Part shown: in pieces, positions 1 through 64,000 of the stretch
How the letters are laid out: each line of letters opens with the position of its first letter
How positions within the stretch are numbered: the stretch's first letter is position 1
DNA from: an uncultured delta proteobacterium
Lineage (GTDB): Bacteria; Desulfobacterota; Desulfobacteria; Desulfobacterales; SG8-13
Length of the DNA stretch: 64,000 nt
Assembly (NCBI GenBank): GCA_963848135.1
Contig: CAWKCK010000007.1
Span: forward strand, 68,121-132,120
Reading direction: 5' to 3'
The notes under the pieces: generated by a model
What the model was told of the DNA's origin: nothing
Database searches by the model: none
The model's input: only the letters and a program-made list of their open reading frames with translations
Translations under genes and position numbers: made by a program

Positions 1-1589
1 GTTAAGTTCACGAAAGGTCTCCACGAAACTGGCTCCTGCCAGCATATGACTGACTGCAATAACCCTTGCCGCCAAGAGTCGGAGTCTCGGCTGGCTCAAC
101 CCACCGACAAGATGTTCTGCCAGGACGGCGATCCCTTCCTGCAACTCATCGTAGCCTGCCAATCCGGAGTACAGTTGCTGAAACGGCCTGTGAGATCCCG
201 TATATGTATCCCAGCACGTGGGTGCCGACTTCGTGTTGGATCAAAGCTTCCAACCTCGATTCCGGAATAGACAATCCCGACGGTACCAGCAAATTGCCTT
301 TGGATACCATCAGGGCTGTCAAATCGTCGCGAATCTGCACTTTCGAGTCCGTCTCCGGATAACGTTCCCGGAAATATCGAATCTCATCCACTGCCCGCGC
401 TGCGAAAGCTTTTGCCCCAACCTGGATTCGGCCGGAAATTTCCCTGCTCCTCGGCGGAATAGTCTTCAGGATTTCTCCGGCCAACTTTGCCAGCCCATTG
501 TCGACCCCACCGAATATTTGCATACTACTGTATAGGAAAGACAGCTTTTCCCGATCCTGCAAGCCTGTCAATTGCCTGTCAATCTCAGACTGCTTATCAA
601 TAAAGATCTCGGAGACTTCGGGATCTTCGATTTTCTCCATCGGAATTGCGAATAACTCCCGCTTCATCAGGCCTGGGGCTAATCCGGATGGGCCGGTAAA
701 TGAATCGAGGCTGCCTCTCAAATCGACTGCGTTTAAATGCCGCCCATGCCTGGCGTGAGTTCACCGGCGTTACCAACAGTGAAAAATCGAAACGGTCTGC
801 AATCGATGCCAGTCGACGGTCCACTTCCCACACGGACTTCACCAATACACGCCTGCCAAGGGCGTGATAATGCGGCGGCTGATGCTTAGTCTGTGTCCGG
901 GCAAAACGGAATACGGTTTTTTGAAACGCCTTTGTTATCTGGCGGTGAAGGTTTCGGAGCGCCTGCGCATAGACATCGCCGCTCTCGTCATCTCGGTATA
1001 CCGGCCGAATCTCAAGCCCTATCAGGAAAATCGACTCTGCCCCGCCTTTCCGCAGTGGAAAAAGCGTCCCCAACCCCGGCGGGCTTATCCGTTGTAATTC
1101 CACTCGCTCCACGTCTGCCCCACCGTGCCGTTGAATCCGAATCTTTTGAAGCACATTCTCAAGCGCTTCCACGGTATTAACCAACTCCCTGTTGGCCGGG
1201 GAAAAAATTCGGAAACCCGGTCTTACCAAGCCTTCATCCCCGGTGGCTGCCGCCGGAGATTCCTTGGACCATATCTCAATCAACAGGCAGGCACCGAAGA
1301 TGTCCCGAATTGTCCGTGCGATCTCCATTACCATTTGTGCAAGGCTTGCTTTCAACGTGGGGTTTCCTGATGCTCTGAGATAGGATGCCTGTCCCTGTAT
1401 CAGCTTGTATGTTCCCCTGTCGGGGCGCGATTCCGGCTTGCGGTATACGAAAAGGTACGGAAGCTGTCTCTCGATATGAATTTGTCCCCATACGGGAACA
1501 CGCCTGCGGATGCGCTGGTTATGCTTCAAACGGTCACAAACGCTTTCAGTATAGGAACCGGGTATATTTTCCTGTCTATCAACTTTCAT
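1..1589 (-). CDS. QEGLA-motif (DUF1704, flavohemoglobin expression-modulating / tyrosine-carboxypeptidase-like) zinc metallopeptidase; 3'-truncated by the window edge; two +1 frameshifts (~676, ~187)
   Basis: ORF 597-1589 joins ORF 146-721 (HEVGTH zinc motif), then a third frame reading PFQQLYSGLAGYDELQEGIAVLAEHLVGGLS. Each junction is repaired by removing one base. Confidence 0.85.
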
Positions 1590-1610
1590 GCTTTCTCTAA
1601 GACCATTCTC

Positions 1611-2384
1611 TCAAAGTTCTTCTAAAACACCACTCATGGTCGATTTCAAAGCTTCCAAAACTCTCTGATGTTCCACAGGATATAGTTGCCCCGTCCACTC
1701 ATCCATGAAGAACTTCTTGAACTCGATGGCCAGAGAACAGCCCGTCTCAGGGTATTTCTCGCCCACCCACCGGGACAACTGGCCACCGCGAAATTTAACG
1801 TTTTCGCGTACATCGAGTTGCTGGCCTCCAAAATCAAATTTCTTCAGGTCGCTCATAAACCGCTCCACAACCGCCGCCCAAAACTCCCGGTTCATTGTGC
1901 CGGTACCAAGATTTACTTCCGGATTCTCCTCCGCGTCATCCGGCTGGCTTTCCGGACCCTTGCGCCGATGGTTATAAGAATGCAAGTCGAACACCACGAA
2001 ACGCCCATATCTACTCTCAATTTCCGAAAGAATGCGGCCAAGCTCGGAGTAAAATTCATCATACTCTGCAAGAGAGGTTTTTATTAGTTTATCCGTCGGC
2101 GTCTGCTTCCAGATTTTCAAACCCCATGCATCTTCAGGGTGGATATACACGGATTTCTCGCGAGACCGGTTCAAATCGACTTCAAATCTTGATCGCAAAC
2201 CGATTATATGGGTTGGTGCAATAACGGCTCAGTCGCCGGTGAATGGATCTTCTTCCCGCAACCGATCTTCCTCAGAAATTGCCAAAAGTTCCCGGACTTC
2301 CGGTCGAACGTCATGTCCATTATGGATGGCGGTTGCGACGATTGGTCCCTTTCCCATCACGACTTTACATACTGACTCATTCAT
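1611..2384 (-). CDS. N-formylglutamate amidohydrolase family protein with an in-frame TGA at 2229-2231
   Basis: SD AGGAGA then ATG at 2384. It reads [27 protein letters not shown]...[29 protein letters not shown], in frame with ORF 1611-2198 (DLHSYNH motif). The stop sits where family members usually have Trp. Confidence 0.8.
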
Positions 2385-2425
2385 TTACTCTCCTTTCCCG
2401 TGACCGGGGGTGACTCTGTTAAAAA

Positions 2426-2441
2426 GGAATTCCTGTGCCAA
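2426..2441 (-). promoter_or_regulatory. Possible degenerate sigma-54 (-24/-12) promoter of the amidohydrolase operon
   Basis: The minus strand reads TTGGCACAGGAATTCC: a perfect -24 box, but CC instead of GC at -12. Confidence 0.3.
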
Positions 2442-3160
2442 GCACTCCCCTTTTGTCATGTACAAACCAGAATGTATCAACGGTCGGAGTATTATACAAT
2501 TAAACTCTTAACTGATGAGCAAAGGTATCGAAAACTCCCCGAATGTTTAATTATATTTAGGACCATTTTATTGTAGAAATCCTTGATGGTTTCGATTGAA
2601 CTTTAGCACGTTTTTATGCAATTATAAGAAGATAGCTGCGGTCAATCGAAGGAAACGACCTCTGACAGCAAATAACGGTTGGATTTTCGTAACAGTGTAA
2701 TATCAGGAAGCGGGTTCTGTTGGACAAAAAACAGTAAGGGAACATAACCCTACAACGTTATTAGCACAACCTCATCTTTAGATTTAACGCATGATCTGGC
2801 ATACTACGCAACACACCTAAGGCAGGCCATGCTACCCACAATTCGGTGCGACAAATACCTTCACGCGGTTCCCTTATTTTTTGGATCAGATGTGCTGCAA
2901 ATGTGCTGCAAAATGATTCTGATCTGAAACTAGCTGTTGACACTGAATATATTACTTATTAGGGTGCAGATAGTAATATTGTTTCCCAAGTTTTAAATTC
3001 AGGCAATTTTAAATCATTGTTTTGCTTGGGGCCACCAATCGTCAGATCTGTAACCCCAGCCTGACACCTGTGACACTTAACCCGGGAAAGGAGGTGGTTG
3101 TAAAATAACCCCATCATGACTTCCTGCCCGTAATCCCCTTCAGAAAAAAAGGAGACTCGT

Positions 3161-4144
3161 ATGAAAAAAGCGCTCATTTTGACTATCGCCATTGTATTCG
3201 GCTTCACTTTGCTGGCCGGCCTGACTCCCACTACCGTTCAGGCTGAAACCAAATTCGTCACCATTGGCACCGGCGGTGTGACCGGGGTCTATTATCCCAC
3301 CGGCGGCGCCATTTGCCGGCTGGTCAACAAGACCAGAAAAGAGCATGGCATCCGCTGCTCGGTTGAAAGCACCGGCGGCTCGGTTTATAACCTGAACACC
3401 ATTGCCGCGGGCGAGCTCGATATGGGCGTGGCCCAATCCGATTGGCAATACCACGCCTACACTGGCACCAGCAAATTCAAAGAGAAAGGGCCCAACAAGG
3501 ATCTGCGAGCGGTATTCTCGGTTCACCCCGAACCCTTCACCGTCGTCGCGCGGGCCGATTCCGGAATCAAAACGTTCAAAGACCTCAAGGGCAAAAGGGT
3601 CAACATCGGCAACCCCGGTTCGGGCCAACGCGGCACCATGGAAGTGGTCATGCAGGTTCAAGGCTGGACCAAAAAGGATTTTAAACTGGCTTCCGAGCTG
3701 AAATCGGCCGAGCAGTCCCAGGCACTGTGCGACAACAAAGTCGATGCCATGGTGTTCACGGTTGGACATCCCAGCGGCTCTATCAAGGAAGCCACCACTT
3801 CCTGCGATTCGGTCATTGTGGAAGTCGCCGGCCCGGAGATCGACGCGCTGGTCAAGGAAAACGACTACTACCGCTTTGCGACCATTCCCGGCGGGATGTA
3901 CCGTGGAACCGACACCGACACCAAGACCTTCGGTGTTGGCGCCACCTTCGTAACATCAGCCAAAATCCCGGATGATGTTATCTACTATGTGGTCAGGGCG
4001 GTATTTGAAAACTTTGACGAATTCAAGAAACTCCATCCGGCATTTGCAAACCTGAAAAAAGAAGAAATGATCAAAGACGGTCTTTCGGCGCCGTTGCACC
4101 CGGGTGCTGTGAAATACTACAAAGAAGCCGGTTTGATGAAGTAA
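3161..4144 (+). CDS. TAXI-family TRAP transporter solute-binding protein
   Basis: Signal peptide; [30 protein letters not shown] and [10 protein letters not shown] motifs; SD AGGAG. Confidence 0.95.
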
Positions 4145-4155
4145 ATCCAAACGTA

Positions 4156-4191
4156 GATAAATGTGCGCCGTCCAAACGGCGCACATTTATC
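4156..4191 (+). terminator. Perfect 16-bp stem hairpin after the binding-protein gene (terminator or mRNA stabiliser)
   Basis: GATAAATGTGCGCCGT-CCAA-ACGGCGCACATTTATC. Confidence 0.75.
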
Positions 4192-4324
4192 CTTAGTTTC
4201 GTTATTCATACTGCGGCACAGTTACAATACACATTCTTTGAAATGCGTCCGGACCGAAATTTTCGCAGCCCTCCGCGATCGACGTACAGATTAACTTCAC
4301 CCTTTCACGGGAGGAATCGTTGCA

Positions 4325-6925
4325 ATGACTGAACCTGAGATTCGCCAGGCATCTCAAGAAGAGCTCCAGGAGATGATTGCCGAAACGGATACGGGGGCCC
4401 GCAATCCCACCGGTGCGGTATCCAAAAACATCCTCTTTTTCGTACCGCTCGCATGGACCCTATTTCAGCTTTGGTATGCATCGCCACTGCCATTTATCTT
4501 CAATATCGGTGTATTTAATTCCACCGAAGCGCGCGCGATCCACCTCGCTTTTGCCATTTTTTTGTCCTTTACGGCTTATCCCTCTTTCAAGTCATCGCCC
4601 CGGAACTACATTCCTGTGCAGGACTGGGTTGTTGCGCTGATCGGAGCGTTCTGTTCGCTCTACCTGTTTATTTTTTACAATGAGTTGTCGCAACGCCCGG
4701 GCGACCCGGCCCCACAGGATCTGATTGTAGCCGTCATCGGGCTGATCGTTCTGCTGGAGGCCACTCGCCGCGCACTCGGTCCACCGCTGATGATCGTTGC
4801 CACGGTATTTATCATCTATACCTTTTTCGGTTCCTATATGCCGGACATCATCGCACACAAGGGCGCCAGCCTGAGCAAGGGCATGTCCCACTATTGGCTA
4901 TCCACCGAAGGGGTGTTCGGGGTGGCCCTTGGGGTCTCCACCGGGATGGTGTTCATGTTCGTTCTATTCGGCGCGCTGCTGGAAGCGGCCGGTGCGGGTA
5001 ACTACTTCATCCGTTCCGCGTTTGCTGGATTGGGGCACCTTCGCGGTGGACCAGCCAAAGCCGCGGTTGTCTCTTCCGGGTTAACCGGCCTGGTATCCGG
5101 GTCCTCGATTGCCAACGTGGTGACCACCGGTACTTTTACGATTCCCCTGATGAAAAAAACCGGATTTTCAGCCGAAAAAGCCGGCGCGGTGGAAGTCGCA
5201 TGCTCTACCAATGGCCAACTGATGCCCCCGGTCATGGGCGCGGCAGCCTTCCTGATGGTCGAATATGTCGGTATCTCGTACATCGAAGTGATCAAGCACG
5301 CTTTCCTGCCGGCGATTATCTCCTATATCGCCCTTGTCTACATCGTCCACCTGGAAGCCTGCAAAATGGGCCTTGAGGGAATGGAAAAACCGGTTACAAC
5401 AAAAACATTCTCTAGAAAAGTGCTCTCATTTGTCATGACCTTTCTGTTTTTGATCATCCTGGCCGGCGCTGTATACTACGGCATGGGCTGGATAAAGGTT
5501 GTTGCCGGAAACGCCACAATATACGTCGTTGCGGTACTGCTCGTCGTCGCTTATCTGCTGCTGCTCGCTTTAGCATGCAGAGTACCGGAACTGGACACCA
5601 GTACCGATATTACGGAGCTTCCAGCCCTGGGCACGACCGCCCAGGCCGGTTACTACTTTTTGCTGCCTATTGTCGTGCTGATGTGGTGCCTCGTGGTGGA
5701 ACGGCTGTCGCCGGCCCTATCTGCTTTCTGGGCCACGGTGCTGCTGATGTTTATCGTGCTTACCCAGTGGCCACTGAAAAGCTATTTCCGAAAGGTCAAG
5801 GAAGCGAGAGACAATTATTCCTTCAAACGCGGTTTCAATGAGTTGATCGAGGGTTTTGTCTCCGGCGCCCGCAATATGATCGGTATCGGTGTGGCCACCG
5901 CGGCGGCCGGCATCGTGGTCGGGACGGTGACTCTGACCGGCATTGGCCTTGTCATGACCGAGTTTGTCGAGTTCATATCGGGCGGGAGCCTGATACTGAT
6001 CCTGCTCTTTACCGCCATCATCAGCCTGATTTTGGGCATGGGATTACCGACAACGGCCAACTACATCGTCGTCTCGACCCTGATGGCCCCGGTTATCGTC
6101 AGCCTCGGCGCCAAGGCCGGCCTGATCGTGCCCCTTATCGCGGTCCACTTGTTTGTTTTCTACTTCGGCATCTTGGCGGATGACACGCCGCCGGTGGGTC
6201 TGGCGGCCTTTGCCGCGGCCGGCATATCCGGTGGCGACCCCATACGCACCGGTATCCAAGGATTTAGCTATGACATCCGCACGGCCATCCTACCGTTTAT
6301 CTTCATTTTCAACACCGAGCTTTTAATTATCGGGGTGGCAAACTGGTTCCATTTGGTGATTGTCATCGTATCGGCCATTACGGCCATGATGCTTTTCGGT
6401 GCTGCCACCCAGAATTTCTGGTTGACCAAGAATCGCATCTGGGAAACTGTCGCTCTGTTGCTGGTGGCCTTCACCCTGCTGCGGCCCGGTTTTTGGTGGG
6501 ACATGGTATTTCCACCGCTGCAAGAGGAGCCACCCGTCAAGCTCGAGCAGATGATTGAAGGGATGGCACCGGGCTCCCAGTTGATTATCGAGGTGCAAGG
6601 AGAGGACTTAAAGGGGAAACTCTTTACCAAAACGGTCATGCTGAATGTCGGCGATGAAAGCTCGGGGGCCGAAAGGCTGACCGGCATCGGACTTGAGACC
6701 CGAAATGAAGACGGCAAAATACTGGTCGACAATATCGTATTCGCCAGTTTGGCGGAAAAGGCCGGTATCGATTTCGACCAGGAGATATTGAACATTAAAG
6801 TGCCGACTGAAAGGCCGCCGAAACAGCTGATGTTCATTCCGGCATTGGTCCTTGCGGTGCTGGTCTGGTTTATGCAGCGGGGACGCAAAAAAAGACAGGA
6901 AGCACTCTCCGTTGCAACGGCGTAG
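4325..6925 (+). CDS. TRAP transporter fused 4TM/12TM permease (TAXI type) with C-terminal DUF3394-like region
   Basis: 866 aa polytopic membrane protein with GSSIANVVTTG, GQLMPPVMGAAAF, LGMGLPTTANY and DDTPPVGLAAF motifs. Confidence 0.95.
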   Translation: MTEPEIRQASQEELQEMIAETDTGARNPTGAVSKNILFFVPLAWTLFQLWYASPLPFIFNIGVFNSTEARAIHLAFAIFLSFTAYPSFKSSPRNYIPVQDWVVALIGAFCSLYLFIFYNELSQRPGDPAPQDLIVAVIGLIVLLEATRRALGPPLMIVATVFIIYTFFGSYMPDIIAHKGASLSKGMSHYWLSTEGVFGVALGVSTGMVFMFVLFGALLEAAGAGNYFIRSAFAGLGHLRGGPAKAAVVSSGLTGLVSGSSIANVVTTGTFTIPLMKKTGFSAEKAGAVEVACSTNGQLMPPVMGAAAFLMVEYVGISYIEVIKHAFLPAIISYIALVYIVHLEACKMGLEGMEKPVTTKTFSRKVLSFVMTFLFLIILAGAVYYGMGWIKVVAGNATIYVVAVLLVVAYLLLLALACRVPELDTSTDITELPALGTTAQAGYYFLLPIVVLMWCLVVERLSPALSAFWATVLLMFIVLTQWPLKSYFRKVKEARDNYSFKRGFNELIEGFVSGARNMIGIGVATAAAGIVVGTVTLTGIGLVMTEFVEFISGGSLILILLFTAIISLILGMGLPTTANYIVVSTLMAPVIVSLGAKAGLIVPLIAVHLFVFYFGILADDTPPVGLAAFAAAGISGGDPIRTGIQGFSYDIRTAILPFIFIFNTELLIIGVANWFHLVIVIVSAITAMMLFGAATQNFWLTKNRIWETVALLLVAFTLLRPGFWWDMVFPPLQEEPPVKLEQMIEGMAPGSQLIIEVQGEDLKGKLFTKTVMLNVGDESSGAERLTGIGLETRNEDGKILVDNIVFASLAEKAGIDFDQEILNIKVPTERPPKQLMFIPALVLAVLVWFMQRGRKKRQEALSVATA

Positions 6926-6981
6926 TATGAGATTCGTCTCGACGCTTTAGCCAATTCACATATCCGCATCGGGAGCAAATT

Positions 6982-7416
6982 ATGTTTAAAAAAATACTCG
7001 TACCGTTAGATATTGACTACGAAGACACTGCTGCACTGGTCTATCGAAAAGCAGCCGCTTATGCTGCTCTCAGCGGGGCCGAAATAAAATTGGTCAGCGT
7101 CATGCCAGGCTTCAGCATGCCCATCGTGGCCTCCTATTTTTCCGATGACATGCGTAAAAAAACCGCTGACAGATTCACTGCGGCGGTGGCGGAATTCGTT
7201 AAAAACCATTGCAATGAATCCGTATCCTATACCGTTAGCGTTGGAAAAAACTGGGAAGAAATCATCAAAGCGGCAGATAACTGGGGCGCGGACCTGATTG
7301 TTGTCTACCATAACCACCACCACGAAATAAATGAAGTCTTCAGCCAGAGCTGCTCTCAGAGAGTTTCGGATCATGCCAAATGCTCCGTTCTTCGACTACG
7401 AAACATTAGAGCGTAG
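6982..7416 (+). CDS. Universal stress protein (TRAP-associated)
   Basis: FKKILVPLD start, GADLIVV motif and 144 aa length. USP genes commonly follow TRAP permeases. Confidence 0.9.
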   Translation: MFKKILVPLDIDYEDTAALVYRKAAAYAALSGAEIKLVSVMPGFSMPIVASYFSDDMRKKTADRFTAAVAEFVKNHCNESVSYTVSVGKNWEEIIKAADNWGADLIVVYHNHHHEINEVFSQSCSQRVSDHAKCSVLRLRNIRA

Positions 7417-7452
7417 ACCAATTATTTCGGTTATCGCCTTGCGGAGGAGAAT

Positions 7453-8454
7453 ATGATGACCCGTAAAAACGTCAGACATCATTTCACCATCCGGTTAATG
7501 ATTCACTTTGCTGTAACGTGCTCTTTCTTTTTCATTACCCTGTTGCCCATTTCCGCCAATGCTCTCGATATTCTACTCGGCACCGGTCCGGAAGGAACAT
7601 TCTCACATTTCACCGGGCGCACAATTTGCCGGATAATCAGTAAACAAGCCGAAGATATCGCCTGCAAAGCGGTTCCTACGCCCGACACCATCGACAATCT
7701 CACCAACTTGCAGGGGGGTTCCCTGGACATCAGCCTGGTCGATTCCCGCATGTTGACCGATGCGATCAACAAAACCGGCTATTTCGAATTTCTGGATATC
7801 CGCTATGATAACCTGCGCGAACTTATAGCGCTTTATGATCGGCCTTTCACACTGGTTGCGCGCAGCGATGCCGATATTACCTCGCTGGAAAAACTGAAGG
7901 GCAAACGGATCAATGCCGGCGCACCACGTTCGGAAGAGCATCTGACAACCGATGCGATATTGACCGCGAAAAACTGGACAAAGGCTGATTTCAGCCTCTT
8001 CGGAGAACTGTCGGCATCCCTGTCTCAGGACACGATGGCCTTCTGCCACGGAGAGGTAGAGGCGATGTTTCACATCGGCGTGCACCCGGATCCCTCATTG
8101 CAACAGTTACTCGAACGCTGCAAAGCTGAATTGGTGAACATGGACGACAGCGATATAATGAAACTGGTTGACAGCCAATCGGCTTTTTCCATGATCGAAA
8201 TCCCAGCGGAAATTTACCCGGCGCTTCAAAAATCCATTTCGACTTTCGGGACAACGGTGTTCCTGATCGCCTCCGGCAGCCTGGATGAACAGACCGCCTA
8301 CAAAATCATGGAGGCCCTCGACAAAAACCAGCAATACCTCAGGAACGCGCATACCGCACTGAGCGCCTTCACAGTCGAAACGGCACCGAAACGAACCGCC
8401 GGTGTCCAACGCCATCCCGGCGTAACGACATATCTATCGACACATGGAAAATAG
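7453..8454 (+). CDS. Second, divergent TAXI-family solute-binding protein
   Basis: Similar to the 3161 protein throughout (LKGKRINAG, MAFCHGEVEAM, RHPGVTTY) and has a signal peptide. Confidence 0.85.
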   Translation: MMTRKNVRHHFTIRLMIHFAVTCSFFFITLLPISANALDILLGTGPEGTFSHFTGRTICRIISKQAEDIACKAVPTPDTIDNLTNLQGGSLDISLVDSRMLTDAINKTGYFEFLDIRYDNLRELIALYDRPFTLVARSDADITSLEKLKGKRINAGAPRSEEHLTTDAILTAKNWTKADFSLFGELSASLSQDTMAFCHGEVEAMFHIGVHPDPSLQQLLERCKAELVNMDDSDIMKLVDSQSAFSMIEIPAEIYPALQKSISTFGTTVFLIASGSLDEQTAYKIMEALDKNQQYLRNAHTALSAFTVETAPKRTAGVQRHPGVTTYLSTHGK

Positions 8455-8671
8455 TCCCAATTTCTGGCCGGAAACGAACGCATTAGTGATATTTACCACC
8501 GCCATAGGCACTGCCCCCCGCCGGCTTTCCGCGTGCAAAGCGGCTATTTTGACACTGTCGGTTGATGTGGCCATTCGGTATGAAATGCGATTATGTCCCG
8601 ATTTCACCAAAGGAAACCCAGGCGACGTGTTTGGTAAATTATAGTAGGTAGGATAGAGCCGTTTCACGACG

Positions 8672-9199
8672 CTATCCTATTTGCTTGATTTGTAAGGAGA
8701 CCGTTTTTTTACCGCCTTCGGTCTCTTGTCGGCCAACCTCTTCAAACCCATATTGGCGGTGAAAAATCCGCGAAGTCTCATTTCTGGGGCGAAGGTTATA
8801 TTCGCACGCCAAAATCGGGATCTCCCGCGCACAGGCGAACTGTTCCAGATCTTTGTATAAATCGAAGGCGAGGCCTTTCCTGCGGAATTCGGAAGCAATA
8901 ATTATCCGATCGATGTAAATGAAGGCCTCAAAATGCTTTTTGAACCAGAGATAATTCGGACTCTTGTATCCGGCATGTGGATCGAAGGCGATCAAAAAAC
9001 CGGCGATTTTCTCACCTGATTTTGCAACCCGAAAGTAGACCGCTTGATTATAGAGAGGCGCCATGTCTGACAAAGAAATGGCGCCGACATGGGGTAAATT
9101 GGCCTGGTTTAACTGATACACGTCCTCTAAATCGGGGGGACGGGCATCCTTGATCGTTAAGTTCATGAAAACGGTTGTCCTACAGTGACCTATTGACAA
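8672..9199 (-). CDS. GNAT family N-acetyltransferase
   Basis: YIDRIIIASEFRRKGLA acetyl-CoA-binding motif; HRQYGFEEVG. The real start may be the Met near 9166. Confidence 0.85.
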   Translation of the reverse strand: MSIGHCRTTVFMNLTIKDARPPDLEDVYQLNQANLPHVGAISLSDMAPLYNQAVYFRVAKSGEKIAGFLIAFDPHAGYKSPNYLWFKKHFEAFIYIDRIIIASEFRRKGLAFDLYKDLEQFACAREIPILACEYNLRPRNETSRIFHRQYGFEEVGRQETEGGKKTVSLQIKQIG

Positions 9200-9527
9200 A
9201 GCCTCTAAAGCCCCGAAACGACGGATTCCGAGTGGAGAAGTCCACCAGTATGGCCATCAAAAATGGGAAGTTCAAATATTAACTTGGACCTTGACCGCTT
9301 GCCCCGCATTATGTAACGAGTGGTTGAATCTTGCAACTGGTTTCCGCCATCGGTCACCTGCCCCGGTAGAGAACCAACCGAAACGGGATTGATCGTTTCG
9401 GATTTCGCATTATACTGCTTTTCAAAAATAAATTTCGAAATACGGAAGGGTGGTATAAGTAATTGTAGAAAAAACCGTTCGGATAACGGAACGTTTTTTT
9501 GATAACCACGATAACTCTCTCTACTGC

Positions 9528-10268
9528 ATGAAAATGAAAACAAAATTTCCGAAGGTTACCCTTTTCGTTCAGTGCCTGGTTAATGGCTTGAGCCCTGAAA
9601 TCGGCGAGGCCATGGTGAAGATTTTCCGGAAGTTGAACCTGCCCATCGACTGCCCGTTGGATCAGACGTGCTGCGGGCAGCCGGCATTCAATTCCGGCTA
9701 CCGAAAGCAAGCCCGGACAGCGGCCGAGCGATTCATCCGGATCTTCGAAGGTGCCGAGGCCATCGTTTGTCCTTCGGGTTCCTGCGTTCACATGGTCCGC
9801 CGGTATTATCCCGACCTGTTCGTTGATGCACCCCATTGGCGGACAAGGGCCGAGGCCGTAGGTGCCAAGACCTTCGAGCTGACCCAGTTTCTGGTGGATG
9901 TTCTGGGGGTCGAAGATCTCGGTGCCCGTTTTAACGGCCGCCTCACCTTACACGACTCCTGCCAGGCACTCCGCGGCCTTGGCGTCCGGGAACAACCCCG
10001 ACGGCTCATTGCTCATATTGCCGGTGCCGAACTGGTGGAGATGCGCGATCCGCTTCGCTGCTGTGGATTTGGTGGATCATTTGCCGTAAAATATCCTGAA
10101 ATTTCAACCGCAATGGTCGACGACAAGGTCAGAACCATCATGGCCACGGACGCAGATGTTCTCACAGGTGTAGATCTCAGCTGCCTGACAAACATTCAGG
10201 GCCGCCTTAGCCGTCTGAAATCGACTGTCAGGGTCATGCACATCGCTGAACTTCTGGCAAGTGAATGA
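9528..10268 (+). CDS. lutA: L-lactate utilisation protein A/LldE (CCG-domain Fe-S oxidoreductase)
   Basis: QTCCGQPAFNSG, CPSGSC, HDSCQALR and CCGFGGSF motifs; first gene of an overlapping three-gene operon. Confidence 0.92.
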   Translation: MKMKTKFPKVTLFVQCLVNGLSPEIGEAMVKIFRKLNLPIDCPLDQTCCGQPAFNSGYRKQARTAAERFIRIFEGAEAIVCPSGSCVHMVRRYYPDLFVDAPHWRTRAEAVGAKTFELTQFLVDVLGVEDLGARFNGRLTLHDSCQALRGLGVREQPRRLIAHIAGAELVEMRDPLRCCGFGGSFAVKYPEISTAMVDDKVRTIMATDADVLTGVDLSCLTNIQGRLSRLKSTVRVMHIAELLASE

Positions 10269-11719
10269 CACCAAAGAAAGAAATCAGCCCCATGAACACG
10301 ATTCGCCCGGAAGAATATACATCCAGGGCCCGCGAGGCCCTCAAAGACCCGGTATTGCAAAAAGCCCTAGCGGATTTCCAGGATCGTTTGGGCAAGGGAA
10401 CCGCACGGGCCTATCGCGAACTGCCTGAAGGTCTCGGCCTACGCCAAACCGCCCATGCCATCCGCATGCAGGCTGTTGAAAACCTGGACATCCTTCTGGA
10501 AACCCTGGTGGAAAACATCCGTGAAAATGGCGGCCGCGTTATATTTGCGGAGGACGCCCTTGCGGCGGTAGCGGCCTGCATCGAAATCGCCCGCAAGCAC
10601 AATGTCAAACGGGTCGTTAAAGGTAAATCAATGGTCACCGAGGAGATCGGGCTGAACCCGGCGTTAGAGGCTGAGGGCATCGAGGTGACCGAAACCGACC
10701 TGGGGGAATACATCGTGCAACTGGCCGGAGAGTCTCCCTCCCACATCATCGCTCCGGCCATTCACAAAACCAGGGATCAGGTGGGCCGGCTCTTCGCCGA
10801 GAAACTAGGTATACCCTATACCAGCGACCCGCCGACATTGACCCGGGCGGCCCGCAAGGCACTGCGGCAGAAGTTCCTGGCCGCCGACATGGGCATTTCC
10901 GGCTGCAACATGGCCTGCGCCGAAACCGGCCACATCACGACGGTATCAAATGAAGGCAACATCCGTATGGCCACCACTCTGCCACGAGTGCATGTGGCCT
11001 TCATGGGCATGGAACGGGTCACCGCGCGCCTGGAAGATCACGATGTTCTCTTCAGACTGCTTGCCCGCGGCGCCGCGGCCCAGCACATGGCGGGCTATGT
11101 CTCCTATATTGGCGGACCACGCAAGAAGGATCAGGTAGACGGTCCCGACGACTTCTACTTGATCATCATCGACAATGGCCGATCGAAAATTCTGGCCGAC
11201 CCCGAATTTCGAGAAATCCTGTGCTGTATTCGCTGTGCGGCATGCTTGAACGTCTGCCCCGTCTATGGCAAGATCGGTGGTCACTCTTACGGCTCCGCCT
11301 ATTCCGGGCCGGTGGGCGCTGTGGTTACGCCACTGCTGGTCGGCATCGACCGCGCCAAGGATCTGTTTCTGGGAGAAACTCTCTGCGGGGCCTGCAAGGA
11401 TGCTTGCCCGGTCGACATCGACCTGCCGCGAATGCTGCTGGCCTTGCGTGCCCGTCTTGTCACCGGCGATCCGGCCTGGCAGAGTGGCGGAGGCCGCCGT
11501 GGGGAAGAAGTGTTCTACAGCGCTTGGTCGGCTGCGATCAGAAACCACCGACTATACGAGGTTTTTCAGCGAATAGCGGGCCTGACGCAAAAAGCCCTGA
11601 CCGGTAGCAACGGCATGATTCACAGCCTTCCCTACCCCTTCAACGGATGGACCCGCAGCCGTGATCTTAAGCCTCTGGCGGCAAAATCATTTCTATCCCG
11701 CTGGAAGGAAATTCGATGA
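10265..11719 (+). CDS. lutB: L-lactate utilisation protein B/LldF (Fe-S subunit)
   Basis: KGKSMVTEE, ETDLGEYI, SHIIAPAIH, CIRCAACLNVCP and CGACKDACP motifs. Confidence 0.95.
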   Translation: MTPKKEISPMNTIRPEEYTSRAREALKDPVLQKALADFQDRLGKGTARAYRELPEGLGLRQTAHAIRMQAVENLDILLETLVENIRENGGRVIFAEDALAAVAACIEIARKHNVKRVVKGKSMVTEEIGLNPALEAEGIEVTETDLGEYIVQLAGESPSHIIAPAIHKTRDQVGRLFAEKLGIPYTSDPPTLTRAARKALRQKFLAADMGISGCNMACAETGHITTVSNEGNIRMATTLPRVHVAFMGMERVTARLEDHDVLFRLLARGAAAQHMAGYVSYIGGPRKKDQVDGPDDFYLIIIDNGRSKILADPEFREILCCIRCAACLNVCPVYGKIGGHSYGSAYSGPVGAVVTPLLVGIDRAKDLFLGETLCGACKDACPVDIDLPRMLLALRARLVTGDPAWQSGGGRRGEEVFYSAWSAAIRNHRLYEVFQRIAGLTQKALTGSNGMIHSLPYPFNGWTRSRDLKPLAAKSFLSRWKEIR

Positions 11720-12489
11720 GCACCCAGGCTGCTTTCATCGCCAAGGTGACCGCTGCTTTGGGAAATCTTGGACGACCGTCAGACAGGCGCCAGGCACTTT
11801 TTCATCCCACCAGACCAGACTCAATCGGAAAGAGCCTCAGGCGAATCCCTGCACGGACGTCGACCGAACAGCTGGAGTTACTAAGCCAGCTTATCGAGCA
11901 GGGCAAACCGCTTAACCTTCGGGTCATTACAAAGAAAAACACCGCCGACACCGCCACAGCCATTGCCGAACTTGTCGGTAAAAAATCTCCCGAATGGGGA
12001 GGTCCAAAATTCGTTGTCGCCTGGCAACATCCACTGATCGAGGCGCTCGACCTAGCGCCCCTTCTGGCCGCCCGCCAAGTGACGTATTCCGCTAAGGTAC
12101 CGAGAACCGAGGGGGCCGTAGCCGAGAAAAGAGCAACAACACTCCACCGGCTTGCAACCGCCTTTGTCGGCATCACTTCGCCAGATTATTGCCTGGCCGA
12201 AACCGCTACCCTCGTTCTCAAAACCCGCCCCGCCTGCGCCAGGGCCGTTTCACTGCTGCCGACCATCCATGTAGCGGTCATCGAACTGAGGCAGGTCATC
12301 GAAAACCTGGCGGAGCTTTTTGCCCGGCTTAAATCCGATTCCAAGGAACCGATTTCCGAACTAGGTAACTGTTTGACGCTGATCACCGGCCCCAGCAAGA
12401 CCGCCGACATTGAACTGACGATGGTTCACGGAGCCCATGGCCCCCGCGAACTCTATCTTTACGTTATCGCTCCTGAAGCATTTGAATAA
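11716..12489 (+). CDS. lutC: L-lactate utilisation protein C/LldG
   Basis: LAETATLV and ITGPSKTADIE...GAHGPREL motifs. Confidence 0.92.
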   Translation: MSTQAAFIAKVTAALGNLGRPSDRRQALFHPTRPDSIGKSLRRIPARTSTEQLELLSQLIEQGKPLNLRVITKKNTADTATAIAELVGKKSPEWGGPKFVVAWQHPLIEALDLAPLLAARQVTYSAKVPRTEGAVAEKRATTLHRLATAFVGITSPDYCLAETATLVLKTRPACARAVSLLPTIHVAVIELRQVIENLAELFARLKSDSKEPISELGNCLTLITGPSKTADIELTMVHGAHGPRELYLYVIAPEAFE

Positions 12490-12517
12490 CGTGAGACGTA
12501 TCTTTTTTTCGACATCC

Positions 12518-12550
12518 ACCCTGCGATCGGCCGATCCGGTTGCAGGGAAA
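12518..12550. terminator. GC-rich hairpin after lutC
   Basis: CCCTGCGATCGG-CCGAT-CCGGTTGCAGGG followed by AAAA. Confidence 0.5.
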
Positions 12551-12664
12551 ATCCTTGACCCCGCCGCCGGCCTTGGTTATTTCTAACCTGGAACGAGCGG
12601 CATTATCCTTCTTCAACCGCTTCCGCTAAACCGGTGTCGCCCGGCATCCGATTCTTCCGCACCG

Positions 12665-13906
12665 GTGCAGCCATCGAGGTCCGGCATGCAAAATTTCAAT
12701 CCCGAACAAGCCCTGTGGGAAGCCCAGCGTGAGTTTGGCGAACACGGTGGTGTCACGCCTTCGATTTCGCGATCTTCCACATTTACGGTCATGGATCCGC
12801 GGATCATGCCCGAGATTTTCGAGGGATTGCGGGGACCGGATAAAGACGGCTGCTTTCTCTACAGCCGCCACTTCAATCCCACTGTGGATGTATTGGCCCG
12901 CTATCTGGCCGCTATGGAAGGCACCGAAAGCGCGGTTTGCACAGCCAGCGGCATGGCCGCCATATCGTGCACTCTCTTGCAGCTTTGCAACGACGGCGAT
13001 CACATCGTTGCCAGCGACACGGTCTACGGCGGCACACACGCCCTGCTGCGAGAGTTACTCCCCTCCATGGGGATTAAAACGACTTTCGTGGATCCGACTG
13101 ACCCTCAGTCCTTCGAAGCGGCCCTGACCGAAAACACGCGCGCCATATACACCGAGGCGGTCGGCAACCCCACTTTGAAGATCGCCGATATTGCCGCCCT
13201 GTCCCGGCTGGCTGAAACCCACGACGTGACACTGGTGGTGGACAATACCTTCACACCGGTCATCATATCGCCAGCTCATCTGGGTGCTCACATTGTCGTG
13301 CACTCACTGACCAAATTCGTCAACGGTGCCAGTGACGCCATCGCCGGTGCTATCTGCGCCGATAAAGCCTTTGTCCGACAATTGATGGATCTTCATACTG
13401 GAAGAGTTATGCTACTGGGGCCGACCATGGATCCGCGCGTGGCCTATGACATCATTCAGAGACTGCCCCACCTCCCTCTACGAATGCGTGAACATGGTGC
13501 CCGGGCAATGATATTCGCGGCGAGGCTCCATGAAATGGGCGTCCGCGTATCATATCCCGGTCTGCCGAATCACCCGCAGTACCGTCTTATGAGTCGCAGC
13601 ATCAATGAAGGCTACGGTTACGGCGGCATGTTGACCATAGACTGCCTCACCCGGGAGAAAGCCGAAGACCTGATGGATATTCTGCAAAACAAGGAACGTT
13701 TCGGATTTATAGCGGTGTCCTTGGGATATTATGATACACTGCTCTCCTGCTCAAGCTCATCGACCTCCTCGGAAGTTCCACCGGAAGACCAAAACAAAAT
13801 CGGTTTGTCTCCCGGTCTTGTGCGGGTTTCGGTCGGCCTGACCGGGAGCCTGATCGCACGTCTGGAACAGCTCGAAAGAGCCGTGATGAAGGTGGGACTG
13901 GTATAA
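12665..13906 (+). CDS. Cys/Met-metabolism PLP enzyme, methionine gamma-lyase-like (plant-type N-terminus)
   Basis: EFGEHGGV, YSRHFNPT, ASGMAAI, YGGT, VDNTF and HSLTKF (PLP-Lys) motifs; VRVSVG. Confidence 0.9.
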   Translation: MQPSRSGMQNFNPEQALWEAQREFGEHGGVTPSISRSSTFTVMDPRIMPEIFEGLRGPDKDGCFLYSRHFNPTVDVLARYLAAMEGTESAVCTASGMAAISCTLLQLCNDGDHIVASDTVYGGTHALLRELLPSMGIKTTFVDPTDPQSFEAALTENTRAIYTEAVGNPTLKIADIAALSRLAETHDVTLVVDNTFTPVIISPAHLGAHIVVHSLTKFVNGASDAIAGAICADKAFVRQLMDLHTGRVMLLGPTMDPRVAYDIIQRLPHLPLRMREHGARAMIFAARLHEMGVRVSYPGLPNHPQYRLMSRSINEGYGYGGMLTIDCLTREKAEDLMDILQNKERFGFIAVSLGYYDTLLSCSSSSTSSEVPPEDQNKIGLSPGLVRVSVGLTGSLIARLEQLERAVMKVGLV

Positions 13907-13917
13907 ATGCCGTCCCT

Positions 13918-14943
13918 TTGTCAGAGGATCTGACCCGCAGGTTAATAATTCTGATGGAATCCAAGCGTCAAGACATTTTTCGAGACATCGTCGGCGAAAG
14001 CGCATCGATGATAGAAATATTTGACATCATCGAACGTATTGCCGACAGCGACACAACGATCATTATCAATGGAGAAACCGGTACCGGTAAAGGCGTAATC
14101 GCCAGAGCCATTCATCAGCGTTCGCACCGATATAAAGGTCCCTTCGTTCAGATCAACTGCGGCGCAATATCCGAAGGACTTCTGGAAAGCGAATTGTTCG
14201 GCCATGTCAAAGGTGCCTTTACCGGCGCCCTGTCCGATAAACCGGGTAAATTCGAACAAGCCCGGGGAGGTACTATATTTCTGGATGAAATCGGTGACAT
14301 GAGCCCGGATTTGCAGATCAAAGTCCTACGCGTACTGGAAGAAAACGAATTCGAACGGGTCGGCGGACTGCAGACCATCAAAGCTGATGTCAGGATCATC
14401 GCCGCCACCCATCGCGACCTGGAAGAGGAAGTCCAGAAAGGCAACTTCCGCGAAGATCTATTTTACCGCTTGTATGTCATTCCGGTGGTTCTCGCTCCCT
14501 TGAAGAAACGTAAATCAGACATTCCGCTGCTGATCTCTTATTTTATGGAAAATATCAGTCAGGCCAAGGGGCGCAAACCGGCTGAAATAGCTCCTGAAAC
14601 ATTGACGCACCTGCTCAACCACCAATGGCCCGGAAACGTGAGGGAGTTGCGGAACCTCATCGAACGGTTGGTGGTATTGAATGAAAGCGGAACGATTCAA
14701 CCCGGAGAGCTGCCGGAGAATATCCGGGGCATTAACCGTCCGGTGCTTCAGCCGCAGTTTGAAATCCATGCCGACGGCCTCGATTTCAACATGGCGGTCA
14801 CCGAGTATGAAAAGGAACTGATTCTCCAGGCCCTGGAAAAAACCAACTGGGTGAAAAACAGGGCCGCGGAATTGTTGCAGATCAAGCGGACCACCCTGGT
14901 TGAAAAAATTAAGCGTTACCGAATAGACAAAGAAAACAAGTAA
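13918..14943 (+). CDS. Sigma-54-dependent activator (AAA+ plus Fis HTH) with no N-terminal sensory domain
   Basis: GETGTGK, ESELFGHVKGAFTGA, FLDEIG, FREDLFYRL, WPGNVREL; C-terminal NRAAELLQIKRTTL HTH. The start codon is uncertain (13918 or ~13954). Confidence 0.9.
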   Translation: MSEDLTRRLIILMESKRQDIFRDIVGESASMIEIFDIIERIADSDTTIIINGETGTGKGVIARAIHQRSHRYKGPFVQINCGAISEGLLESELFGHVKGAFTGALSDKPGKFEQARGGTIFLDEIGDMSPDLQIKVLRVLEENEFERVGGLQTIKADVRIIAATHRDLEEEVQKGNFREDLFYRLYVIPVVLAPLKKRKSDIPLLISYFMENISQAKGRKPAEIAPETLTHLLNHQWPGNVRELRNLIERLVVLNESGTIQPGELPENIRGINRPVLQPQFEIHADGLDFNMAVTEYEKELILQALEKTNWVKNRAAELLQIKRTTLVEKIKRYRIDKENK

Positions 14944-14999
14944 AGACCCCTTCGGCGTCGTCTTGGAGATGGTCCTCTTGCCGGCGGTTCGGTTTTATT

Positions 15000-16178
15000 T
15001 TGGAGGCATTTATGAATAGCGTTGATATTCTTTTTGTTGACGATGACAAAGCGATTCTGAGCATGGTGGAGAGATACCTGACGCGAGAAGGATACCCGGT
15101 GCAGTTGATCGACAGCGGTAGAAAGGCTCTCGAACTGTTAAAGAAAAAGCATTTCGACATCGTCTTCACGGACTTTAAAATGCCTGAATTCGACGGTATA
15201 GAGCTGTTGTCGGCAATCAAGGAGTATCGACCGGAAACCGAGGTTGTCATCGTTACCGGCCACGGAACCATGGAAACGGCTATAAGAGCCATGAAAATCG
15301 GCAGCTACGATTATCTCCAGAAGCCGTTCAAACTGGATTTACTGAAAATGATAGTGGACCGGATCGCCGAGGAAAAGCACCTCAAAGATGAAAGAGCCGT
15401 GTTGAAAACCAGGGTCAAGGAAAGGCACCGCTACGATGCACTGGTCGGGATCAGCCTCCGGATGCAGGAAATCTTTGAGAGTATCGACCGCATGAAGAGC
15501 AGCAGCCCCAACGTGTTGATAACCGGTGAAAGCGGCACCGGTAAAGAGCTGGCCGCCCGGGTCATTCACCGTAACAGCGATCGGGGCCGGCATCCATTCA
15601 TTCCGATCACTTGCCGGACTTTCCTTAAGGATCTGTCCGGGGATGAAGTGATATATTACCTGTCCCAGCTGCTCGATTCTTCCGACGGAGGGACCCTGTA
15701 TCTGGATGAGATTACCGATATCGCCCCACCGGTTCAAGGAGAATTCGTCCGGGCACTAAATCCGGTGGCAGCCGCCACCGGTCAATCGAAAACCCGCCGC
15801 GAATACAGCATCCGGGTGATCGGCGCGACCAGCAAAGACCTCAAAAACGCCGTCGAAGGAGAATTGATACGCCGGAATTTTTTCAATTTTGTAAACGCTG
15901 TCGCCGTAAACATGCCGCCCCTAAGAGATCGCAAGGAAGATATCTGCCTGCTGATCAACCATTTTCTGCATACATACAACTTGAAACACACCCGTCAGGT
16001 GTTTACGGTTGCGCCGGACGCTTTGTCCTATCTACTGCGGTACCATTGGCCGGGAAACGTCATCCAGTTGGAAACCGTCATCGAAAGGGCTTTTGCCCTG
16101 GGTGTGGACACCGTCATCGAAATCTCAGACCTGCCGGCGGAGATTAAAACCTTCGGCGATATATCGAAAATGGGCTGA
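15000..16178 (+). CDS. Response regulator with degenerate sigma-54 AAA+ domain (no GAFTGA, no HTH)
   Basis: REC domain (VDDD, TDFKMP), GESGTGKE, LYLDEI and WPGNVIQL. The GAFTGA loop is absent and the protein ends just after the AAA domain. Confidence 0.85.
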   Translation: MEAFMNSVDILFVDDDKAILSMVERYLTREGYPVQLIDSGRKALELLKKKHFDIVFTDFKMPEFDGIELLSAIKEYRPETEVVIVTGHGTMETAIRAMKIGSYDYLQKPFKLDLLKMIVDRIAEEKHLKDERAVLKTRVKERHRYDALVGISLRMQEIFESIDRMKSSSPNVLITGESGTGKELAARVIHRNSDRGRHPFIPITCRTFLKDLSGDEVIYYLSQLLDSSDGGTLYLDEITDIAPPVQGEFVRALNPVAAATGQSKTRREYSIRVIGATSKDLKNAVEGELIRRNFFNFVNAVAVNMPPLRDRKEDICLLINHFLHTYNLKHTRQVFTVAPDALSYLLRYHWPGNVIQLETVIERAFALGVDTVIEISDLPAEIKTFGDISKMG

Positions 16179-16207
16179 ATCTGACTTCGATTTTGAGGTG
16201 ACTTCTA

Positions 16208-16366
16208 CCTGAGTTGAGCGATTTTTGAGGAAGCGATGTGCTGAGTTCTTGTTCATCAAGGGCCTGCGCCAACCGCAGGCATACCCATGGCTATGTCGAG
16301 GATTGGCACAAGCCCTTGATGGGCAATAGATGGGTGCAGCGCGAGTCAAAAATCGCTCAAATTAGG
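16208..16366. repeat. Palindromic MITE/REP-like element
   Basis: Terminal IR CCTGAGTTGAGCGATTTTTGA / TCAAAAATCGCTCAAATTAGG (19/21); inner IR CATCAAGGGC/GCCCTTGATG; central hairpin GCCTGCG-CCAAC-CGCAGGC. Confidence 0.8.
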
Positions 16367-16406
16367 TTCTAGCGTCAAGAAACATTCAACCCGAAAGGAG
16401 GCCAAA

Positions 16407-16826
16407 ATGGAGGCGTGTATTTTCTGCAAAATTGTAAGGGGCGAAATCCCGTGTATCAAAATATTCGAAGATGATAAAGTGTTGTCGTTCGCCGATATCA
16501 ACCCCATCATTACGGGGCATGTACTGATCATTCCCAAGAATCATGCCGAGACCATCTGGGAAATCGATGCCGATGATCTGGTGGCCATTCACCGGTCATC
16601 CTTGAAGATTTCCCGGGCAATGAAAACAGCGCTCAAACCAGACGGCATCGCCTTTTTGCAGCTCAACGGCAAGGCCGTCAACCAGGTCGTCCCACATTAC
16701 CACCTGCACCTGATACCCCGTAAATCCAGTGACCCAAAATTGACGATGACCGAATGGAAGCTTGTGCCGGGTGACATGAAAACCATCGCAGATACGGCTC
16801 AAAAAATAACCTCAGCGATGAAATGA
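16407..16826 (+). CDS. HIT family nucleotide hydrolase
   Basis: CIFCKIV start and histidine triad VPHYHLHLIP; SD GGAGG. Confidence 0.95.
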   Translation: MEACIFCKIVRGEIPCIKIFEDDKVLSFADINPIITGHVLIIPKNHAETIWEIDADDLVAIHRSSLKISRAMKTALKPDGIAFLQLNGKAVNQVVPHYHLHLIPRKSSDPKLTMTEWKLVPGDMKTIADTAQKITSAMK

Positions 16827-16886
16827 CTCCGGCAAGTCGGGATTTGATTTTAACAGCCTGTTAAAAGCGGTACAGAAATATTCGCG

Positions 16887-19064
16887 TTAGACCGTTTCCT
16901 CTACGGTGGTGGTACCCTTCTCTTCACTGACACCGACGACTTCGGCCGCAACCAAATCCCCCCAATCCTCTCTGTACATGCCTTTTCGAACGATTTCGAA
17001 CATCACGAGCAACAGGTCGTTAACGGGCAGGGTTAGCGAGGATTCGGAAAACCGTTTTATCAGCCGTGCATCTCTTTCAGAAGCTTTTTTGAGCGTCTCC
17101 AGGGTACTGAGCAGTTTGAATCCCTGAGCGCTTCCCTTATGCTCAGACGCGACCCACTTCTCTTTGAGTTGGGTTATCTTGTGGCGCGGTGCGACAATCA
17201 GGGCCCGGCGGATCTTATCATTGTTAAGGACTTTTTGCTGTTTGACGATGCGGACAATGCGTCGGTCGAGGGTCTCCTTTTCATCCCTTATTTCCTGACC
17301 GAGCATGGATTGAATGCTGTTGGTCAGGTCGATCTTAACCATTTTTAGAATGTCTTCTTTTTCATTGAATTTTTTCCTGATTTCAGCTTGAGCGCTGTGC
17401 CAGAACATCCGGCTGGCATTTTTGAAGAGCTCGATCTGGGTCGCAGCATTGTCCATATTTTTAAGCATCAATGACTTGATCCCGATGATCAGCTTGCCGG
17501 TTTGGTCGTAAAGACGCTCGCCGGTAATAATTTCATAGGCGATCGCTACCGCTGCGTGCAAGTCCTGGAGGTGTAAGATGCGGGCAGCATCCCGAAAACA
17601 GGTCGCCAGCGCTATATTGGGAATCAGGTGCGACGGTGTGGCATAGTTGGGTGTTCCCCCCAGAATCGGTTGCGGGACCTGATTTCCTGCCGCGGCACTG
17701 TATACCACGGCTGTTTCCACATCTATCAGACCGATCGAGTAGTCCGAAATCGCATCGAGAAATTCCGGATACCTGGTCTTGTCTCCAGCGATCAGAAGAT
17801 TGTCGGGTTTCATGTCACGCATGGCAACGCCTTTGTTCCGCAACCAGGCAACCAGATCGAGCAAGTTTGTCACCAGACCGGCAATCTGATGGTTGTTCTG
17901 GCTGACGGTCACCGCCTGAACACAGCCCCGGATTGTCCGGCGATAGCCGTTAACGATATCCTTGTGTTCAGTAAAAGTATTCCGTAACAGTTGGTTGACC
18001 TTTTCGATAGCATCCGGTTTCAGATCCTTTTCTCCGACCTCGAGTTCTCTTCCGGACAGGTGGATCAGAAACCACTTTTGCAGGGTAAACCGAGGCAGTT
18101 TGTACTTTCCTGCTTTTTTCAACACCCGGCCGGATTGTTCTTCGAACCTTTTGAAAACCGCTCGGACGGCATCTATCTCCTCATCGTTCTCCTCTGCGTA
18201 GCGGCCTTCAAAGCCGTGGTTCTCCCAAATCACATCCGGATACCCGACAATTTCCTGGTAAACCTTGTTTGACAGGTCGTGGACGTCGTTGATGATATGG
18301 CTGAGGAAAAAATAGCGGGATAAATCCATTACAAACACGTATGAATTGCCAATTTTCAGATGGCCCTGGAACGACGGATACTTTCTTAACCAATCGAGAT
18401 ACTTGTCTTCCAATTCGGCTGGCGTCAGCTTCTTCCCTTCCGAAAAGGGATGAATGATTCGCATCACCGCAGATACCGTTGGAACGATACACTCTCGTGG
18501 TGCGACCCTTCGGACAATTCGGTGGTCAGACTCGATGGCGGATATGTAAGCGGCAAAGTTCGTAATCGGTTTCTGAAGGATCTTGACGATGTAATGATCA
18601 TCGTAGATGACATGAAAACATTTGCTCCGGCTGGTACTGTCGTCCCCGGCAAGTCCGATTGTCATCCGCCGGGAGACCCATTGCTTGTTATGAAACACCT
18701 GCAGTTCATATGTTTTTTTCGGACTGCCGGCCGCGGCATCCAACGCCATGAATTTAGATTTGGCTTCCTTGGGCTCACCGAGCTGTACCTTAAATATTCT
18801 CAGGAAGAACGCAACAATGTCATCCTGTTCGATCTGCGCGACTTCCCCGATTGGCTCTAACATTTCTCCGGTAATCGTTTCAGGAGCCTCTTGTTCTTCC
18901 TTCACCGCTTGTGGGGGTTTTCGACGTTTTGACAAGACCAGAAGAATCAGAAGCAGAACGGCCCCCAGCGCGGCCAGAACCACAACTCCGGTGTGGTCAC
19001 CTGTCACCGGAACCTTGGCCAGGAGCTGATCGATCTCTTTGAATTTTTCGATAAATTTATCCAT
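16887..19064 (-). CDS. Membrane-anchored protein-kinase-like hypothetical protein
   Basis: N-terminal TM (VVVLAALGAVLLLILLVL); catalytic-loop-like MRDMKPDNLLI, IDVET (DFG-equivalent), GTPNYATP and DLHAA. Confidence 0.7.
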   Translation of the reverse strand: MDKFIEKFKEIDQLLAKVPVTGDHTGVVVLAALGAVLLLILLVLSKRRKPPQAVKEEQEAPETITGEMLEPIGEVAQIEQDDIVAFFLRIFKVQLGEPKEAKSKFMALDAAAGSPKKTYELQVFHNKQWVSRRMTIGLAGDDSTSRSKCFHVIYDDHYIVKILQKPITNFAAYISAIESDHRIVRRVAPRECIVPTVSAVMRIIHPFSEGKKLTPAELEDKYLDWLRKYPSFQGHLKIGNSYVFVMDLSRYFFLSHIINDVHDLSNKVYQEIVGYPDVIWENHGFEGRYAEENDEEIDAVRAVFKRFEEQSGRVLKKAGKYKLPRFTLQKWFLIHLSGRELEVGEKDLKPDAIEKVNQLLRNTFTEHKDIVNGYRRTIRGCVQAVTVSQNNHQIAGLVTNLLDLVAWLRNKGVAMRDMKPDNLLIAGDKTRYPEFLDAISDYSIGLIDVETAVVYSAAAGNQVPQPILGGTPNYATPSHLIPNIALATCFRDAARILHLQDLHAAVAIAYEIITGERLYDQTGKLIIGIKSLMLKNMDNAATQIELFKNASRMFWHSAQAEIRKKFNEKEDILKMVKIDLTNSIQSMLGQEIRDEKETLDRRIVRIVKQQKVLNNDKIRRALIVAPRHKITQLKEKWVASEHKGSAQGFKLLSTLETLKKASERDARLIKRFSESSLTLPVNDLLLVMFEIVRKGMYREDWGDLVAAEVVGVSEEKGTTTVEETV

Positions 19065-19317
19065 AAATCACAGATAGTTATTATGTTAGCAAACACAACC
19101 CGCCGACTGCGCCGAAGATGTAATACTCTTTAAAAATAACAATATCAGGTAATTATACAGCGAATTACCCACGGGATCAATGGTAATCTATCTCCGCTGA
19201 GTGAGATTGTCACCCATCAATCGTTTCGGTCCGGCTGATTTGCTTCTTATCTGATGATTCTTGTATATTTAACCAAGGTGCGGTAATTGAAAAACATTGG
19301 GAGGTTCGGTTGTATCA

Positions 19318-19626
19318 ATGAACAAATTACGCAAATTCTACGGTACTGAGGTTTTTCGTTACGCGTTCTGGATGGTTCTGATCGTCCTGCTTATTCTGGC
19401 CAACTGGGCACTGATGTCGGGCAGTGCCCTCCTTCTGCTGGTGGTGTCAGCAACCGGCATTGTATTCTCCACCTTAAGCATTTACATCGAACGACTCAAC
19501 TTCAAACACGGCGATATCGTCGAACCGGCTTACACAAACCGTGTTATCAGGCAGATTGCCTTGCTGACCGTCAGCCTTGGCCTCTGCGTGCTGGCTATTA
19601 TTCTGATATCTGGGATCTTGAACTGA
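19318..19626 (+). CDS. Small hypothetical membrane protein (about 3 TM)
   Basis: Hydrophobic segments; SD GGAGG upstream of ATG 19318. Confidence 0.6.
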   Translation: MNKLRKFYGTEVFRYAFWMVLIVLLILANWALMSGSALLLLVVSATGIVFSTLSIYIERLNFKHGDIVEPAYTNRVIRQIALLTVSLGLCVLAIILISGILN

Positions 19627-19703
19627 TGCAGCCAAGGGCTTACCTTGCCAAGTGTACCATTTACTTCCCGAAAGCGACCTGAACAAATTGCGAAGGGGTG
19701 CCG

Positions 19704-20228
19704 ATGGCAAAGCTTTCCGACAACCTGGCGCACAACCGCCAGTCAGAAGACCCGAACCTTTTTACGGGACCGCATACGGTTGAATCCAATGATTGGATTG
19801 ACACGGCACCTTTTGGACGACTGCTTCACCTGAAAATTATCGAGGCAAACAACGGCACGGCAGTGCTAACCATGCCCTTTCTTTTCGATTTCGCCCAAGG
19901 CAGTGGATTTATGCACGGCGGCGCCCTGGTAAGCCTGGCAGATACGGCCACGGTTATGGCTATAAAAAGCCTGGTCCCAGAGGGGACGCACTTTGCGACC
20001 ATTTCCCTGAAAACGAATTTTCTCTATCCCGTGAAGAGAGGTATCATCACTGCCAAGGCTCGCGTGACGGCGCATCGGAAAAACCACCTTTACGGCCGAG
20101 TGACGATTTTCAATCAGGAGGATCGACCCGTCTTGGAATTCAGGGCCACCTTCAAAATAGGTAAAAACAGAGAGATCAAAGCCGGTAGCCGTCCAACCGT
20201 CAAAAACCCGGCAGAGCGCTCCGATTGA
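19704..20228 (+). CDS. PaaI family thioesterase
   Basis: FMHGGALVSLADTA hotdog-fold motif. Confidence 0.9.
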   Translation: MAKLSDNLAHNRQSEDPNLFTGPHTVESNDWIDTAPFGRLLHLKIIEANNGTAVLTMPFLFDFAQGSGFMHGGALVSLADTATVMAIKSLVPEGTHFATISLKTNFLYPVKRGIITAKARVTAHRKNHLYGRVTIFNQEDRPVLEFRATFKIGKNREIKAGSRPTVKNPAERSD

Positions 20229-20275
20229 AGCCGCACCGGTGTAGATCACGGTGGAGAACATCACAGGTTAGCCCG

Positions 20276-20605
20276 ATGGCATATAATGAAAAAATTGACA
20301 TGAGAATCCGCAGCGCCGTGTCCAACTGGCGGCGCACCGACGCCCGTAAGATGTTCGGCGGTGTCTGCCACCTGTTGAACGGTAACATGTTCTGCGGCGT
20401 CTACAAGGACTATCTGATCCTTCGTCTTGGAAAAGAAAAAGCCCAAACCGCTCTGAAAGTACCGCACGTAAGGCCATTTGACATTACGGGCAAACCGATG
20501 GCCGGTTGGGTCATGGTCGGTGTCGAGGGGTTTGAACACGAAGCGGAACTCGAGGATTGGCTGGGACAGGCAAGGGCCTTTGCCGAGTCTCTGCCGCCAA
20601 AGTAA
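20276..20605 (+). CDS. TfoX/Sxy N-terminal-domain protein
   Basis: MAYNEKID...RKMFGGVCHLLNGNMFCGV...PFDITGKPMAGWVMV. Confidence 0.85.
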   Translation: MAYNEKIDMRIRSAVSNWRRTDARKMFGGVCHLLNGNMFCGVYKDYLILRLGKEKAQTALKVPHVRPFDITGKPMAGWVMVGVEGFEHEAELEDWLGQARAFAESLPPK

Positions 20606-20617
20606 TCCCCTGACGCT

Positions 20618-20854
20618 ATGTATTGGCTGATACTGGTTATTTCACTGTTTCCGCTTCTGGGCTTCATTATATTGGGCATCTTTCTGCTCTACTCGGCTGT
20701 TTCCGGTCGGGGGATGGCAGCGCCCGAACCGGAAGCACCTTTTGTCGTTCACCTGCGGTACAAGCTGCGCGGCCTCATCGGCTTGGTATTCACCTGTGCG
20801 GCAACCTACTCGCTGTATAAAATGATCATTCTTGGCCTGGCAGACCTGAAATAA
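20618..20854 (+). CDS. Small hypothetical membrane protein (2 TM)
   Basis: Two hydrophobic helices; tightly spaced within a co-oriented run. Confidence 0.55.
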   Translation: MYWLILVISLFPLLGFIILGIFLLYSAVSGRGMAAPEPEAPFVVHLRYKLRGLIGLVFTCAATYSLYKMIILGLADLK

Positions 20855-20897
20855 GGCCTGCAAAAATGGAGCAGTCGCAGCACAAAACAAAGTCATT

Positions 20898-22097
20898 ATG
20901 AATTCAGTATCCGGAACGGTTTTCCTCAAAACAGGCCGGGATCAATCTCTGCGCCGACGTCACCCATGGATATTCTCCGGTGCGATAGAGCGCGTAACCC
21001 CGGCAGTCGCAACCGGTCAAACGGTGCAAGTACTGTCGCCGGACGGCGATTTTATGGCAACGGGTTCTTTTTCCCCTGAGTCCCAGATCAGGGTGCGTGT
21101 CTGGTCCTTCGATCCGACAGTGGAAATCGATGCGCCGTTTTTCAGGAATCGCCTGGCACAGTCGCTTCACGCCCGGCAGCGGATCATGACCGAGAACAGA
21201 TATTCGGCCCTCCGCCTGGTAAACGCTGAATCTGACGGGTTGCCCGGACTCGTCGTTGATCGGTATGCAGACTACCTTGTGTGTCAGTTTCACTCTGCCG
21301 GCGCCGAATCTTGGAAAACCGTGATCGTGCAACAGTTGGTCGATCTGATGTCTGTGTCGGGTATATTTGAACGCTCGGAGGGCAGTGGACGAACCAAAGA
21401 GGGACTCGCTCCGGCGAGCGGTCTCCTTTGGGGACAGGAGCCACCGGAATGGATCGAAGTTCGGGAAGGCCCATTACGTTTACTGGTGGATGTTCGCCAA
21501 GGTCACAAGACGGGAATGTATTTGGATCAACGGGAAAACCGGTCATTGGCCGGCAGGTTAACCGAGGGCGCAGAAGTGCTCAACTGTTTCGCCTACACGG
21601 GGGGATTCGGCTTGCATTGCCTGCTCGCTGGCGCCGAAAGCGTGGTAAATGTCGAAACATCTTCCGACGCCTTGACGACCCTGCTCCGGCAGGTGGAATT
21701 GAACGGTTTCGACATCAGCGCGGTTGAGAACATCAATGCGGATGTATTCACGACACTTCGCTCCTTCCGTGATTCCCGGCGAAGTTTCGATTTGATCATT
21801 CTGGATCCCCCGAAGTTCGCCGGCTCCCGACACCAGGTAGACCGGGCGGCGCGGGGGTATAAAGACATCAACCTTCTGGCCTTAAAATTGATCCGGCCGG
21901 GGGGCACCTTGTTAACCTTTTCATGTTCAGGTCATGTCAATACCGCCCTCTTTCAGAAAATCACGGCTGATGCCGCTCTCGATGCCGGACGCAAGGTGCA
22001 GATTCTGCAGCATCTCGAACAACCGCCCGACCATGCCGTGTCACTTAATTTTCCTGAGGGTGCTTACCTGAAGGGTTTAATTTGCCGGGTTTGGTAG
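20898..22097 (+). CDS. rlmI: 23S rRNA m5C1962 methyltransferase RlmI-like
   Basis: RRHPWIFSGAI (PUA), NAESDGLPGL, GHKTGMYLDQRENR, FAYTGGF, LDPPKF and YLKGL motifs. Confidence 0.9.
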   Translation: MNSVSGTVFLKTGRDQSLRRRHPWIFSGAIERVTPAVATGQTVQVLSPDGDFMATGSFSPESQIRVRVWSFDPTVEIDAPFFRNRLAQSLHARQRIMTENRYSALRLVNAESDGLPGLVVDRYADYLVCQFHSAGAESWKTVIVQQLVDLMSVSGIFERSEGSGRTKEGLAPASGLLWGQEPPEWIEVREGPLRLLVDVRQGHKTGMYLDQRENRSLAGRLTEGAEVLNCFAYTGGFGLHCLLAGAESVVNVETSSDALTTLLRQVELNGFDISAVENINADVFTTLRSFRDSRRSFDLIILDPPKFAGSRHQVDRAARGYKDINLLALKLIRPGGTLLTFSCSGHVNTALFQKITADAALDAGRKVQILQHLEQPPDHAVSLNFPEGAYLKGLICRVW

Positions 22098-22255
22098 GTT
22101 GGGTCCGCATTCGATGCGTCTATCGTTTCAGATATTTAGCGTTTAGAATCTTGCTTTCACCCCTTTCAAAGTGACGTCCTGCGGCGATCCACTCTGAGAG
22201 GGGAGAATTTCTCCAACACAGCTTTGCGTGCAACACCATCATCATAGAGGAAATT

Positions 22256-23155
22256 ATGCCAGATATACCTCAAAGTGACCTACAATTCGCCGAAACCAAC
22301 AACGTGACAATCGCATATGACACCTTTGGTAAAGAGGGGGATACCCCCCTGCTGCTGATCATGGGGCTTGGATCCCAGATGGTCCTCTGGGATGAAGATT
22401 TCTGCCGCCAACTGGCGTCCAAAGGCTATCGCGTCATCCGGTTTGACAATCGTGACATCGGACTGTCGACGGCATTCAACCATATGGCGGTTCCCGATCT
22501 GACGGTCATAACTCAAGCCCTGTTGCGCGGCGAAGTTCCTTGGTTGCCGTATACCCTTGAGGATATGGCCCGGGATGCGGTAGCGCTGCTCGAGGCTCTG
22601 GGTCACCAAAGCGCCCATATCGTGGGAGAATCGATGGGGGGCATGATTGGGCAGATCATGGCCGTACATTTTTCCGAGCATCTGCGCACTCTGACCTCCA
22701 TTATGTCTTCCACCGGAGATCCGGGCCTTCCCCCCCCCAATCCGGAAGTACTGAAAATCCTCTACGCACCCTTTCCCACCGATCGACCGGGCTATATCGA
22801 CGCCTTCGTCAGGGCCTTTCAAGCCTTGAGTGGACCGGTCTTGCCCGTTGATAATGTCCGCGCCCGGAAGTGGGCCGAAAAGTCATTCGATCGTGGTCTG
22901 AACCCGCCCGGCGTCACCCGCCAATACGCCGCCATCCTCGCGGCAGGCGACCGAACGGCCGAGTTGAACACCATTTCTGTACCGACCCTGGTTGTCCATG
23001 GAGACCAAGATCCCCTGATGCCGCTCGAATGCGGCCGAGCAACGGCTGCGGCTATCCCGGGAGCCCGTCTGAAAATCATTGAAGGTATGGGGCACGCGCT
23101 ACCAGAAGCCGTCTGGCCGCAGGTCATCGCGGCCATCGCCGACCATGCGGTCTGA
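22256..23155 (+). CDS. Alpha/beta fold hydrolase
   Basis: IRFDNRDIGLS, GESMGG nucleophile elbow, HGDQDPL and GMGHAL. Confidence 0.92.
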   Translation: MPDIPQSDLQFAETNNVTIAYDTFGKEGDTPLLLIMGLGSQMVLWDEDFCRQLASKGYRVIRFDNRDIGLSTAFNHMAVPDLTVITQALLRGEVPWLPYTLEDMARDAVALLEALGHQSAHIVGESMGGMIGQIMAVHFSEHLRTLTSIMSSTGDPGLPPPNPEVLKILYAPFPTDRPGYIDAFVRAFQALSGPVLPVDNVRARKWAEKSFDRGLNPPGVTRQYAAILAAGDRTAELNTISVPTLVVHGDQDPLMPLECGRATAAAIPGARLKIIEGMGHALPEAVWPQVIAAIADHAV

Positions 23156-23289
23156 AACCCTTTCAGGACTTATCCCGAAGGGCGGAAATAATCATTATCT
23201 GAACCATGACGAAGCGGAATATCCGCCGAATAGCGTTCATCCGCGAATAATAGATGGCACCAATCAAACAGCAGAACTGGAGATAAGCC

Positions 23290-24972
23290 ATGGCCAAGAT
23301 TAAGATAAACAGATTCAGTGAACGGATCACCCAACCCCGGTCTCAGGGCGCCTCTCAGGCCATGCTTTACGGTACCGGCCTGACCGATGCCGACATGGCC
23401 AAGGCTCAGATCGGCATCGGCACCATGTGGTTCGAAGGCAACACCTGCAACATGCACCTCAACCGCCTTGCAGCTGCGGCAAAAGAAGGGGTTGAAGCCA
23501 CCGGCTTGGTTGGTATGCGGTTCAATACCATTGGCGTCAGTGACGGCATAGCGATGGGAACCGAAGGGATGAGTTATTCTCTGCCGTCGCGGGATTTGAT
23601 CGCCGACTCCATCGAAACCATGATGCGGGCCCATTGGTATGATGCCGCTATCTCCATACCCGGATGTGACAAAAATATGCCCGGGTGCATGATCGCAATG
23701 GGCAGACTCAATCGCCCGTCGCTGATGATCTACGGCGGCACCATTCGGGCCGGTCGGCACGACGGCCGTAGTATCGACATCGTATCGGCCTTTCAAAGTT
23801 ATGGCGAATACCTGGCGGGAATCATCGACGACGACGTCCGGCGAACCATCATCAAAAACAGCTGCCCCGGCCCCGGGGCCTGCGGCGGGATGTACACGGC
23901 CAACACTATGGCCTCAGCCATCGAGGCCATGGGCATGAGCCTGCCATACAGTTCGAGTACTCCGGCCGAATCGGAAGCGAAACTCGCGGAGTGCCGGCAG
24001 GCCGGCGAAACCATTCGCCGTCTGATGGAAAAGGACATAAAACCTGTCGACATCATGACACAAAAGGCATTTGAAAACGCGATAACGGTGGTTGTCGCCC
24101 TCGGGGGAAGCACAAACGCCGTTTTGCACTTGATTGCCATGGCCCGGGCGGTGGGCGTCCCTCTAAGTTTGGAAGATTTTCAGAAAGTCAGTGACCGGGT
24201 ACCGTTTTTGGCCGACCTCAAGCCCAGCGGACGGTTTGTGCAGGAGGATCTGCACCGGGCTGGCGGCTTGCCGGCCGTCATGCGGCGCCTGTTGAAAGCC
24301 GCTTTGCTGCACGGGGACTGCCTGACAGTCACCGGAAAAAGCCTGGCGGAAAACCTGGACGGCCTGCCGGATCTTGAGGACGGACAGGAAATCATTCGTT
24401 CCCTGAAAGATCCGGTCAAGTCGACAGGACACCTGCAGATCCTTTACGGCAGCCTGGCCCCCGAAGGCGCCGTCGCCAAAATAACGGGAAAGGAAGGCAC
24501 ATATTTTGCGGGACCGGCCAAAGTTTATGATTCCGAGGAAGCGATGCTCCAGGCGCTTGAAGACGGTCGCATATACAAAGGTGACGTCATCATCATCCGT
24601 TACGAAGGCCCCCGGGGAGGCCCTGGGATGCCGGAAATGCTGACACCGACATCGGCCATAATGGGGGCCGGACTGGGGGCGGATGTCGCCCTTCTGACCG
24701 ATGGCCGATTCTCAGGCGGATCACACGGGTTTATCGTCGGTCACATCTGTCCCGAAGCTCAGGACGGCGGCCCCATCGCCTTGGTCGTAGACGGTGACCG
24801 GATCACAATCGATGCCGAAAAAAACCGAATCGATCTTAATGTGGACGATAGTGTTCTGGCTGAAAGGCGTGCCCAATGGAAGGCACCGCCGTTCAAGGTG
24901 AACCGGGGAACGCTGTATCGCTATATCAAGAACGTGCGGTCGGCTTCGGAGGGGTGTGTCACCGATGAATAG
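23290..24972 (+). CDS. ilvD: Dihydroxy-acid dehydratase
   Basis: [49 protein letters not shown] and TDGRFSG motifs. Confidence 0.97.
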
Positions 24973-25115
24973 AAGTGTTTTCAAAACCCCATCTAACACC
25001 CAATTACTGTGTTGTGGCCCTCCTCAAAATACTCGCATACGCTCATGTATGCTGCGTTTTTTCGTCGGCCCACGCCTTGTACTTGGGCGTGATCTAAGGT
25101 TTTGAAAACACTTCT
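24971..25115. repeat. Palindromic MITE-like element overlapping the ilvD stop codon
   Basis: Perfect 18-bp TIR AGAAGTGTTTTCAAAACC / GGTTTTGAAAACACTTCT; internal hairpin GCATAC-GCTCAT-GTATGC. Related to the 32848 and 47410 elements. Confidence 0.8.
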
Positions 25116-25331
25116 TAACCGGGTTTAAAATTTCCTTGGTTTCTAATAAAGAAGTTGGGCCTATACACGCTTGGCTCGATTGTAATTTGATCGTATGTCC
25201 GGCGAGTGGCCAATCTTGTACTATTTGACTCGACTGGCGCATTAGCCTGAGTTTTCAAAATTGGATCATCTCCAAAAAAGTTGGTGTTTTTTGCGGGTTT
25301 ATTATTCATATCTTATTAAGATAAAAGTATA

Positions 25332-25535
25332 AATTAACCGCAGACGCACGCAGACGTAAACGCAGACAAAACCTTTTACCCGGGCGACTTGCCCGGGTAA
25401 AAGGTGCATGCCTTTCAGGCAGAAAAGCGGATGGCCTCGCGCAGCGACTGCTTGTTTTGCCTCCGCAGGTCGCGGAGGCAAAAGTCTGTGTCCGTCAGCG
25501 TCTGTCGAGCGAGCGAAGTGAGCGGGTGGCTAATT
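25332..25535. repeat. Multi-hairpin repeat element
   Basis: CGCAGAC x3; perfect 15-bp stem 25371-25405; perfect 12-bp stem 25455-25483; ends AATTAACCGC...GGTGGCTAATT. Confidence 0.75.
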
Positions 25536-25698
25536 TAAGAACGCTATGATCCATGCATGAGCTTTGCATCAATTTACACCAACTAAATCGGAGAAGAACC
25601 TCAAAATTTAGCGAAGCGAGTCTAGCGCTGTGAGCCTCCCGAGGGCACAATTGGCGAAAACCGGTAAAAAACACAAAATTCAGTGAAGGTTCAAAGTT

Positions 25699-26460
25699 TT
25701 ACTTCTTCCTTTCAGAAAAATCGTCGAGTGCTTCTAACCGTTCCGGTGCAGAGACGGTTGCCAGACAGCACTCGACCTCGTAGTCCATTAGGGCTTCAAG
25801 GCTCACCTCGGAAGCCATATTCACCCCTTTTTTGATCAGCTTCACAGAGAAGGCGGAGTTCTTGGCAATTTTAGCGGCCAACTCGTATGTAAAGGACATC
25901 AGTTGTTCATCGGGCACGACGTGATTGACGAGTCCGATACGCGCGGCTTCGGCACCGGGTATATTTTCAGCTGTGAAGAAGATCTCTTTGGCTTTCCCCG
26001 GACCCACCAGATCGGAAAGCAATCGCATAGCCCCCCCGGTAACCGATGAAGACACACGCGCCTCGGGGGATCCGAACTGGGCGCTCTCGGCCGCAACCCG
26101 AAGGTCACAAGCAAGGGCCAATTCATACCCCGACCCCAAGGCGTAACCGTTAACAGCCGCAATCGTTACTTTGGGTAAGCGGATCAGTTGCCGGGAAATT
26201 TCCTGCAGGTGTTCCAGGTAGTCGCGATAGGCCGTAATCGTTCGTCCCTTCGAATCTTTGAGATCGGCGCCAGTAGAAAAAGCCCGCCCCTCCCCGGTGA
26301 GTACGAGTACTTTTAATCCTGGATCGGTAACCACATCTTCCAAAGCCGTCCGGAGATCGAGCCATAACTGTTTGTTCATGGCATTCAGCACCCTTGGTCG
26401 GTTCAGTTTGATTGTCGCGATATTCTCGGCTTTATCGTATACAATGCAATCAAAATTCAT
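25699..26460 (-). CDS. Enoyl-CoA hydratase/isomerase family protein
   Basis: LNRPRVLNAM, RAFSTGADL, AAVNGYALGSG, ELALACDLR and PEARV; SD AGGAG before ATG 26460. Confidence 0.95.
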   Translation of the reverse strand: MNFDCIVYDKAENIATIKLNRPRVLNAMNKQLWLDLRTALEDVVTDPGLKVLVLTGEGRAFSTGADLKDSKGRTITAYRDYLEHLQEISRQLIRLPKVTIAAVNGYALGSGYELALACDLRVAAESAQFGSPEARVSSSVTGGAMRLLSDLVGPGKAKEIFFTAENIPGAEAARIGLVNHVVPDEQLMSFTYELAAKIAKNSAFSVKLIKKGVNMASEVSLEALMDYEVECCLATVSAPERLEALDDFSERKK

Positions 26461-26527
26461 TTCTTCTCCTTTTAGTCTGCGATGCCCCCCTCCGGCGAAC
26501 GAATATTTGACAGACGACATAAATCGA

Positions 26528-28657
26528 TCAGGAAAGGATAATCCGGCAATCCACTATGGATACCCCTTTTTCGTGAACGATGACGGGGTTAAGGTCGATC
26601 TCCTGTATCCCTGGATGACACAGTGACAGTTGCGCCAGTTTTAGAATTGTATCCGTTATGGCGGCGATGTCCCGTGGGGCTTCTCCGCGAACGCCGGTAA
26701 GCACGCGGTAGCCTTTGATCTCGCGGATCATTTCGTCGATATCGTCGGTGGTCAGCGGTGCCACCCGGAATGATACATCCTTGAGAACTTCAACGAAAAT
26801 GCCGCCGATCCCGAACATCAGAACGGGACCAAAAATTGGATCTGTGGTCATACCAACGATGCACTCCCGGCCTTTGGCCGCCATGGGTGTAACAAGCACA
26901 CCGGCGATTCGATCGGGGTCTGTCACGACCTTGGCCTTGTCCATGATATCGGTAAAGGCCACCCTTACGTCCGCATCGTTGCCGAGATTTATCTTTACCC
27001 CCCCGATATCTGACTTGTGCAAGATATCCGGGCTCACAATTTTTAGCACCACCGGATAGCCGACCCTGCCGGCGATCCGGGCGGCTTCCGCCTCGGTCTT
27101 TGCCAGTTCACCAGGAAGCACGGGTAAATCATAGGCCTTGAGAAGGCGAATACCCTCGGGCTCGAGCAGACTCGAACGCCCCTGCCCGCGGGCAGATGCG
27201 AGGACCTCCACGGCGTCAGTTCGTGGTTTGAAATTTTCGGATGGTGCCGGTCGACTCTGTCGCTTTTCATTCGCCTCGTAGTAGCGCATCAAAGCCGCCA
27301 TGCAATGCACAGCTCTTTCAGGTCCATCGAAGACAGGGATGCCATTTTCCTTCAAGATGTCGAATGTCGGGTAGGGCGCAGCGGCAAAACTCGTATTGAT
27401 CACAAGCGGTTTTTGGTAACGCCTGACGAGTTCAGACAATTCTCTGGCCGTCTCTTCCTCCAACTCAGCCACATGCGGGGCGATAATGTCACGGAAGCCA
27501 CCGAAGAACCCGGTTATATAGATACCGTCGACGGTATCATCCTCCATGCACACTTTGCAGCACTCGGTAATCATGTGAGGATTTTCTTCGGCGGTGCCGC
27601 CGTAATCGATAGGGTTCGATGCGGGCATGCCTTTTAATATAAAAGGACGGATATTGTCCTGGGTCGTTTGGGAAAAAACGGGAACGTCCAAACCGTAGCG
27701 TTCGGCATTATCGGCGGCAACCGAATTGTCGCCACCGCCTTCTGAAAGAATTGCCAAACGTCTACCACGAGGCGCGGGGCACGATTGGAAGACATTGGCA
27801 ATGTCGAAGAGTTCATCGGGATTTGAAACCCGAACGATCCCAGCCTGGCGGAAGGCAGCATCCACCAGGGCATCGTCTCCTGCCATGGAGCCGGTGTGAG
27901 ACGCAGCGGCCCGCGCTCCGGCACTTGTCCGACCGACTTTAAGGGCAACGATCGGTTTGACCTTGGTCACCTCTCTGGCAACACGGACGAACTCGTTGCC
28001 TTCTTTAATCCCTTCAAGGTACATGGCGATGACTTTTGTATCCGGGTCTTGGCCGAGGTAGGCGACATATTCATGCAACGCCACGCCGATGGCATTGCCG
28101 GCACTGATTATTTTGCTGAATCCCCCGCCCTTGACCTTGGCGTAATGGGTGAGGGAGTCGATGATGTTTCCGCTTTGGGCCAGGACTGCCATGTGCCCTT
28201 TAGCGATTCCGGGGATTCCGAGGATATTCATTGAAACGCCGGCACTGAACATACCGCTGCAGTTGGGGCCAATCACATAAACCCCTGCCTCGCGCGCCAT
28301 ACGCAGAATTTCAGCCTCGATCACTTTTCCCTCGGCACCGCTCTCTCCCAGCCCGGCCGTAATGATCACGATCCCCTTGGCGCCTTTACGTATGCTGCCA
28401 GCGACGGCATCCAAGATGAATCTGGCAGGCACCACGATCATCACGAGGTCGGCCTCGCCGTCGATGTCAGCTATGTTCGGGTAAGCTTTTAATCCGAAGA
28501 GTTGGTCCCGTTTCGGATTAATGGGGTAGATCTTGCCGGAAAAACGGCTCTCCACGAGACTCCGGGTCCGTCTTTCCCCAGCCTTGCCGGGAACTTCCGA
28601 CGCACCGATGATGGCCACAGATTTGGGGTTGAGAACCTCGTTCAACGGATGAGTCAT
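26528..28657 (-). CDS. Acetate/acyl-CoA ligase (ADP-forming), fused alpha/beta
   Basis: PKSVAIIGAS, GPNCSG, AQSGN, SHTGSMAG (phospho-His), NPIDYGG; ATP-grasp HKSDIGGV and EIDLNP. Confidence 0.93.
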   Translation of the reverse strand: MTHPLNEVLNPKSVAIIGASEVPGKAGERRTRSLVESRFSGKIYPINPKRDQLFGLKAYPNIADIDGEADLVMIVVPARFILDAVAGSIRKGAKGIVIITAGLGESGAEGKVIEAEILRMAREAGVYVIGPNCSGMFSAGVSMNILGIPGIAKGHMAVLAQSGNIIDSLTHYAKVKGGGFSKIISAGNAIGVALHEYVAYLGQDPDTKVIAMYLEGIKEGNEFVRVAREVTKVKPIVALKVGRTSAGARAAASHTGSMAGDDALVDAAFRQAGIVRVSNPDELFDIANVFQSCPAPRGRRLAILSEGGGDNSVAADNAERYGLDVPVFSQTTQDNIRPFILKGMPASNPIDYGGTAEENPHMITECCKVCMEDDTVDGIYITGFFGGFRDIIAPHVAELEEETARELSELVRRYQKPLVINTSFAAAPYPTFDILKENGIPVFDGPERAVHCMAALMRYYEANEKRQSRPAPSENFKPRTDAVEVLASARGQGRSSLLEPEGIRLLKAYDLPVLPGELAKTEAEAARIAGRVGYPVVLKIVSPDILHKSDIGGVKINLGNDADVRVAFTDIMDKAKVVTDPDRIAGVLVTPMAAKGRECIVGMTTDPIFGPVLMFGIGGIFVEVLKDVSFRVAPLTTDDIDEMIREIKGYRVLTGVRGEAPRDIAAITDTILKLAQLSLCHPGIQEIDLNPVIVHEKGVSIVDCRIILS

Positions 28658-29092
28658 AGCGGTCTCCTAATAAGTGGTGGGCACCTGATGACGCCCGATA
28701 AATAATAGCGCGCACCCTTTTACGAACAGTATAATTATATGAACAGTCAGGGAATTTTCGTTACCCTTGTAGAGGAAGGGCTGATCAGCGATTTCAGCGC
28801 GCAAACTCGTGCCTAAGGCAGCATCGAAAGCAAAATAAAACGGGAAGGCTGGCAGTGCGTGAGGGTTTCCCGCCCGTCTCTATCTCATGGTATCTATCTA
28901 ACAGACGCCTGTCTGTCAACTCCCCGGAATCCAGCGTTAAGCATGACATTCAGCATTTCCGGAAAGTGGCTCCTCGTATTTGACAACTGCAGATATACTC
29001 TTATTTTGACTCCAATTACAATATCCGGCCCATCAATTTCCTTCACTCTGGCAAAAAGATAATCTATAACAAGTAAAGGAGGATCGCTCGAC

Positions 29093-29917
29093 ATGAATAT
29101 CAACTTGGAAAGAATCTGGGAACTGGTCGTCGTTTGGGGAATCAAGGTCATTGCAGCAATAGCCATCTTCGTAATCGGTTTCTGGGTCGCCAAGCTCTTC
29201 AGGAAAATCATTGAAAAAGTCCTCGCAAACCGCAACGTGGATCCTACCATCGGCTCCTTCGTTGCCAGCCTTGCGTATTATGCATTGCTGGCCTTTGTGG
29301 TCCTGGCATCGCTTGGCCAGCTCGGCATACAAACGACGTCATTTATTGCCATCATCGGTGCCGCCGGTCTGGCTGTCGGCTTGGCGCTGCAGGGCTCTCT
29401 GGCAAATTTCGCGGCCGGATTTCTGATGATCATCTTCCGGCCCTTCAAGGTCGGTGACATTATCGACGGCGCCGGAACTTCAGGCACCGTGGAAAAAATT
29501 CAGATATTCACCACCCAGCTGCTAACGCCCGACAACAAAACAGTCATCATTCCCAACGCCAGCCTGACAGCTGGAAACATCATCAATTATTCTACGACAG
29601 GAAAGCGCCGGGTCGACATGGTATTCGGCATCGGCTACGAAGACGACATAGACAAAGCCAAACAGATCATTTTAGAAGCCATCTCCGCCGACGAACGCGT
29701 TTTTAAAGACCCGGCACCCACCGTTGCCGTATCCGAACTGGCGGATAGCAGCGTCAACTTCGTAGCCCGACCCTGGGTCAATACATCTGACTACTGGGGG
29801 GTTTATTTCGCACTGACCGAAACGATAAAAAAGCGATTTGACCAGGAAGGAATCTCCATCCCCTTTCCTCAGAGAGATGTTCACGTATACGAACACAAAA
29901 CCGAATCAGCCGCCTGA
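29093..29917 (+). CDS. mscS: Small-conductance mechanosensitive channel
   Basis: GAAGLAVGLALQGSLANFAAG, RPFKVGD, IIPN and IPFPQRDV motifs. Confidence 0.95.
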   Translation: MNINLERIWELVVVWGIKVIAAIAIFVIGFWVAKLFRKIIEKVLANRNVDPTIGSFVASLAYYALLAFVVLASLGQLGIQTTSFIAIIGAAGLAVGLALQGSLANFAAGFLMIIFRPFKVGDIIDGAGTSGTVEKIQIFTTQLLTPDNKTVIIPNASLTAGNIINYSTTGKRRVDMVFGIGYEDDIDKAKQIILEAISADERVFKDPAPTVAVSELADSSVNFVARPWVNTSDYWGVYFALTETIKKRFDQEGISIPFPQRDVHVYEHKTESAA

Positions 29918-29953
29918 AGTGATATGGAAACCAACTGAGGCCAAGAGTGATGC

Positions 29954-29985
29954 GCGGGGCGCCATAGTGGGCGCCCTTGCTTTTT
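29954..29985 (+). terminator. Rho-independent terminator after mscS
   Basis: GC-rich stem (GGGGCGCC/GGCGCCCT) followed shortly by TTTTT. Confidence 0.6.
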
Positions 29986-30021
29986 GCGCCATCAAGCCCA
30001 TGGACTCTCAGGAGTTAACAT

Positions 30022-30777
30022 ATGTCGTCATCCTACTCTGAGATCGCGAAACTTCTGCTCTCAAAGCAAGAATGTGTTGTGCTATCCGGGGCCGGAATTT
30101 CGGCCGAGAGTGGTATACCGACCTTCCGCACAAAAGGAGGGCTTTGGGAAAAATACGACCCGGCAGTGTACGCCTCCATCGAGGTGTTTCGTAGAGACCC
30201 GTCAAAATACTGGCAGATCCGGGGAGATTTCATCCGGGACTACGAAACTTATGAACCTAACGCCGCCCACCGGGCACTGGTTGAACTGGAGCAGATGGGA
30301 ATCGTACGCCAGGTGATTACCCAGAATATCGACGGCCTGCATCGGAAAGCCGGCAGCCGGAGTGTCATCGAAATACACGGAAGTCTGCGGGAAATCATCT
30401 GCCAGCAGTGCGCTAAGATTTATTTGGCCCCACACATCCCTGAAGGCAGCCCGCCGTATTGTTCATCCTGCAAAGGGGTTCTCAAACCCAACACGGTTCT
30501 TTTCGGCGAACAATTGCCTCCCGCGGCGCTGGAGACAGCTATACTCGAATCGAGCACATGCAAGGTCATGCTGCTCATCGGTACTTCGGCAGTTGTCTAT
30601 CCCGCTGCCCAACTGCCGGTGGTCGCCAAACAGCACGGCGCAAAAATCGTTGAAATTAATATCGAAAGGGCATTTGGGGATGCTGATCACATCGTTCTCG
30701 AAAAGGCCGGAAAGGCCATGTCACGCATTCTGGAATCTGTGAAGGACCTCCGGAACGGCAACCGGAAGTCTTCATGA
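30022..30777 (+). CDS. cobB: NAD-dependent protein deacylase (sirtuin)
   Basis: GAGISAESGIPTFR, TQNIDGLH, HGS, CQQC...CSSC, LKPNTVLFGE, GTS and EIN motifs. Confidence 0.95.
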   Translation: MSSSYSEIAKLLLSKQECVVLSGAGISAESGIPTFRTKGGLWEKYDPAVYASIEVFRRDPSKYWQIRGDFIRDYETYEPNAAHRALVELEQMGIVRQVITQNIDGLHRKAGSRSVIEIHGSLREIICQQCAKIYLAPHIPEGSPPYCSSCKGVLKPNTVLFGEQLPPAALETAILESSTCKVMLLIGTSAVVYPAAQLPVVAKQHGAKIVEINIERAFGDADHIVLEKAGKAMSRILESVKDLRNGNRKSS

Positions 30778-30781
30778 CATA

Positions 30782-31141
30782 TTGGGGTTCGATCGCAATC
30801 TTGATCTGAACCAGGAGATACCTTTGTTTTCGAAGAAAACGCCCCCAAAGCAAAACATGGTTCTGTTCGACCATGATCGTGACGGGATATTTATCCACAG
30901 TGACTGCCTGAGGGAACGGCCATTCACCATCGGCGACCGCTTTAGTATCCACAAGGGCAAGCGCGAACTGTTTTCACTTAAGATCAAAAAGGACGAGCAG
31001 GGAGATATTCTACTGGACAAGAATGGGATTTTCATAAAGCGGAGCAAACGGGTGGATATTCTTCTCGGCGGAATATATGATGCGTTCCTCATCGAATTTC
31101 CATACGACGCGCCCGAGGCAATCATCATCCGGCCGCGATAA
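30782..31141 (+). CDS. Hypothetical protein
   Basis: Fills the gap between cobB and SMUG1 with 4-5 nt spacing. No recognisable motif; start uncertain. Confidence 0.55.
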   Translation: MGFDRNLDLNQEIPLFSKKTPPKQNMVLFDHDRDGIFIHSDCLRERPFTIGDRFSIHKGKRELFSLKIKKDEQGDILLDKNGIFIKRSKRVDILLGGIYDAFLIEFPYDAPEAIIIRPR

Positions 31142-31158
31142 AACGCTTGATTTCGAAA

Positions 31159-31875
31159 ATGAACTTGTTTGATATCACTGAAGAATTGATCGTGGACCTG
31201 AGCGTGCTGAACTTTGGCCCGCCGGTCACCCACGTCTACAACCCCCTGGTCTACGCCCGCAAGGCCTACGATGTCTATTTGAGCCGCTATGCTCTTCCCC
31301 CAAAGGAGATCGTCCTGGTGGGAATGAACCCGGGCCCCTGGGGCATGGCACAATCCGGAGTTCCGTTCGGTGAAATCCATGCGGTCAAAAGCTGGCTTAA
31401 AATCGAAACGGATATCGGCACGCCTCGGGTCACGCATCCCAAAAGACCGGTTACTGGCTTTGCGTGTAAAAAAAGCGAAGTCAGCGGAAAACGCCTGTGG
31501 GGATGGGCCCGCAATTCCTTCGACACCCCGGAGAATTTTTTCAAACGATTTTTCGTCGCCAACTACTGCCCCCTCCTTTTCATGGATTCAAGCGGTCGCA
31601 ACCGGACGCCCCCCAATCTCAGGGTCAACGAGAGAAAACCGTTGCTCGACGCCTGCGATCGCGCCCTGCGTCGAACCATCGCGTATTTGAAACCCCGATT
31701 TGTCGTCGGTATCGGAAACTTTGCCAGGGATCGCGCGATCGAAGCTTTGGCCGGGATGAAATTGACCATCGGTGGCATTACCCACCCCAGCCCAGCCAAC
31801 CCGAAGGCCAATCGCGGCTGGGAAACAGCCGCTCGGAAGGAACTGGCCGCTATCGGCATTCAACTCGAAAAATAG
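31159..31875 (+). CDS. SMUG1-family single-strand-selective uracil-DNA glycosylase
   Basis: YNPLVYA, GMNPGPWGMAQSGVPFG, SEVSGKRLWG, NYCPL and HPSPANP motifs. Confidence 0.93.
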   Translation: MNLFDITEELIVDLSVLNFGPPVTHVYNPLVYARKAYDVYLSRYALPPKEIVLVGMNPGPWGMAQSGVPFGEIHAVKSWLKIETDIGTPRVTHPKRPVTGFACKKSEVSGKRLWGWARNSFDTPENFFKRFFVANYCPLLFMDSSGRNRTPPNLRVNERKPLLDACDRALRRTIAYLKPRFVVGIGNFARDRAIEALAGMKLTIGGITHPSPANPKANRGWETAARKELAAIGIQLEK

Positions 31876-32037
31876 TTTTGCAAGGGTGTATATAAACTTA
31901 CGATCTGGCGCAACACGGGTATACCCTGTGGCCGGAAACGGAAGGGACGGTCGGGGGCAGGGAAAGAATCGGTGGTCCCTGCTGGCCTCAATACGACACC
32001 AGGCAAATTTAACCGCCGACGGAAAATTGAGCGGATA

Positions 32038-32394
32038 TTATTTTGATTTGGTGCTGTCCGGTTCGAGAACCGCCACCCGCTTGACCATCGTCAATATGGT
32101 TTCTTTGAGCTTTTTCGGCGGTTTGACGAATTTGACGCCCATGCCAGGATCTCCGGTTGTATCCGAATCGTTGACCCATACGACCTTGGCGTTGACTGAT
32201 ATTTCCTCGATGTTGCCGATAGAGAAGGTCAGCTTGGTGAATTCACCGACCGGTGGGGCGCTTTCGGTTTGAATGAACATTCCGTCAACGGATATATCCT
32301 TGCTGAACGAAATGAGATAGTCGCCTTCATTAATGAAATTGATCTCGTACTTGCCCGGTACGCGAATGCTTGACCTGCGGTCAGCCTCTGACAT
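32038..32394 (-). CDS. Stand-alone PilZ domain protein (c-di-GMP receptor)
   Basis: RRSSIR (RxxxR) and DISVDG (DxSxxG); GMGVKF. Confidence 0.9.
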   Translation of the reverse strand: MSEADRRSSIRVPGKYEINFINEGDYLISFSKDISVDGMFIQTESAPPVGEFTKLTFSIGNIEEISVNAKVVWVNDSDTTGDPGMGVKFVKPPKKLKETILTMVKRVAVLEPDSTKSK

Positions 32395-32545
32395 TTTCGA
32401 TCTCCTTTTGCGATATGAATGATAGCGGTAAGCCGCTACCCTTTAAAAAAGTCTGGATATTTGTTAGAAATTAAGCCAACTAAAGTCAAGAACAATATTC
32501 ATTCTCATACCGATATTACCGGCAACATTCAATAAAGGGGAGTCT

Positions 32546-32734
32546 GTGGTCATGACAACCTGGGAATTTGCACTTACGGCAGCCCTGTTGCTTTACATTG
32601 CGGTTTGCTTCGGCAAAATCGCCGCCCGCAACGGTAAGAATCCGTTTCTTTACGGTCTGCTGTCGATTATATCTCCGATCAACTTGATAATCCTCGGTAT
32701 CTGGGCGTTTACCGACCCGCAGAAACGCCGGTGA
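32546..32734 (+). CDS. Small hypothetical membrane protein
   Basis: SD GGGGAG; two hydrophobic segments; GKNPFLYGLLSII. Confidence 0.6.
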   Translation: MVMTTWEFALTAALLLYIAVCFGKIAARNGKNPFLYGLLSIISPINLIILGIWAFTDPQKRR

Positions 32735-32847
32735 TGTCATCCCGTCAATATTTCCTGACTTGCGTGTTTCAATATATACGCGGAATAGTGCAGGTTAGTA
32801 GACTTTGTTCCCATGCTGATATCACGGTTTTAACTAGGGTGTTGGAA

Positions 32848-32975
32848 AACGTCATGAGCGCCGGCAAGACAAGGCAAATTCCGACGAAAAAGCGGAGTTT
32901 ATGTGTGATAAATGAGCATTTTCGATGAAGCGGGGGTAGAAGCCCCCCGGTTCAGCCATTAACGCCGTATTGTCA
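32848..32975. repeat. REP/MITE-like element (inverted copy of the 47434-47477 core)
   Basis: The 44-bp core AACGTCATGAGCGCCGGCAAGACAAGGCAAATTCCGACGAAAAA matches the reverse complement of 47434-47477 at 42/44. Confidence 0.8.
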
Positions 32976-33076
32976 AGCGCAATAGTCTTTCAACAGCCGG
33001 TTAAAGGAAGTTGCAGCGAAGATGCTGGTAAACGACTGATCCCTGTTTGGATATTTCACAAAAAGGAAGATAATCC

Positions 33077-33619
33077 ATGTTCTTTGAACTGATTAAAAAA
33101 AGACGCAGCATTCGGCGATTTACCTCTGCGGCCATTGAAACCGATCAAATCGAACGTCTCAAGGAAGCGGCCCTCAGGGCGCCTTCATCCCGGGGTTTGA
33201 ATCCATGGGAGTTTATATTCGTTACCGATCGCGACCTGCTCGATAAACTTGCCCGGGCCAAACCACACGGGTCATCGTTTATGTCCAGTGCCGCACTGGG
33301 AGTTGTGGTTTGTGCCGATCCGGCCCGGTCGGACGTCTGGGTCGAAGACACGTCTATCGCCACCATTTTTCTCCACCTGGCAGCCGAATCACTAGGGTTG
33401 GGAAGTTGCTGGATTCAAATCCGAAAGCGGATGCACGCTGACGGCGTAACCGCAGAAGCGTTTATTGCAAAAGCGCTGAACCTTCCATCCCATCTGGCCG
33501 TAGAGGCGATGGTTGCCATCGGATACCCGGCCGAAAAGAAATCTCCACATGGCAGCGGAACGCTTCAGCAGGAAAAGGTTTTTCTGAATCGCTATGGTGT
33601 ACCGTTCAAGCAGGATTAA
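33077..33619 (+). CDS. Nitroreductase family protein
   Basis: RRSIRRF, APSSRGLNPWEF, LGLGSCWI and AIGYP motifs. Confidence 0.95.
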   Translation: MFFELIKKRRSIRRFTSAAIETDQIERLKEAALRAPSSRGLNPWEFIFVTDRDLLDKLARAKPHGSSFMSSAALGVVVCADPARSDVWVEDTSIATIFLHLAAESLGLGSCWIQIRKRMHADGVTAEAFIAKALNLPSHLAVEAMVAIGYPAEKKSPHGSGTLQQEKVFLNRYGVPFKQD

Positions 33620-33649
33620 TACGAATCGACCGTCAGGTTCTCATCGCTG

Positions 33650-33859
33650 GTGACGGCCATGCAAAAAACGCTTATCATTGCCGGTGTTCTGTTGATTATG
33701 ATCGGGCTCCTGTGGCCCTGGGTAGTAAAGTTGCCTATCGGCCGGTTGCCGGGTGACATCGTCATCAACAGACCCGGATTGAAGGTTTATATTCCGGTGA
33801 CGACAATGGTGCTGATCAGCGTCATCGTTTCGCTGATCCTGTGGCTTATGAAAAAATAG
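33650..33859 (+). CDS. DUF2905 family small membrane protein
   Basis: IGRLPGDIVI...YIPVTTMVLISVIVSL signature. Confidence 0.85.
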   Translation: MTAMQKTLIIAGVLLIMIGLLWPWVVKLPIGRLPGDIVINRPGLKVYIPVTTMVLISVIVSLILWLMKK

Positions 33860-33875
33860 GTGACGAAAAATAAAC

Positions 33876-34178
33876 ATGCTACGGAAATCCTCACTCATCA
33901 TCGCCATAGCAACGGCGCACTTTGTGATCGCAAAAATCATCGTCGCCCTTACGATGCAAATGGGCATGTTCGCCGCGGACGGCAACCGTGCCACCGGATT
34001 CATCGGTCACGTTCTGGTCTGGATCACGCGTGGGCTTTACTTCCCGGTTATTTCCCTTTCTCTCTATTCGCGCCAATGGTTCCCTGGCAACTGGATATAC
34101 GTTCCCATGGTCGCCAACAGTCTTCTTTGGGGTATAACACTTTACGGGATATTCCGCCTGACAAGACGCCCGCGGTAA
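33876..34178 (+). CDS. Hypothetical membrane protein
   Basis: About 3 hydrophobic segments; co-oriented and closely spaced. Confidence 0.6.
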   Translation: MLRKSSLIIAIATAHFVIAKIIVALTMQMGMFAADGNRATGFIGHVLVWITRGLYFPVISLSLYSRQWFPGNWIYVPMVANSLLWGITLYGIFRLTRRPR

Positions 34179-34293
34179 ATGGCAAAACTCACAGCAACCA
34201 TTGCGCATGCATTCAAAAAGGGAGCCGGATGTTTGAATCGAAATTGAATACCCTTCGCTCCGGCGCCCTTTCAGCTAACGGCTCAAGGTGGTT

Positions 34294-35631
34294 ATGACCG
34301 CAAATACGAATGAACTTCACCACCCACCGGCCCATCTATCATGGTTGGTTTGGGGACTTGGCGCCCTCCTGTATCTGTTCGGGTTTTATCAGCGCGTCGC
34401 TCCGGCGGTAATGACCACAGAACTGATGAACGATTTCAACATTGGCGGTGCCGCACTGGGTCACCTCTCAGCCTTTTACTTCTACAGTTACGTTGCCATG
34501 CAAATCCCCACCGGCATCCTTGTGGACAGCTGGGGTGCTAAACGGTTACTGACCCTGGGTGCCGGGATCGCCGGTATCGGCAGCTTGGTTTTTGCCTCGG
34601 CACCAAATGCACTCTGGGCCGGATTCGGGCGGATGCTCATCGGTGGGTCCGTTGCCGTGGCCTGGGTGGGGATGCTCAAACTGGCTAGCCAATGGTTTGA
34701 ACCGCGGCGCTATTCTTTTGTTACGGGAATTGCACTTTTCTGCGGCATTGTCGGCGCGGTGGCGGCCGGGATGCCTCTGCGTATTCTTATCCATGCCTAT
34801 GGATGGCGACCGGTGATGTTGTATTCAGCCGTGATGGCTTTCACTATCTGTGCCGGGATCTGGTGGATTGTCAAAGACGATCCAAGCGATAGAGGTTATC
34901 TGAGCTATGCCCCGGAACAGACTCCCCGGAACAACCGGACGCTATCTGATATTTCCGCCGGTTTCCTCGAGGTCCTCCGCTATCCGAATACCTGGCTCCT
35001 GCTCGTCATTCCAGGCGGCCTGGTCGGCTGCGTATTGACATTTTCAGGGCTCTGGGGCGTCCCTTACCTCATGACCCACCATCACATGACCGATACCCGA
35101 GCCGCCGGTGTTTCCTCGATGCTTCTGGTTGCCTGGGCTGTCGGCGGCCCGATATTCGGTGATCTTTCCGACCGTTTCGGTCGCCGCAAACAGCCTTATA
35201 TCATCGGTTGCACGCTGGCGGTTGCCGGTTGGAGCCTCATCTTGTTCGTTGCCCCTATGCCGTTTCACTTGCTCATCCCCATTATGTTGATCACTGGTTT
35301 TGCCTCAGGCTGCATTATTGTCAGCTTTGCTTTTGCAAAAGAATCGGTACCCCCGGCGCTCACCGGAACCGTTTCCGGAATCATCAACATGGGTGTCATA
35401 ATGGGCCCGACCCTTCTGCAACCGGCCGTCGGCTGGGTGCTCGACAAGAACTGGGACGGAAAGATGGTGAACGGAGCCCGCGTCTATGACCTGGCGGCCT
35501 TTCGATCCGGATTTTCCCTCATGATTGGCTGGGCCGTTCTGTCTCTGGCCTTGCTCTTTTTCACCCGAGAAACCGGCTGCCGCCAATTAGTTTCCCAACC
35601 GAAACGCGCACCAAGGAAGGAGACGCGATGA
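34294..35631 (+). CDS. MFS transporter
   Basis: FYQRVAPAV, GILVDSWGAKR and GDLSDRFGRRK loop motifs; about 12 TM. Confidence 0.93.
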   Translation: MTANTNELHHPPAHLSWLVWGLGALLYLFGFYQRVAPAVMTTELMNDFNIGGAALGHLSAFYFYSYVAMQIPTGILVDSWGAKRLLTLGAGIAGIGSLVFASAPNALWAGFGRMLIGGSVAVAWVGMLKLASQWFEPRRYSFVTGIALFCGIVGAVAAGMPLRILIHAYGWRPVMLYSAVMAFTICAGIWWIVKDDPSDRGYLSYAPEQTPRNNRTLSDISAGFLEVLRYPNTWLLLVIPGGLVGCVLTFSGLWGVPYLMTHHHMTDTRAAGVSSMLLVAWAVGGPIFGDLSDRFGRRKQPYIIGCTLAVAGWSLILFVAPMPFHLLIPIMLITGFASGCIIVSFAFAKESVPPALTGTVSGIINMGVIMGPTLLQPAVGWVLDKNWDGKMVNGARVYDLAAFRSGFSLMIGWAVLSLALLFFTRETGCRQLVSQPKRAPRKETR

Positions 35632-35963
35632 CGTGCCGACGATCCTTTGCGATAGCAACCTTGTCCATCGCCCTGATGCTGCAGATGTATTCATGTGCAA
35701 CGATTCCGGAAACAGAAAATAAGCAGCTTGATCAACTCGCGCAGCAGCTCGTCGAAACAGACGAGCGTATGGTGCAGGCGTGCAGAAATCTCGGATCTGT
35801 CAGCCGATCGGCCGATATGGATAAACTTTTCGCGGTTCACCTTACAAACAGAAATATACAGGCCGTCAAACGGCAGGCGGCACAATTGGGTGCTACACAC
35901 ATCGTTTGGCTTTACCGTTACAAAAGTTCAGCCGCAGCCCAGGCCTATTCCTGCCGCGATTGA
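35628..35963 (+). CDS. Putative lipoprotein
   Basis: Signal peptide ending MYSC; Cys pair; QAAQLGATHIV...AYSC resembles DUF4156-type small lipoproteins. Confidence 0.65.
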   Translation: MTCRRSFAIATLSIALMLQMYSCATIPETENKQLDQLAQQLVETDERMVQACRNLGSVSRSADMDKLFAVHLTNRNIQAVKRQAAQLGATHIVWLYRYKSSAAAQAYSCRD

Positions 35964-36084
35964 CGGCTCGCGAACCTTTCGACCGCTACGATCACCCTCG
36001 TATGGCGAGCGCATTGAACTTTGGCGTGGAAAAATGACATGAAAGTGGACCTTCACTTCTTTGTTTTTCGTAAAAACCAGCGCC

Positions 36085-36522
36085 ATGGATAAAAGCAAAG
36101 CGTACATCCGCATGTGCGATCGCGCTGAAGAAATCCAGTGCCTGTGGAAACCGGCGCATGGCGATTTTTACGCCGAAGCGAATGGTCAGGTCCGATGCTG
36201 GATAACCATGAGCCCACCACCTGAGCGTTTCAAAAAGGGTTTCGGTATTTGCGTAAACAACGGTATTATTCACCTGTCGAAGTACACCTGGTTGCCCCGG
36301 CAGGACCAATTGATCGAAATGGCCCAAGTACCGGGTCGCCGATACGAAAGTGTGATCCAGGATTTCTTCGACTGGACGAAGCGGCCGTATGGTATCGGCC
36401 CAGGCAATCCCGGTCGCCTATTCAAAACCATGGAAAAAATCTGGCTGGTCTTTGTTATGCAGCAGAAAATCAATCGGTTTTGGGATGGAGATGCCTGGGT
36501 AAGAGGATCTCAACCGGCTTGA
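36085..36522 (+). CDS. Hypothetical protein
   Basis: Open frame with WLPRQDQLIEM; no family recognised. Confidence 0.65.
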   Translation: MDKSKAYIRMCDRAEEIQCLWKPAHGDFYAEANGQVRCWITMSPPPERFKKGFGICVNNGIIHLSKYTWLPRQDQLIEMAQVPGRRYESVIQDFFDWTKRPYGIGPGNPGRLFKTMEKIWLVFVMQQKINRFWDGDAWVRGSQPA

Positions 36523-36738
36523 CACCGCCCAGTGAAAAAAAACCATTTATGAATGGCCATTCAATCGTCCAATCGACTTTTCACGAATGGACACTCTCTC
36601 GGTAAATGAATGGCTCAATGGAAATCCTGGCCTTTCCGCCGCAACATACCTGGCCTATCCGCCGCAACATAATGGAACACTATTTTGACAACCACTGTAA
36701 CCAAAAGGCTTGATCAAAGCGATAATCATGTGATTTAG

Positions 36739-36930
36739 TTAGTGTCCGTCCATAAATGGCTTTTTTTCGCTGGGTCCCGCCATGGCGGGATCATCCGCAG
36801 GTTTCCGGCTGCGGTGTACGAAAAGTACACCTCGCCGCAAACCTTTGTGCGGCCTTGCCCAGTGAAAAAAATTCTCATTTATTAACTGGACACTCAATCG
36901 TGCGATCTATTTTTCGTGGATGGGCACTAA
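36739..36930. repeat. MITE-like element with imperfect TIRs; partial right-end copy at 36528-36597
   Basis: Left end TTAGTGTCCGTCCAT, right end TCGTGGATGGGCACTAA; inner IR TTTTTTTCGCTGGG/CCCAGTGAAAAAAA. The exact reverse complement of the 17-bp right end occurs at 44943-44959. Confidence 0.7.
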
Positions 36931-36984
36931 CTATCCCAAATTCGGCACAGATTCTGATCATGATGCGTGAGGAAAGGAATTTTA

Positions 36985-37401
36985 ATGATTTACATCGGTG
37001 AGTTCTTTCATCTGACCAATCAGGAAGAAATTGAAGAGCGCGATCGTAGACACGGGGAATTCAATCTGATCGTTGATGCCCCGGATAGCCAGACGGCAAT
37101 CAACAAGTTTAAGCAGAGAATCATCGAATTTCGGCAGAAAAGCGAATTCTTCTCGGGAGACTGCAAGATTTTTTTCATCCGCCTGTTGGAGTTCCAAAAT
37201 TTCCCTCAAATCAAAGCTTTGATGCTGAATTACAAGTCGACGGTTGGAGATCCACTGGTACCCTTCATCGGCTGCACCATCCCGTCTGACCAGGCCAATG
37301 CCTGCCGCATCTATAATTGGAAGGACAATGCACCGGAGATCGACGGAAAGAACGAGAACCTTTTTATCGAATTCAAGGGAGAAATCAAGCAGATCGATTG
37401 A
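36985..37401 (+). CDS. Hypothetical protein
   Basis: SD AAAGGA then ATG 36985; no family recognised. Confidence 0.65.
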   Translation: MIYIGEFFHLTNQEEIEERDRRHGEFNLIVDAPDSQTAINKFKQRIIEFRQKSEFFSGDCKIFFIRLLEFQNFPQIKALMLNYKSTVGDPLVPFIGCTIPSDQANACRIYNWKDNAPEIDGKNENLFIEFKGEIKQID

Positions 37402-37503
37402 ATCGGTTTTTCTGGCAATCGGCGCTGGATCGACGGTTCCCGGCAGAGTTACCCGGAGAAAAGCCAGATCCGCAAACCGTGTGATGAGAAACGGCCGCAG
37501 GAC

Positions 37504-37785
37504 TTATCTTTTGTACACCACCGGTCCGCCCGTGGATGAGAGGTTCTCAAGAAGCAGGGTTCTTAATTTATGCGAAAACGCTTGGGGAACGGGATTTGCG
37601 GTCATGCTTCCGCATAAGTGGATGGTCGTCTTGAGCGTTGCGAGGCAAATCTTACAGGCGGCGCAGCGCTCGATATGTGACTCGATTTCATTGCATGTCG
37701 CCGGATCCAACTCACCATCGATATATTCGGACAGCTTCTCAAACATCGCCACGCAGTGCTTATGGTCGCGTTCATCACGTGCCAT
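37504..37785 (-). CDS. Zinc-binding anti-sigma factor (zf-HC2)
   Basis: LSEYIDGEL and HIERCAACKIC (HxxxCxxC); overlaps the sigma gene stop. Confidence 0.88.
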   Translation of the reverse strand: MARDERDHKHCVAMFEKLSEYIDGELDPATCNEIESHIERCAACKICLATLKTTIHLCGSMTANPVPQAFSHKLRTLLLENLSSTGGPVVYKR

Positions 37786-38389
37786 GTTCAAAATACCCTT
37801 TTAATTTATCCCGCAGATACAGCCGTGCCCTGTGGAGTCTGACTTTCACGTTTGAGCGCTTCAAGTCGAGTATCTGTGCCGTCTCAACCGTTGAAAATCC
37901 TTCTATATCCCGCAGGACGACGATCACACGGTACTTTTCCGGCAATGAGAGTATCGCATCTTTCAGATGCTGGAAAAGTTCTTCGTTCAATACCTGATCC
38001 AGAGGCAATTGGGCCCAATCGGGGATGTCGTTTGGTCCTGTCGCATCTTCTTCCGGAAAGAAGTCTTCCAGGGAGAGTTCCCTCTCGGGAGCGAATTTGG
38101 ATTTTCTGCGTTTTTTTATGCAAATACTTGCGGCAATTCTATAAAGCCAGTTTTTGAACTTTGTTTCGTATCTGAAATCTTTGAGGTACTTGAAGACATT
38201 AAAAAATGTATCCTGCACGACATCTTCGGCATCGCAGGCATCCCCGCACATTCTCAATCCAAAATTATACAACTTCTGCTCGTATCGTTTCACGAGCTCC
38301 TGAAAATACTCGTGCCGGCCTGAATTGATGGCCTCAATCAGTTCGGTATCCCTGTCCTTTATCTTTTTCCGGTTCCGGCTCGAAGTCAT
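37775..38389 (-). CDS. ECF (sigma-70 group 4) RNA polymerase sigma factor
   Basis: DAEDVVQDTF, FKNWLYRIA, LPEKYRVIVVLRDIEG and VKVRLHRAR motifs. Confidence 0.95.
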   Translation of the reverse strand: MTSSRNRKKIKDRDTELIEAINSGRHEYFQELVKRYEQKLYNFGLRMCGDACDAEDVVQDTFFNVFKYLKDFRYETKFKNWLYRIAASICIKKRRKSKFAPERELSLEDFFPEEDATGPNDIPDWAQLPLDQVLNEELFQHLKDAILSLPEKYRVIVVLRDIEGFSTVETAQILDLKRSNVKVRLHRARLYLRDKLKGYFEHGT

Positions 38390-38825
38390 GATTTTTTTTT
38401 CTTGTCACCTGACAAGCATCGCTCATTCAGGTTGAAACGCCCATTTTCGGCAATAGGTAAGCCTGCAGAAAAATCCACACGCCGATCACTGCCAATAATA
38501 TCAGCATTTCGTTCATATGCTCTCCTCCCTATGTATAAGAAGTCCCATGCCGGATGTCCACTTTCCAGCGGTTTAACGGCTTTGCTATTGGCTCGAAAAT
38601 GGCCATAAGAATACATTTTGTCATTCGAACGTTTTTTTCACCAACCACTTATGCACCCTTGCGGATATCGGAATTTATTTTTGAAAAGCGGTAAAAAGCC
38701 AACCTTTTCCTGCAATCATGACGCTATTCCGATTGAACGGTCTCATATTTTTACGCGGCATGCAATGCCGGGTTCAAAAATCTGCGGGTAGAGAACCACT
38801 AATGGTTTTTCGGTTACATACAAAT

Positions 38826-41278
38826 TCAAGCAATGACCTTGGCTTTATAGAGCCGCAGACTGTTGCCAACGACCGAAATGCTGCTGAAAGCCATGGCCAG
38901 AGCGGCCATAATCGGATGGAGCTGCCGCAGAAAATGCGGCAGGCTCTCGAAGGGGTTGAGGATGCCGGCGGCGATCGGGATGAGAACGACGTTATAACCG
39001 AAGGCCCAGAAAAGATTCTGCCTGATCGTCCGCATGGTGGCCCGGCTGATCCGGATGGCACGCGGCACACCGGTTAGACTGCCACTGGAGAGAATGACAT
39101 CGGCCGTTTCGATGGCCACATCCGTACCGGTTCCGATGGCCAATCCGACGTCGGCCTGGGCCAGGGCCGGCGCATCGTTGATCCCGTCTCCGACCATACC
39201 GACTTTTCGGCCATCTTTTTGAAGCATAATGATATGACCCGATTTCTCTTCGGGTTTAACCTCCGCCATGATTTCGTCAATATCGACCTGATTTCCAATC
39301 GTTCGCGCCGTCTGCGGGTTGTCGCCTGTCAGCATCACCACCTTCATCTTTTCACGATGCAAGGCGGCAATTGCAGATTTTGAGTCCGCCTTCAGCGTAT
39401 CCGCAACCGCGATCAGCCCGTATACCGTGTTTTCACCGGCAACCACCATGACAGTCTTTCCCTGGCTCTGAAATTCACTGATCCGCTCCCCAATCGGTTT
39501 GAGGTTAATGCCCTGATCTTCAAACCACTGGGGTTTTCCGACACGGATTTTGACGTCCTGAACCGTCGCCTGTACCCCCATACCACCGGTGGCTTTAAAT
39601 TCTTGGGGTTGATTCAGATCGATGCCCCTCGACCGGGCGGCCTTCACAACCGCCCTGCCCACCGGGTGTTCAGAGCCCTGTTCGACGGAAGCACTCATTT
39701 GCAGCAGCCGATCGACATCACCGTCAATCGCATCGAAAGCCACCATATCGGCTACCGCGGGTTTTCCTTCCGTAATGGTCCCGGTTTTGTCCAGTACAAT
39801 GGTGTCGAGATGGGTGGCTGTCTCTAGGGCCGTGCTGTTTTTGAAAAGGATCCCGTTTTCCGCCCCTTTGCCGGTACCGGCCATGATGGCTGTCGGTGTG
39901 GCCAAACCAAGTGCACACGGGCAGGCAATCACCAGAACCGCCACCAGGCGAATCATGGATGGGACGAAATCTCCCGTCGTAATCCACCAGACGGTAAACA
40001 CGAGAAAAGCGATAATGATAACACCGGGTACAAATACCGCGGCGACCTTGTCCGCCAGCGCCTGAATCGGCGCCTTGCTGCCCTGGGCCTCCTGCACCAA
40101 ACGGATAATCTGGGCCAGAACTGTATCACGGCCCACACGGGTTGCCGTGAATTGCAATAAACCCTCACCGTTGATTGTCCCGCCCACCACCGTGTCACCG
40201 ACGTGCTTGTCGACCGGCAAGGGCTCACCGGTCAACATCGATTCGTTCACGCCGGATTCGCCGGACAACACGATGCCATCCACCGGTATCCGTTCGCCCG
40301 GTCGAACGATGACCGTATCGCCCACATCGACACGCGCTAATCGGTATGTCGATTTCTTTTCCCTCACGCACAACTGATGCTGTCTTCGGACGCAATCCGA
40401 TCAATTTACGAATGGCTCCGCCGGTACGGCCTTTTGTTCGTGATTCGAGCATTTTCCCCAGTTTGATCAGGGTGATGATCACGGCCGAAGTTTCAAAATA
40501 CACATGGGTGCCGAAATCGGGTACCAGAAGCACAGCCAATGAATAGACATAGGCTACCGTAGACCCCATAGCCACCAGAACGTCCATGTTGGCGCTTCTG
40601 TTGGCCAGACTCTTCAGGCCGCCCCGATAATAGTCCCAGCCGGTGTAGAACTGGACCGGTGTCGCCAGGGCCAAGAACAACCAGTTCACCCAGGCGGCAT
40701 GACTCCAGGCCCCGACAAGCCCGAAGTCGCGCGCCATGCTCAGAATAAACAACGGTAGGGAGAAGGCGACGCCGACAACGAACTTTTGGGTTTGGTCTCG
40801 GATTTCGGCATCCCGGGCCAATTTTTCGGCATCTTCCGCATCGAGCCCTTCATCCGGCAGAACAGCGCCGTAACCCGCGTTTTCGATGGCCGCGGCCATA
40901 TCTTCCGGGCTAGGTAAGTCCCGGGATATATGCGACTGTCGCCCTTTCAGATGCAAAGTTGACCGTCGCCGTCAGCACACCTGGAACCTTTTTGTTCAGG
41001 GTCCGTTCGATATTCATGGCACAATTGGCACAGGTCATCCCTGTAACCGGGAATTCGACCGTGGCACTACCGACATTGAAACCGGTCTTTTCGATCTTCC
41101 CCACCAGGTCGCGCAGCGCTATTTTCTGTGGATCAAAACTGATCGACGCTTTTTCGCTGGCAAAGTTCACGTTGACATCCGCGACACCCTCCATTTTTTT
41201 GACGCCACGCTCGATATTGGCGGCACAATTGGCACACGTCATCCCCGTGATCGGTAATGTGATTTTCTTCTCAGGCAT
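38826..41278 (-). CDS. copA: Cu(I)-exporting P1B-type ATPase with two N-terminal HMA domains; two +1 frameshifts (~40912, ~40337)
   Basis: GMTCANC x2, [27 protein letters not shown] and YN...MAFSS, spread over three consecutive ORFs that rejoin on removing one base at each junction. Confidence 0.92.
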
Positions 41279-41380
41279 ATCGATTGGCTCTCGGTTCGGC
41301 GGCTGGGTTTTACCTTGACAGGAGCGATTGTTACGGTCGGAGATCGGGTATCTGGCGGATCGATGCAGATGTGAGGAGCA

Positions 41381-42230
41381 TCAACGTCTGACAATGAACC
41401 AGGGATTCAAAATATCGGACCGGTTGTAGCGCAAGGGTTCTCCGGTTTTGAAATCGAGCAGCTTGGCGCCGGCCATTTCCGCGACGGCCTGCCCCGCGGC
41501 CGTATCCCACTCGCAGGTGGGTCCGAGACGGGGGTACATGTCCGCTTTGCCCTCGGCCACAAGGCAGATCTTCAGCGAACTGCCGGCGGAAATGAATTCA
41601 ACCTCGCCATGCTCCCGTCGTTTTTCCTCCACAAATTTCTTGAGTTCCGGATTGGCATGGGAGCGGCTTCCCACGATGATGAATGGAAGTCCCTGCGGAC
41701 GTTCTATGGGCAATTGAATGGAGTTTTCGATAAGCTGAATGAAAACGCCATTCACTTTCGATTGATCGGAATTCTGTACCAACCCGTCGAGCTGGGCCGG
41801 GTTTTCGTTTTTAAACGCACCGATCGTCTTGGCTGCAAAATAGAGCGCTTTCTTAACCGGAGCGTAGACAACCCCAAGGGCGGGCATTCCATATTCAACC
41901 AGCGCGATGTTGACGGTGAATTCATCGTTGTGCTTGATAAACTCCTTGGTTCCGTCCAACGGATCGATGATCCACAGCCGTTCCCAGTTTTTCCTGTTTT
42001 CATAGGGGATTTCGCGCCCTTCCTCACTGAGAATCGGTATGTCCAGTGCGCGAAAGCCTGTCCATGAGCAATTCGTGGGATTTCCTGTCGGCACGTGTCA
42101 GCGGTGAATTATCAGCCTTGTGCTCAACCGCGAACTCCGAATCGTATACCTCAAGTATCGCCTGCCCCGCCTGCAGTGAAGCAGCAATCGCCTTAAGCAG
42201 AAAGGATCTGTATCCATTCGTATCAGCCAA
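41381..42230 (-). CDS. cysQ: 3'(2'),5'-bisphosphate nucleotidase; one +1 frameshift (~42050)
   Basis: KADNSPLTRAD (ORF 42024-42230), then ILSEE, WIIDPLDGTKEF, GSSLK and EWDTAAG (ORF 41381-42094). Confidence 0.9.
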
Positions 42231-42402
42231 TCGTCGCTCCCTTCATCAGTACTGTTTGCCCGACCTTGCAGCGAGTTCCGGTTCACAAATTGCGACGTTG
42301 CCGAATCTCGTGCGATCGCTTTATCCGTGCCAACGATCATCGGTGCACGCCCCCGATCCGAAATCTTCACATGCGGGCGTTCACCGATTTCATGATCCCA
42401 GT

Positions 42403-42606
42403 CTATGCTGCCGGATAATTGATATCTTTGAGGGTGTCCTTGATTTTTTCCTCTGTTACAGGCGCATCCCATTCGACTGTGATCGTCTTCTTGTCCGGAT
42501 CGCCTTCCACGGTCTTCACTCCCGCCAATTCACTGAGCTCGTTCTTTATGTTCATCACGCAGTGACCGCAAGAGATGTTCGGAATGGAAAATGTCTGTTT
42601 GGCCAT
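42403..42606 (-). CDS. copZ: Copper chaperone (HMA domain)
   Basis: 67 aa; ISCGHC; SD AAGGAG; upstream of copA. Confidence 0.88.
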   Translation of the reverse strand: MAKQTFSIPNISCGHCVMNIKNELSELAGVKTVEGDPDKKTITVEWDAPVTEEKIKDTLKDINYPAA

Positions 42607-42826
42607 GATTTGTGTCTCCTTGATTCAAGAGAGTATCCTTGTATGGATCGGATCGTCGTCACTACGGGTAAAAATTAGGACCGAAACCATCAAAGTCAAA
42701 TGCCCGCGTTCATTGTCAGACTGAATATGGTGCCATGAACATGAAGAGCACTCTTCAACATCTCATATATAAGGATAGCCACAGCACTCACCGATCGATC
42801 ATAAAGACCATCACCCCGGAGGCAAT

Positions 42827-42841
42827 GGGTAATTATTACCC
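42827..42841. promoter_or_regulatory. Perfect palindrome, candidate enhancer/operator in the copZ-zraP divergent region
   Basis: GGGTAAT-T-ATTACCC, with another ATTACCC half-site near 42876-42882; about 170 bp upstream of a sigma-54 promoter. Confidence 0.45.
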
Positions 42842-43004
42842 GCTACCTTTTTAATCGACGAAATACCGTATCAAAATTACCCATCCGCCACTGTTTTTCC
42901 ATCCCTAAACGACGATCCCGACAAACTTTTACTCAATATTCAAATAATATTTTTACAACAAATCTGAAGTTAGTATATTTTTTGACCTGAAATCCGAATG
43001 ATAT

Positions 43005-43021
43005 TTGGCACACATCATGCT
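43005..43021 (+). promoter_or_regulatory. Sigma-54 -24/-12 promoter
   Basis: TTGGCACACATCATGCT (GG-N10-GC). Confidence 0.8.
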
Positions 43022-43085
43022 CATACTACTGTTCATCACACAAACATCAGTGTACAAAATCCACTAACACGTTAAAAAGGAGCAA

Positions 43086-43604
43086 ATGAAAATGAAGAAC
43101 ATCACGTTAACCAAGGGGATCGTCATTCTGGCTGCCATCGCAATGGTGGGACTCGTAGCAACGGCCTATGCCGGCTGGGGTGACGGATATGGACATCGGG
43201 GTCGCGGCTACCATCACATGGGATGGGGCGGGCCCGGATACGGCGGAGATTACCCGGACCTGACCGATGAGCAGATCAAGGCGATCGAGCAGGAGCGCCG
43301 CGCATTCATTAAGGATACGGATGATCTGCGACAAAATCTGTATACCAAGGAACTCGCGCTAAGAAGCGAACTGGCCAAAACCGATGCGGACGCTCAAAAG
43401 GCCGCTGTAATTCAGAAAGACATATCCAAACTCGAGGCGGAGTTGGATCAGAAACGGTTGGACCACATCGTTAAGATGAAAGAGGTCAACCCAGAAGCCG
43501 GGCGCGGATTTATGATGGGCGGCAGAGGTCGCGGCGGAATGATGGGCTATGGCTACGGACCAGGTGCCGGCCGTGGTCCTGGAGGCGGCTACTGCTGGGA
43601 TTGA
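43086..43604 (+). CDS. Periplasmic Spy/CpxP/ZraP-family (heavy-metal sensor) protein
   Basis: Signal peptide; Gly/His-rich N-terminus; LTDEQ and LRQNLYTKELALRSEL helices; GGMMGYG tail. Confidence 0.85.
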   Translation: MKMKNITLTKGIVILAAIAMVGLVATAYAGWGDGYGHRGRGYHHMGWGGPGYGGDYPDLTDEQIKAIEQERRAFIKDTDDLRQNLYTKELALRSELAKTDADAQKAAVIQKDISKLEAELDQKRLDHIVKMKEVNPEAGRGFMMGGRGRGGMMGYGYGPGAGRGPGGGYCWD

Positions 43605-43638
43605 TACATAACACACCGGAAAGAGATCGGGTTCGCTT

Positions 43639-43666
43639 TGGGGCGGTTTCCAGGAAAACCGCCCCA
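43639..43666 (+). terminator. Hairpin after the ZraP-like gene
   Basis: TGGGGCGGTTT-CCAGGA-AAACCGCCCCA. Confidence 0.6.
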
Positions 43667-44081
43667 CTGGATTTTCGAACCGATGGTAATATGAAACGTT
43701 GCCGGAACCGATTGGGTGAAATAATCTGGCATCCGGTGATAAAAATCAAATCACCGCCATCTCTTATTTATGGGACATCTCACTCACCATCACCGCGCCA
43801 CTCTGGCCAATCGGACAGCCGCGCGGGCCACTGATTTACTGAAAGGTGACGACATCGACAGCCCCACCTGAAACGCTTAGAAGCAAACCATTACCGGGGC
43901 ATAGTTCTGGTTCGACCTTTCCACTTTAGCAATCTTCAGATGTCTTTCCCTACATTTCGTCGATACACCGCGTGACTTCCCGGGCATCAGGTCTTATACT
44001 CCTCTATCCAGTGTGGCGATTAAGGTTGAAAAATAGACAAAATGCCCTACTGGGACGCCATCCTCTAAGGAGATACGAAAA

Positions 44082-44343
44082 ATGATATCAAAATCAAACA
44101 ACACGGCAACGGTCATCGACCCGGTGTGCGGTATGACTGTGGACCCGCAAGACTCGCTCGTTCGTGTCCAACTATAAGAACAGTAACTATCACTTCTGTG
44201 CCAAGGCCTGCCGGACTGCTTTCGATGATAATCCGGAGAAATATCTGGTTGATAAAACCGAAAAACCGCAAGGTTTCTGGGGACGTTACCTTGCACGGCT
44301 GAACAAAGCCACCGGCGGCAAGCCCCCCCAGTGCTGCCAATGA
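44082..44343 (+). CDS. YHS-domain protein (not in ORF track; one +1 frameshift ~44163)
   Basis: SD AAGGAG. Reads MISKSNNTATVIDPVCGMTVDP.. / ..YKNSNYHFCAKACRTAFDDNPEKYL..PPQCCQ*; span is 87 codons + 1 nt. Confidence 0.85.
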
Positions 44344-44393
44344 TATGACGGGTAACAGTTGTGTTGGAAACCGTTTTACGGGGAGTTCAAAGC

Positions 44394-44933
44394 ATGCCGT
44401 ACAAAAACGGAATTGTCGTCAATGTAATGGGTAACGGGTGGGCGGAGGTGATCACCGACCAACTCGATGCCTGCACCGACTGCGTGTCGGCACACACCTG
44501 CCCGGAAGACTGCAAAAACGCCCGGACGGTGACAAAGGTCAGGGATGAAATCAACGCCGAAATCGGCGATACCGTTTCTGTCTATATCAGCAGGAAATCG
44601 ATGCTGAAAAGCGCTGCAATCCTCTACCTGGTACCAGTCGCGTTTCTTCTGATAGGCGTGGGAACAGGGACGAGTCTGGCCCCGCGCCTCGGTTTGGGGA
44701 TTTCCTCGGCGGTTATACTCTTCGGGCTGGCCGGCCTCTGTTTCGGTTATTTCCTGATCAAAGCACTTTCCGTACGCCTGTCGATGGAGAACAGCTTTTT
44801 TGCCAAAATCGACCGTATCTTGTACAGGGCGTCCGATGCAGCGTCGGCCCCATCGGATCCGATAAGCCGCAACGGCGAGGGCCCCAAAGCGGAGTTGCAG
44901 GAGACAGCCAGCAACCATCCGCCCCCGCCTTAG
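44394..44933 (+). CDS. RseC/MucC (SoxR-reducing system) family membrane protein
   Basis: CTDC...C...C cluster, AEIGDTVSV and AAILYLVP followed by two TM helices. Confidence 0.82.
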   Translation: MPYKNGIVVNVMGNGWAEVITDQLDACTDCVSAHTCPEDCKNARTVTKVRDEINAEIGDTVSVYISRKSMLKSAAILYLVPVAFLLIGVGTGTSLAPRLGLGISSAVILFGLAGLCFGYFLIKALSVRLSMENSFFAKIDRILYRASDAASAPSDPISRNGEGPKAELQETASNHPPPP

Positions 44934-45240
44934 CATGTTAAATTAGTGCCCATCCACGATTGTTGAAAAAATCGATGGGCGCCTCTATGTACGTGTCCGA
45001 TTCAGAAATGAGTAATTTTTTCACTGATTAAAATTTGAAGCGCTCACTTTTAGGTAAAACAATATTAATACCGAATCTATCGTTTGACAGAGATCCCTTC
45101 TCTGCCTCAACCCTGCTTGAATCATCAATTGAGTATTTCGAATTTATTCCGGTTCACCGCCTTTCCCAGGATCGGTTGTACGTCTCCGGGTATTTTGCCA
45201 GAGGTGGAAGGTTCACGCATAAACAATATTGAAGGTGTCT

Positions 45241-47403
45241 ATGCGAATTCGCTGGAAGCTGCTCATTGTTTTACTGAGCATTTCACTGGTTCCCATTTTT
45301 GTATTGCGACTGAGTGGACAGCGCAGCATGCAGAGAATGGGTAACGACCTGGCGTCCATTGCCCGTGAGGCTCTCATTCAGAAAGCCGGCCTCGAGCTCA
45401 CCTTGCTGGTGGAAGAACACGCCTTGGCGTTGCGGCTCGAGAGAGAATTGATCGAAATGATCCTGCGCGTTCAGGCCTCAGAGTTAGAAAAACGTTTCGC
45501 CGGTACCCACCACCCTTACACGTTCCGCAACGGTGTAAACAGCGTTCAGACCGCATTAACTGTAAGTGACAGCGAGAATTCTGCTTTACGATTTCGCATT
45601 ACAGGCATGGGTCGTTTCATTCCGCTGACTGTCGATTACAAAAGTCAGAGCCAGAAAATCTTCGCTGGTTCCGAAAAAGAAAGGGAAGAAATATCGTCCG
45701 TTTTCTCTGCGATGGTTCCCGTCTTTCACGACCTCGTCCTTACTCATCCTGATCTTATTTATTGGCAAATGGTGGCCTTAGACGATGGGGCGCAAAGCGT
45801 TTATCCCGCATTGTCTAAACTCCCGATGATGTCATACAATGCCGTGCAAACGGAATGGTACCGGGCGGCTGTCACGCAGAAAAAAGTTATCTGGTCGCAA
45901 CCATCGCCGGACCCTTTTACAGGCCAGTTCAGCTTCACCGTATCGATGCCGCTTTACTCTCCCAATGGTCAAAATTTCGGAGCCACCGCTATTGCTGTTC
46001 CGGTGAGTGCCCTTCTTCAGAGAGACGAGCACTTCCAGATCTTCTCGCAGAATATCAGACTCCTCCTCGTCCGCTCGGAAAATTCAACCGATGAAAACAT
46101 TCCCGGTATCAAGGTCGTCGCCCGGGAACACAAAGTCGAGCAGAGACACCACCACTGGCTGGCACTTACCGACAACGAACGCTTGCAAATAGAAGATCCG
46201 GAAATCAGGCGAAAGATAACGTCGGACTTGCAGGCCCGTCGCACTGGGGTCGTGGAGATGGGATACGACGGTATAGATAGCCTGCTTGTCTACGGAAGTA
46301 TCGATGAGTTCGGAACAGCCCTGCTTTTAATCGTTCCCAAGGCTGACTTCGTTGCCGAGGCCGCTGCCATGGAAAAAACGGTTCACGAACGGGTCAGCAC
46401 GAGTATTCGTATTACCGGTATTATCCTCACCGCCATGATTGTATTGATTGTCGGCCTCGCCTTCGTTCTTGCCAAATCGATGACAATGAATATACAGAAA
46501 CTGGTCGGGGCCGCTCGCAGAGTGGCAGAGGGGGACTTCAATACCCGGGCTGAGATCCGCTCGAAAGATGAGATGGGGGAACTGGGTCGAACCTTCGATC
46601 GGATGGTACCGGCCCTTGAGGATCGTGTGCGAATGAAGCAGGCGTTGGATGTAGCCATGGAAGTACAACAAAACCTGTTGCCCCAAAAAATACCACAACC
46701 CGACGGATTGGAAGTCGCTGGACGCAGTATCTATTGCGATGAGACCGGCGGCGATTTTTTCGATTTTATGGATTTCTGCTGCCGGGAAGACAGCACCCTG
46801 GGGATTGCGGTCGGTGACGTGTCGGGGCACGGCATATCGGCCGCACTGTTGATGTCGACCACAAGAGCGTTCCTGCGCAGTCGGGTCAACCAACCCGGCG
46901 GTCTTGGTGACATTATGGACGATGTCAATATGCTCCTCTCCAAGGACACCGGCAGTACGGGAGAGTTTGTCACCCTGTTTTACACTGAAATCAACCGATC
47001 TCGGGGTGAAATCCGTTGGGTTCGCGCCGGTCACGACCCGGCGCTGTTGTATGACCCGCAAACCGACCAGTTTGAAGAACTCCAGGGCGGAGGCTTGTCA
47101 ATGGGAATCGATCCCTCCTACCACTACACGGAAAATGTTAAAACCGGCCTGACAGACGACCAGGTCATCGTTATTGGCACCGACGGAATTTGGGAAACCG
47201 GGAATGGATCGGGTGATATGTTCGGCAGGAACCGTTTGAAGGATTTGATTCGCTCGAATTGCCGCCTCTCCGCCGACCATATCCTGAATTCGGTGATCGA
47301 TGCGCTCGATAATTATCGTGAAGATAGCAAACAGGCAGATGACATCACGCTGGTTGTGATCAAAATCAATGGCGCCAAGGGCCACGGACGCTTGCCAAGT
47401 TAA
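45241..47403 (+). CDS. Membrane sensor PP2C/SpoIIE phosphatase (Cache-like periplasmic domain, HAMP)
   Basis: Two TM, HAMP (DEMGELGRTFDRM), GGDFFD, VGDVSGHG, GTDGIWE and DDITLVV. Confidence 0.92.
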   Translation: MRIRWKLLIVLLSISLVPIFVLRLSGQRSMQRMGNDLASIAREALIQKAGLELTLLVEEHALALRLERELIEMILRVQASELEKRFAGTHHPYTFRNGVNSVQTALTVSDSENSALRFRITGMGRFIPLTVDYKSQSQKIFAGSEKEREEISSVFSAMVPVFHDLVLTHPDLIYWQMVALDDGAQSVYPALSKLPMMSYNAVQTEWYRAAVTQKKVIWSQPSPDPFTGQFSFTVSMPLYSPNGQNFGATAIAVPVSALLQRDEHFQIFSQNIRLLLVRSENSTDENIPGIKVVAREHKVEQRHHHWLALTDNERLQIEDPEIRRKITSDLQARRTGVVEMGYDGIDSLLVYGSIDEFGTALLLIVPKADFVAEAAAMEKTVHERVSTSIRITGIILTAMIVLIVGLAFVLAKSMTMNIQKLVGAARRVAEGDFNTRAEIRSKDEMGELGRTFDRMVPALEDRVRMKQALDVAMEVQQNLLPQKIPQPDGLEVAGRSIYCDETGGDFFDFMDFCCREDSTLGIAVGDVSGHGISAALLMSTTRAFLRSRVNQPGGLGDIMDDVNMLLSKDTGSTGEFVTLFYTEINRSRGEIRWVRAGHDPALLYDPQTDQFEELQGGGLSMGIDPSYHYTENVKTGLTDDQVIVIGTDGIWETGNGSGDMFGRNRLKDLIRSNCRLSADHILNSVIDALDNYREDSKQADDITLVVIKINGAKGHGRLPS

Positions 47404-47409
47404 CATCCG

Positions 47410-47514
47410 AGAAGTGGTTTTTAAAACCTCAGGTTTTTCGTCGGATTTTGCCTTGTCTTGCCGGCGCTCATAACGTTGTGCAACAACCCTGTTAGATCTG
47501 GTTTTGAAACCATT
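47410..47514. repeat. Degenerate palindromic element (family of the 24971 and 32848 elements)
   Basis: Ends AGAAGTGGTTTTTAAAACC...GGTTTTGAAACCATT; core shared with 32848-32891. Confidence 0.75.
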
Positions 47515-47706
47515 GCGAGTACTTTCTACCCAATCGCCCTGTCTGTCTGGATACTTTCAACGCAGTATCATGATCTCGCTGTCCCGTACCTCGAAAGTCA
47601 TTCATCTTTCTGGCAGGAAGAATCTTTTCTTTTTTCTTAACAATATAGGTACCATACAAAGTCGGGCGCCTCTCTAACCACCTCCCTCACCCTCATCTCG
47701 ATTCGA

Positions 47707-47722
47707 TGGCATGGTATATGCT
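47707..47722 (+). promoter_or_regulatory. Sigma-54 -24/-12 promoter
   Basis: TGGCATGGTATATGCT (GG-N10-GC) upstream of the second ZraP-like gene. Confidence 0.75.
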
Positions 47723-47833
47723 GTTCTTAGAGATCAGAATTCCGATTGATTACGAAATCCTGTTAGTACTACCCATGTTAATTCTATGGAGATTCGCAAG
47801 AATTAAGAAAACGCAATCCAAAGGAGATAAACA

Positions 47834-48652
47834 ATGAAAGCAATATTCAAATCGACACCCCTTCTCGTTGCAACCCTTCTGGTGTTGACGGGCATTGCCG
47901 ATACGGCAATCGCAGGTCGGGGAATGGGATACGGACAGCGCGGCGGGTACTCCGGCGATACCGGTGATCTCAGCGAAGACGATATCAAAGCGATCGATAA
48001 AGAACGCCGTGCGTTTTTCGAGGCCACCCGTGATTTGCGGCAGGACGTGTACCGCAAAGAACTGGAACTGCAAACCGAATTGGCCCAGAAGAATCCGGAT
48101 GCCAAAAAAGCGGCCGCTTTGCAGGAAGACATTTCCAAGCTCGAATCAGAGTTCGATCAGAAGCGATTGGACCACATGATGAAAATGAGAAAGATCGTCC
48201 CTGAAGCCGGAATGATGGGATCGGGAATGATCGGTCCGCGTATGATGGGACCGGGAATGATGAGCGATGATGACGGAGACTTGAACTGCCCCTATGGCGG
48301 CGGCTACATCGGTCGGGGGCGCGGTTACGGCATGATGGGACGCGGCTATGGCATGGGTCCCGGAATGATGGGGCGTGGTTATGGTGCCGGTAGTGATTGG
48401 ATGCGCAGTTCCCCTGAAGAGAGAGAATCCAATCAGGGAGCAGGACGTTTGCAAACACCGTTAAAGGAAGATGGCGCCCGATCGGTTGTCGAGAAGTATC
48501 TGGCATCCACCCGCAACCCTAACTTGAAACTGGGCAAGATCACCGAAAAGAAAGATGCGTTTGAAGCGGAAATCGTTACCAAAGACGGCTCCTTGGTGGA
48601 CAAGGTTCTAATAGAGAAATCGAATGGCTGGATGCACCCAGCGAACGAGTAA
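47834..48652 (+). CDS. Second Spy/ZraP-family periplasmic protein with Gly/Met-rich linker and extra C-terminal domain
   Basis: Paralogous to the 43086 protein (ERRAF, LRQD.Y.KEL, DISKLE.E.DQKRLDH); GMMG/GYGM repeats; PepSY-like C-terminus (FEAEIVTKDGSLVDKVLI). Confidence 0.82.
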   Translation: MKAIFKSTPLLVATLLVLTGIADTAIAGRGMGYGQRGGYSGDTGDLSEDDIKAIDKERRAFFEATRDLRQDVYRKELELQTELAQKNPDAKKAAALQEDISKLESEFDQKRLDHMMKMRKIVPEAGMMGSGMIGPRMMGPGMMSDDDGDLNCPYGGGYIGRGRGYGMMGRGYGMGPGMMGRGYGAGSDWMRSSPEERESNQGAGRLQTPLKEDGARSVVEKYLASTRNPNLKLGKITEKKDAFEAEIVTKDGSLVDKVLIEKSNGWMHPANE

Positions 48653-48761
48653 CCGTCCTCTGGGAGTCACTATGTGATGGATTCATTGTAATAATCCTGC
48701 CGCCGACACGCCATCGATATTTCACGCAAGCTAAGAAATGACGCATCGCAACAATATAACA

Positions 48762-48870
48762 CCTAATTTGAGCGATTGTCGAGTTTGCCGCAGCTACAAG
48801 GAAGATGTCGTTCCGCTATAGTCGGCTATGCGGAACGGCATATGACGCCGTAGATGCGGCAAGATCGGTA
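48762..48870. repeat. Palindromic element sharing its terminus with the 16208 element
   Basis: CCTAATTTGAGCGATT is the exact reverse complement of 16351-16366; inner IR TTGCCGCA/TGCGGCAA; hairpin 48810-48836. Confidence 0.75.
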
Positions 48871-48905
48871 ATCCCGATGGGTTTCAAATATTAAAATCAA
48901 ACACG

Positions 48906-49518
48906 GAAGGTGACATCGTCAGGGTATTTCTGAAAAACTATTTACCGGATGGGACAACCATACACTGGCACGGCATTCCGCTCGAGAATACCATGGACGA
49001 TGTTCCCCGCGTGACCCAGCCACCGGTGATGCCCGGCGATACGTTTGTCTACGAGTTTGAAGCCCGAACCCCCGGCAGCTTTCTCTATCATTCACATGCC
49101 GGGTATCAACTCGACCAGGGACTCTACGGTCCCCTGATCATCGAACCGGCCCGAATCAAGGAACCCTATGATCGGGAGTATACGCTCGTTCTGGAAGACT
49201 GGGTTATGCGCGACGGAAAATCTTATTGTCGCAAAGGGCGAACGGGTGCGTCTGAACTATGGAAACCACAGCATGATGGACCATCCCATGCACCTCCACG
49301 GCCATTTTTTCCGAGTGGTAAATCCGGCCATTCCCCGAAGTCATTGGGTGCTGAAGGATACAATCATCGTCGATCACATGCAGCGCATCGATGTGGAATT
49401 CCTCGCCGACAACCCGGGTCGCTGGTTTCATCACTGCCACAACCTCTACCACATGGAGACCGGCATGGCCAATGTGGTGTCATACAAGGGATTTAATGTC
49501 GGATCAGGCAATGCCTGA
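48906..49518 (+). pseudogene. Multicopper oxidase remnant (partial domain 1 joined out of frame to domain 3)
   Basis: TTIHWHG and YHSH, then HPMHLHGH and HHCHNLYHMETGM in the next frame. No start or signal upstream (stop at 48843); middle domain absent. Confidence 0.8.
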
Positions 49519-49812
49519 TCGACCAAGATAACAGGGAAGCTCCTGCCGTAAAAATCTTGAGAATAATCTGAAAAACAACTACGGTTTCGCCTCTATAGCT
49601 GTGGATTCTATTTCTGATCGGCATCGTTTTCTTCCTGAGATGGTTTTTGAATCAATGAAAAAAGAGCGCGGAGTTTAACGATACCGCAACGACCTGGCGG
49701 CAGCGGTAAGGCGTCATTTTGACTCTGGGGCGCAAATCGTCTATAATTCGACAATTTTATGTAATCTAAGTTGAGAGTTTCAAATTTGGTGTGATCAAAG
49801 GATTTCTGCAAT

Positions 49813-51333
49813 TTGCCGCCACCATCCAGAGACCCCGGTTCCTGTCGATTTTCCCTGTTTAAAACTGTTTTGATGGGGCTTGTCGTTGCCCAGGTTATAG
49901 CTATGGTCCAGGTCTACTGGTCCAATCTTCGGCTTTTTCAAGACGTCTCTGCCCTGAGCCGGGCCGGTTACCTGCCGATTCCCACCCTCGAATCCCTCAA
50001 GGCAGTGAAAACTATCGGCCCAGCGGTTTTCGGCGGGCTGTTCTTCACTTTGAGCACCGGCGCGGGACTCACTCTGGCCACAATCGTCGCTGTCTGGCTC
50101 TGGCACAACCTGGCGTCGCGTAATCGACCCCTCTCAATCCTATTGCTCATCATCTGGGCTGCCGGCCTGCTGATGGTCAACGCCAACGGCTTTAACCTCT
50201 TTGGTTCGTTTTACTTTGCTCTGGTCCCGGCAAGCGTTGCTCTGATTTATCTCCGCTGTCTGCCGCAGAGACCCGACCGCAAAGGCATTTTGAACCGACT
50301 GCTCCCCCTCTACCCGTTGGTATTCCTGGCGGTCATCTGGGGCACCCAGGCTGACAACCGCCTCTTCGTCAATATCAGGGATTTCCTTTTACTCTCCAAC
50401 CCGGTCGGCAAGTCAGTCAATGATTTTTACTATCGTTACACGCTTTATCCGGCTGAGGCCTTCAAATCTCTGGATCAGAAGTTGCAGCGCCCTATCCGAA
50501 TGGGCGAAATCCAGCCTGCCGCACTCGGTCGTAGGATGGAGCCCCAACTGCGACACCGCGATTACCTGGTTGTGAATAACGACGAGACGGTCGATTTGCA
50601 AATCAAGCAGGCAGGGGACCAACTCGACTGGCTGAACAATGACAAGCGAATCCTGTCGGTCACGCCCGAAACGTTCTTTTCGAACCCGAGCGAGGTGCTT
50701 GTGCAATACAGCCGCCAAACGGACCGCTCGGCGTTCCTGCGCACATTCACTTTCTTCGGCATCCTGTTTGCGTTTCCGATCCTTCTCTACGCCGGCCTTT
50801 ATGGCCTCCTGGGGCTTCTGACAAGACTTTTCCTGCCGCCATCCGGCGCCTGGCGCCTTTCCAGTTTCCTTTGTTTGTTGATTGGAATCGTGCTCCTTGT
50901 GCCGGTTTACCAAAGCAACCGGCGGCCGGTGAATGCCGAAAACCTGGCCACGGCCCTGGAGGCAAACGACTGGCGCGATCGAGTAGCGGCCTTAAAACTG
51001 ATTGAAAAGCTGCAGCTGGAAATCGCCAATTACCCGTCCTATGAAAAATCAATGACCAGTCGGCATCTCCCCGAGAGGTACTGGCTGGCCCATGCACTGG
51101 GACTGAGTAGGGGAAATCGCGCGATCGACGATCTGATCACACTCCTGGACGACCCGCAGCCCAATGTTGTCTGCCAGGCCCTCTATGCCATAGGCCGACG
51201 AGGCGGCGAAAGAAAGTCCGGGATCATCGATACGATACTGGAAAAAATTCGGTCCACCAACAATTGGTACATTCAGCGATACGCTTACCTTGCCTTGAGG
51301 TCCCTCGGATGGCGACAACCCGCATCGAACTGA
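49813..51333 (+). CDS. Polytopic membrane protein with C-terminal HEAT/PBS-lyase repeats
   Basis: Several TM helices; WRDRVAALK, ERYWLAHALG and DPQPNVVCQALYAIG repeats. Start uncertain. Confidence 0.75.
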   Translation: MPPPSRDPGSCRFSLFKTVLMGLVVAQVIAMVQVYWSNLRLFQDVSALSRAGYLPIPTLESLKAVKTIGPAVFGGLFFTLSTGAGLTLATIVAVWLWHNLASRNRPLSILLLIIWAAGLLMVNANGFNLFGSFYFALVPASVALIYLRCLPQRPDRKGILNRLLPLYPLVFLAVIWGTQADNRLFVNIRDFLLLSNPVGKSVNDFYYRYTLYPAEAFKSLDQKLQRPIRMGEIQPAALGRRMEPQLRHRDYLVVNNDETVDLQIKQAGDQLDWLNNDKRILSVTPETFFSNPSEVLVQYSRQTDRSAFLRTFTFFGILFAFPILLYAGLYGLLGLLTRLFLPPSGAWRLSSFLCLLIGIVLLVPVYQSNRRPVNAENLATALEANDWRDRVAALKLIEKLQLEIANYPSYEKSMTSRHLPERYWLAHALGLSRGNRAIDDLITLLDDPQPNVVCQALYAIGRRGGERKSGIIDTILEKIRSTNNWYIQRYAYLALRSLGWRQPASN

Positions 51334-51950
51334 AAACCTTATTCCTATCGGTTCTGAGCATCTTTATCATCGAGATCCTGGCTGCAGGTATCACAGCGCA
51401 TATCGTGGTCAACGGTCTTGTCATCACCGGCTGCACCCGCCTTCTTGAAATTGCAGCAATGTCCGCAATCCTTATCTATGGAAATGGCGGATGGGTTGCC
51501 ATCGGACTATCCAAAGCCACTGCTTTCCGCGGATTGCAGCGGGGACTTTACTGGTCGATCGGGTTCGGACTCCTCGCTTTGGGTGCCGGTCTGGTACTGC
51601 GGTTCTTGAGCATCAATCCTCTCGACTTTTTCGGCCCGGCTCCACCGACCGAACCGTTCCAAATTTTCCTTTTATTCCTTGTCGGTGGTTTGGTCGGACC
51701 AGTGGCTGAAGAATTCTTTTTCAGAGGTATCCTTTACGGTTATTTCAGACGCTGGGGATTATTACCGGCCCTTCTTCTCAGCACCCTGCTGTTCGTTCTC
51801 ATGCATCCGGTTAAACCCTTGGCTCTTATCCAAACCGTAGGGGGCATCGTTTTTGCGTTGGCTTATGAACGCGAAAAGAATCTGCTGGTGCCGATCATCA
51901 TTCACGTGCTGGGCAACGGAGCGATTTTCACCCTAACATTTTTGGTGTAA
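51309..51950 (+). CDS. CPBP/CAAX (Abi) family intramembrane glutamic endopeptidase
   Basis: PVAEEFFFRG, FVLMH and HVLGN motifs; overlaps the upstream gene. Confidence 0.9.
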   Translation: MATTRIELKTLFLSVLSIFIIEILAAGITAHIVVNGLVITGCTRLLEIAAMSAILIYGNGGWVAIGLSKATAFRGLQRGLYWSIGFGLLALGAGLVLRFLSINPLDFFGPAPPTEPFQIFLLFLVGGLVGPVAEEFFFRGILYGYFRRWGLLPALLLSTLLFVLMHPVKPLALIQTVGGIVFALAYEREKNLLVPIIIHVLGNGAIFTLTFLV

Positions 51951-52247
51951 CTCCCCGCTTTGCGGTTCATCTTTCACATCTTTATTCTCCCATCCCAATA
52001 CTACAGCGTGGTCTTAACCGTTGACAGAACCAATGCGGTTCTGCTAAAAAAATTCATCGTATTATTCATAAAACCATGAAGCAGCGCAGGCCGGGTTGAG
52101 ACGCCTTTCGACTGATCCCTTTTCTCCGGTTCTCCTGGACGTCGCTCTCCTGAAGTGACTCACACGCCTCAATCCTGCTGCTGATCCTCCCGACCCGCGC
52201 CCGGGGCAACCCGTTTCTAAAATTCTTCCCTACACAAGGAGTGATTG

Positions 52248-55200
52248 ATGCCTTCAAACAAAAGCGGCTCGGTTATGGTAGTGGGCGCCGGTATTGCCGG
52301 TATGCAAAGTGCCATCGATCTGGCTGAATCCGGTTATTACGTCTATCTGGTGGAAAAGTCTCCTGCCATCGGCGGGCTCATGTCCCAACTGGATAAGACG
52401 TTTCCAACAAATGACTGCGCCATGTGAGTGATCTCGCCCAAACTGGTCGAGGTCGGCCGGCATCTAAACATTGAACTGCTCACGAACACCGAACTTCTCG
52501 CCCTGGAAGGAAACCCGGGGGACTTCACCGCAAAACTGCGTGAAAATCCGCGTTTTGTCGATCTTGAAAAATGCACCAGCTGCGGCGATTGCACCAAGGT
52601 CTGCCCCATCGAAGTGCCCGATGAGTACAACAAGGGCCTGAACGCCCGCAAAGCCATTTTTAAAATGTATCCCCAGGCGATTCCCGGCGCTTATGGCATC
52701 ACCAAACGCAGCGTATCGCCCTGCAAAGCCACCTGCCCGGCTCACGTCAGCATCCAGGGCTACATCGCGCTGATCAACACCGGCCAGTACGCCGAAGCTC
52801 TCAAACTCTTTAGAGACGATCACCCCTTCCCCGCCGTCTGTGGACGGGTGTGTCACCATCCCTGTGAAGGTGAGTGCACCCGCGGCGAAGTTGACCAGCC
52901 GATTGCCATCCGCGAGCTGCATCGTTTTCTGGCTGATTGGGAAATGACCCAGCCGGAACCGGTGATTCCTGAAGTGGCTGAGGCGCGACCGGAAAAGATC
53001 GCCATTGTCGGCGCGGGACCGGCGGGCCTCACCACGGCCTATTATTTGGCCAAGGACGGCTACCAGGTGACGGTGTTCGAAAAACTGCCGGTGACCGGCG
53101 GCATGATGGCGGTAGGTATTCCTGAATACCGGCTGCCGCGCGATATTCTTGCCCACGAGATCGGGGTGATCGAAAAAATGGGGGTCACCATCAAAACCGG
53201 CGTTACCTTCGGCAAAGATATCACCCTGGATAGTCTCAAAGAAGACGGGTTCTTGGCGCTCTACCTGGCCATCGGGCTCCACGGCGGCCGTGCTTTGGGG
53301 GTTGATAATGAAAATGTCGAAGGTGTGCTTCAAGGGGTAGATTTTCTACGAGATGCCGCCTTGGGTAAAGAGGTTAAAATCGGCGAAGAGGTCCTCGTGA
53401 TCGGGGGCGGTAATGTGGCCATCGATGTCGCCCTGACCGCCAAACGCAAGGGGGCCCAAAAAGTCACCCTGGTCTGTCTGGAACGACGCGAAGAGATGCC
53501 GGCTTGGGAGCATGAAATCGAAGAGGCCCTTGAGAGCGAAATCGAGATCGTCAACAGTTTTGGACCCAAAGCCTTTTTCATCGACAAGAACAAGCGTTTC
53601 TCGGGGCTGGAGTTCAAAACCTGCACGGCCGTGTTCGACGATTCGGGCCGCTTTAACCCGGAATATGACGAGGCGCAATGCGAGGCCATGTTTGCCGACA
53701 CGGTTATCGTGGCCATCGGACAAAGCGCGCAACTGGCCGATCTTAAAACCCAGGGTATTGCTGTCACCCCACCTGGCGGTCTCGAAGCCGACCCAGTGAC
53801 CTTCCAGACACCCATCGAGTGGGTGTTCGCCGGGGGTGATGCCTACCACGGCCCCAAATCGGTGGTAGAAGCTGTCGGCACCGGCAAAGAAGCCGCCGAG
53901 AGCATTCACCGGTACCTGAATGGCATGGACCTGCGCGAAGGCCGCGAAAAAACCTATGAGTTTGAAAAACCGGACATAACCGGTGAAAACCAGAAACCCC
54001 GCGTGCCGGTGCGCTGTCTCGATCCGGAGGCCCGGGAGTGCAATTTCCTGGAAGTGTCCTTCGGATATGAAGAATCGGAGGCCAAGACCGAAGCAGAGCG
54101 CTGCCTGCGCTGCGGTATCTGCTCCGAATGCTACCAGTGCGTCACGGCCTGTCTGGCCGGTGCCGTCGATCACGACCAGCAGCCGATCGAAAGAGATCTA
54201 CGGATCGGTTCCGTGATTTTGTCCACCGGCAGCGAACCCTACGACCCGGGCGCCCTGGCCGAATTCTACCAGTACAAAATCAACCCCAATGTGATGACCA
54301 GCCTGGAGTTCGAACGGATTCTCAGCGCATCGGGTCCCACCATGGGCCACCTGGTAAGGCCGACAGACGAAAAGGAACCGCAAAAGATCGCCTGGCTGCA
54401 GTGTGTCGGCTCCCGCGACACTAACCGCTGCGGCAATGGGTACTGTTCGTCGGTCTGCTGTATGTACGCCATCAAGGATGCCATGATCGCCAAAGAACAC
54501 GCTAAGGGCGACCTGGACTGCACCATATTCAACATGGACATCCGCACCTTTGGCAAGGACTACGAAAAATACTACCTGCGCGCCAAAGACCAGGAAGGTG
54601 TGAAGTTTAACAAGGCCAGAATCCACACCATCACTAACGCTGCCGAAAATGACGATCTGATCGTCAAATATGCCGATGACAGCGGTCAGATGCAGGAAGA
54701 AATCTTCAATATGGTGGTTCTCTCGGTGGGCCTGCAGGTCCCGGAAAGCTCGGGTGAACTGGCCGAACGACTGGGGGTAACCCTTGACAAATACCGCTTC
54801 ACAGCTTCCGATCCTTTTGCCCCGGTGGAAACGTCACGTGCGGGGGTATATGCCTGCGGTGTCTTTCAGGGCCCCAAAGACATCCCCGAATCGGTCACCC
54901 AGGCCAGCGCCGCTGCCGGTATCGCCGGAACAATTTTGGCCGAGGCTCGGAACACCGATACGAAGAAGCCCCAGATCCCCGATGAAAGAAATGTCACCGA
55001 AGAAGACTTGCGGGTCGGAGTGTTCGTGTGCAACTGCGGCATCAATATCGGCGGGATTGTAGACGTGCCGGCAGTAACAGAGTATGCCGCCGCACTGCCC
55101 GGCGTTGTGCACGCCGACGAGAGCCTGTTTACATGCAGCCAGGACAGCCAGGATAAAATCAAGGAGGTGATAGAAGAGAAACAGCTCAACCGGGTGGTTG

Positions 55201-56672
55201 TGGCCTCCTGCAGTCCCAAGACCCATGAGGCGATCTTTATGGACACCTTGGTGGCGGTCGGGTTGAACAAATACCTGTTCGAAATGGCCAACATCCGCAA
55301 CCAGAACTCCTGGGTCCATGCCAAAGACCCCGACGGTGCAACGAGCAAGGCCAAGGATCTCGTGCGTATGGCCGTTGGGCGGGTGACCACTCTAAAACCC
55401 CTGGCCGAAAGGACGATCCCGGTCAACAACCGCGCCCTGGTCATCGGCGGCGGCGTCGCCGGTATGAATTCGGCGCTCACCATCAGTCGCCAGGGTTATC
55501 CGGTGACGCTGGTTGAAAAGGAGGCCCTTCTGGGCGGTATGGCCCGTCGACTTCACCACACGATCGAAGGCGGAGACATCGAAGCCTACCTGAAAAAACT
55601 GAGCGGGGAAATCCAGGCCGACGAAAACATCGATGTCATCACCCACGGCATTGTCAGTGATTTTGCGGGCTATAAAGGCAACTTCAAAACCGAGGTTGAA
55701 GTGGGGCCGGATCGAAAAAAACGTGTGATCGATCACGGTGCGATTTTGGTTGCCACTGGCGCGGGAGAGTACCAACCTTCCGAGTATCTCTACGGGGAGG
55801 ATCCGCGCGTCGTCACGCAACTCGAACTCAGTGATCACCTGGAAGAAAAGGGTGCAGATGATCTGTCCACGGTCGTGATGATCCAGTGCGTCGGATCTCG
55901 CAGTGACGACTACATCGAATGTTCCCGCATCTGCTGCCAGAATGCGGTCAAAAATGCCTTGGCCGTCAAGCGGCTGAACCCCGATGCGCAGGTGTTCGTC
56001 CTCTACCGGGATATCCGCACTTACGGCTTGCTGGAAGATTTCTACACCGAGGCCCGCAAAATGGGGGTTATCTTCATTCGCTTCGACAAGGATAAACCGC
56101 CGGTAGCAACGGCTTCGGCCGCGGGGATTCTGGTGCGGGTCGAGGACCACGTCCTCAAACAGGAGATCGAGATCCAGACCGAACTTCTTGCCCTGAGCGC
56201 CGGCATGCGGGCGACCGACACATCCAACCTGGCAGGAATAATGAAACTGGGTCGCAACCCGGAAGGGTACTTCATCGAAGCCCACGTAAAACTGCGACCG
56301 GTTGACATGCCGTCCGAAGGAATGTTTCTGTGCGGCACGGCCCATGGGCCCAAACTGATCTCGGAGACCATCTCCCAGGCCCGGGCGGCCGCCTCGCGGG
56401 CAATCACCTTTCTGTCCAAACCGGAGATCAAACTGTCAGCCATCACCGCCCTGATCAACACCGACAGTTGCGTCAAATGTCTAACCTGCGTGCGTTCGTG
56501 TCCGTTTCAGGTGCCCAAATACGATGAAGACCAGCGCGAAATCGTCATCGACGAAGCCCTGTGCCAGGGCTGCGGCGTCTGCACCGCTGTTTGTCCGCGC
56601 CAGACGATTGGTCTGCGCAACTACGAAGACGATCAGCTCATGTGCAAGATCGACTGTCTGCTGGAAAATTGA
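52248..56672 (+). CDS. hdrA: HdrA-like flavo-Fe-S protein with GltD-type NAD(P)H module (HdrL type); selenocysteine at TGA 52425-52427
   Basis: GAGIAG...[12 protein letters not shown](TGA)VISPKL is in frame with the 1414-aa ORF. Contains ferredoxin motifs, [20 protein letters not shown], two CVGSR...CS.(V/I)CC motifs and a C-terminal 2x4Fe-4S. Hairpin GATCTCG/CGAGGTC follows the UGA. Confidence 0.93.
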
Positions 56673-56991
56673 CACATTAACCCGCATCTTAGCGCAACTG
56701 AGCGCTGATCTGTGACCAACAAATAGACACAGCCCAAAATGATTATCCTAAGCGGGTGGGGAATTTCCACCCGCTTTTATTTGGCACGAGCGACTTTTGG
56801 TCTTACTATCTGTTATTCAAATATAAATGGTCATTTACTTGCTGGGTACTGTTCTCAGCAATTTTCCGGTGGTATCGCTGGTTCAGAGCGCTTTGCCCGG
56901 CTAAAAGAATTTCAATATGAATAGGGCGTTCCAAAAACCATTCGCGTATGGGCTTAATAGGACCATAATCGAAAATGAAAAGGATGAGTAA

Positions 56992-57405
56992 ATGAGACAT
57001 ATAACATCAAGATTGTTTATCGCTTTTGTTGTGGTGTTCGTCGTTAGCGGCTGCGCCTCTTCGCCGTTTGCCGACGATGCGGTTTCGCGGATGAGCAAGG
57101 AAGAACTCAAGCAGCGGTTGGGTGCACCGGATCTGATCATCCTGGACACCCGGACGGGCAGCGATTGGAATGACAGTAATCAGATTATACTCGGAGCGGT
57201 GCGCGCCGAACCCAAGGAATTCAGCAAGTGGGCGGAAGCCTATCCCAAGGACGCCACCATCGTATTGTACTGAGCGTGACATGACGAATACACCAGTGCC
57301 AGGATGGCACGGCAACTTATCGGCAGAGGATACACCAAAGTGTACGCACTCAAAGGCGGCTGGATCGAATGGCAGGGTGCCAACTATCCAATGGAGAAGA
57401 AATGA
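56992..57405 (+). CDS. Rhodanese-domain lipoprotein with two in-frame TGA codons (U-A-U), a putative double selenoprotein
   Basis: Lipobox VSGC; ILDTR; IVLY-TGA-GCG-TGA-HDEYTSARMARQLIGRGYTKVYALKGGWIEW...KK*; hairpin GTGCC-AGGAT-GGCAC at 57296-57310. Confidence 0.85.
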
Positions 57406-57466
57406 TTCCCTGCGTTGAATGAAAACCAATAGCTTTTAAAATATTATTACCTTTGCTTTCTAATTT

Positions 57467-58321
57467 CTATAGGCTGCCGATTACCCTTTTTAATCTATCC
57501 GGGTTGAATTTTCGCGATACAAGCGGTCTATCAGAAAGAGCGGCAATTTGATCCGTAAAATTCGGCATTTCTTTCTGAAAAAATATTCCGATGGGTATCT
57601 TGCTTTCATCCCGGGTGGCCATCATCAAGGCTTTCTCATAATCTTCCGGATCATGCTGACTGTCGTCAAGAGGATTGACGCGCTGCTTGTACCATTGGTA
57701 AATATCCTTGGGGTTAAATGAAACACAGGGCTGAAGTATATCAATGATACTAAACCCCTTGTGTTGAATGCCCGCCTGGATCAATTCACTCAGATGTTGG
57801 CCGTTTCCCGAAAAACCTCGGGCGACAAAACTTGCCCCTAAAGAAAGGGCCAATAGTATCGGCTTCAGAGGGGTAGTTATCACACCCTTTTGCTGCATCT
57901 TGGTCACCATACCGATTTGAGCGGTTGGTGATGCCTGCCCCCTCGTCAATCCGTAAACCGTATTGTTATGAACCAGTACGGTAAGATCGATATTCCGTCT
58001 GATGGCATGCAGTAAATGATTACCCCCTTCTGCATAACAATCCCCATCGCCGGTGTTAACTACTATGGTTAACTCATGATTGGCGATTTTGGCACCTGTG
58101 GCCAATGGCAGCGCGCGTCCGTGAAGAGAATGAAAAAAATTACACTTCAAAAAATGGGGGGTTTTTGCCGCTTGTCCGATTCCTGAGACAACTAAAATTT
58201 GATGCGGTAAAATTTTTAGTTGAACCAGCGCTTCCTGCATGGCTTTCAGGATGCCGAAATTTCCACAACCGGGGCACCACTGGTTGTCATAATCGGATTC
58301 GAAGTCCTTGATACTGACCAT
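57467..58321 (-). CDS. 2-oxoacid:ferredoxin oxidoreductase beta subunit (TPP-binding)
   Basis: WCPGCGNFG, SGIGQ, HGRALPLATG, GDGD, NNTVYGLTRGQASPT and QPCVSFN motifs. Confidence 0.95.
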   Translation of the reverse strand: MVSIKDFESDYDNQWCPGCGNFGILKAMQEALVQLKILPHQILVVSGIGQAAKTPHFLKCNFFHSLHGRALPLATGAKIANHELTIVVNTGDGDCYAEGGNHLLHAIRRNIDLTVLVHNNTVYGLTRGQASPTAQIGMVTKMQQKGVITTPLKPILLALSLGASFVARGFSGNGQHLSELIQAGIQHKGFSIIDILQPCVSFNPKDIYQWYKQRVNPLDDSQHDPEDYEKALMMATRDESKIPIGIFFQKEMPNFTDQIAALSDRPLVSRKFNPDRLKRVIGSL

Positions 58322-60028
58322 GGGTTCACCTCAAATGCTCGCTGAATGTCCTTTGCAATTTCGATCGGGAAAAACGGTCGCCCATCATATTTTAAAATGG
58401 CTCCGGCGGCACGAAGACCTGTTTGCATCTGAATGATCTGCCCTAACTGCGCGCCACTATTTTGCTCTACCATGAAAAAAGACCGTGCCTTTTGAAGCGC
58501 TTCGGTGGCGAGTTGGATAGGAAAGGGCCACAGATCGCCAAAGATTACCGCTCCTACGTCAATCCCATCAGATCTTAGGATGTCAACTGCTTCTTGAATG
58601 GCGCCTTGCGTCGATCCCCAACCAACCAGAAGAACGTCGCTATCGCCGAAATAAACTTCGGGAGCCTGCATTTCATCGAGCATATCCTTTAAGCTTGGCA
58701 TTGCGCTTATCAACCATTTTTATCCGTTCAGTGCTGTCTTCGGTAATGTGACCGTCTTCAGAGTGCTCATCGCTACAAACCATGACCAGTGCTTTTCCGC
58801 GACAAGGCAGTGCGCGGGGCGACACGCCTGACTTTGTCACTTTAAAGCGTCTGTAATTGGATGGATTTTCCAAATCTTCATCGGCCGCATAAAACAATTT
58901 TACAGTCGAAGGTATGTCAAAAGACTGTTCCGTGGTGAACCATGAGTCGCAAAGCAATTGGTCAGCCAGGATGATAGCAGGCACCTGATATTTATCCGCG
59001 AGATGAAACGCACGGGCAGTGGTAGCATATGCATCGTGGACGTTTCGTGGAGCAAACACAAAACGAGGAAATTCATCTTGCGAAGCGTGGATAACAAATA
59101 GTAAATCCGCCTGTGCTGTTCTCGTTGGCAAGCCGGTGGCGGGACCCGGGCGTTGCGCGTTAATGATGACAATGGGAGTTTCGGTAATTGCAGCGAGTCC
59201 CAATGCTTCGGTCATCAGACAAAAACCACCCCCGGATGTGGCGGTCATGGCTCTTACCCCTGCGAAGGCTGCACCGATCGCCATGTTTATCGCAGCGATC
59301 TCATCCTCGGCTTGCTCGACCACCAGGGGTAAATGGTCCATCTGTTCAACGAGATGGCCCATAATACCGGTGGCCGGGCTCATGGGGTAAAAAGCCCCGA
59401 AACGACAATCTGCTGACAAAGCCCCCAAGGCGATGGCCTCGGAGCCTTCAAACAGTCTTCCTTTGGATTTGCCGGAGACGCTTTTAAAAACATCTTCATA
59501 GGCCGCCGTTTTGACGAACTGATAACCTAGCCGGGCCGCTTTCAGATTCATATTTAAAATTGCTTTAGATTTGGCGGCAAAGCGCTGCGTGAGGACCTCG
59601 TCAATGAGTTGCTTCGGCGCTCCCAGCAGTGCCAGGCATACACCTGCCGCCACGGTGTTTGACGTAATCTTTCCGCCGGCATCCTGAGCGAGCTTCTCAA
59701 AGGGTACGCCCTTCAATTTGTCATCCGTAATATTGGCGTCCTCTTCGATGAGGATAATGCCGCTCGATACGACTTCATTTTTGTGAAGCGTGTATGTATT
59801 TTGATCCAAGGCAACCAGTATGTCGATCGCATGATGCGGCGCATGAACAGGTTGATTGCTGATTCGAATTTGAATGAAGCTGTGACCGCCGCGAATGCGA
59901 GATTCAAAATCATTGATGGCCATGACGTAAAGACCGGCTCGCTGGCAAACCCAAGACAAAAGACTGCCAACCGTTTGAATACCTTGACCAGCCTCTCCGC
60001 CGATTTTAATCGTTATATCAAATGCCAT
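58246..60028 (-). CDS. 2-oxoacid:acceptor oxidoreductase alpha subunit (gamma-alpha fusion); one +1 frameshift (~58689)
   Basis: GGEAGQGI, SRIRGGHS, YPMSPAT, QAEDEIAA, TSGGGF, RPGPATGLPT and DEH, then GWGSTQG and KYDGRPF in the next frame. The 3' end is uncertain because of the overlap with beta. Confidence 0.92.
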
Positions 60029-60200
60029 CTGTTAAACCTTTCTCAAGTCAATGGTTCTTGGTCTCATGGCAAAATTATTACTTTAGAGCTTTTTTCTTTA
60101 GGGAGCTTAAAACGGCCATCATCCATACATAGGAATTACCCCAAGGTTTAGCAACCGTTTATCTTGCAGGCCTCGAAATAATATTTAAATATATCAGGGG

Positions 60201-60464
60201 TCGGGGAGTTTTTCCCGCAAATGCTGAACCAGAGCGGAGGGAGTGATCAGCAGCGAAAGCGTGCACTGTCCGAATGCATTAGGCAACTTTGGGAAAGAAC
60301 AGCGGGAACCCCGGTTATCAGATTCGGATCACAATAAGTGAATCAATCTCAACAGTTTTATATCATTATGAAATCTGTTCTTTCCTTAGGTTGCCTTATG
60401 CATGAGTTTGCGCGCTGAAGTCGCTGATTATTCCCTCCGCTACCGGATGGTGAAAACTCCCCGA
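60201..60464. repeat. Long imperfect inverted repeat (arms ~60201-60302 and ~60375-60464)
   Basis: Matching blocks include TCGGGGAGTTTT/AAAACTCCCCGA, AGCGGAGGGA/TCCCTCCGCT and GGAAAGAACAG/CTGTTCTTTCC. Confidence 0.75.
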
Positions 60465-60721
60465 GGGCTCAAATATATAGGCCATGTTTTGCTTTTCCTA
60501 TTACGCTACCGCAGACGCGCGAAAATACTAGACGAAAAAATAGGGTCAGATGGCAATACCGAACCCGTGTCATCGGAGATGATTGAATCAGTGCCGCAAT
60601 GATGCGCACAACGATACTGATACAAAGTCTTGGTTTTCTCTTGGATGAATATTCGCTACAAAATCAATACGGACATCCAACAAATGGAGTCGGTTATACT
60701 TATTTGAATGCCCTCATCTGA

Positions 60722-61279
60722 TTACAGTTTTTGACCGCCAATCCCTGAATACACCGCCTTGCATATTCCCGATACGCCCCCTTTCACGCCTTCTGGATTC
60801 TTGAAGCCTTCAGTTGACAGAAGACTTTCCATGTATGCCTTAGACGGGGCTAAAGACGTATATGCCTTGTCGACATCATTCCGGGTTTTTATCAGAAAGA
60901 GCCATCCCCGTTCATATGGATCATCGCTTATTAGTGACAACCCTTTCCGAAGGCCGTTGTTGTATTGGATGGTTCCTCCAACGGGTGGATCAATATACAA
61001 AATTTTTCACGTGATGGCAAAGACCACCGAGTCACCGGATTCGATGACGGCACCATTATCGGCTAGCTCGTCTAAGTCCTTGATCCTGCACATGAGAACC
61101 AGCGCGGGTTGGGTGAATCCGAAAACAATATCTTTGTCGTTTCTCTTGGCCCAGAGTCCCTGCTTCACGTGGTAGCGCAGGTCTATTAATTCAAGACGCT
61201 TTGGGCTTGATGCGGCTTTTCCGATCCGTGAGATTTGTTCATAAATGGCGTCTTTGAATTGTCTGTTTGGATTCTTCAT
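60722..61279 (-). CDS. Chimeric ORF: ArsR-type N-terminus fused to a GcvH/lipoyl-domain-like protein, with in-frame TGA at 61007-61009
   Basis: MKNPNRQFKDAIYEQISRIGKAASSPKRLELIDL (ArsR/SmtB start) | RYHVKQGLW...FAIT*KILYIDPPVGG...DDPYERGWLFLIK (GcvH fold). The two ORFs are in the same frame. Confidence 0.7.
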
Positions 61280-61470
61280 GTCCACCTCTCAAGTAATCAA
61301 TTAACCTATTGAATACTTACTCCAAACCACCATAAGCGTCAAGCGTGTTTCGATATGCTGTTATTCGGACGGGAAAACCGGAGCTTCACATTTGTACTTG
61401 CGATCGCTGTGTTAATGCGTTAACTTTCTGAACACTAAAAGCGTAAACTATTTGAACAGAAAGGCCGCCA

Positions 61471-62851
61471 ATGGACAGGCAGAACTTGAATCAATACTGG
61501 AAAACCGTTGTCGACACGATTCAGGACGGCGTGATGATCGTAAACCCAGAAGGCACAATAATTTCGGTCAATCGAGGATTCGAAGAAATTACCGGTTACG
61601 GACGCGATGAGGTTCTCGGCCAACCGTGCACGATCCTAAATTGCAGTTCCTGTGAGATCGCCCGTGAAAAAAACGGCTGTCATTGGTGTGTGATGTTTGA
61701 ACGCGGGAATCTGAAAAAGCAAAAGTGCCTGCTCATTCATAAAAGCGGTCGTTCGGTTCACGTCGTAAAAAATGCATCGGTCCTAAAAGATGAAAACGGT
61801 GAGGTAACCGGTGCCGTTGAGACCATGACCGATATCACCGACCTGATCGACAAGGAAACGCAACTCGAATTTTATCGCCGAGAACTTTCGGCTGAAGACA
61901 AATTTTACGGCATCATCGGCATGTCCGCACAAATGCAGCAACTGTTCGAACTGATAACCAATACCGCTCAAAGCGATGCACCGGTAATCATTTTCGGTGA
62001 AAGCGGCACCGGTAAAGAGCTAGTGGCGCAGGCTATCCACGAAGCAGGGCATCGCAGCCATAAACCATTCGTCAAGGTAAACTGTGCGGCTCTGAACGAA
62101 TCGCTCCTGGAAAGCGAGCTTTTCGGGCACGTTAAAGGTGCATTTACAGGTGCATATCGCAACCGAGAGGGTCGCTTCGAGGCTGCCAACGGCGGTGATA
62201 TTTTTCTTGATGAAATCGGTGACTTACCATTATCGACCCAGATCAAGCTGCTGCGCGTGATGGAAGACAAGATCGTTGAGCGTGTGGGTGACCAGAAGCC
62301 GATAAAAGTCAATGTGCGCACCATCTCTGCGACAAATCGAAACCTGTCGGACTTGATTCGCAAAGGTGAATTTCGCGAAGATTTTTATTACCGGATCAAC
62401 GTCATACCCATCCGCGTACCGGCGCTGAGAGAGCGTCAGCGATGATATACCGTTGTTGGCCAGATCTTTCTTCAACCGTCTTCGGCTCAAAAGCGGTAAA
62501 AATATCAGAGGGATATCCAACGCCACCTTGGATGTTATGCTGCGATATAAATGGCCCGGCAATGTCAGAGAACTCAAAAGCGCCCTCGAATTCGCTTTTG
62601 TTTCTTGCCAGAACGCCAACATAAACCCGGAACATTTGCCCTTTAAACTGACCGGCATCGACATTCCTCAGGATCAGGAGTTGCTCGCCGATAATTTGGC
62701 CGACATAAAAAAACAGCGTCTTATTGCGGCATTGCGCTCAACCGCTGGCAATCAGTCCAAATCGGCCAGGATATTACGCATGTCCCGCACCAGCGTCTGG
62801 AAACAAATGAAACAGTTCAATCTAAAACCAGAAGACTTTAAAACCGTCTAA
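61471..62851 (+). CDS. PAS-domain sigma-54-dependent activator; one +1 frameshift (~62439)
   Basis: PAS with C-x4-C-x3-C...C-x2-C, GESGTGKE, GAFTGA, FREDFYYRI, then WPGNVREL and HTH (NQSKSARILRMSRTSVW) in the next frame. Confidence 0.9.
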
Positions 62852-63063
62852 GGGTGGTACGATAATTGCTGTGCATTATAGCTGAGTAAGCCTGGCTTTA
62901 CCTCCATTTTGCCACGACACTTACTCATTCATCCAAGACCCCAGCCCTCAGGGGCCGCTCCCTAAGGGCTGGGACTTTTATGGCGTTATCGTTATTCCCC
63001 GGAAAGAAAGTCACCTGTTATAGGGATAACGTCGCATATTTTTAGGATTCAGGAGAACACCGA

Positions 63064-64000
63064 ATGCCGTCCATATCTCGCAGAAATTTTCTCAAGCATG
63101 GACTGGCGGCGGCCTGCGCCGCCTGTGCCTCGCAGGTTCCTCTTCCGGCATCCGCGAAACCGGCAGAGCCGGGGGAACTGGCCACCTTGATCGACATCCG
63201 CAAATGTATCGGGTGCGAATCGTGCGTCGAGGCATGTCGCGAGGTCAACGCCTTCAAATACCCTGAGCCGAAACACCCTTTCCCCAAAATGTATCCCCAT
63301 CGGGTCAAGGTGGCGGATTGGTCCAGTGCCGAAAAACGGGAAGTCCGGGATCGCCTCACGCCCTATAATTGGTTGTTTATCCAGAACGCCACTGTAACCA
63401 TTGATGGTGAAGAAACGACACTCAACATCCCCCGACGCTGCATGCACTGCCAGAATCCGCCGTGCGCCGATCTGTGCCCCTGGGGGGCTTCGCGAAAACT
63501 TAAAAACGGGATCACCTTGATTGACCCGGATATCTGCTTGGGGGGGCGTAAGTGCCAGGTGGTCTGTCCCTGGGATATTCCCCAGCGCCAGACCGGCGTG
63601 GGACTCTATCTTGACTTGCTGCCCAATTTTGCCGGCAATGGTGTAATGTACAAGTGCGATCGCTGCTACAATCGCATCGCAAACGGTGAACGACCGGCCT
63701 GCATCGACGCATGCCCCGAGGATGTTCAATCCATCGGCCCGCGCCATGAGATTATCGATGCGGCGCATCGAATCGCAGACGAAGAAGGCGCCTATATTTA
63801 CGGAGAAACGGAAAACGGTGGCACCAACACCATCTACCTGTCACCGGTGCCGATCGAAATGCTTGACAGAGCCATTGCCAAGGGGAAAGGACGGCCAAAC
63901 TTAGAAAAAGTCGAAAACCAAATGGCGAATGCGGATAACCTCGCCAAGGCAATGTTGATCGCACCGTTCGCGGGTCTGGCGGCCGCCGTCGCGCGGATTT
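63064..64000 (+). CDS. Tat-exported 4Fe-4S dicluster protein (NrfC/DmsB/HybA-like), truncated by the window end; not in ORF track
   Basis: SD AGGAGA; MPSISRRNFLK twin-arginine signal; CIGCESCVEAC, CMHCQNPPCADLCP, CLGGRKCQVVCP and KCDRC...PACIDACP. Confidence 0.9.
   Translation, partial: MPSISRRNFLKHGLAAACAACASQVPLPASAKPAEPGELATLIDIRKCIGCESCVEACREVNAFKYPEPKHPFPKMYPHRVKVADWSSAEKREVRDRLTPYNWLFIQNATVTIDGEETTLNIPRRCMHCQNPPCADLCPWGASRKLKNGITLIDPDICLGGRKCQVVCPWDIPQRQTGVGLYLDLLPNFAGNGVMYKCDRCYNRIANGERPACIDACPEDVQSIGPRHEIIDAAHRIADEEGAYIYGETENGGTNTIYLSPVPIEMLDRAIAKGKGRPNLEKVENQMANADNLAKAMLIAPFAGLAAAVARI

Follow-up and report, generated by a model that had tools for sequence, protein, structure and literature searches.

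Two adjacent genes in the window (the whole stretch of 64,000 nucleotides that was analysed) appear to share the parts of a sigma-54 activator between two proteins. Gene 1 encodes a sensor-less activator, and gene 2, directly downstream on the same strand, encodes a receiver domain fused to a degenerate AAA+ core. We propose, with a probability of about one half, that gene 2 is the signal-receiving regulatory subunit of the gene 1 activator. The earlier note on this DNA had interpreted the pair as a split, hetero-oligomeric activator, and this interpretation is partly supported by the results described below.

Gene 1 comprises 341 aa when counted from TTG 13918, and its conserved start is probably ATG 13954. 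The following features were assigned to gene 1 and the region upstream of it.

12555..12584, + strand: TTGACC-N17-TATTTC, promoter-like sequence of the sigma-70 type that precedes the PLP-enzyme gene (conserved in the genus)
12665..13906, + strand: complete PLP-enzyme gene of Cys/Met metabolism, methionine gamma-lyase-like (Pfam Cys_Met_Meta_PP 1.8e-88, residues 25-392)
13918..14943, + strand: gene 1, sensor-less sigma-54 activator with AAA+ domain and Fis-type HTH (ORF, Pfam, motif positions, orthologues)
14071-14094, + strand: gene 1 Walker A, GETGTGKG (motif search)
14212-14229, + strand: gene 1 GAFTGA (motif search)
14278-14295, + strand: gene 1 Walker B, FLDEIG (motif search)
14446-14472, + strand: gene 1 finger motif FREDLFYRL with both finger arginines (motif search)
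14632-14655, + strand: gene 1 sensor II, GNVRELRN, Arg present (motif search)
14857-14919, + strand: gene 1 HTH recognition region (motif search)

The Pfam search of gene 1 revealed Sigma54_activat over the full profile (1.3e-71), AAA_lid_14 and HTH_8 (3.7e-14, residues 295-334), and no N-terminal domain. The features of an enhancer-binding protein (bEBP) that were found in gene 1 are Walker A and B, GAFTGA, the finger and sensor II arginines and the HTH. Gene 1 is thus fully equipped for enhancer binding, for formation of an ATPase ring and for remodelling of sigma-54 RNA polymerase, and has no input domain. The corresponding sigma factor gene, rpoN, was found in the genome as an ORF of 482 aa with the RpoN box ARRTVAKYR (contig C18). 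A sensor domain concealed upstream of gene 1 had been named in the earlier note as an observation that would speak against a split activator. Such a domain was rejected: the orthologues, 328-375 aa long, all lack an N-terminal domain (long open frames at two loci consist of DNA with 73% G+C and were not counted as extensions), and no space is left for a hidden sensor because the intact PLP-enzyme gene upstream extends to 13906.

The features of gene 2 and of the sequence beyond it are as follows.

15002..15006, + strand: GGAGG, ribosome-binding site of gene 2 (spacing to the ATG 6-8 nt in 15/15 loci compared)
15012..16178, + strand: gene 2, receiver and degenerate AAA+, 388 aa, without DNA-binding domain (Pfam, orthologue alignment, model)
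15036..15329, + strand: receiver signature with D10-D12 (15036-15047), phospho-acceptor D54 (15171-15173), T82 and K104 (alignment, Pfam)
15369..15437, + strand: linker between receiver and AAA+, predicted to form one long helix with receiver helix 5 (AlphaFold model)
15525..15548, + strand: Walker A GESGTGKE, intact, with G172, E173, G175, G177 and K178 invariant
15654..15677, + strand: 11-residue deletion that removes the tip of the L1 loop (KGAFTGAxxxK) (alignment, model)
15699..15716, + strand: Walker B YLDEIT, retained, with E233 nearly invariant and D232 conserved in 80-95% of orthologues
15759..15803, + strand: remnant of L2 / pre-sensor-I, unconserved and predicted to be disordered
15867..15893, + strand: degenerate finger motif IRRNFFNFV, with F293 at the position of the trans-acting Arg
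16053..16076, + strand: degenerate sensor II GNVIQLET, in which Ile351 replaces Arg, with I351, Q352 and L353 invariant
16128..16175, + strand: C-terminal tail DLPAEIKTFGDISKMG, which ends the protein in place of a linker and HTH (conservation)
16207..16367, no strand assigned: MITE-like insert of 161 bp in the gap from gene 2 to the HIT gene; terminal inverted repeats of 15 bp at 16214-16228 and 16346-16360

The presence of GGAGG at a distance of 6-8 nt from this ATG in every orthologous locus identified ATG 15012 as the true start of gene 2. The gap between the two genes is therefore 68 bp and not 56 bp, as had been stated earlier. In the Pfam search gene 2 matched Response_reg (6.2e-31), Sigma54_activat split into two stretches, and AAA_lid_14; HTH_8 was not found. 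The acidic pocket, the phospho-acceptor Asp and the switch Thr and Lys of a receiver are all present, and the residues D10-D12, D54, T82 and K104 are invariant in the 52 aligned orthologues. The AlphaFold model (pLDDT 84.8) predicts a helix across residues 108-137, and the linker residues R138 and H139 that follow are invariant among the aligned orthologues. The closest solved structure is NtrC1 from Aquifex in its inactive dimer state (1NY5/4L4U, E 2e-76), with which the alignment of gene 2 continues through the linker. The lack of an adjacent histidine kinase, pointed out in the earlier note, was confirmed for about 10 kb around the pair in the window, and a crude H-box/G2-box scan of 12 related paired loci yielded a single weak match, to the G2-box, and did not reveal a clear histidine kinase. 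Judged by this gene context, gene 2 is a putative orphan receiver.

Having retained Walker A, Walker B and sensor I, the AAA+ module of gene 2 probably still binds ATP. The elements for sigma-54 contact and for catalysis in the ring are degenerate. In an alignment of 119 orthologues with gene 1 and two canonical paralogues, the L1 deletion appears as gap columns in at least 95% of the orthologues, and the model predicts a continuous helix (residues 211-224) where the L1 hairpin is expected. The L2 remnant has a mean conservation of 0.38, the lowest in the protein, and a pLDDT <50 at residues 253-261. With L1 deleted and L2 degenerate, gene 2 would be unable to contact sigma-54. F293 aligns opposite R299 of NtrC1, which is equivalent to R168 of PspF, the trans-acting finger Arg (PMC7175178); the consensus of the gene 2 family at this position is Cys. 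The earlier view that IRRNFFNFV replaces the R-finger holds for this trans-acting residue, whereas the first finger Arg, R287, is retained in gene 2 of the window. Because the trans-acting Arg is gone, gene 2 should not complete the active site of a neighbouring subunit, and because the sensor II Arg is gone as well, it should not close its own active site in the normal way. Among the 42 bEBP-like proteins of the genome, the sensor II Arg is missing only in gene 2.

The orthologues of gene 2 end 16 residues past the lid and none of them carries an HTH, which would leave the protein unable to bind DNA. The C-terminal tail has a mean conservation of 0.77, on par with the receiver domain, and is found also in lineages without an adjacent gene 1 and in divergent representatives. 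Overall, conservation is high in the receiver, the linker, the Walker A region, the lid and the tail, and variability is greatest in the loops that formerly contacted sigma-54. Gene 2 thus lacks L1/GAFTGA, the trans-acting finger Arg, the sensor II Arg and a DNA-binding domain, all of which belong to a sigma-54 activator. The earlier description of gene 1 (GAFTGA, arginine finger and HTH present, input domain absent) agrees with the Pfam and motif results, as does that of gene 2 (phosphorylatable receiver and Walker A/B present, GAFTGA and HTH absent) with Pfam and the alignment, and the complementarity seen between the two proteins is real and extends through the family.

With few or no exceptions, the 119 close orthologues share the losses of gene 2, which are present also in divergent representatives; a pattern so constant among the orthologues is not due to chance. 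In three pairwise comparisons with unsaturated Ks, Ka/Ks of gene 2 was 0.09-0.13 overall and 0.10-0.18 in the AAA+ core; in a further comparison, in which Ks was saturated, the values were 0.145 and 0.198, respectively. Gene 2 is under purifying selection. For gene 1, Ka/Ks was 0.06. A comparison of synteny and domain loss among relatives, which the earlier note had suggested as a check, showed that gene 1 immediately precedes gene 2, in the same orientation, in 38 genomes belonging to seven families; 2 metagenome contigs have the same arrangement. The pair is thus kept together in about 40 genomes of Desulfobacterales, and the flanking genes differ. Moreover, co-occurrence was perfect in 41 relatives, 18 of which possess both genes and 23 neither. 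This co-occurrence, together with adjacency in spite of changing neighbours, argues for functional coupling of the two genes. In the tree the paired lineage forms a single clade (support 99/98). The degenerate gene 2 family arose once from canonical REC-AAA+-HTH activators, and both gene 1 and gene 2 have paralogues to which they are more closely related than to one another.

The persistence of the pair in these Desulfobacterales genomes suggests that gene 2 most likely controls gene 1, bearing in mind that adjacency of two activators can also fit a regulatory cascade, as for FlrA/FlrC. In the proposed mechanism, the unphosphorylated receiver dimer would keep the AAA+ modules of gene 2 from assembling into a ring, as in NtrC1/DctD. 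Phosphorylation of D54 by an unlinked kinase would free the AAA+ module, which could then dock on gene 1 protomers via the ordinary inter-subunit surfaces of AAA+ proteins and alter the assembly or the ATPase cycle of the gene 1 ring. Given that the trans-acting finger, sensor II and L1 are missing from gene 2 and that HrpRS needs both GAFTGA loops, we lean slightly towards an inhibitory effect (a phospho-switched "poison" or capping subunit) over co-activation.

A wider reading, which we put forward more tentatively, is that the gene 2 family as a whole represents a phosphorylation-gated pseudo-ATPase subunit that conveys a two-component signal to an FlrA/FleQ-like activator in trans. A catalytically dead AAA+ paralogue would then insert into or cap the ring of the activator, so that two separate proteins would provide the input and the output of an NtrC-type regulator, and the basal unpaired members would act alike on an unlinked flagellar master regulator. 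If this were true, a kinase signal would be tied to the motility or surface regulon of Desulfobacterales.

These unpaired members are found in 12 genomes (two families and one genome of a third), where the gene 2 family occurs without an adjacent gene 1. They are basal in the tree, carry the identical 11-residue deletion and are followed by a B12-type radical SAM gene. Pairing with gene 1 is therefore derived and not obligatory, and the function of gene 2 needs no dedicated neighbour. Most of the unpaired genomes contain gene 1 or a flagellar-type paralogue elsewhere; in two of them no such match was obtained at E <= 1e-105. The basal lineages favour a competing explanation, which we regard as rather unlikely, in which gene 2 would be a stand-alone response regulator whose ATP-binding pseudo-AAA+ module and conserved tail act on one or more other partners, adjacency to gene 1 reflecting co-expression or a shared regulon only. 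Its action could even extend to several of the ~42 bEBPs encoded in the genome, which are possible alternative partners, and a tail conserved like the receiver hints at a separate docking function. However, once acquired, the adjacency was never lost in the 38 genomes of the seven families although all other neighbours changed, and the perfect co-occurrence among relatives is not what independence would lead one to expect. In addition, the parts that gene 2 has retained, the nucleotide pocket and the lid, are those that build the interfaces between AAA+ subunits.

A cascade similar to FlrA/FlrC or FleQ/FleR is considerably less probable. Here gene 2 would be a former second-tier activator that now only serves as a phosphate sink or competes with another response regulator for a common kinase, and gene 1 would be left untouched. 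Canonical relatives of gene 2, with GSFTGA or GAFTGA, HTH and sensor II, indeed adjoin flagellar-type sensor-less activators in three genomes, one canonical relative adjoins an HDOD-PAS hybrid kinase, and the sister paralogue of gene 1 lies beside a canonical REC-bEBP in the flagellar cluster. However, a phosphate sink requires a receiver alone, whereas the AAA+ core, the lid and the tail of gene 2 are under strong purifying selection and its Walker A is invariant; the order of gene 1 and gene 2 is also reversed relative to the canonical pairs. Finally, although several catalytic motifs and the HTH are missing and a mobile-looking element starts 29 bp past the stop codon, it is hardly credible that gene 2 is the gene of an NtrC-type regulator that was truncated by this element and is decaying as a pseudogene, given a Ka/Ks of ~0.1, a conserved ribosome-binding site, more than 119 orthologues with equal length, the same C-terminus and invariant losses, and relatives that have the identical gene 2 end and no element. 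Orthologues with an HTH would have pointed to such a truncation, as noted earlier; there are none, and the insert lies beyond an intact stop codon. Four full copies of the insert with 96-97% identity as well as partial copies occur in the genome, it is missing in the nearest relative (gap between gene 2 and the HIT gene 66 bp), and it is not part of the gene 1/gene 2 system.

With regard to expression of the pair, the promoter-like sequence at 12555..12584 is common to nine loci of the genus, the remaining leader being variable, and it is the probable promoter of a transcript comprising the PLP-enzyme gene, gene 1 and gene 2. The PLP-enzyme gene stops 12 bp before the TTG of gene 1 and adjoins gene 1 in 10/12 loci, and the scan reported no terminator-like site between them. 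A terminator between gene 1 and gene 2 was rejected: the sole candidate, a 5-bp stem with a T-run at 14980-14993, is unconserved, and terminator-like sites in this region are no commoner than in shuffled sequence. The Rfam search gave no match in the window, the long leader of the PLP-enzyme gene included.

Since gene 1 is the sister paralogue of an FlrA/FleQ-like flagellar regulator and has the same recognition helix, it probably acts on distant enhancers of the FlrA/FleQ type and not on the neighbouring genes. A weighted -24/-12 scan of the window and 12 loci detected no sigma-54 promoter in the intergenic regions around the pair. The one conserved sigma-54-like match, at 19982-19997, falls within the gene of a 4HBT thioesterase and was rejected as a reflection of coding conservation. 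The enhancer motif of the FlrA/DVU2894 type, GTCA-N6-TGAC (PMC4641369), does not occur in the window; in the remainder of the genome it marks the promoters of the flagellar kinase and fliL. These sites fit the flagellar paralogue, and they do not assign targets to gene 1. Separately, two sigma-54-like promoters of the window precede ZraP/CpxP-like genes (43006 and 47707). No k-mer of at least 9 bases is common to their upstream sequences, and for this reason no link to gene 1 was made.

In the textbook view, sigma-54 activators are homo-oligomeric and carry their input, motor and DNA-binding parts on one chain. Three hetero-oligomeric exceptions were found in the literature searched, HrpR/HrpS, FleQ/FleT and RedR1/RedR2, and as far as stated their partners are described there as working activators. 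A sensor-less activator with a crippled receiver-AAA+ partner was not found in this literature. If gene 2 does regulate gene 1, a partner with only a receiver and a nucleotide-binding shell would make the AAA+ ring subject to a switchable dead subunit, which would be a new mode of regulation. The pair would also allow the number of functional subunits and L1 loops required per bEBP ring to be studied in a natural system. For the sulfate-reducing Desulfobacterales it would represent an uncharacterised signalling input, possibly into a flagellar-type sigma-54 regulon.

Among the features of hetero-oligomeric pairs, conserved side-by-side arrangement and co-occurrence are shared by gene 1 and gene 2, apart from the 12 genomes with gene 2 unpaired, whereas the contribution of sigma-54 contact and ATPase activity by both partners is not predicted for gene 2. 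HrpR/HrpS of Pseudomonas syringae, like the present pair, are tandem bEBP paralogues, co-transcribed in the Hrp system, that include a sensor-less DNA-binding activator, and one paralogue is partly degenerate, which gives the subunits unequal roles in one hetero-hexamer. However, both Hrp proteins retain a GAFTGA-type loop, the catalytic arginines and the HTH, and activation depends on the loops of both proteins (Jovanovic et al. 2011, PMC3105312). They have no receiver domain and are controlled by HrpV and HrpG. In gene 2, by contrast, a receiver is present, and the L1 loop, finger Arg, sensor II and HTH have all been lost. FleT is an active sigma-54 activator. FleT of Rhodobacter (Cereibacter) sphaeroides is described as lacking an N-terminal domain and an HTH (Poggio et al. 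2005, via PMC10084136, PMC7277832). FleQ/FleT also combine a DNA-binding flagellar-type activator with a second AAA+ protein devoid of a DNA-binding domain, and the sister relationship of gene 1 to an FlrA/FleQ-like flagellar regulator adds to the similarity; FleT, however, is described as a co-activator, whereas gene 2 has a receiver and a crippled AAA+ core.

The negatively controlled regulators NtrC1 (Aquifex aeolicus) and DctD (Sinorhizobium) have the receiver signature of gene 2 and the long helical linker predicted for it, but NtrC1 possesses GAFTGA, R299, the sensor II Arg and an HTH and is a homo-oligomer. NtrX (Brucella, Caulobacter) and VpsR resemble gene 2 in combining a receiver with an AAA+ domain that lacks GAFTGA and has no working sigma-54 contact loop, and NtrX is the third-best NCBIfam match and the second-best structural match of gene 2. 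However, NtrX and VpsR keep the HTH and are DNA-binding regulators at sigma-70 promoters, whereas gene 2 has no DNA-binding domain; its score of 273.8 bits against a cut-off of 600 for NF051870 likewise places it outside the NtrX type. FlgR (Helicobacter pylori) and CtcC (Chlamydia) are receiver-AAA+ proteins that end after the lid, without a DNA-binding domain, and thus have the architecture of gene 2. Unlike gene 2, both have retained GAFTGA together with the catalytic residues and are direct activators of sigma-54 that work from solution. In PspA-PspF, HrpV-HrpS and NifL-NifA, a second protein, encoded nearby, regulates an activator that has no sensor or is controlled separately, as proposed here for gene 1, but PspA, HrpV and NifL are not AAA+ paralogues and have no two-component receiver. 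With a receiver-bearing AAA+ paralogue as the second protein, the gene 1/gene 2 pair is an extension of the HrpR/HrpS and FleQ/FleT theme in a new form.

Two open reading frames lie on the same strand of contig C7, where the earlier note had described a tandem pair of sigma-54 activators; the genome, from the order Desulfobacterales, measures 6.03 Mb. The features concerned are:

12555-12584: predicted sigma-70-type promoter upstream of the PLP enzyme gene, conserved across the genus
TTG 13918 (or the better-conserved ATG 13954) to 14943, plus strand: gene 1, open reading frame
ATG 15012 (not TTG 15000) onwards, plus strand: gene 2, 388 aa, with GGAGG 6-8 nt before the ATG in 15/15 loci compared
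16207-16367: MITE-like 161-bp repeat with 15-bp terminal inverted repeats, ~70% self-complementary

Pfam analysis of gene 1 detected whole-profile Sigma54_activat (1.3e-71), AAA_lid_14 and HTH_8, with nothing preceding the AAA+ domain; Walker A, GAFTGA, Walker B, FREDLFYRL and GNVRELRN are intact. The description of gene 1 as a complete activator devoid of an input domain was thus borne out. The upstream Cys/Met PLP enzyme gene is complete and ends at 13906, which excludes a sensor masked by a frameshift; moreover, all gene 1 orthologues examined (328-375 aa) are sensor-less.

For the gene 2 product, Pfam predicted a receiver (6e-31), a two-part Sigma54_activat match and an AAA+ lid, and found no HTH_8 in the 388 aa. 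The product was aligned within a set of 119 orthologues (56-89% identity), gene 1 and two canonical paralogues from the same genome. At least 95% of the orthologues carry an 11-residue deletion that removes exactly KGAFTGAxxxK, and L2 is not conserved. Where the family consensus for the finger motif is LNRDFFNCI, gene 2 has IRRNFFNFV; HMMER aligned its F293 with the second arginine of FREDLYYRL in Aquifex NtrC1, namely R299, which serves as the finger in trans and corresponds to R168 of PspF (PMC7175178). Sensor II reads GNVIQLE, with I351, Q352 and L353 invariant; of the 42 bEBP-like proteins of this genome, no other lacks the sensor II arginine. The product stops 16 residues past the lid. 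Residues of Walker A (K178), Walker B (E233), sensor I (T273) and the receiver (D10-D12, D54, T82, K104) are invariant or nearly so. The earlier reading of gene 2 as a receiver protein with Walker motifs and without GAFTGA, finger motif and HTH therefore stands.

Truncation of gene 2 beside the MITE-like repeat, which the earlier note had raised, does not hold: the repeat is inserted past the intact stop codon and is missing there from the nearest relative, whose gene 2 ends in the same way. The genome contains four full copies (contigs C7, C4, C5 and C18; 96-97% identity) plus partial copies. Likewise, no gene 2 orthologue at >50% identity carries an HTH; relatives that do have one fall into a sister clade of their own.

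Conservation of gene 2 is high in the receiver (0.79), linker (0.72), Walker A half (0.79), lid (0.78) and C-terminal tail (0.77), with minima in L2 (0.38) and the L1 remnant (0.47). Against the three closest relatives, for which Ks is unsaturated, Ka/Ks was 0.09-0.13 overall and 0.10-0.18 in the AAA+ core; in remoter comparisons Ks was saturated or undefined (locus L024: Ka/Ks 0.145 overall, 0.198 core). Gene 1 gave 0.06. The low ratios together with the conserved parts show gene 2 to be a maintained protein and rule out a remnant. In the AlphaFold model (pLDDT 84.8), a single long helix (residues 108-137) extends from receiver helix 5 across the linker, the L1 hairpin is replaced by an uninterrupted helix (211-224), and L2 is disordered. 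The top solved matches are the inactive dimer state of NtrC1 (1NY5, 4L4U), followed by NtrX.

Trees were built from the AAA+ domains of all bEBPs of the genome and the fetched loci and, separately and with care, for the gene 2 clade. The degenerate proteins form a single clade (support 100/99) whose sisters are canonical REC-AAA+(GSFTGA)-HTH proteins (joint clade 99/98); these keep GN(V/I)RQLE and share the ERAFALGV...DLPxEI tail. Since the degenerate proteins are one clade with canonical HTH-bearing sisters, the degeneration, as read from these trees, took place once. Paired members make up a monophyletic lineage (99/98), and members from families f138, f161 and f98, with no adjacent gene 1 and followed by a radical SAM gene, are basal; the linkage would for this reason be either derived or lost at the clade base. 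At 50% clustering of ~15 billion proteins the family shrinks to ~5 representatives, and 4/401 genomes of a phylum-wide sample gave a match at E <= 1e-95; one of the four is the genome that contains the window, and in two others the matching protein is a canonical relative with an HTH. The family thus appears compact and largely confined to Desulfobacterales. One library protein, P0131 (401 aa), joins a canonical receiver-AAA+ N-terminal half with intact GAFTGA to a gene 2-type C-terminal half (degenerate finger motif, GNVIQLE, FGEI tail, no HTH); it is a product of recombination or of chimeric assembly.

Orthologues of both genes occur in 18/41 relatives and of neither in 23/41. In an even sample of the order, 48/401 genomes encode a degenerate gene 2 protein. 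Gene 1 lies immediately upstream of gene 2 on the same strand in 38 genomes from seven families (f1, f11, f17, f19, f22, f139, f181), a count combining several searches and leaving four further cases, with gene 2 at a contig edge, undecided; two metagenome contigs also carry the pair. In one of the 38 (G650, L035 on C37, 8100-9300), a single frameshift splits gene 1 into halves that are otherwise intact, beside an intact gene 2; gene 1 there is a recent pseudogene, or the frameshift is an assembly error.

The flanking genes vary by lineage: in the window's genus the pair is accompanied by LutABC, the PLP enzyme, a HIT protein and a kinase-like protein; in f11 and f181, by a DinG-like helicase, MarR and DsrE2-TusA-DsrMK-like genes. 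No convincing terminator was found between the PLP gene, gene 1 and gene 2. The neighbourhood scan found no histidine kinase near the pair, in agreement with the earlier note. A 725-aa membrane-anchored protein (16887-19064, minus strand), with a weak Pkinase match and a catalytic-loop-like MRDMKPDNLL, is a conserved neighbour in f1 (50-87% identity). Further upstream (3161-12489) lie genes for a pair of TAXI-type solute-binding proteins (NMT1_3), for an 866-aa fusion TRAP permease of the DctM type that includes DUF3394, and for the lactate-utilisation proteins LutA, LutB and LutC. Within 12489-12665, ahead of the PLP gene, the predicted promoter is followed by a leader of ~80 nt or more, in which Rfam detected no riboswitch; relatives L013 and L014 have inserts of 150-300 bp there.

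The gene 1 clade (support 97) is sister to the sensor-less activator of this genome's flagellar cluster, with which it shares the recognition helix RTTLVEKIKR. That FlrA-like activator (C4:127369-128457, in the cluster at C4:122114-142030) precedes a canonical REC-bEBP and flgB-flgC-fliE-fliF. GTCA-N6-TGAC, the motif proposed for a Desulfovibrio FlrA-like regulator (PMC4641369), is found in this genome 124 and 176 bp ahead of the strong predicted -24/-12 promoters that precede the flagellar histidine kinase gene and fliL, and has no occurrence in the window. In three genomes (G270, G429, G454) a canonical gene 2 relative adjoins a flagellar-type sensor-less activator in reversed gene order. 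At G270:C7 2368-8942 (L027) this relative (GSFTGA, HTH) is flanked by that activator and a divergent HDOD-PAS-HisKA-HATPase-REC hybrid kinase, with CheB-like, CheY-like and PilZ genes around.

Elsewhere in the window, two good -24/-12 promoter-like sites, TGGCACacatcATGC (43006-43021) and TGGCATggtatATGC (47707-47722), each precede a Metal_resist (ZraP/CpxP/Spy-like) gene with no adjoining activator gene; the palindrome GGGTAATTATTACCC lies ~180 bp upstream of the first. Three near-identical bEBP genes (742-763 aa, tree distance <=0.008) on small contigs (C12:49005-51233, C13:18082-20310, C14:18160-20451) suggest a recently multiplied or mobile segment.

The pair is real and conserved, and regulation of gene 1 by gene 2 within a mixed AAA+ ring, as proposed earlier, is plausible. 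Judged from its motifs, gene 2 may bind ATP; an NtrC1-like receiver dimer would hold it off, phosphorylation would release it, and the released protein would dock onto gene 1 protomers. The main rival, an output of gene 2 independent of gene 1, draws on the unpaired basal lineages and the conserved C-terminal tail. On the reading with gene 1 as its partner, gene 2 would act as a switchable inhibitory subunit rather than a co-activator, at odds of roughly 60:40, because it lacks the finger for its neighbour, sensor II and the L1 loop, and HrpRS needs both L1 loops (PMC3105312).

The known hetero-oligomeric bEBP pairs are HrpR/HrpS, FleQ/FleT and RedR1/RedR2; as far as the accounts consulted describe them, both partners are working activators and neither has a receiver. 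NtrX and VpsR lack GAFTGA and keep the HTH, whereas gene 2 lacks both. FlgR and CtcC lack the HTH and keep GAFTGA. A full-text literature search found no description of a receiver-bearing bEBP partner without GAFTGA and HTH. The gene 1/gene 2 pair, itself not described in the literature searched, is a variation on the known hetero-oligomeric bEBP theme.

Follow-up and report, generated by a model that had tools for sequence, protein, structure and literature searches.

Small single-domain rhodaneses such as GlpE and PspE of Escherichia coli and Sud of Wolinella succinogenes share one fold and a six-residue active-site loop that starts with the nucleophile, and PspE and Sud are periplasmic, as is predicted for the protein described here. 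These enzymes rely on one catalytic Cys and have no partner residue at position −2, whereas the protein encoded in the window (the whole 64,000-nt stretch of DNA that was analyzed) is predicted to have a Sec nucleophile and a further Sec at −2. Redox or active-site motifs that contain two Sec residues close together are also found in TsoB and in SelL, a eukaryotic protein whose SECIS lies in the 3' untranslated region; both differ from the window protein in architecture and motif spacing. TsoB, which is listed with two Sec residues (PMC13188914), also has a rhodanese domain (weak match, 31.5 bits), and the window protein falls far below the TsoB cutoff of 805 bits.

The closest described family is NCBIfam NF041203 (“rhodanese_LYCAU, rhodanese-related (seleno)protein”), also described as the CxU form of rhodanese-related sulfurtransferase. 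Its members and the window protein have in common an exported single rhodanese domain, the signature ...LY-x-A-U-xxxx-TSA...VYALKGGW..W, the catalytic Sec, and a SECIS at an equal distance from that Sec. The window protein differs in having Sec (TGA) at position 94, where the family has its eponymous Cys, and in belonging to a clade of lipoproteins with a lipobox rather than to the signal-peptidase-I secreted form; further, a lower SECIS stem longer by 2 bp is present in all UxU sequences. The family is listed among computationally predicted selenoproteins (PMC9312934), and in the literature searched we found neither experimental work on any family member nor protein-level evidence of Sec decoding at either UGA.

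A first reading of the locus, made from its sequence alone, had put forward a U-x-U active-site motif. The motif is present, but the idea is not new: a UxU form of rhodanese-related sulfurtransferase was reported from the Olavius algarvensis delta-symbiont metagenome (Zhang and Gladyshev 2007, PMC1976440, Fig. 3A). That form belongs to the same family, with a second Sec beside the first giving U-x-U, and likewise comes from marine sediment-type Deltaproteobacteria rich in selenoproteins. The treatment there consists of one sentence and the alignment, in which the shared SECIS, selection, and distribution are not analyzed. The motif has been known since 2007, and the present analysis leaves current concepts unchanged; what it adds is that UxU proteins form a widespread, conserved lipoprotein clade, that their genes share the single SECIS of the family, a structure proven by comparison, that selection downstream of the UGAs is quantified, and that a Cys-Cys counterpart is found.

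Reading frame, protein family, and export signal

All coordinates are positions within the window, and the rhodanese gene lies on its + strand (Table 1). The frame starting at ATG 56992 reads MRHITSRLFIAFVVVFVVSGC...KDATIVLY, followed by TGA-GCG-TGA; after the second UGA it continues as HDEYTSARMARQLIGRGYTKVYALKGGWIEWQGANYPMEKK and terminates with TGA at 57403-57405, intact across both UGAs and free of indels. As the sequence-only reading had pointed out, the ORF list ends this frame at 57273 with a 93-aa product, and yet the frame goes on into a rhodanese C terminus: the post-UGA peptides include QLIGR, GYTKVYALK, and GGWIEWQGANYPMEK, and the Pfam Rhodanese match spans both UGAs. All features named in the sequence-only reading lie where it placed them. 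We regard this as a real, confirmed gene for a small exported rhodanese-type enzyme with two UGA codons in the active site.

TABLE 1 Positions of the rhodanese selenoprotein gene, its codons of interest, and its SECIS element in the window
Feature	Position	Strand	Remarks
Shine-Dalgarno-like AAGGA	56980..56984	+	7 nt 5' of ATG; direct sequence reading
Rhodanese selenoprotein precursor CDS, 137 residues	56992..57405	+	Two in-frame UGAs; terminal TGA included
Predicted lipoprotein signal peptide, residues 1-21	56992..57054	+	n-region R2/R7, lipobox V-S-G-C; pattern-based
UGA1, residue 94	57271..57273	+	Cys (TGC/TGT) in 79 CxU relatives, TGA in 14 UxU genes
UGA2, residue 96	57277..57279	+	Near-invariant family Sec; aligns with rhodanese catalytic Cys
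Post-UGA coding part	57280..57402	+	Active-site loop HDEY-TS, helix, VYALKGGW..W motif
SECIS hairpin	57293..57312	+	CC-A-GUGCCA-GGA-UGGCAC-GG
SECIS core stem, 5 bp	57296-57300 / 57306-57310	+	Paired in 405/405 cells, 81 distinct sequences
SECIS loop	57301-57305	+	AGGAU; A-U closes GGA triloop
SECIS lower 2-bp extension	CC 57293-4 / GG 57311-2	+	Bulged A 57295

The proposed rhodanese identity was borne out at the level of both family and fold. With U read as C for the domain searches, the product matches NF041203 at 173 bits (cutoff, 115) over profile positions 3 to 126 of 126 and Pfam Rhodanese (PF00581) over residues 36 to 129 (E value, 3.9e-14). An AF2 model built with 42 family sequences (pLDDT, 86; pTM, 0.81) resembles single-domain rhodaneses in Foldseek comparisons, with TM scores of 0.70 to 0.77, including E. 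coli GlpE (1gmx; TM, 0.70); it places a central strand at residues 89 to 93, a loop at 94 to 99, and a helix at 100 to 111. The L-Y-C-A-U motif of NF041203 appears here as L-Y-U-A-U, with the catalytic Sec kept and the Cys at −2 replaced by a second Sec, and is thus a conservative Cys-to-Sec variant of the family motif and not a loss.

A lipobox has the form [LVI][ASTVI][GAS]C after a positively charged n-region and a hydrophobic core, with the Cys at positions 15 to 35 (PROSITE PS51257). In the window protein, the core is LFIAFVVVFVV and the lipobox VSGC occupies residues 18 to 21, with the Cys21 codon at 57052-57054; the lipobox anticipated from the sequence is conserved across the clade, a [SNG]-G-C form being present in 21 of 21 clade clusters. 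Our calls of export signals in the rhodanese family are pattern based, and relatives show either signal-peptidase-I or lipoprotein signals. These features mark the rhodanese as a predicted lipoprotein precursor exported from the cytoplasm.

Cys and Sec at positions 94 and 96 in relatives

A search of 5.8 billion proteins gave 78 matches. In 21 protein clusters (60 to 100% identity, all of 93 aa, and all with a lipobox), the sequence breaks off at the first UGA with ...IV[LF]Y; another 54 clusters break off at the second, with ...LYCA. Only three of the 78 matches are full length, namely, P0016 and two “C-x-W” proteins (P0019 and P0021). The databases hold the window gene only as a 93-residue “hypothetical protein,” and truncation at UGA1 affects at least 21 clusters, with another 54 cut short at UGA2; when annotated correctly, these entries represent an exported selenoenzyme that is widespread in anaerobic sediments.

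At the DNA level, 93 family genes comprise 79 CxU genes (CAU, CSU, CTU, CDU, and CNU) and 14 UxU genes. P0016, encoded at locus L100, reads LYCACHDEYTSAR, with a genuine TGT codon at each of the two sites. The expectation that relatives would have C-x-C or C-x-U was therefore correct, and every homologue checked has only Cys or Sec at each site; Trp at the second site, considered as a refutation, was rejected once P0019 proved on checking to be a gene call made with TGA read as W, and P0021 is assumed to be another. At both UGA positions, then, relatives have Cys or Sec. The 12 other clade loci read (60 to 97% identity) and the window all keep TGA-GCG-TGA together with the hairpin described below, and this conservation, along with the recurrent stop at the first UGA, is far beyond chance. 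A scan of genome contigs gave a single true relative, L014, besides an unrelated rhodanese, L015, and a metagenome scan gave 550 or more relatives.

Sec at position 94 was never seen without Sec at position 96, the combination of Sec at the first position and Cys at the second occurring in 0 of the 93 family genes tabulated. This pattern fits a route in which the change from TGY to TGA at codon 94 was tolerated only because a working SECIS was already in range. The lipoprotein U-A-U clade that includes the window is monophyletic (support, 100/96; 10 distinct rows in the tree). UxU genes also occur outside it, at L039 (UAU) and L093 (USU), both with ordinary signal peptides and no lipobox. Independent origins of UxU were considered for these two loci, but a common origin for every UxU form survives an AU test (P = 0.10), and we accordingly make no claim of convergence.

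Three loci of the family deserve mention. The gene at positions 213 to 620 of L100 is the sole Cys-x-Cys homologue (LYCACHDEYTSARVG); it has the HDEY loop of the U-A-U clade and neither a hairpin nor a lipobox. The genome to which the window belongs encodes, on another contig, an ordinary CAU paralogue (C18:669929-670312, + strand) that is 49% identical, with a nonlipoprotein signal peptide and the SECIS hairpin of the family (GUGCC-UGGAU-GGCAU). On one metagenomic contig (L085, ~2271-2840), C-S-U and C-D-U family genes stand in tandem, the C-D-U gene on a very long branch.

One SECIS hairpin downstream of two UGA codons

The sequence-only reading had assigned a single downstream hairpin to the two UGAs, and this hairpin (Table 1) is the only conserved structure that we found: among the aligned family sequences, there is no second conserved structure that could serve the UGAs. 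The hairpin is separated from UGA2 by 16 nt and from UGA1 by 22 nt, and on its own it folds at −9.1 kcal/mol. When 81 distinct family sequences (9 UxU and 72 CxU) are aligned, which requires no gaps, the stem has nine double-sided changes (UA to CG in eight rows and GC to CG in one) with no pair broken, and all one-sided changes yield G-U pairs; when the pairing partners were slid by 1 to 3 columns as a control, pairing fell to 20 to 64%. The G at loop position 2 is invariant in the 81 sequences. Within the U-A-U clade, synonymous diversity is 0.000 over the hairpin codons 101 to 107 (45 pairs), compared with 0.45 to 0.61 in the flanks, and in the Cys-Cys homologue the hairpin has been lost. 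The stability of the 81-nt region around the hairpin is no better than that of shuffled sequences (z = −0.61); the single-sequence energy test misses so short a hairpin, which the comparative test detects. Nucleotide conservation of the SECIS segment is strong enough for contigs of unrelated C-A-U members from other organisms to align to the window over the 32 nt at 57289-57320 only.

Published criteria for bacterial SECIS (bSECIS) elements specify a loop of 3 to 9 nt, a stem of at least 4 bp, a G in the first two loop positions, a spacing of 16 to 37 nt, and a minimum free energy of −7.5 kcal/mol or lower (PMC13188914). The suggested SECIS prediction gave values inside these bounds for both UGAs: the spacing is 21 nt for UGA2 and 27 nt for UGA1, the energy is that given above, and the element can be read either as a 6-bp stem with a GGA loop or as a 5-bp stem with an AGGAU loop. 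The CC/GG lower stem is present in 9 of 9 distinct UxU sequences and in 9 of 72 CxU sequences (Fisher test, 2e-7, uncorrected for phylogeny and effectively representing up to three lineages), and we treat its association with UxU only as a lead.

Taken together with the selection and the Sec machinery described below, the evidence indicates that both UGAs very probably encode Sec in a full-length exported rhodanese. The alternative with the best standing is that only the ancestral UGA2 is efficiently decoded as Sec and that UGA1 is a leaky or regulatory stop at which mostly a 93-residue fragment is released, a few ribosomes passing by means of Sec or a near-cognate (Trp or Cys) tRNA, so that selenium supply or SelB occupancy would set the yield of full-length protein. 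UGA-to-hairpin spacing is fairly strict in E. coli fdhF. In the 79 CxU relatives, the UGA is 6 nt closer to the hairpin than UGA1 is, and of the UGA-to-loop-G distances measured for selenoprotein genes of the genome, that of UGA1 (32 nt) is the greatest, compared with 26 nt for the family UGA2 and ~21 to 22 nt for selD, whose loop is GGUC. Because two UGAs 6 nt apart cannot share one optimum, decoding may be inefficient at one site, probably UGA1, so that part of the product would be the 93-aa form. However, TGA94 is fixed throughout the clade even though identity there has otherwise dropped to 60% and synonymous sites are saturated, and it recurs in the nonlipoprotein genes L039 and L093. A mere attenuator could equally be TAA or TAG and need not sit on a conserved Cys codon; moreover, both UGAs lie within the bSECIS spacing range, and the longer lower stem goes with UxU. 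We therefore consider a leaky UGA1 improbable and retain the reading in which both codons specify Sec.

Selection and authenticity of the UGA codons

In the U-A-U clade, pN/pS is 0.217 for codons 97 to 137, compared with 0.235 for codons 22 to 93, and synonymous sites are near saturation. There is thus purifying selection on both sides of the UGAs, and since a stop at codon 94 would not preserve such a pN/pS downstream, the codons after the UGAs are probably translated. Contigs from three independent sediment studies have zero differences across 57271-57279. In addition, metatranscriptome contigs of clade relatives with 90 to 95% identity cross both UGAs, their flanks heavily substituted and 57265-57317 unchanged. 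Reads with TGC or TGT had been named as a result that would count against the two UGAs; both codons are instead unchanged in independent DNA assemblies and metatranscriptome contigs alike, which indicates that the relatives are transcribed and that the TGAs are not artifacts of assembly and are not removed by editing.

These data bear directly on the view that the gene is a decaying pseudogene or that its TGAs are assembly or sequencing errors for TGC or TGT. Two neighbors lend that view some color, as the alpha subunit gene of a nearby 2-oxoacid:ferredoxin oxidoreductase (POR; at ~58688-58692) and possibly a sigma-54 activator gene look frameshifted, which means that the assembly has some indel problems or that real pseudogenes are present. 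The rhodanese frame itself is intact, with no indels, its post-UGA part is under purifying selection, and the same TGA GCG TGA recurs in metatranscriptomes as well as in assemblies made independently by several studies, so that this reading is effectively refuted.

Selenocysteine machinery and UGA as a stop codon

The organism proved to be equipped for Sec: its 6.03-Mb genome encodes tRNA-Sec (76.5 bits; cutoff, 47), the sole tRNA with anticodon UCA, together with selA (622 bits), selB (374 bits), and selD (372 bits), all above the curated cutoffs, and selD itself has an in-frame TGA. UGA is also used as an ordinary stop: the rhodanese gene terminates in TGA at the same codon where orthologues have TAA, and TGA is the terminator of 55 of 88 family genes. 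Recoding of UGA as a standard sense codon (Trp or Gly) with no Sec involved, a reading that some pipelines adopted in translating relatives with TGA as W (P0019), can accordingly be dismissed, given these terminators, the lack of any UCA-anticodon tRNA other than tRNA-Sec beside a full selA/selB/selD set, and the placement of the UGAs exactly on Cys positions with a conserved hairpin downstream.

A second selB-like gene is present elsewhere in the genome (C15:43659-45516, − strand), in which two adjacent pieces matching SelB-model positions 13 to 105 and 106 to 580 lie in different frames; at 202 and 124 bits they are below the cutoff, and the gene is either a frameshifted SelB paralogue or the product of an assembly error.

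Active site and proposed mechanism

Both UGAs had been placed in the catalytic loop on first reading; the catalytic position is that of the second. In HMMER alignments, U96 falls without gaps on the Cys that opens the loop C-G-G-G-F-R-S in each of the two domains of the rhodanese structure PDB 6mxv, and a count from the conserved GG puts GlpE Cys65 in the same register. The catalytic loop here is U-H-D-E-Y-T, followed by S. From the 6mxv and GlpE register and the strand-loop-helix boundaries of the model, we infer that U96 is probably the catalytic nucleophile of a canonical six-residue loop. U94, encoded by the first UGA, lies two residues before U96, at the end of the central strand, where it replaces the conserved Cys of the family.

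For the synthesis of such a protein, SelB carrying Sec-tRNASec would dock on the one hairpin twice in succession, and Sec would be inserted at codon 94 and, after a single Ala codon, again at codon 96. The precursor would then be exported unfolded via the Sec translocon and lipidated on Cys21. In the mature enzyme, U96 would act as the nucleophile and U94 as its partner in place of the conserved Cys, and this replacement would turn the C-x-U selenenylsulfide pair of the family into a U-x-U diselenide pair; U94 and U96 may form a diselenide, or U96 may carry an intermediate of the perselenide type, and the diselenide chemistry remains putative. Rhodaneses transfer sulfane sulfur by way of a persulfide, which here would be a perselenosulfide. 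The enzyme would most likely handle sulfane sulfur (polysulfide or thiosulfate) or selenium in the periplasm, or have a redox role, in a Desulfobacterota-type anaerobe of sulfidic marine sediment.

More tentatively, and with rather less confidence than we place in the decoding of both codons, we suggest that one SECIS naturally programs two SelB-dependent insertions 6 nt apart, that the stem extension widens its range, and that the product is an extracytoplasmic low-potential diselenide. If this suggestion is right, the 2-bp lower-stem extension seen in all UxU genes (up to three lineages) would be an adaptation that widens the working range of the hairpin, the very low redox potential of U-x-U would suit a sulfide-rich periplasm, and the clade would provide a rare example of an exported diselenide enzyme as well as a natural system in which to study how much spacing a SECIS tolerates. 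Since the hairpin accompanies a single UGA in 79 relatives and a pair of UGAs in 14, the family can show how much spacing freedom the SECIS and SelB have, and such freedom in bacteria bears on the engineering of multi-selenocysteine proteins. Further, a single scaffold here allows comparison of disulfide (CxC, L100), selenenylsulfide (CxU), and diselenide (UxU) pairs.

Gene neighborhood

Genes for HEAT-repeat and Rce1-like proteins upstream of the rhodanese recur in the clade. A Sec-HdrL-like gene and the POR genes adjoin the rhodanese in the window's own lineage only, and in the clade neighborhoods compared there are no conserved partner genes that indicate a pathway. A selenium/sulfur relay suggested by synteny (Sec-HdrL, POR, and a GcvH-like gene) was considered and rejected, as L009, L012, and L098 have no HdrL beside the rhodanese.

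Several other genes in the window have interrupted frames. At 52248-56672 (+ strand), 60-codon and 1414-codon ORFs make up one HdrA/GltD-like flavo-iron-sulfur protein of ~1474 aa with Pfam matches to Pyr_redox_2, Fer4_20, and FAD_oxidored. Its in-frame UGA (52425-52427) lies in the motif CAM-U-VISPK and is followed from 3 nt downstream by a strong hairpin (−16 kcal/mol in a 63-nt fold); the same split (59 plus 1414 aa) is found in L010 and L011. On the − strand, an ORF at 60722-61285 has one in-frame UGA (...VVFAIT-U-KILYIDPP...) with a weak downstream hairpin (−7.6 kcal/mol in a simple fold).

The POR alpha subunit gene (58246-60028, − strand) is spread over two frames with a break at ~58688-58692, and in L010 an orthologue with 99.6% identity is a single protein of 566 aa, so that either an assembly indel or a real frameshift is at hand. 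Finally, at 61471-62851 (+ strand), a PAS/sigma-54 activator ORF of 324 aa is followed by a 132-aa ORF in another frame, and at L009, L010, and L098 the orthologue next to the rhodanese gene has a length of 459 aa, which may point to a second assembly indel.

Follow-up and report, generated by a model that had tools for sequence, protein, structure and literature searches.

The open reading frame at 60722..61279 is very probably a pseudogene and not the gene of a new selenoprotein: it is best understood as the remnant of a gene for a GcvH-related protein (gcvH-rel) from a redundant five-gene cluster, fused by a deletion to the start of a regulator gene of the ArsR type and interrupted by a G-to-T nonsense change. 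The frame lies on the minus strand of the window, by which we mean the whole stretch of 64,000 nucleotides that was analysed. A nonsense codon, a 2.7-kb deletion fusion and the loss of an invariant pair of glycines are found together in this one gene, and its own lineage bears the marks of relaxed selection.

Read on the minus strand, the remnant frame (arsR'::gcvH-rel', 61279..60722) opens with an ATG at 61279, ends with a TAA at 60724..60722 and has an additional in-frame GTG upstream, at 61285. It contains a single in-frame TGA, at 61009..61007, without which it would be open for 185 codons. Both peptides quoted in the preliminary description of this DNA, FAIT-TGA-KILYIDPPVGG and GVSGICKAVY, are found exactly in the minus-strand translation. 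When the TGA is read through, the product matches the Pfam domain GCV_H (PF01597) with an E-value of 1.7e-7 and the NCBIfam model NF045810 ('GcvH_rel_desulf') with 208.1 bits over profile positions 15-167. Since the cut-off of the latter model is 150 bits, the resemblance to GcvH-related proteins is real and far above chance, and the GcvH/lipoyl-like domain that had been proposed from the letters alone is confirmed. The match to glycine cleavage H protein proper is much poorer, the models TIGR00527 and NF002270 giving 31.1 and 32.8 bits, respectively, which is below their cut-offs of 115.85 and 117. Full-length members of NF045810 are uninterrupted proteins of about 169 aa with an N-terminus of the type MAVIEKFLG..., and the remnant is not one of them.

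The position of the TGA relative to the lipoyl-type lysine can be fixed through the intact paralogue encoded elsewhere in the same genome. HMMER aligned this protein to solved GcvH structures (E-value of 5e-10 for PDB 1onl), with the conserved lysine of the family paired with the lipoyl-lysine; the TGA, which falls in a column typically occupied by glycine, is accordingly one residue ahead of the lipoyl-type lysine. It had previously been placed either at the lipoylated lysine or one residue before it, and only the second of these positions agrees with the structural alignment. The conserved lysine codon itself (AAA, 61004..61006, minus strand) occupies the column following the TGA, where 118 of 121 aligned sequences have Lys. 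As this codon is downstream of the stop, it would remain untranslated.

The N-terminal part of the frame has a different origin, which the earlier reading of the sequence missed. Codons 1-34 (MKNPNRQFKDAIYEQISRIGKAASSPKRLELIDL; 61178..61279, minus strand) belong to an arsR-rhodanese gene: in tblastn searches they are 82% identical to residues 1-34 of a 223-aa ArsR-rhodanese protein encoded in the paralogous cluster, and identity to the start of this type of regulator, which combines an ArsR HTH with a rhodanese domain, ranges overall from 70 to 82%. Similar matches occur in G003, G006, G013 and G027, and the intact paralogue of the regulator carries the Pfam domains HTH_5 and Rhodanese. The homology is not confined to coding sequence, as blastn extends it (79% identity to the paralogue) up to 61319, so that the 40 nucleotides ahead of the frame (61280..61319, minus strand) represent a retained arsR leader, with a ribosome-binding site (GAGAGGTGG) ahead of the ATG. 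The 34 codons are the only part of the arsR-rhodanese gene of the window to have survived. Homology to the GcvH-related family sets in immediately afterwards, with RYHVKQGLW, and this core (60725..61177, minus strand) begins at family residue 19 and continues to the C-terminus, the 18 conserved residues with which family proteins open (MAVIEKFLGxxVEVPExx) being absent. We also considered whether the 34 residues might be a native N-terminal extension of the family, and rejected this possibility: all 169-aa members start with MAVIEKFLGxxVEVPExxRY, while the residues in the window match arsR. One longer family member, P0120, merely has an upstream start.

Comparison with a genome of the same genus, G003, reveals what was lost between the two parts. 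In other genomes the arsR-rhodanese gene is located about 3 kb upstream of the gene for the GcvH-related protein, and at the intact G003 locus (L037) the order is sigma-54 activator, arsR-rhodanese, rhodanese, dsbD-thioredoxin, orf83, gcvH-rel and 2-oxoacid:ferredoxin oxidoreductase (OFOR). The closest metagenomic relative, L047, shows the matching order rhodanese-dsbD-orf83-gcvH-rel-OFOR. Positions 61177-63000 of the window, which hold the sigma-54 activator and the start of arsR, align with L037 3102-1272 (92.5% identity); positions 60719-61184 align with L037 6309-5844, and the OFOR region at 57573-60198 aligns with L037 9001-6375. The intervening 2.7 kb of L037 (3103-5843), with the remainder of arsR, the rhodanese gene, dsbD, orf83 and codons 1-18 of gcvH-rel, are missing from the window. 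The junction (GACCTG|CGC, 61177..61184, minus strand) is a stretch of 8 bases that can be aligned with either flank of the intact locus in G003. GACC occurs at each of the two ancestral deletion ends, which suggests a microhomology-mediated event. Identity across the wider region 57573-63000 is mosaic, the sigma-54/arsR part being 92.5% identical to G003 and the OFOR part 83.6% identical to G003 and 91.5% identical to L047, which may point to recombination across the locus in the past.

The core of the remnant has also changed in ways that are not seen in its relatives. The codons at 61085..61090 (minus strand) are TGC AGG and encode Cys-Arg, in place of a Gly-Gly pair whose two positions are 98% and 100% conserved in the family. 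Pairwise dN/dS proved uninformative as a test of decay, since the value for the remnant against its relatives (about 0.23) is close to that between intact relatives (0.21), and branch-wise counts were required. The ordinary pairwise ratio does indicate that selection acted on the gene over most of its past and, together with a frame that is still mostly open and gives a first impression of good preservation, that the lesions are recent. In a relative-rate test of the window against L047, with G003 as the outgroup, the window copy had 16 unique amino-acid changes and L047 had 1 (p=0.0003); the counts for the neighbouring OFOR alpha gene were symmetric (10 versus 7). The branch leading to the window copy carries 24 nonsynonymous and 13 synonymous changes, as compared with 6 and 18 on the L047 branch (Fisher p=0.004). 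The decay may not be limited to this gene. The sigma-54 activator (PAS, AAA+ and Fis HTH; 61471-62851, plus strand), transcribed divergently from the remnant, contains one extra base near 62436-62445 that breaks it into two frames, whereas its orthologue in G003, 98% identical, is a single ORF of 459 aa. This would imply that the whole unit is decaying, the activator likely being a second pseudogene within it. Two observations point the other way: the arsR'::gcvH-rel fusion is in frame and preceded by a good ribosome-binding site, as if it were expressed (although the chance of an in-frame fusion is 1 in 3), and the genome has the machinery for selenocysteine (Sec), with candidate selenoprotein genes 4-9 kb from the remnant.

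The gcvH-rel remnant is separated from the OFOR operon by an inserted MITE-like repeat of 299 bp (60184-60482). Its ends are inverted (GGGGAGTTTT), and AAATATAT flanks it on both sides. The repeat is present in the genome in 28 copies of at least 250 nt, 17 of which have at least 90% identity, and is absent from the equivalent spot in the closest relatives L047, L048 and L050.

These observations are consistent with the following scenario. The ancestor would have possessed a five-gene cluster between the divergent sigma-54 activator and the OFOR operon. A deletion of approximately 2.7 kb, its ends probably in the short GACC microhomology, fused arsR codon 34 in frame to gcvH-rel codon 19; four genes were lost, and the fifth, gcvH-rel, was left without its conserved N-terminus. 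Either after or before this deletion, a G-to-T change would have converted the glycine codon GGA ahead of the hairpin lysine into TGA, and the leftover frame has been accumulating amino-acid changes, including the loss of the invariant Gly-Gly. The remnant is probably still transcribed, since the arsR promoter and ribosome-binding site have been kept. At most, translation would yield a 90-residue peptide with neither the lysine hairpin nor the C-terminal half of the fold, and with no Cys-bearing tail. The function lost at the remnant is presumably carried by the intact paralogous cluster.

The preliminary description had weighed a selenocysteine on the swinging-arm loop against a simple nonsense change, and the residue found at this site in homologues bears directly on the choice. 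A search at the protein level yielded 713 homologues, almost all of them 169 aa long; in the best 120 of these 713, the column of the TGA is occupied by Gly in 104 (87%), Ala in 6, Lys in 5, Ser in 3, and Arg and Thr in 1 each, and by Cys in none. In the closest relatives, two metagenomic contigs with an amino-acid identity of 78-80%, the codons are ACG GGA AAG, as against ACG TGA AAA in the window, so that a single G-to-T change accounts for the TGA (61007..61009, minus strand). Because protein databases cut selenoproteins at UGA, the survey was also carried out at the DNA level, by six-frame searches reading through stops. Among 40 relatives, 14 strong family copies were recovered, and the 13 other than that of the window are free of internal stops; likewise, among 401 genomes of the class, 31 copies exceeded the cut-off, and none of the 30 others has an internal stop. 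All other family copies in the relatives use GGN at this column. The exact 90-aa truncated product has no match on public record, and JGI metagenomes gave no hit for the UGA context with N at its first base or for a degenerate pattern spanning the deletion junction. The proposal that stood is thus a nonsense change from GGA to TGA in a gene undergoing decay, given the GGA of the nearest relatives, the deletion of the 5' end together with four upstream genes, and the relaxed selection; the selenocysteine did not withstand the tabulation of the aligned residue.

With selenocysteine incorporated, the swinging-arm lysine of the H-protein fold would have this residue as its neighbour, and the protein might have been neofunctionalised with its new N-terminus. 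Sec decoding should be possible in this cell, since the genome encodes SelB (374 bits, above the cut-off) and one tRNA-Sec. Candidate selenoprotein genes are present in the same window, and the GcvH-related family sits among genes for thiol and sulfur handling. There is, moreover, a small stem with a CGUU loop about 26 nt downstream of the UGA. The stem described previously (TATTG...CAATA enclosing TCCA...TGGA) does exist, as part of a weak and broken hairpin at about 60960..61000 (minus strand), but a role as a SECIS element is not tenable for it. The 52 bases after the TGA fold with -6.2 kcal/mol, which is no better than shuffled sequences (z -0.55, and z +0.67 in another fold), and the same positions in Gly-coding relatives adopt the same shape with greater stability (-9.5 and -7.7 kcal/mol). 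The shape is therefore not specific to the UGA; the stem simply follows from the conserved coding sequence (ILYID...IQYN) and was not formed together with the stop codon. By comparison, two candidate selenoprotein genes of the window, those for HdrL (CAM-U-VISPK) and a rhodanese (U-A-U), possess compact GC-rich hairpins of -13.6 and -12.2 kcal/mol. Rfam gave no match in 59900-61500 at E-values of up to 1. Selenocysteine at the UGA was rejected on account of the Gly column, the lack of any second TGA-bearing copy and the hairpin shared with Gly-coding relatives. It is also hard to reconcile with a gene that has lost its conserved N-terminus and invariant Gly-Gly and is evolving nearly neutrally, so that we regard it as highly improbable. 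The titles and abstracts listed by a literature search on GcvH with selenocysteine or selenoprotein describe no GcvH-type selenoprotein. A fusion expressed from the arsR promoter with its UGA read as Sec would be a newborn selenoprotein that arose from a Gly rather than a Cys codon, and the odds are heavily against such a birth. A second SelB-like gene is present in the genome at G000:C15:43659-45516 (L040, L043), where the selB model is matched in two adjacent pieces (13-105 and 106-580), possibly because this is a paralogue that has been split or frameshifted.

Alternatively, a variant code (NCBI table 25) or a suppressor tRNA might cause the UGA to be translated as glycine or some other amino acid. 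The aligned residue of the relatives is indeed the Gly that table 25 would give. However, TGA terminates 927 of the 2333 ORFs of at least 300 aa in the genome and 13 of the 27 long ORFs in the window, and is the commonest stop of long ORFs, on which ground the variant code was discarded. In addition, the sole tRNA with the anticodon UCA is tRNA-Sec, and the other family copies of the relatives, as noted above, all use GGN. The likelihood of such a reading is close to nil. A less extreme possibility is that the T of the TGA is an error of sequencing or assembly and that the true codon is GGA, which would restore an uninterrupted arsR'::gcvH-rel fusion of 185 codons. A single base separates the TGA from the GGA of the closest relatives, and the rest of the fusion frame is open. 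Against this, one base has been substituted for another, with no homopolymer problem at the site, and the flanking OFOR genes are intact across 2.6 kb, which argues that the assembly is not error-ridden. Besides, the independent lesions of the same gene (deletion fusion, Gly-Gly to Cys-Arg, nonsynonymous excess) show a gene already out of selection, in which a true nonsense change is to be expected. We therefore consider an erroneous base unlikely. Were the T an error nevertheless, the codon would specify Gly and not Sec, and the deletion fusion, the Gly-Gly to Cys-Arg change and the relaxed pattern would remain; the fusion would have come from the deletion all the same, and would most likely lack a function or be no more than a new chimera. 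A pseudogene interrupted by a genuine nonsense codon is accordingly the reading that we retain.

The intact paralogue, a 169-aa GcvH-related protein, is encoded on G000:C12 of the same genome within a complete cluster (G000:C12:103544-107084; L036 3045-6588). The cluster comprises genes for the ArsR-HTH plus rhodanese regulator, a rhodanese, a protein with DsbD_TM and thioredoxin domains, an 83-aa protein (orf83) to which no Pfam model matched, and the GcvH-related protein, which has the conserved Lys at the lipoyl position and the C-terminal motif GVSGICKAVY. The same order of the five genes is found in G003 (L037), G006 (L038) and the metagenomic L047, and in the G003/L047 lineage the cluster adjoins the OFOR genes. 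In L038 (G006:C30:199000-208000, same genus), the tblastn matches are split in the rhodanese, dsbD and gcvH-rel genes, which may reflect frameshifts or assembly indels. The five genes may together form a thiol/sulfur relay with a carrier of the lipoyl type. This NF045810 cluster is conserved and uncharacterised, and may deserve a study of its own.

As both the GcvH-related family and this kind of event are already known, the present analysis is mainly a correction. A UGA codon in a sulfur/thiol neighbourhood tempts one to call a selenoprotein, and here the call is wrong; a 'GcvH-like Sec protein with ArsR leader' consequently drops out of any selenium-dependent relay model for this neighbourhood. 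What the remnant has in common with bacterial selenoprotein genes is a UGA in frame and a genome equipped with SelB and tRNA-Sec, but it differs from them in the absence of Cys from its homologues, of UGA conservation and of a distinct hairpin such as the compact ones (-12 to -14 kcal/mol) of the HdrL and rhodanese candidates. With respect to NF045810, the remnant is a member that has been broken. The hairpin context FAITGKILY and, at the C-terminus, the motif GVSGICKAVY are recognisable, whereas 34 residues from an ArsR regulator stand in place of family positions 1 to 14-18, a TGA in place of the Gly before the Lys and Cys-Arg in place of the invariant Gly-Gly. The GcvH-related family as a whole belongs to the same fold family as GcvH (PF01597, TIGR00527, PDB 1onl) and has its conserved Lys at the place of the lipoyl-lysine; it differs in having 18 N-terminal residues of its own and, at the C-terminus, a tail of about 45 residues that contains Cys, and in its location in a thiol/sulfur gene cluster rather than beside gcvT or gcvP. 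In this respect a parallel may be provided by the LbpA lipoate-binding proteins of the sulfur-oxidising sHdr system, which are GcvH-like, single-domain proteins encoded amid sulfur-transfer genes. Although the five-gene cluster, unlike the setting of the sHdr LbpA, contains no hdr genes, the intact family, as distinct from the remnant, resembles LbpA in its gene setting, being likewise encoded among rhodanese and thiol-disulfide genes.
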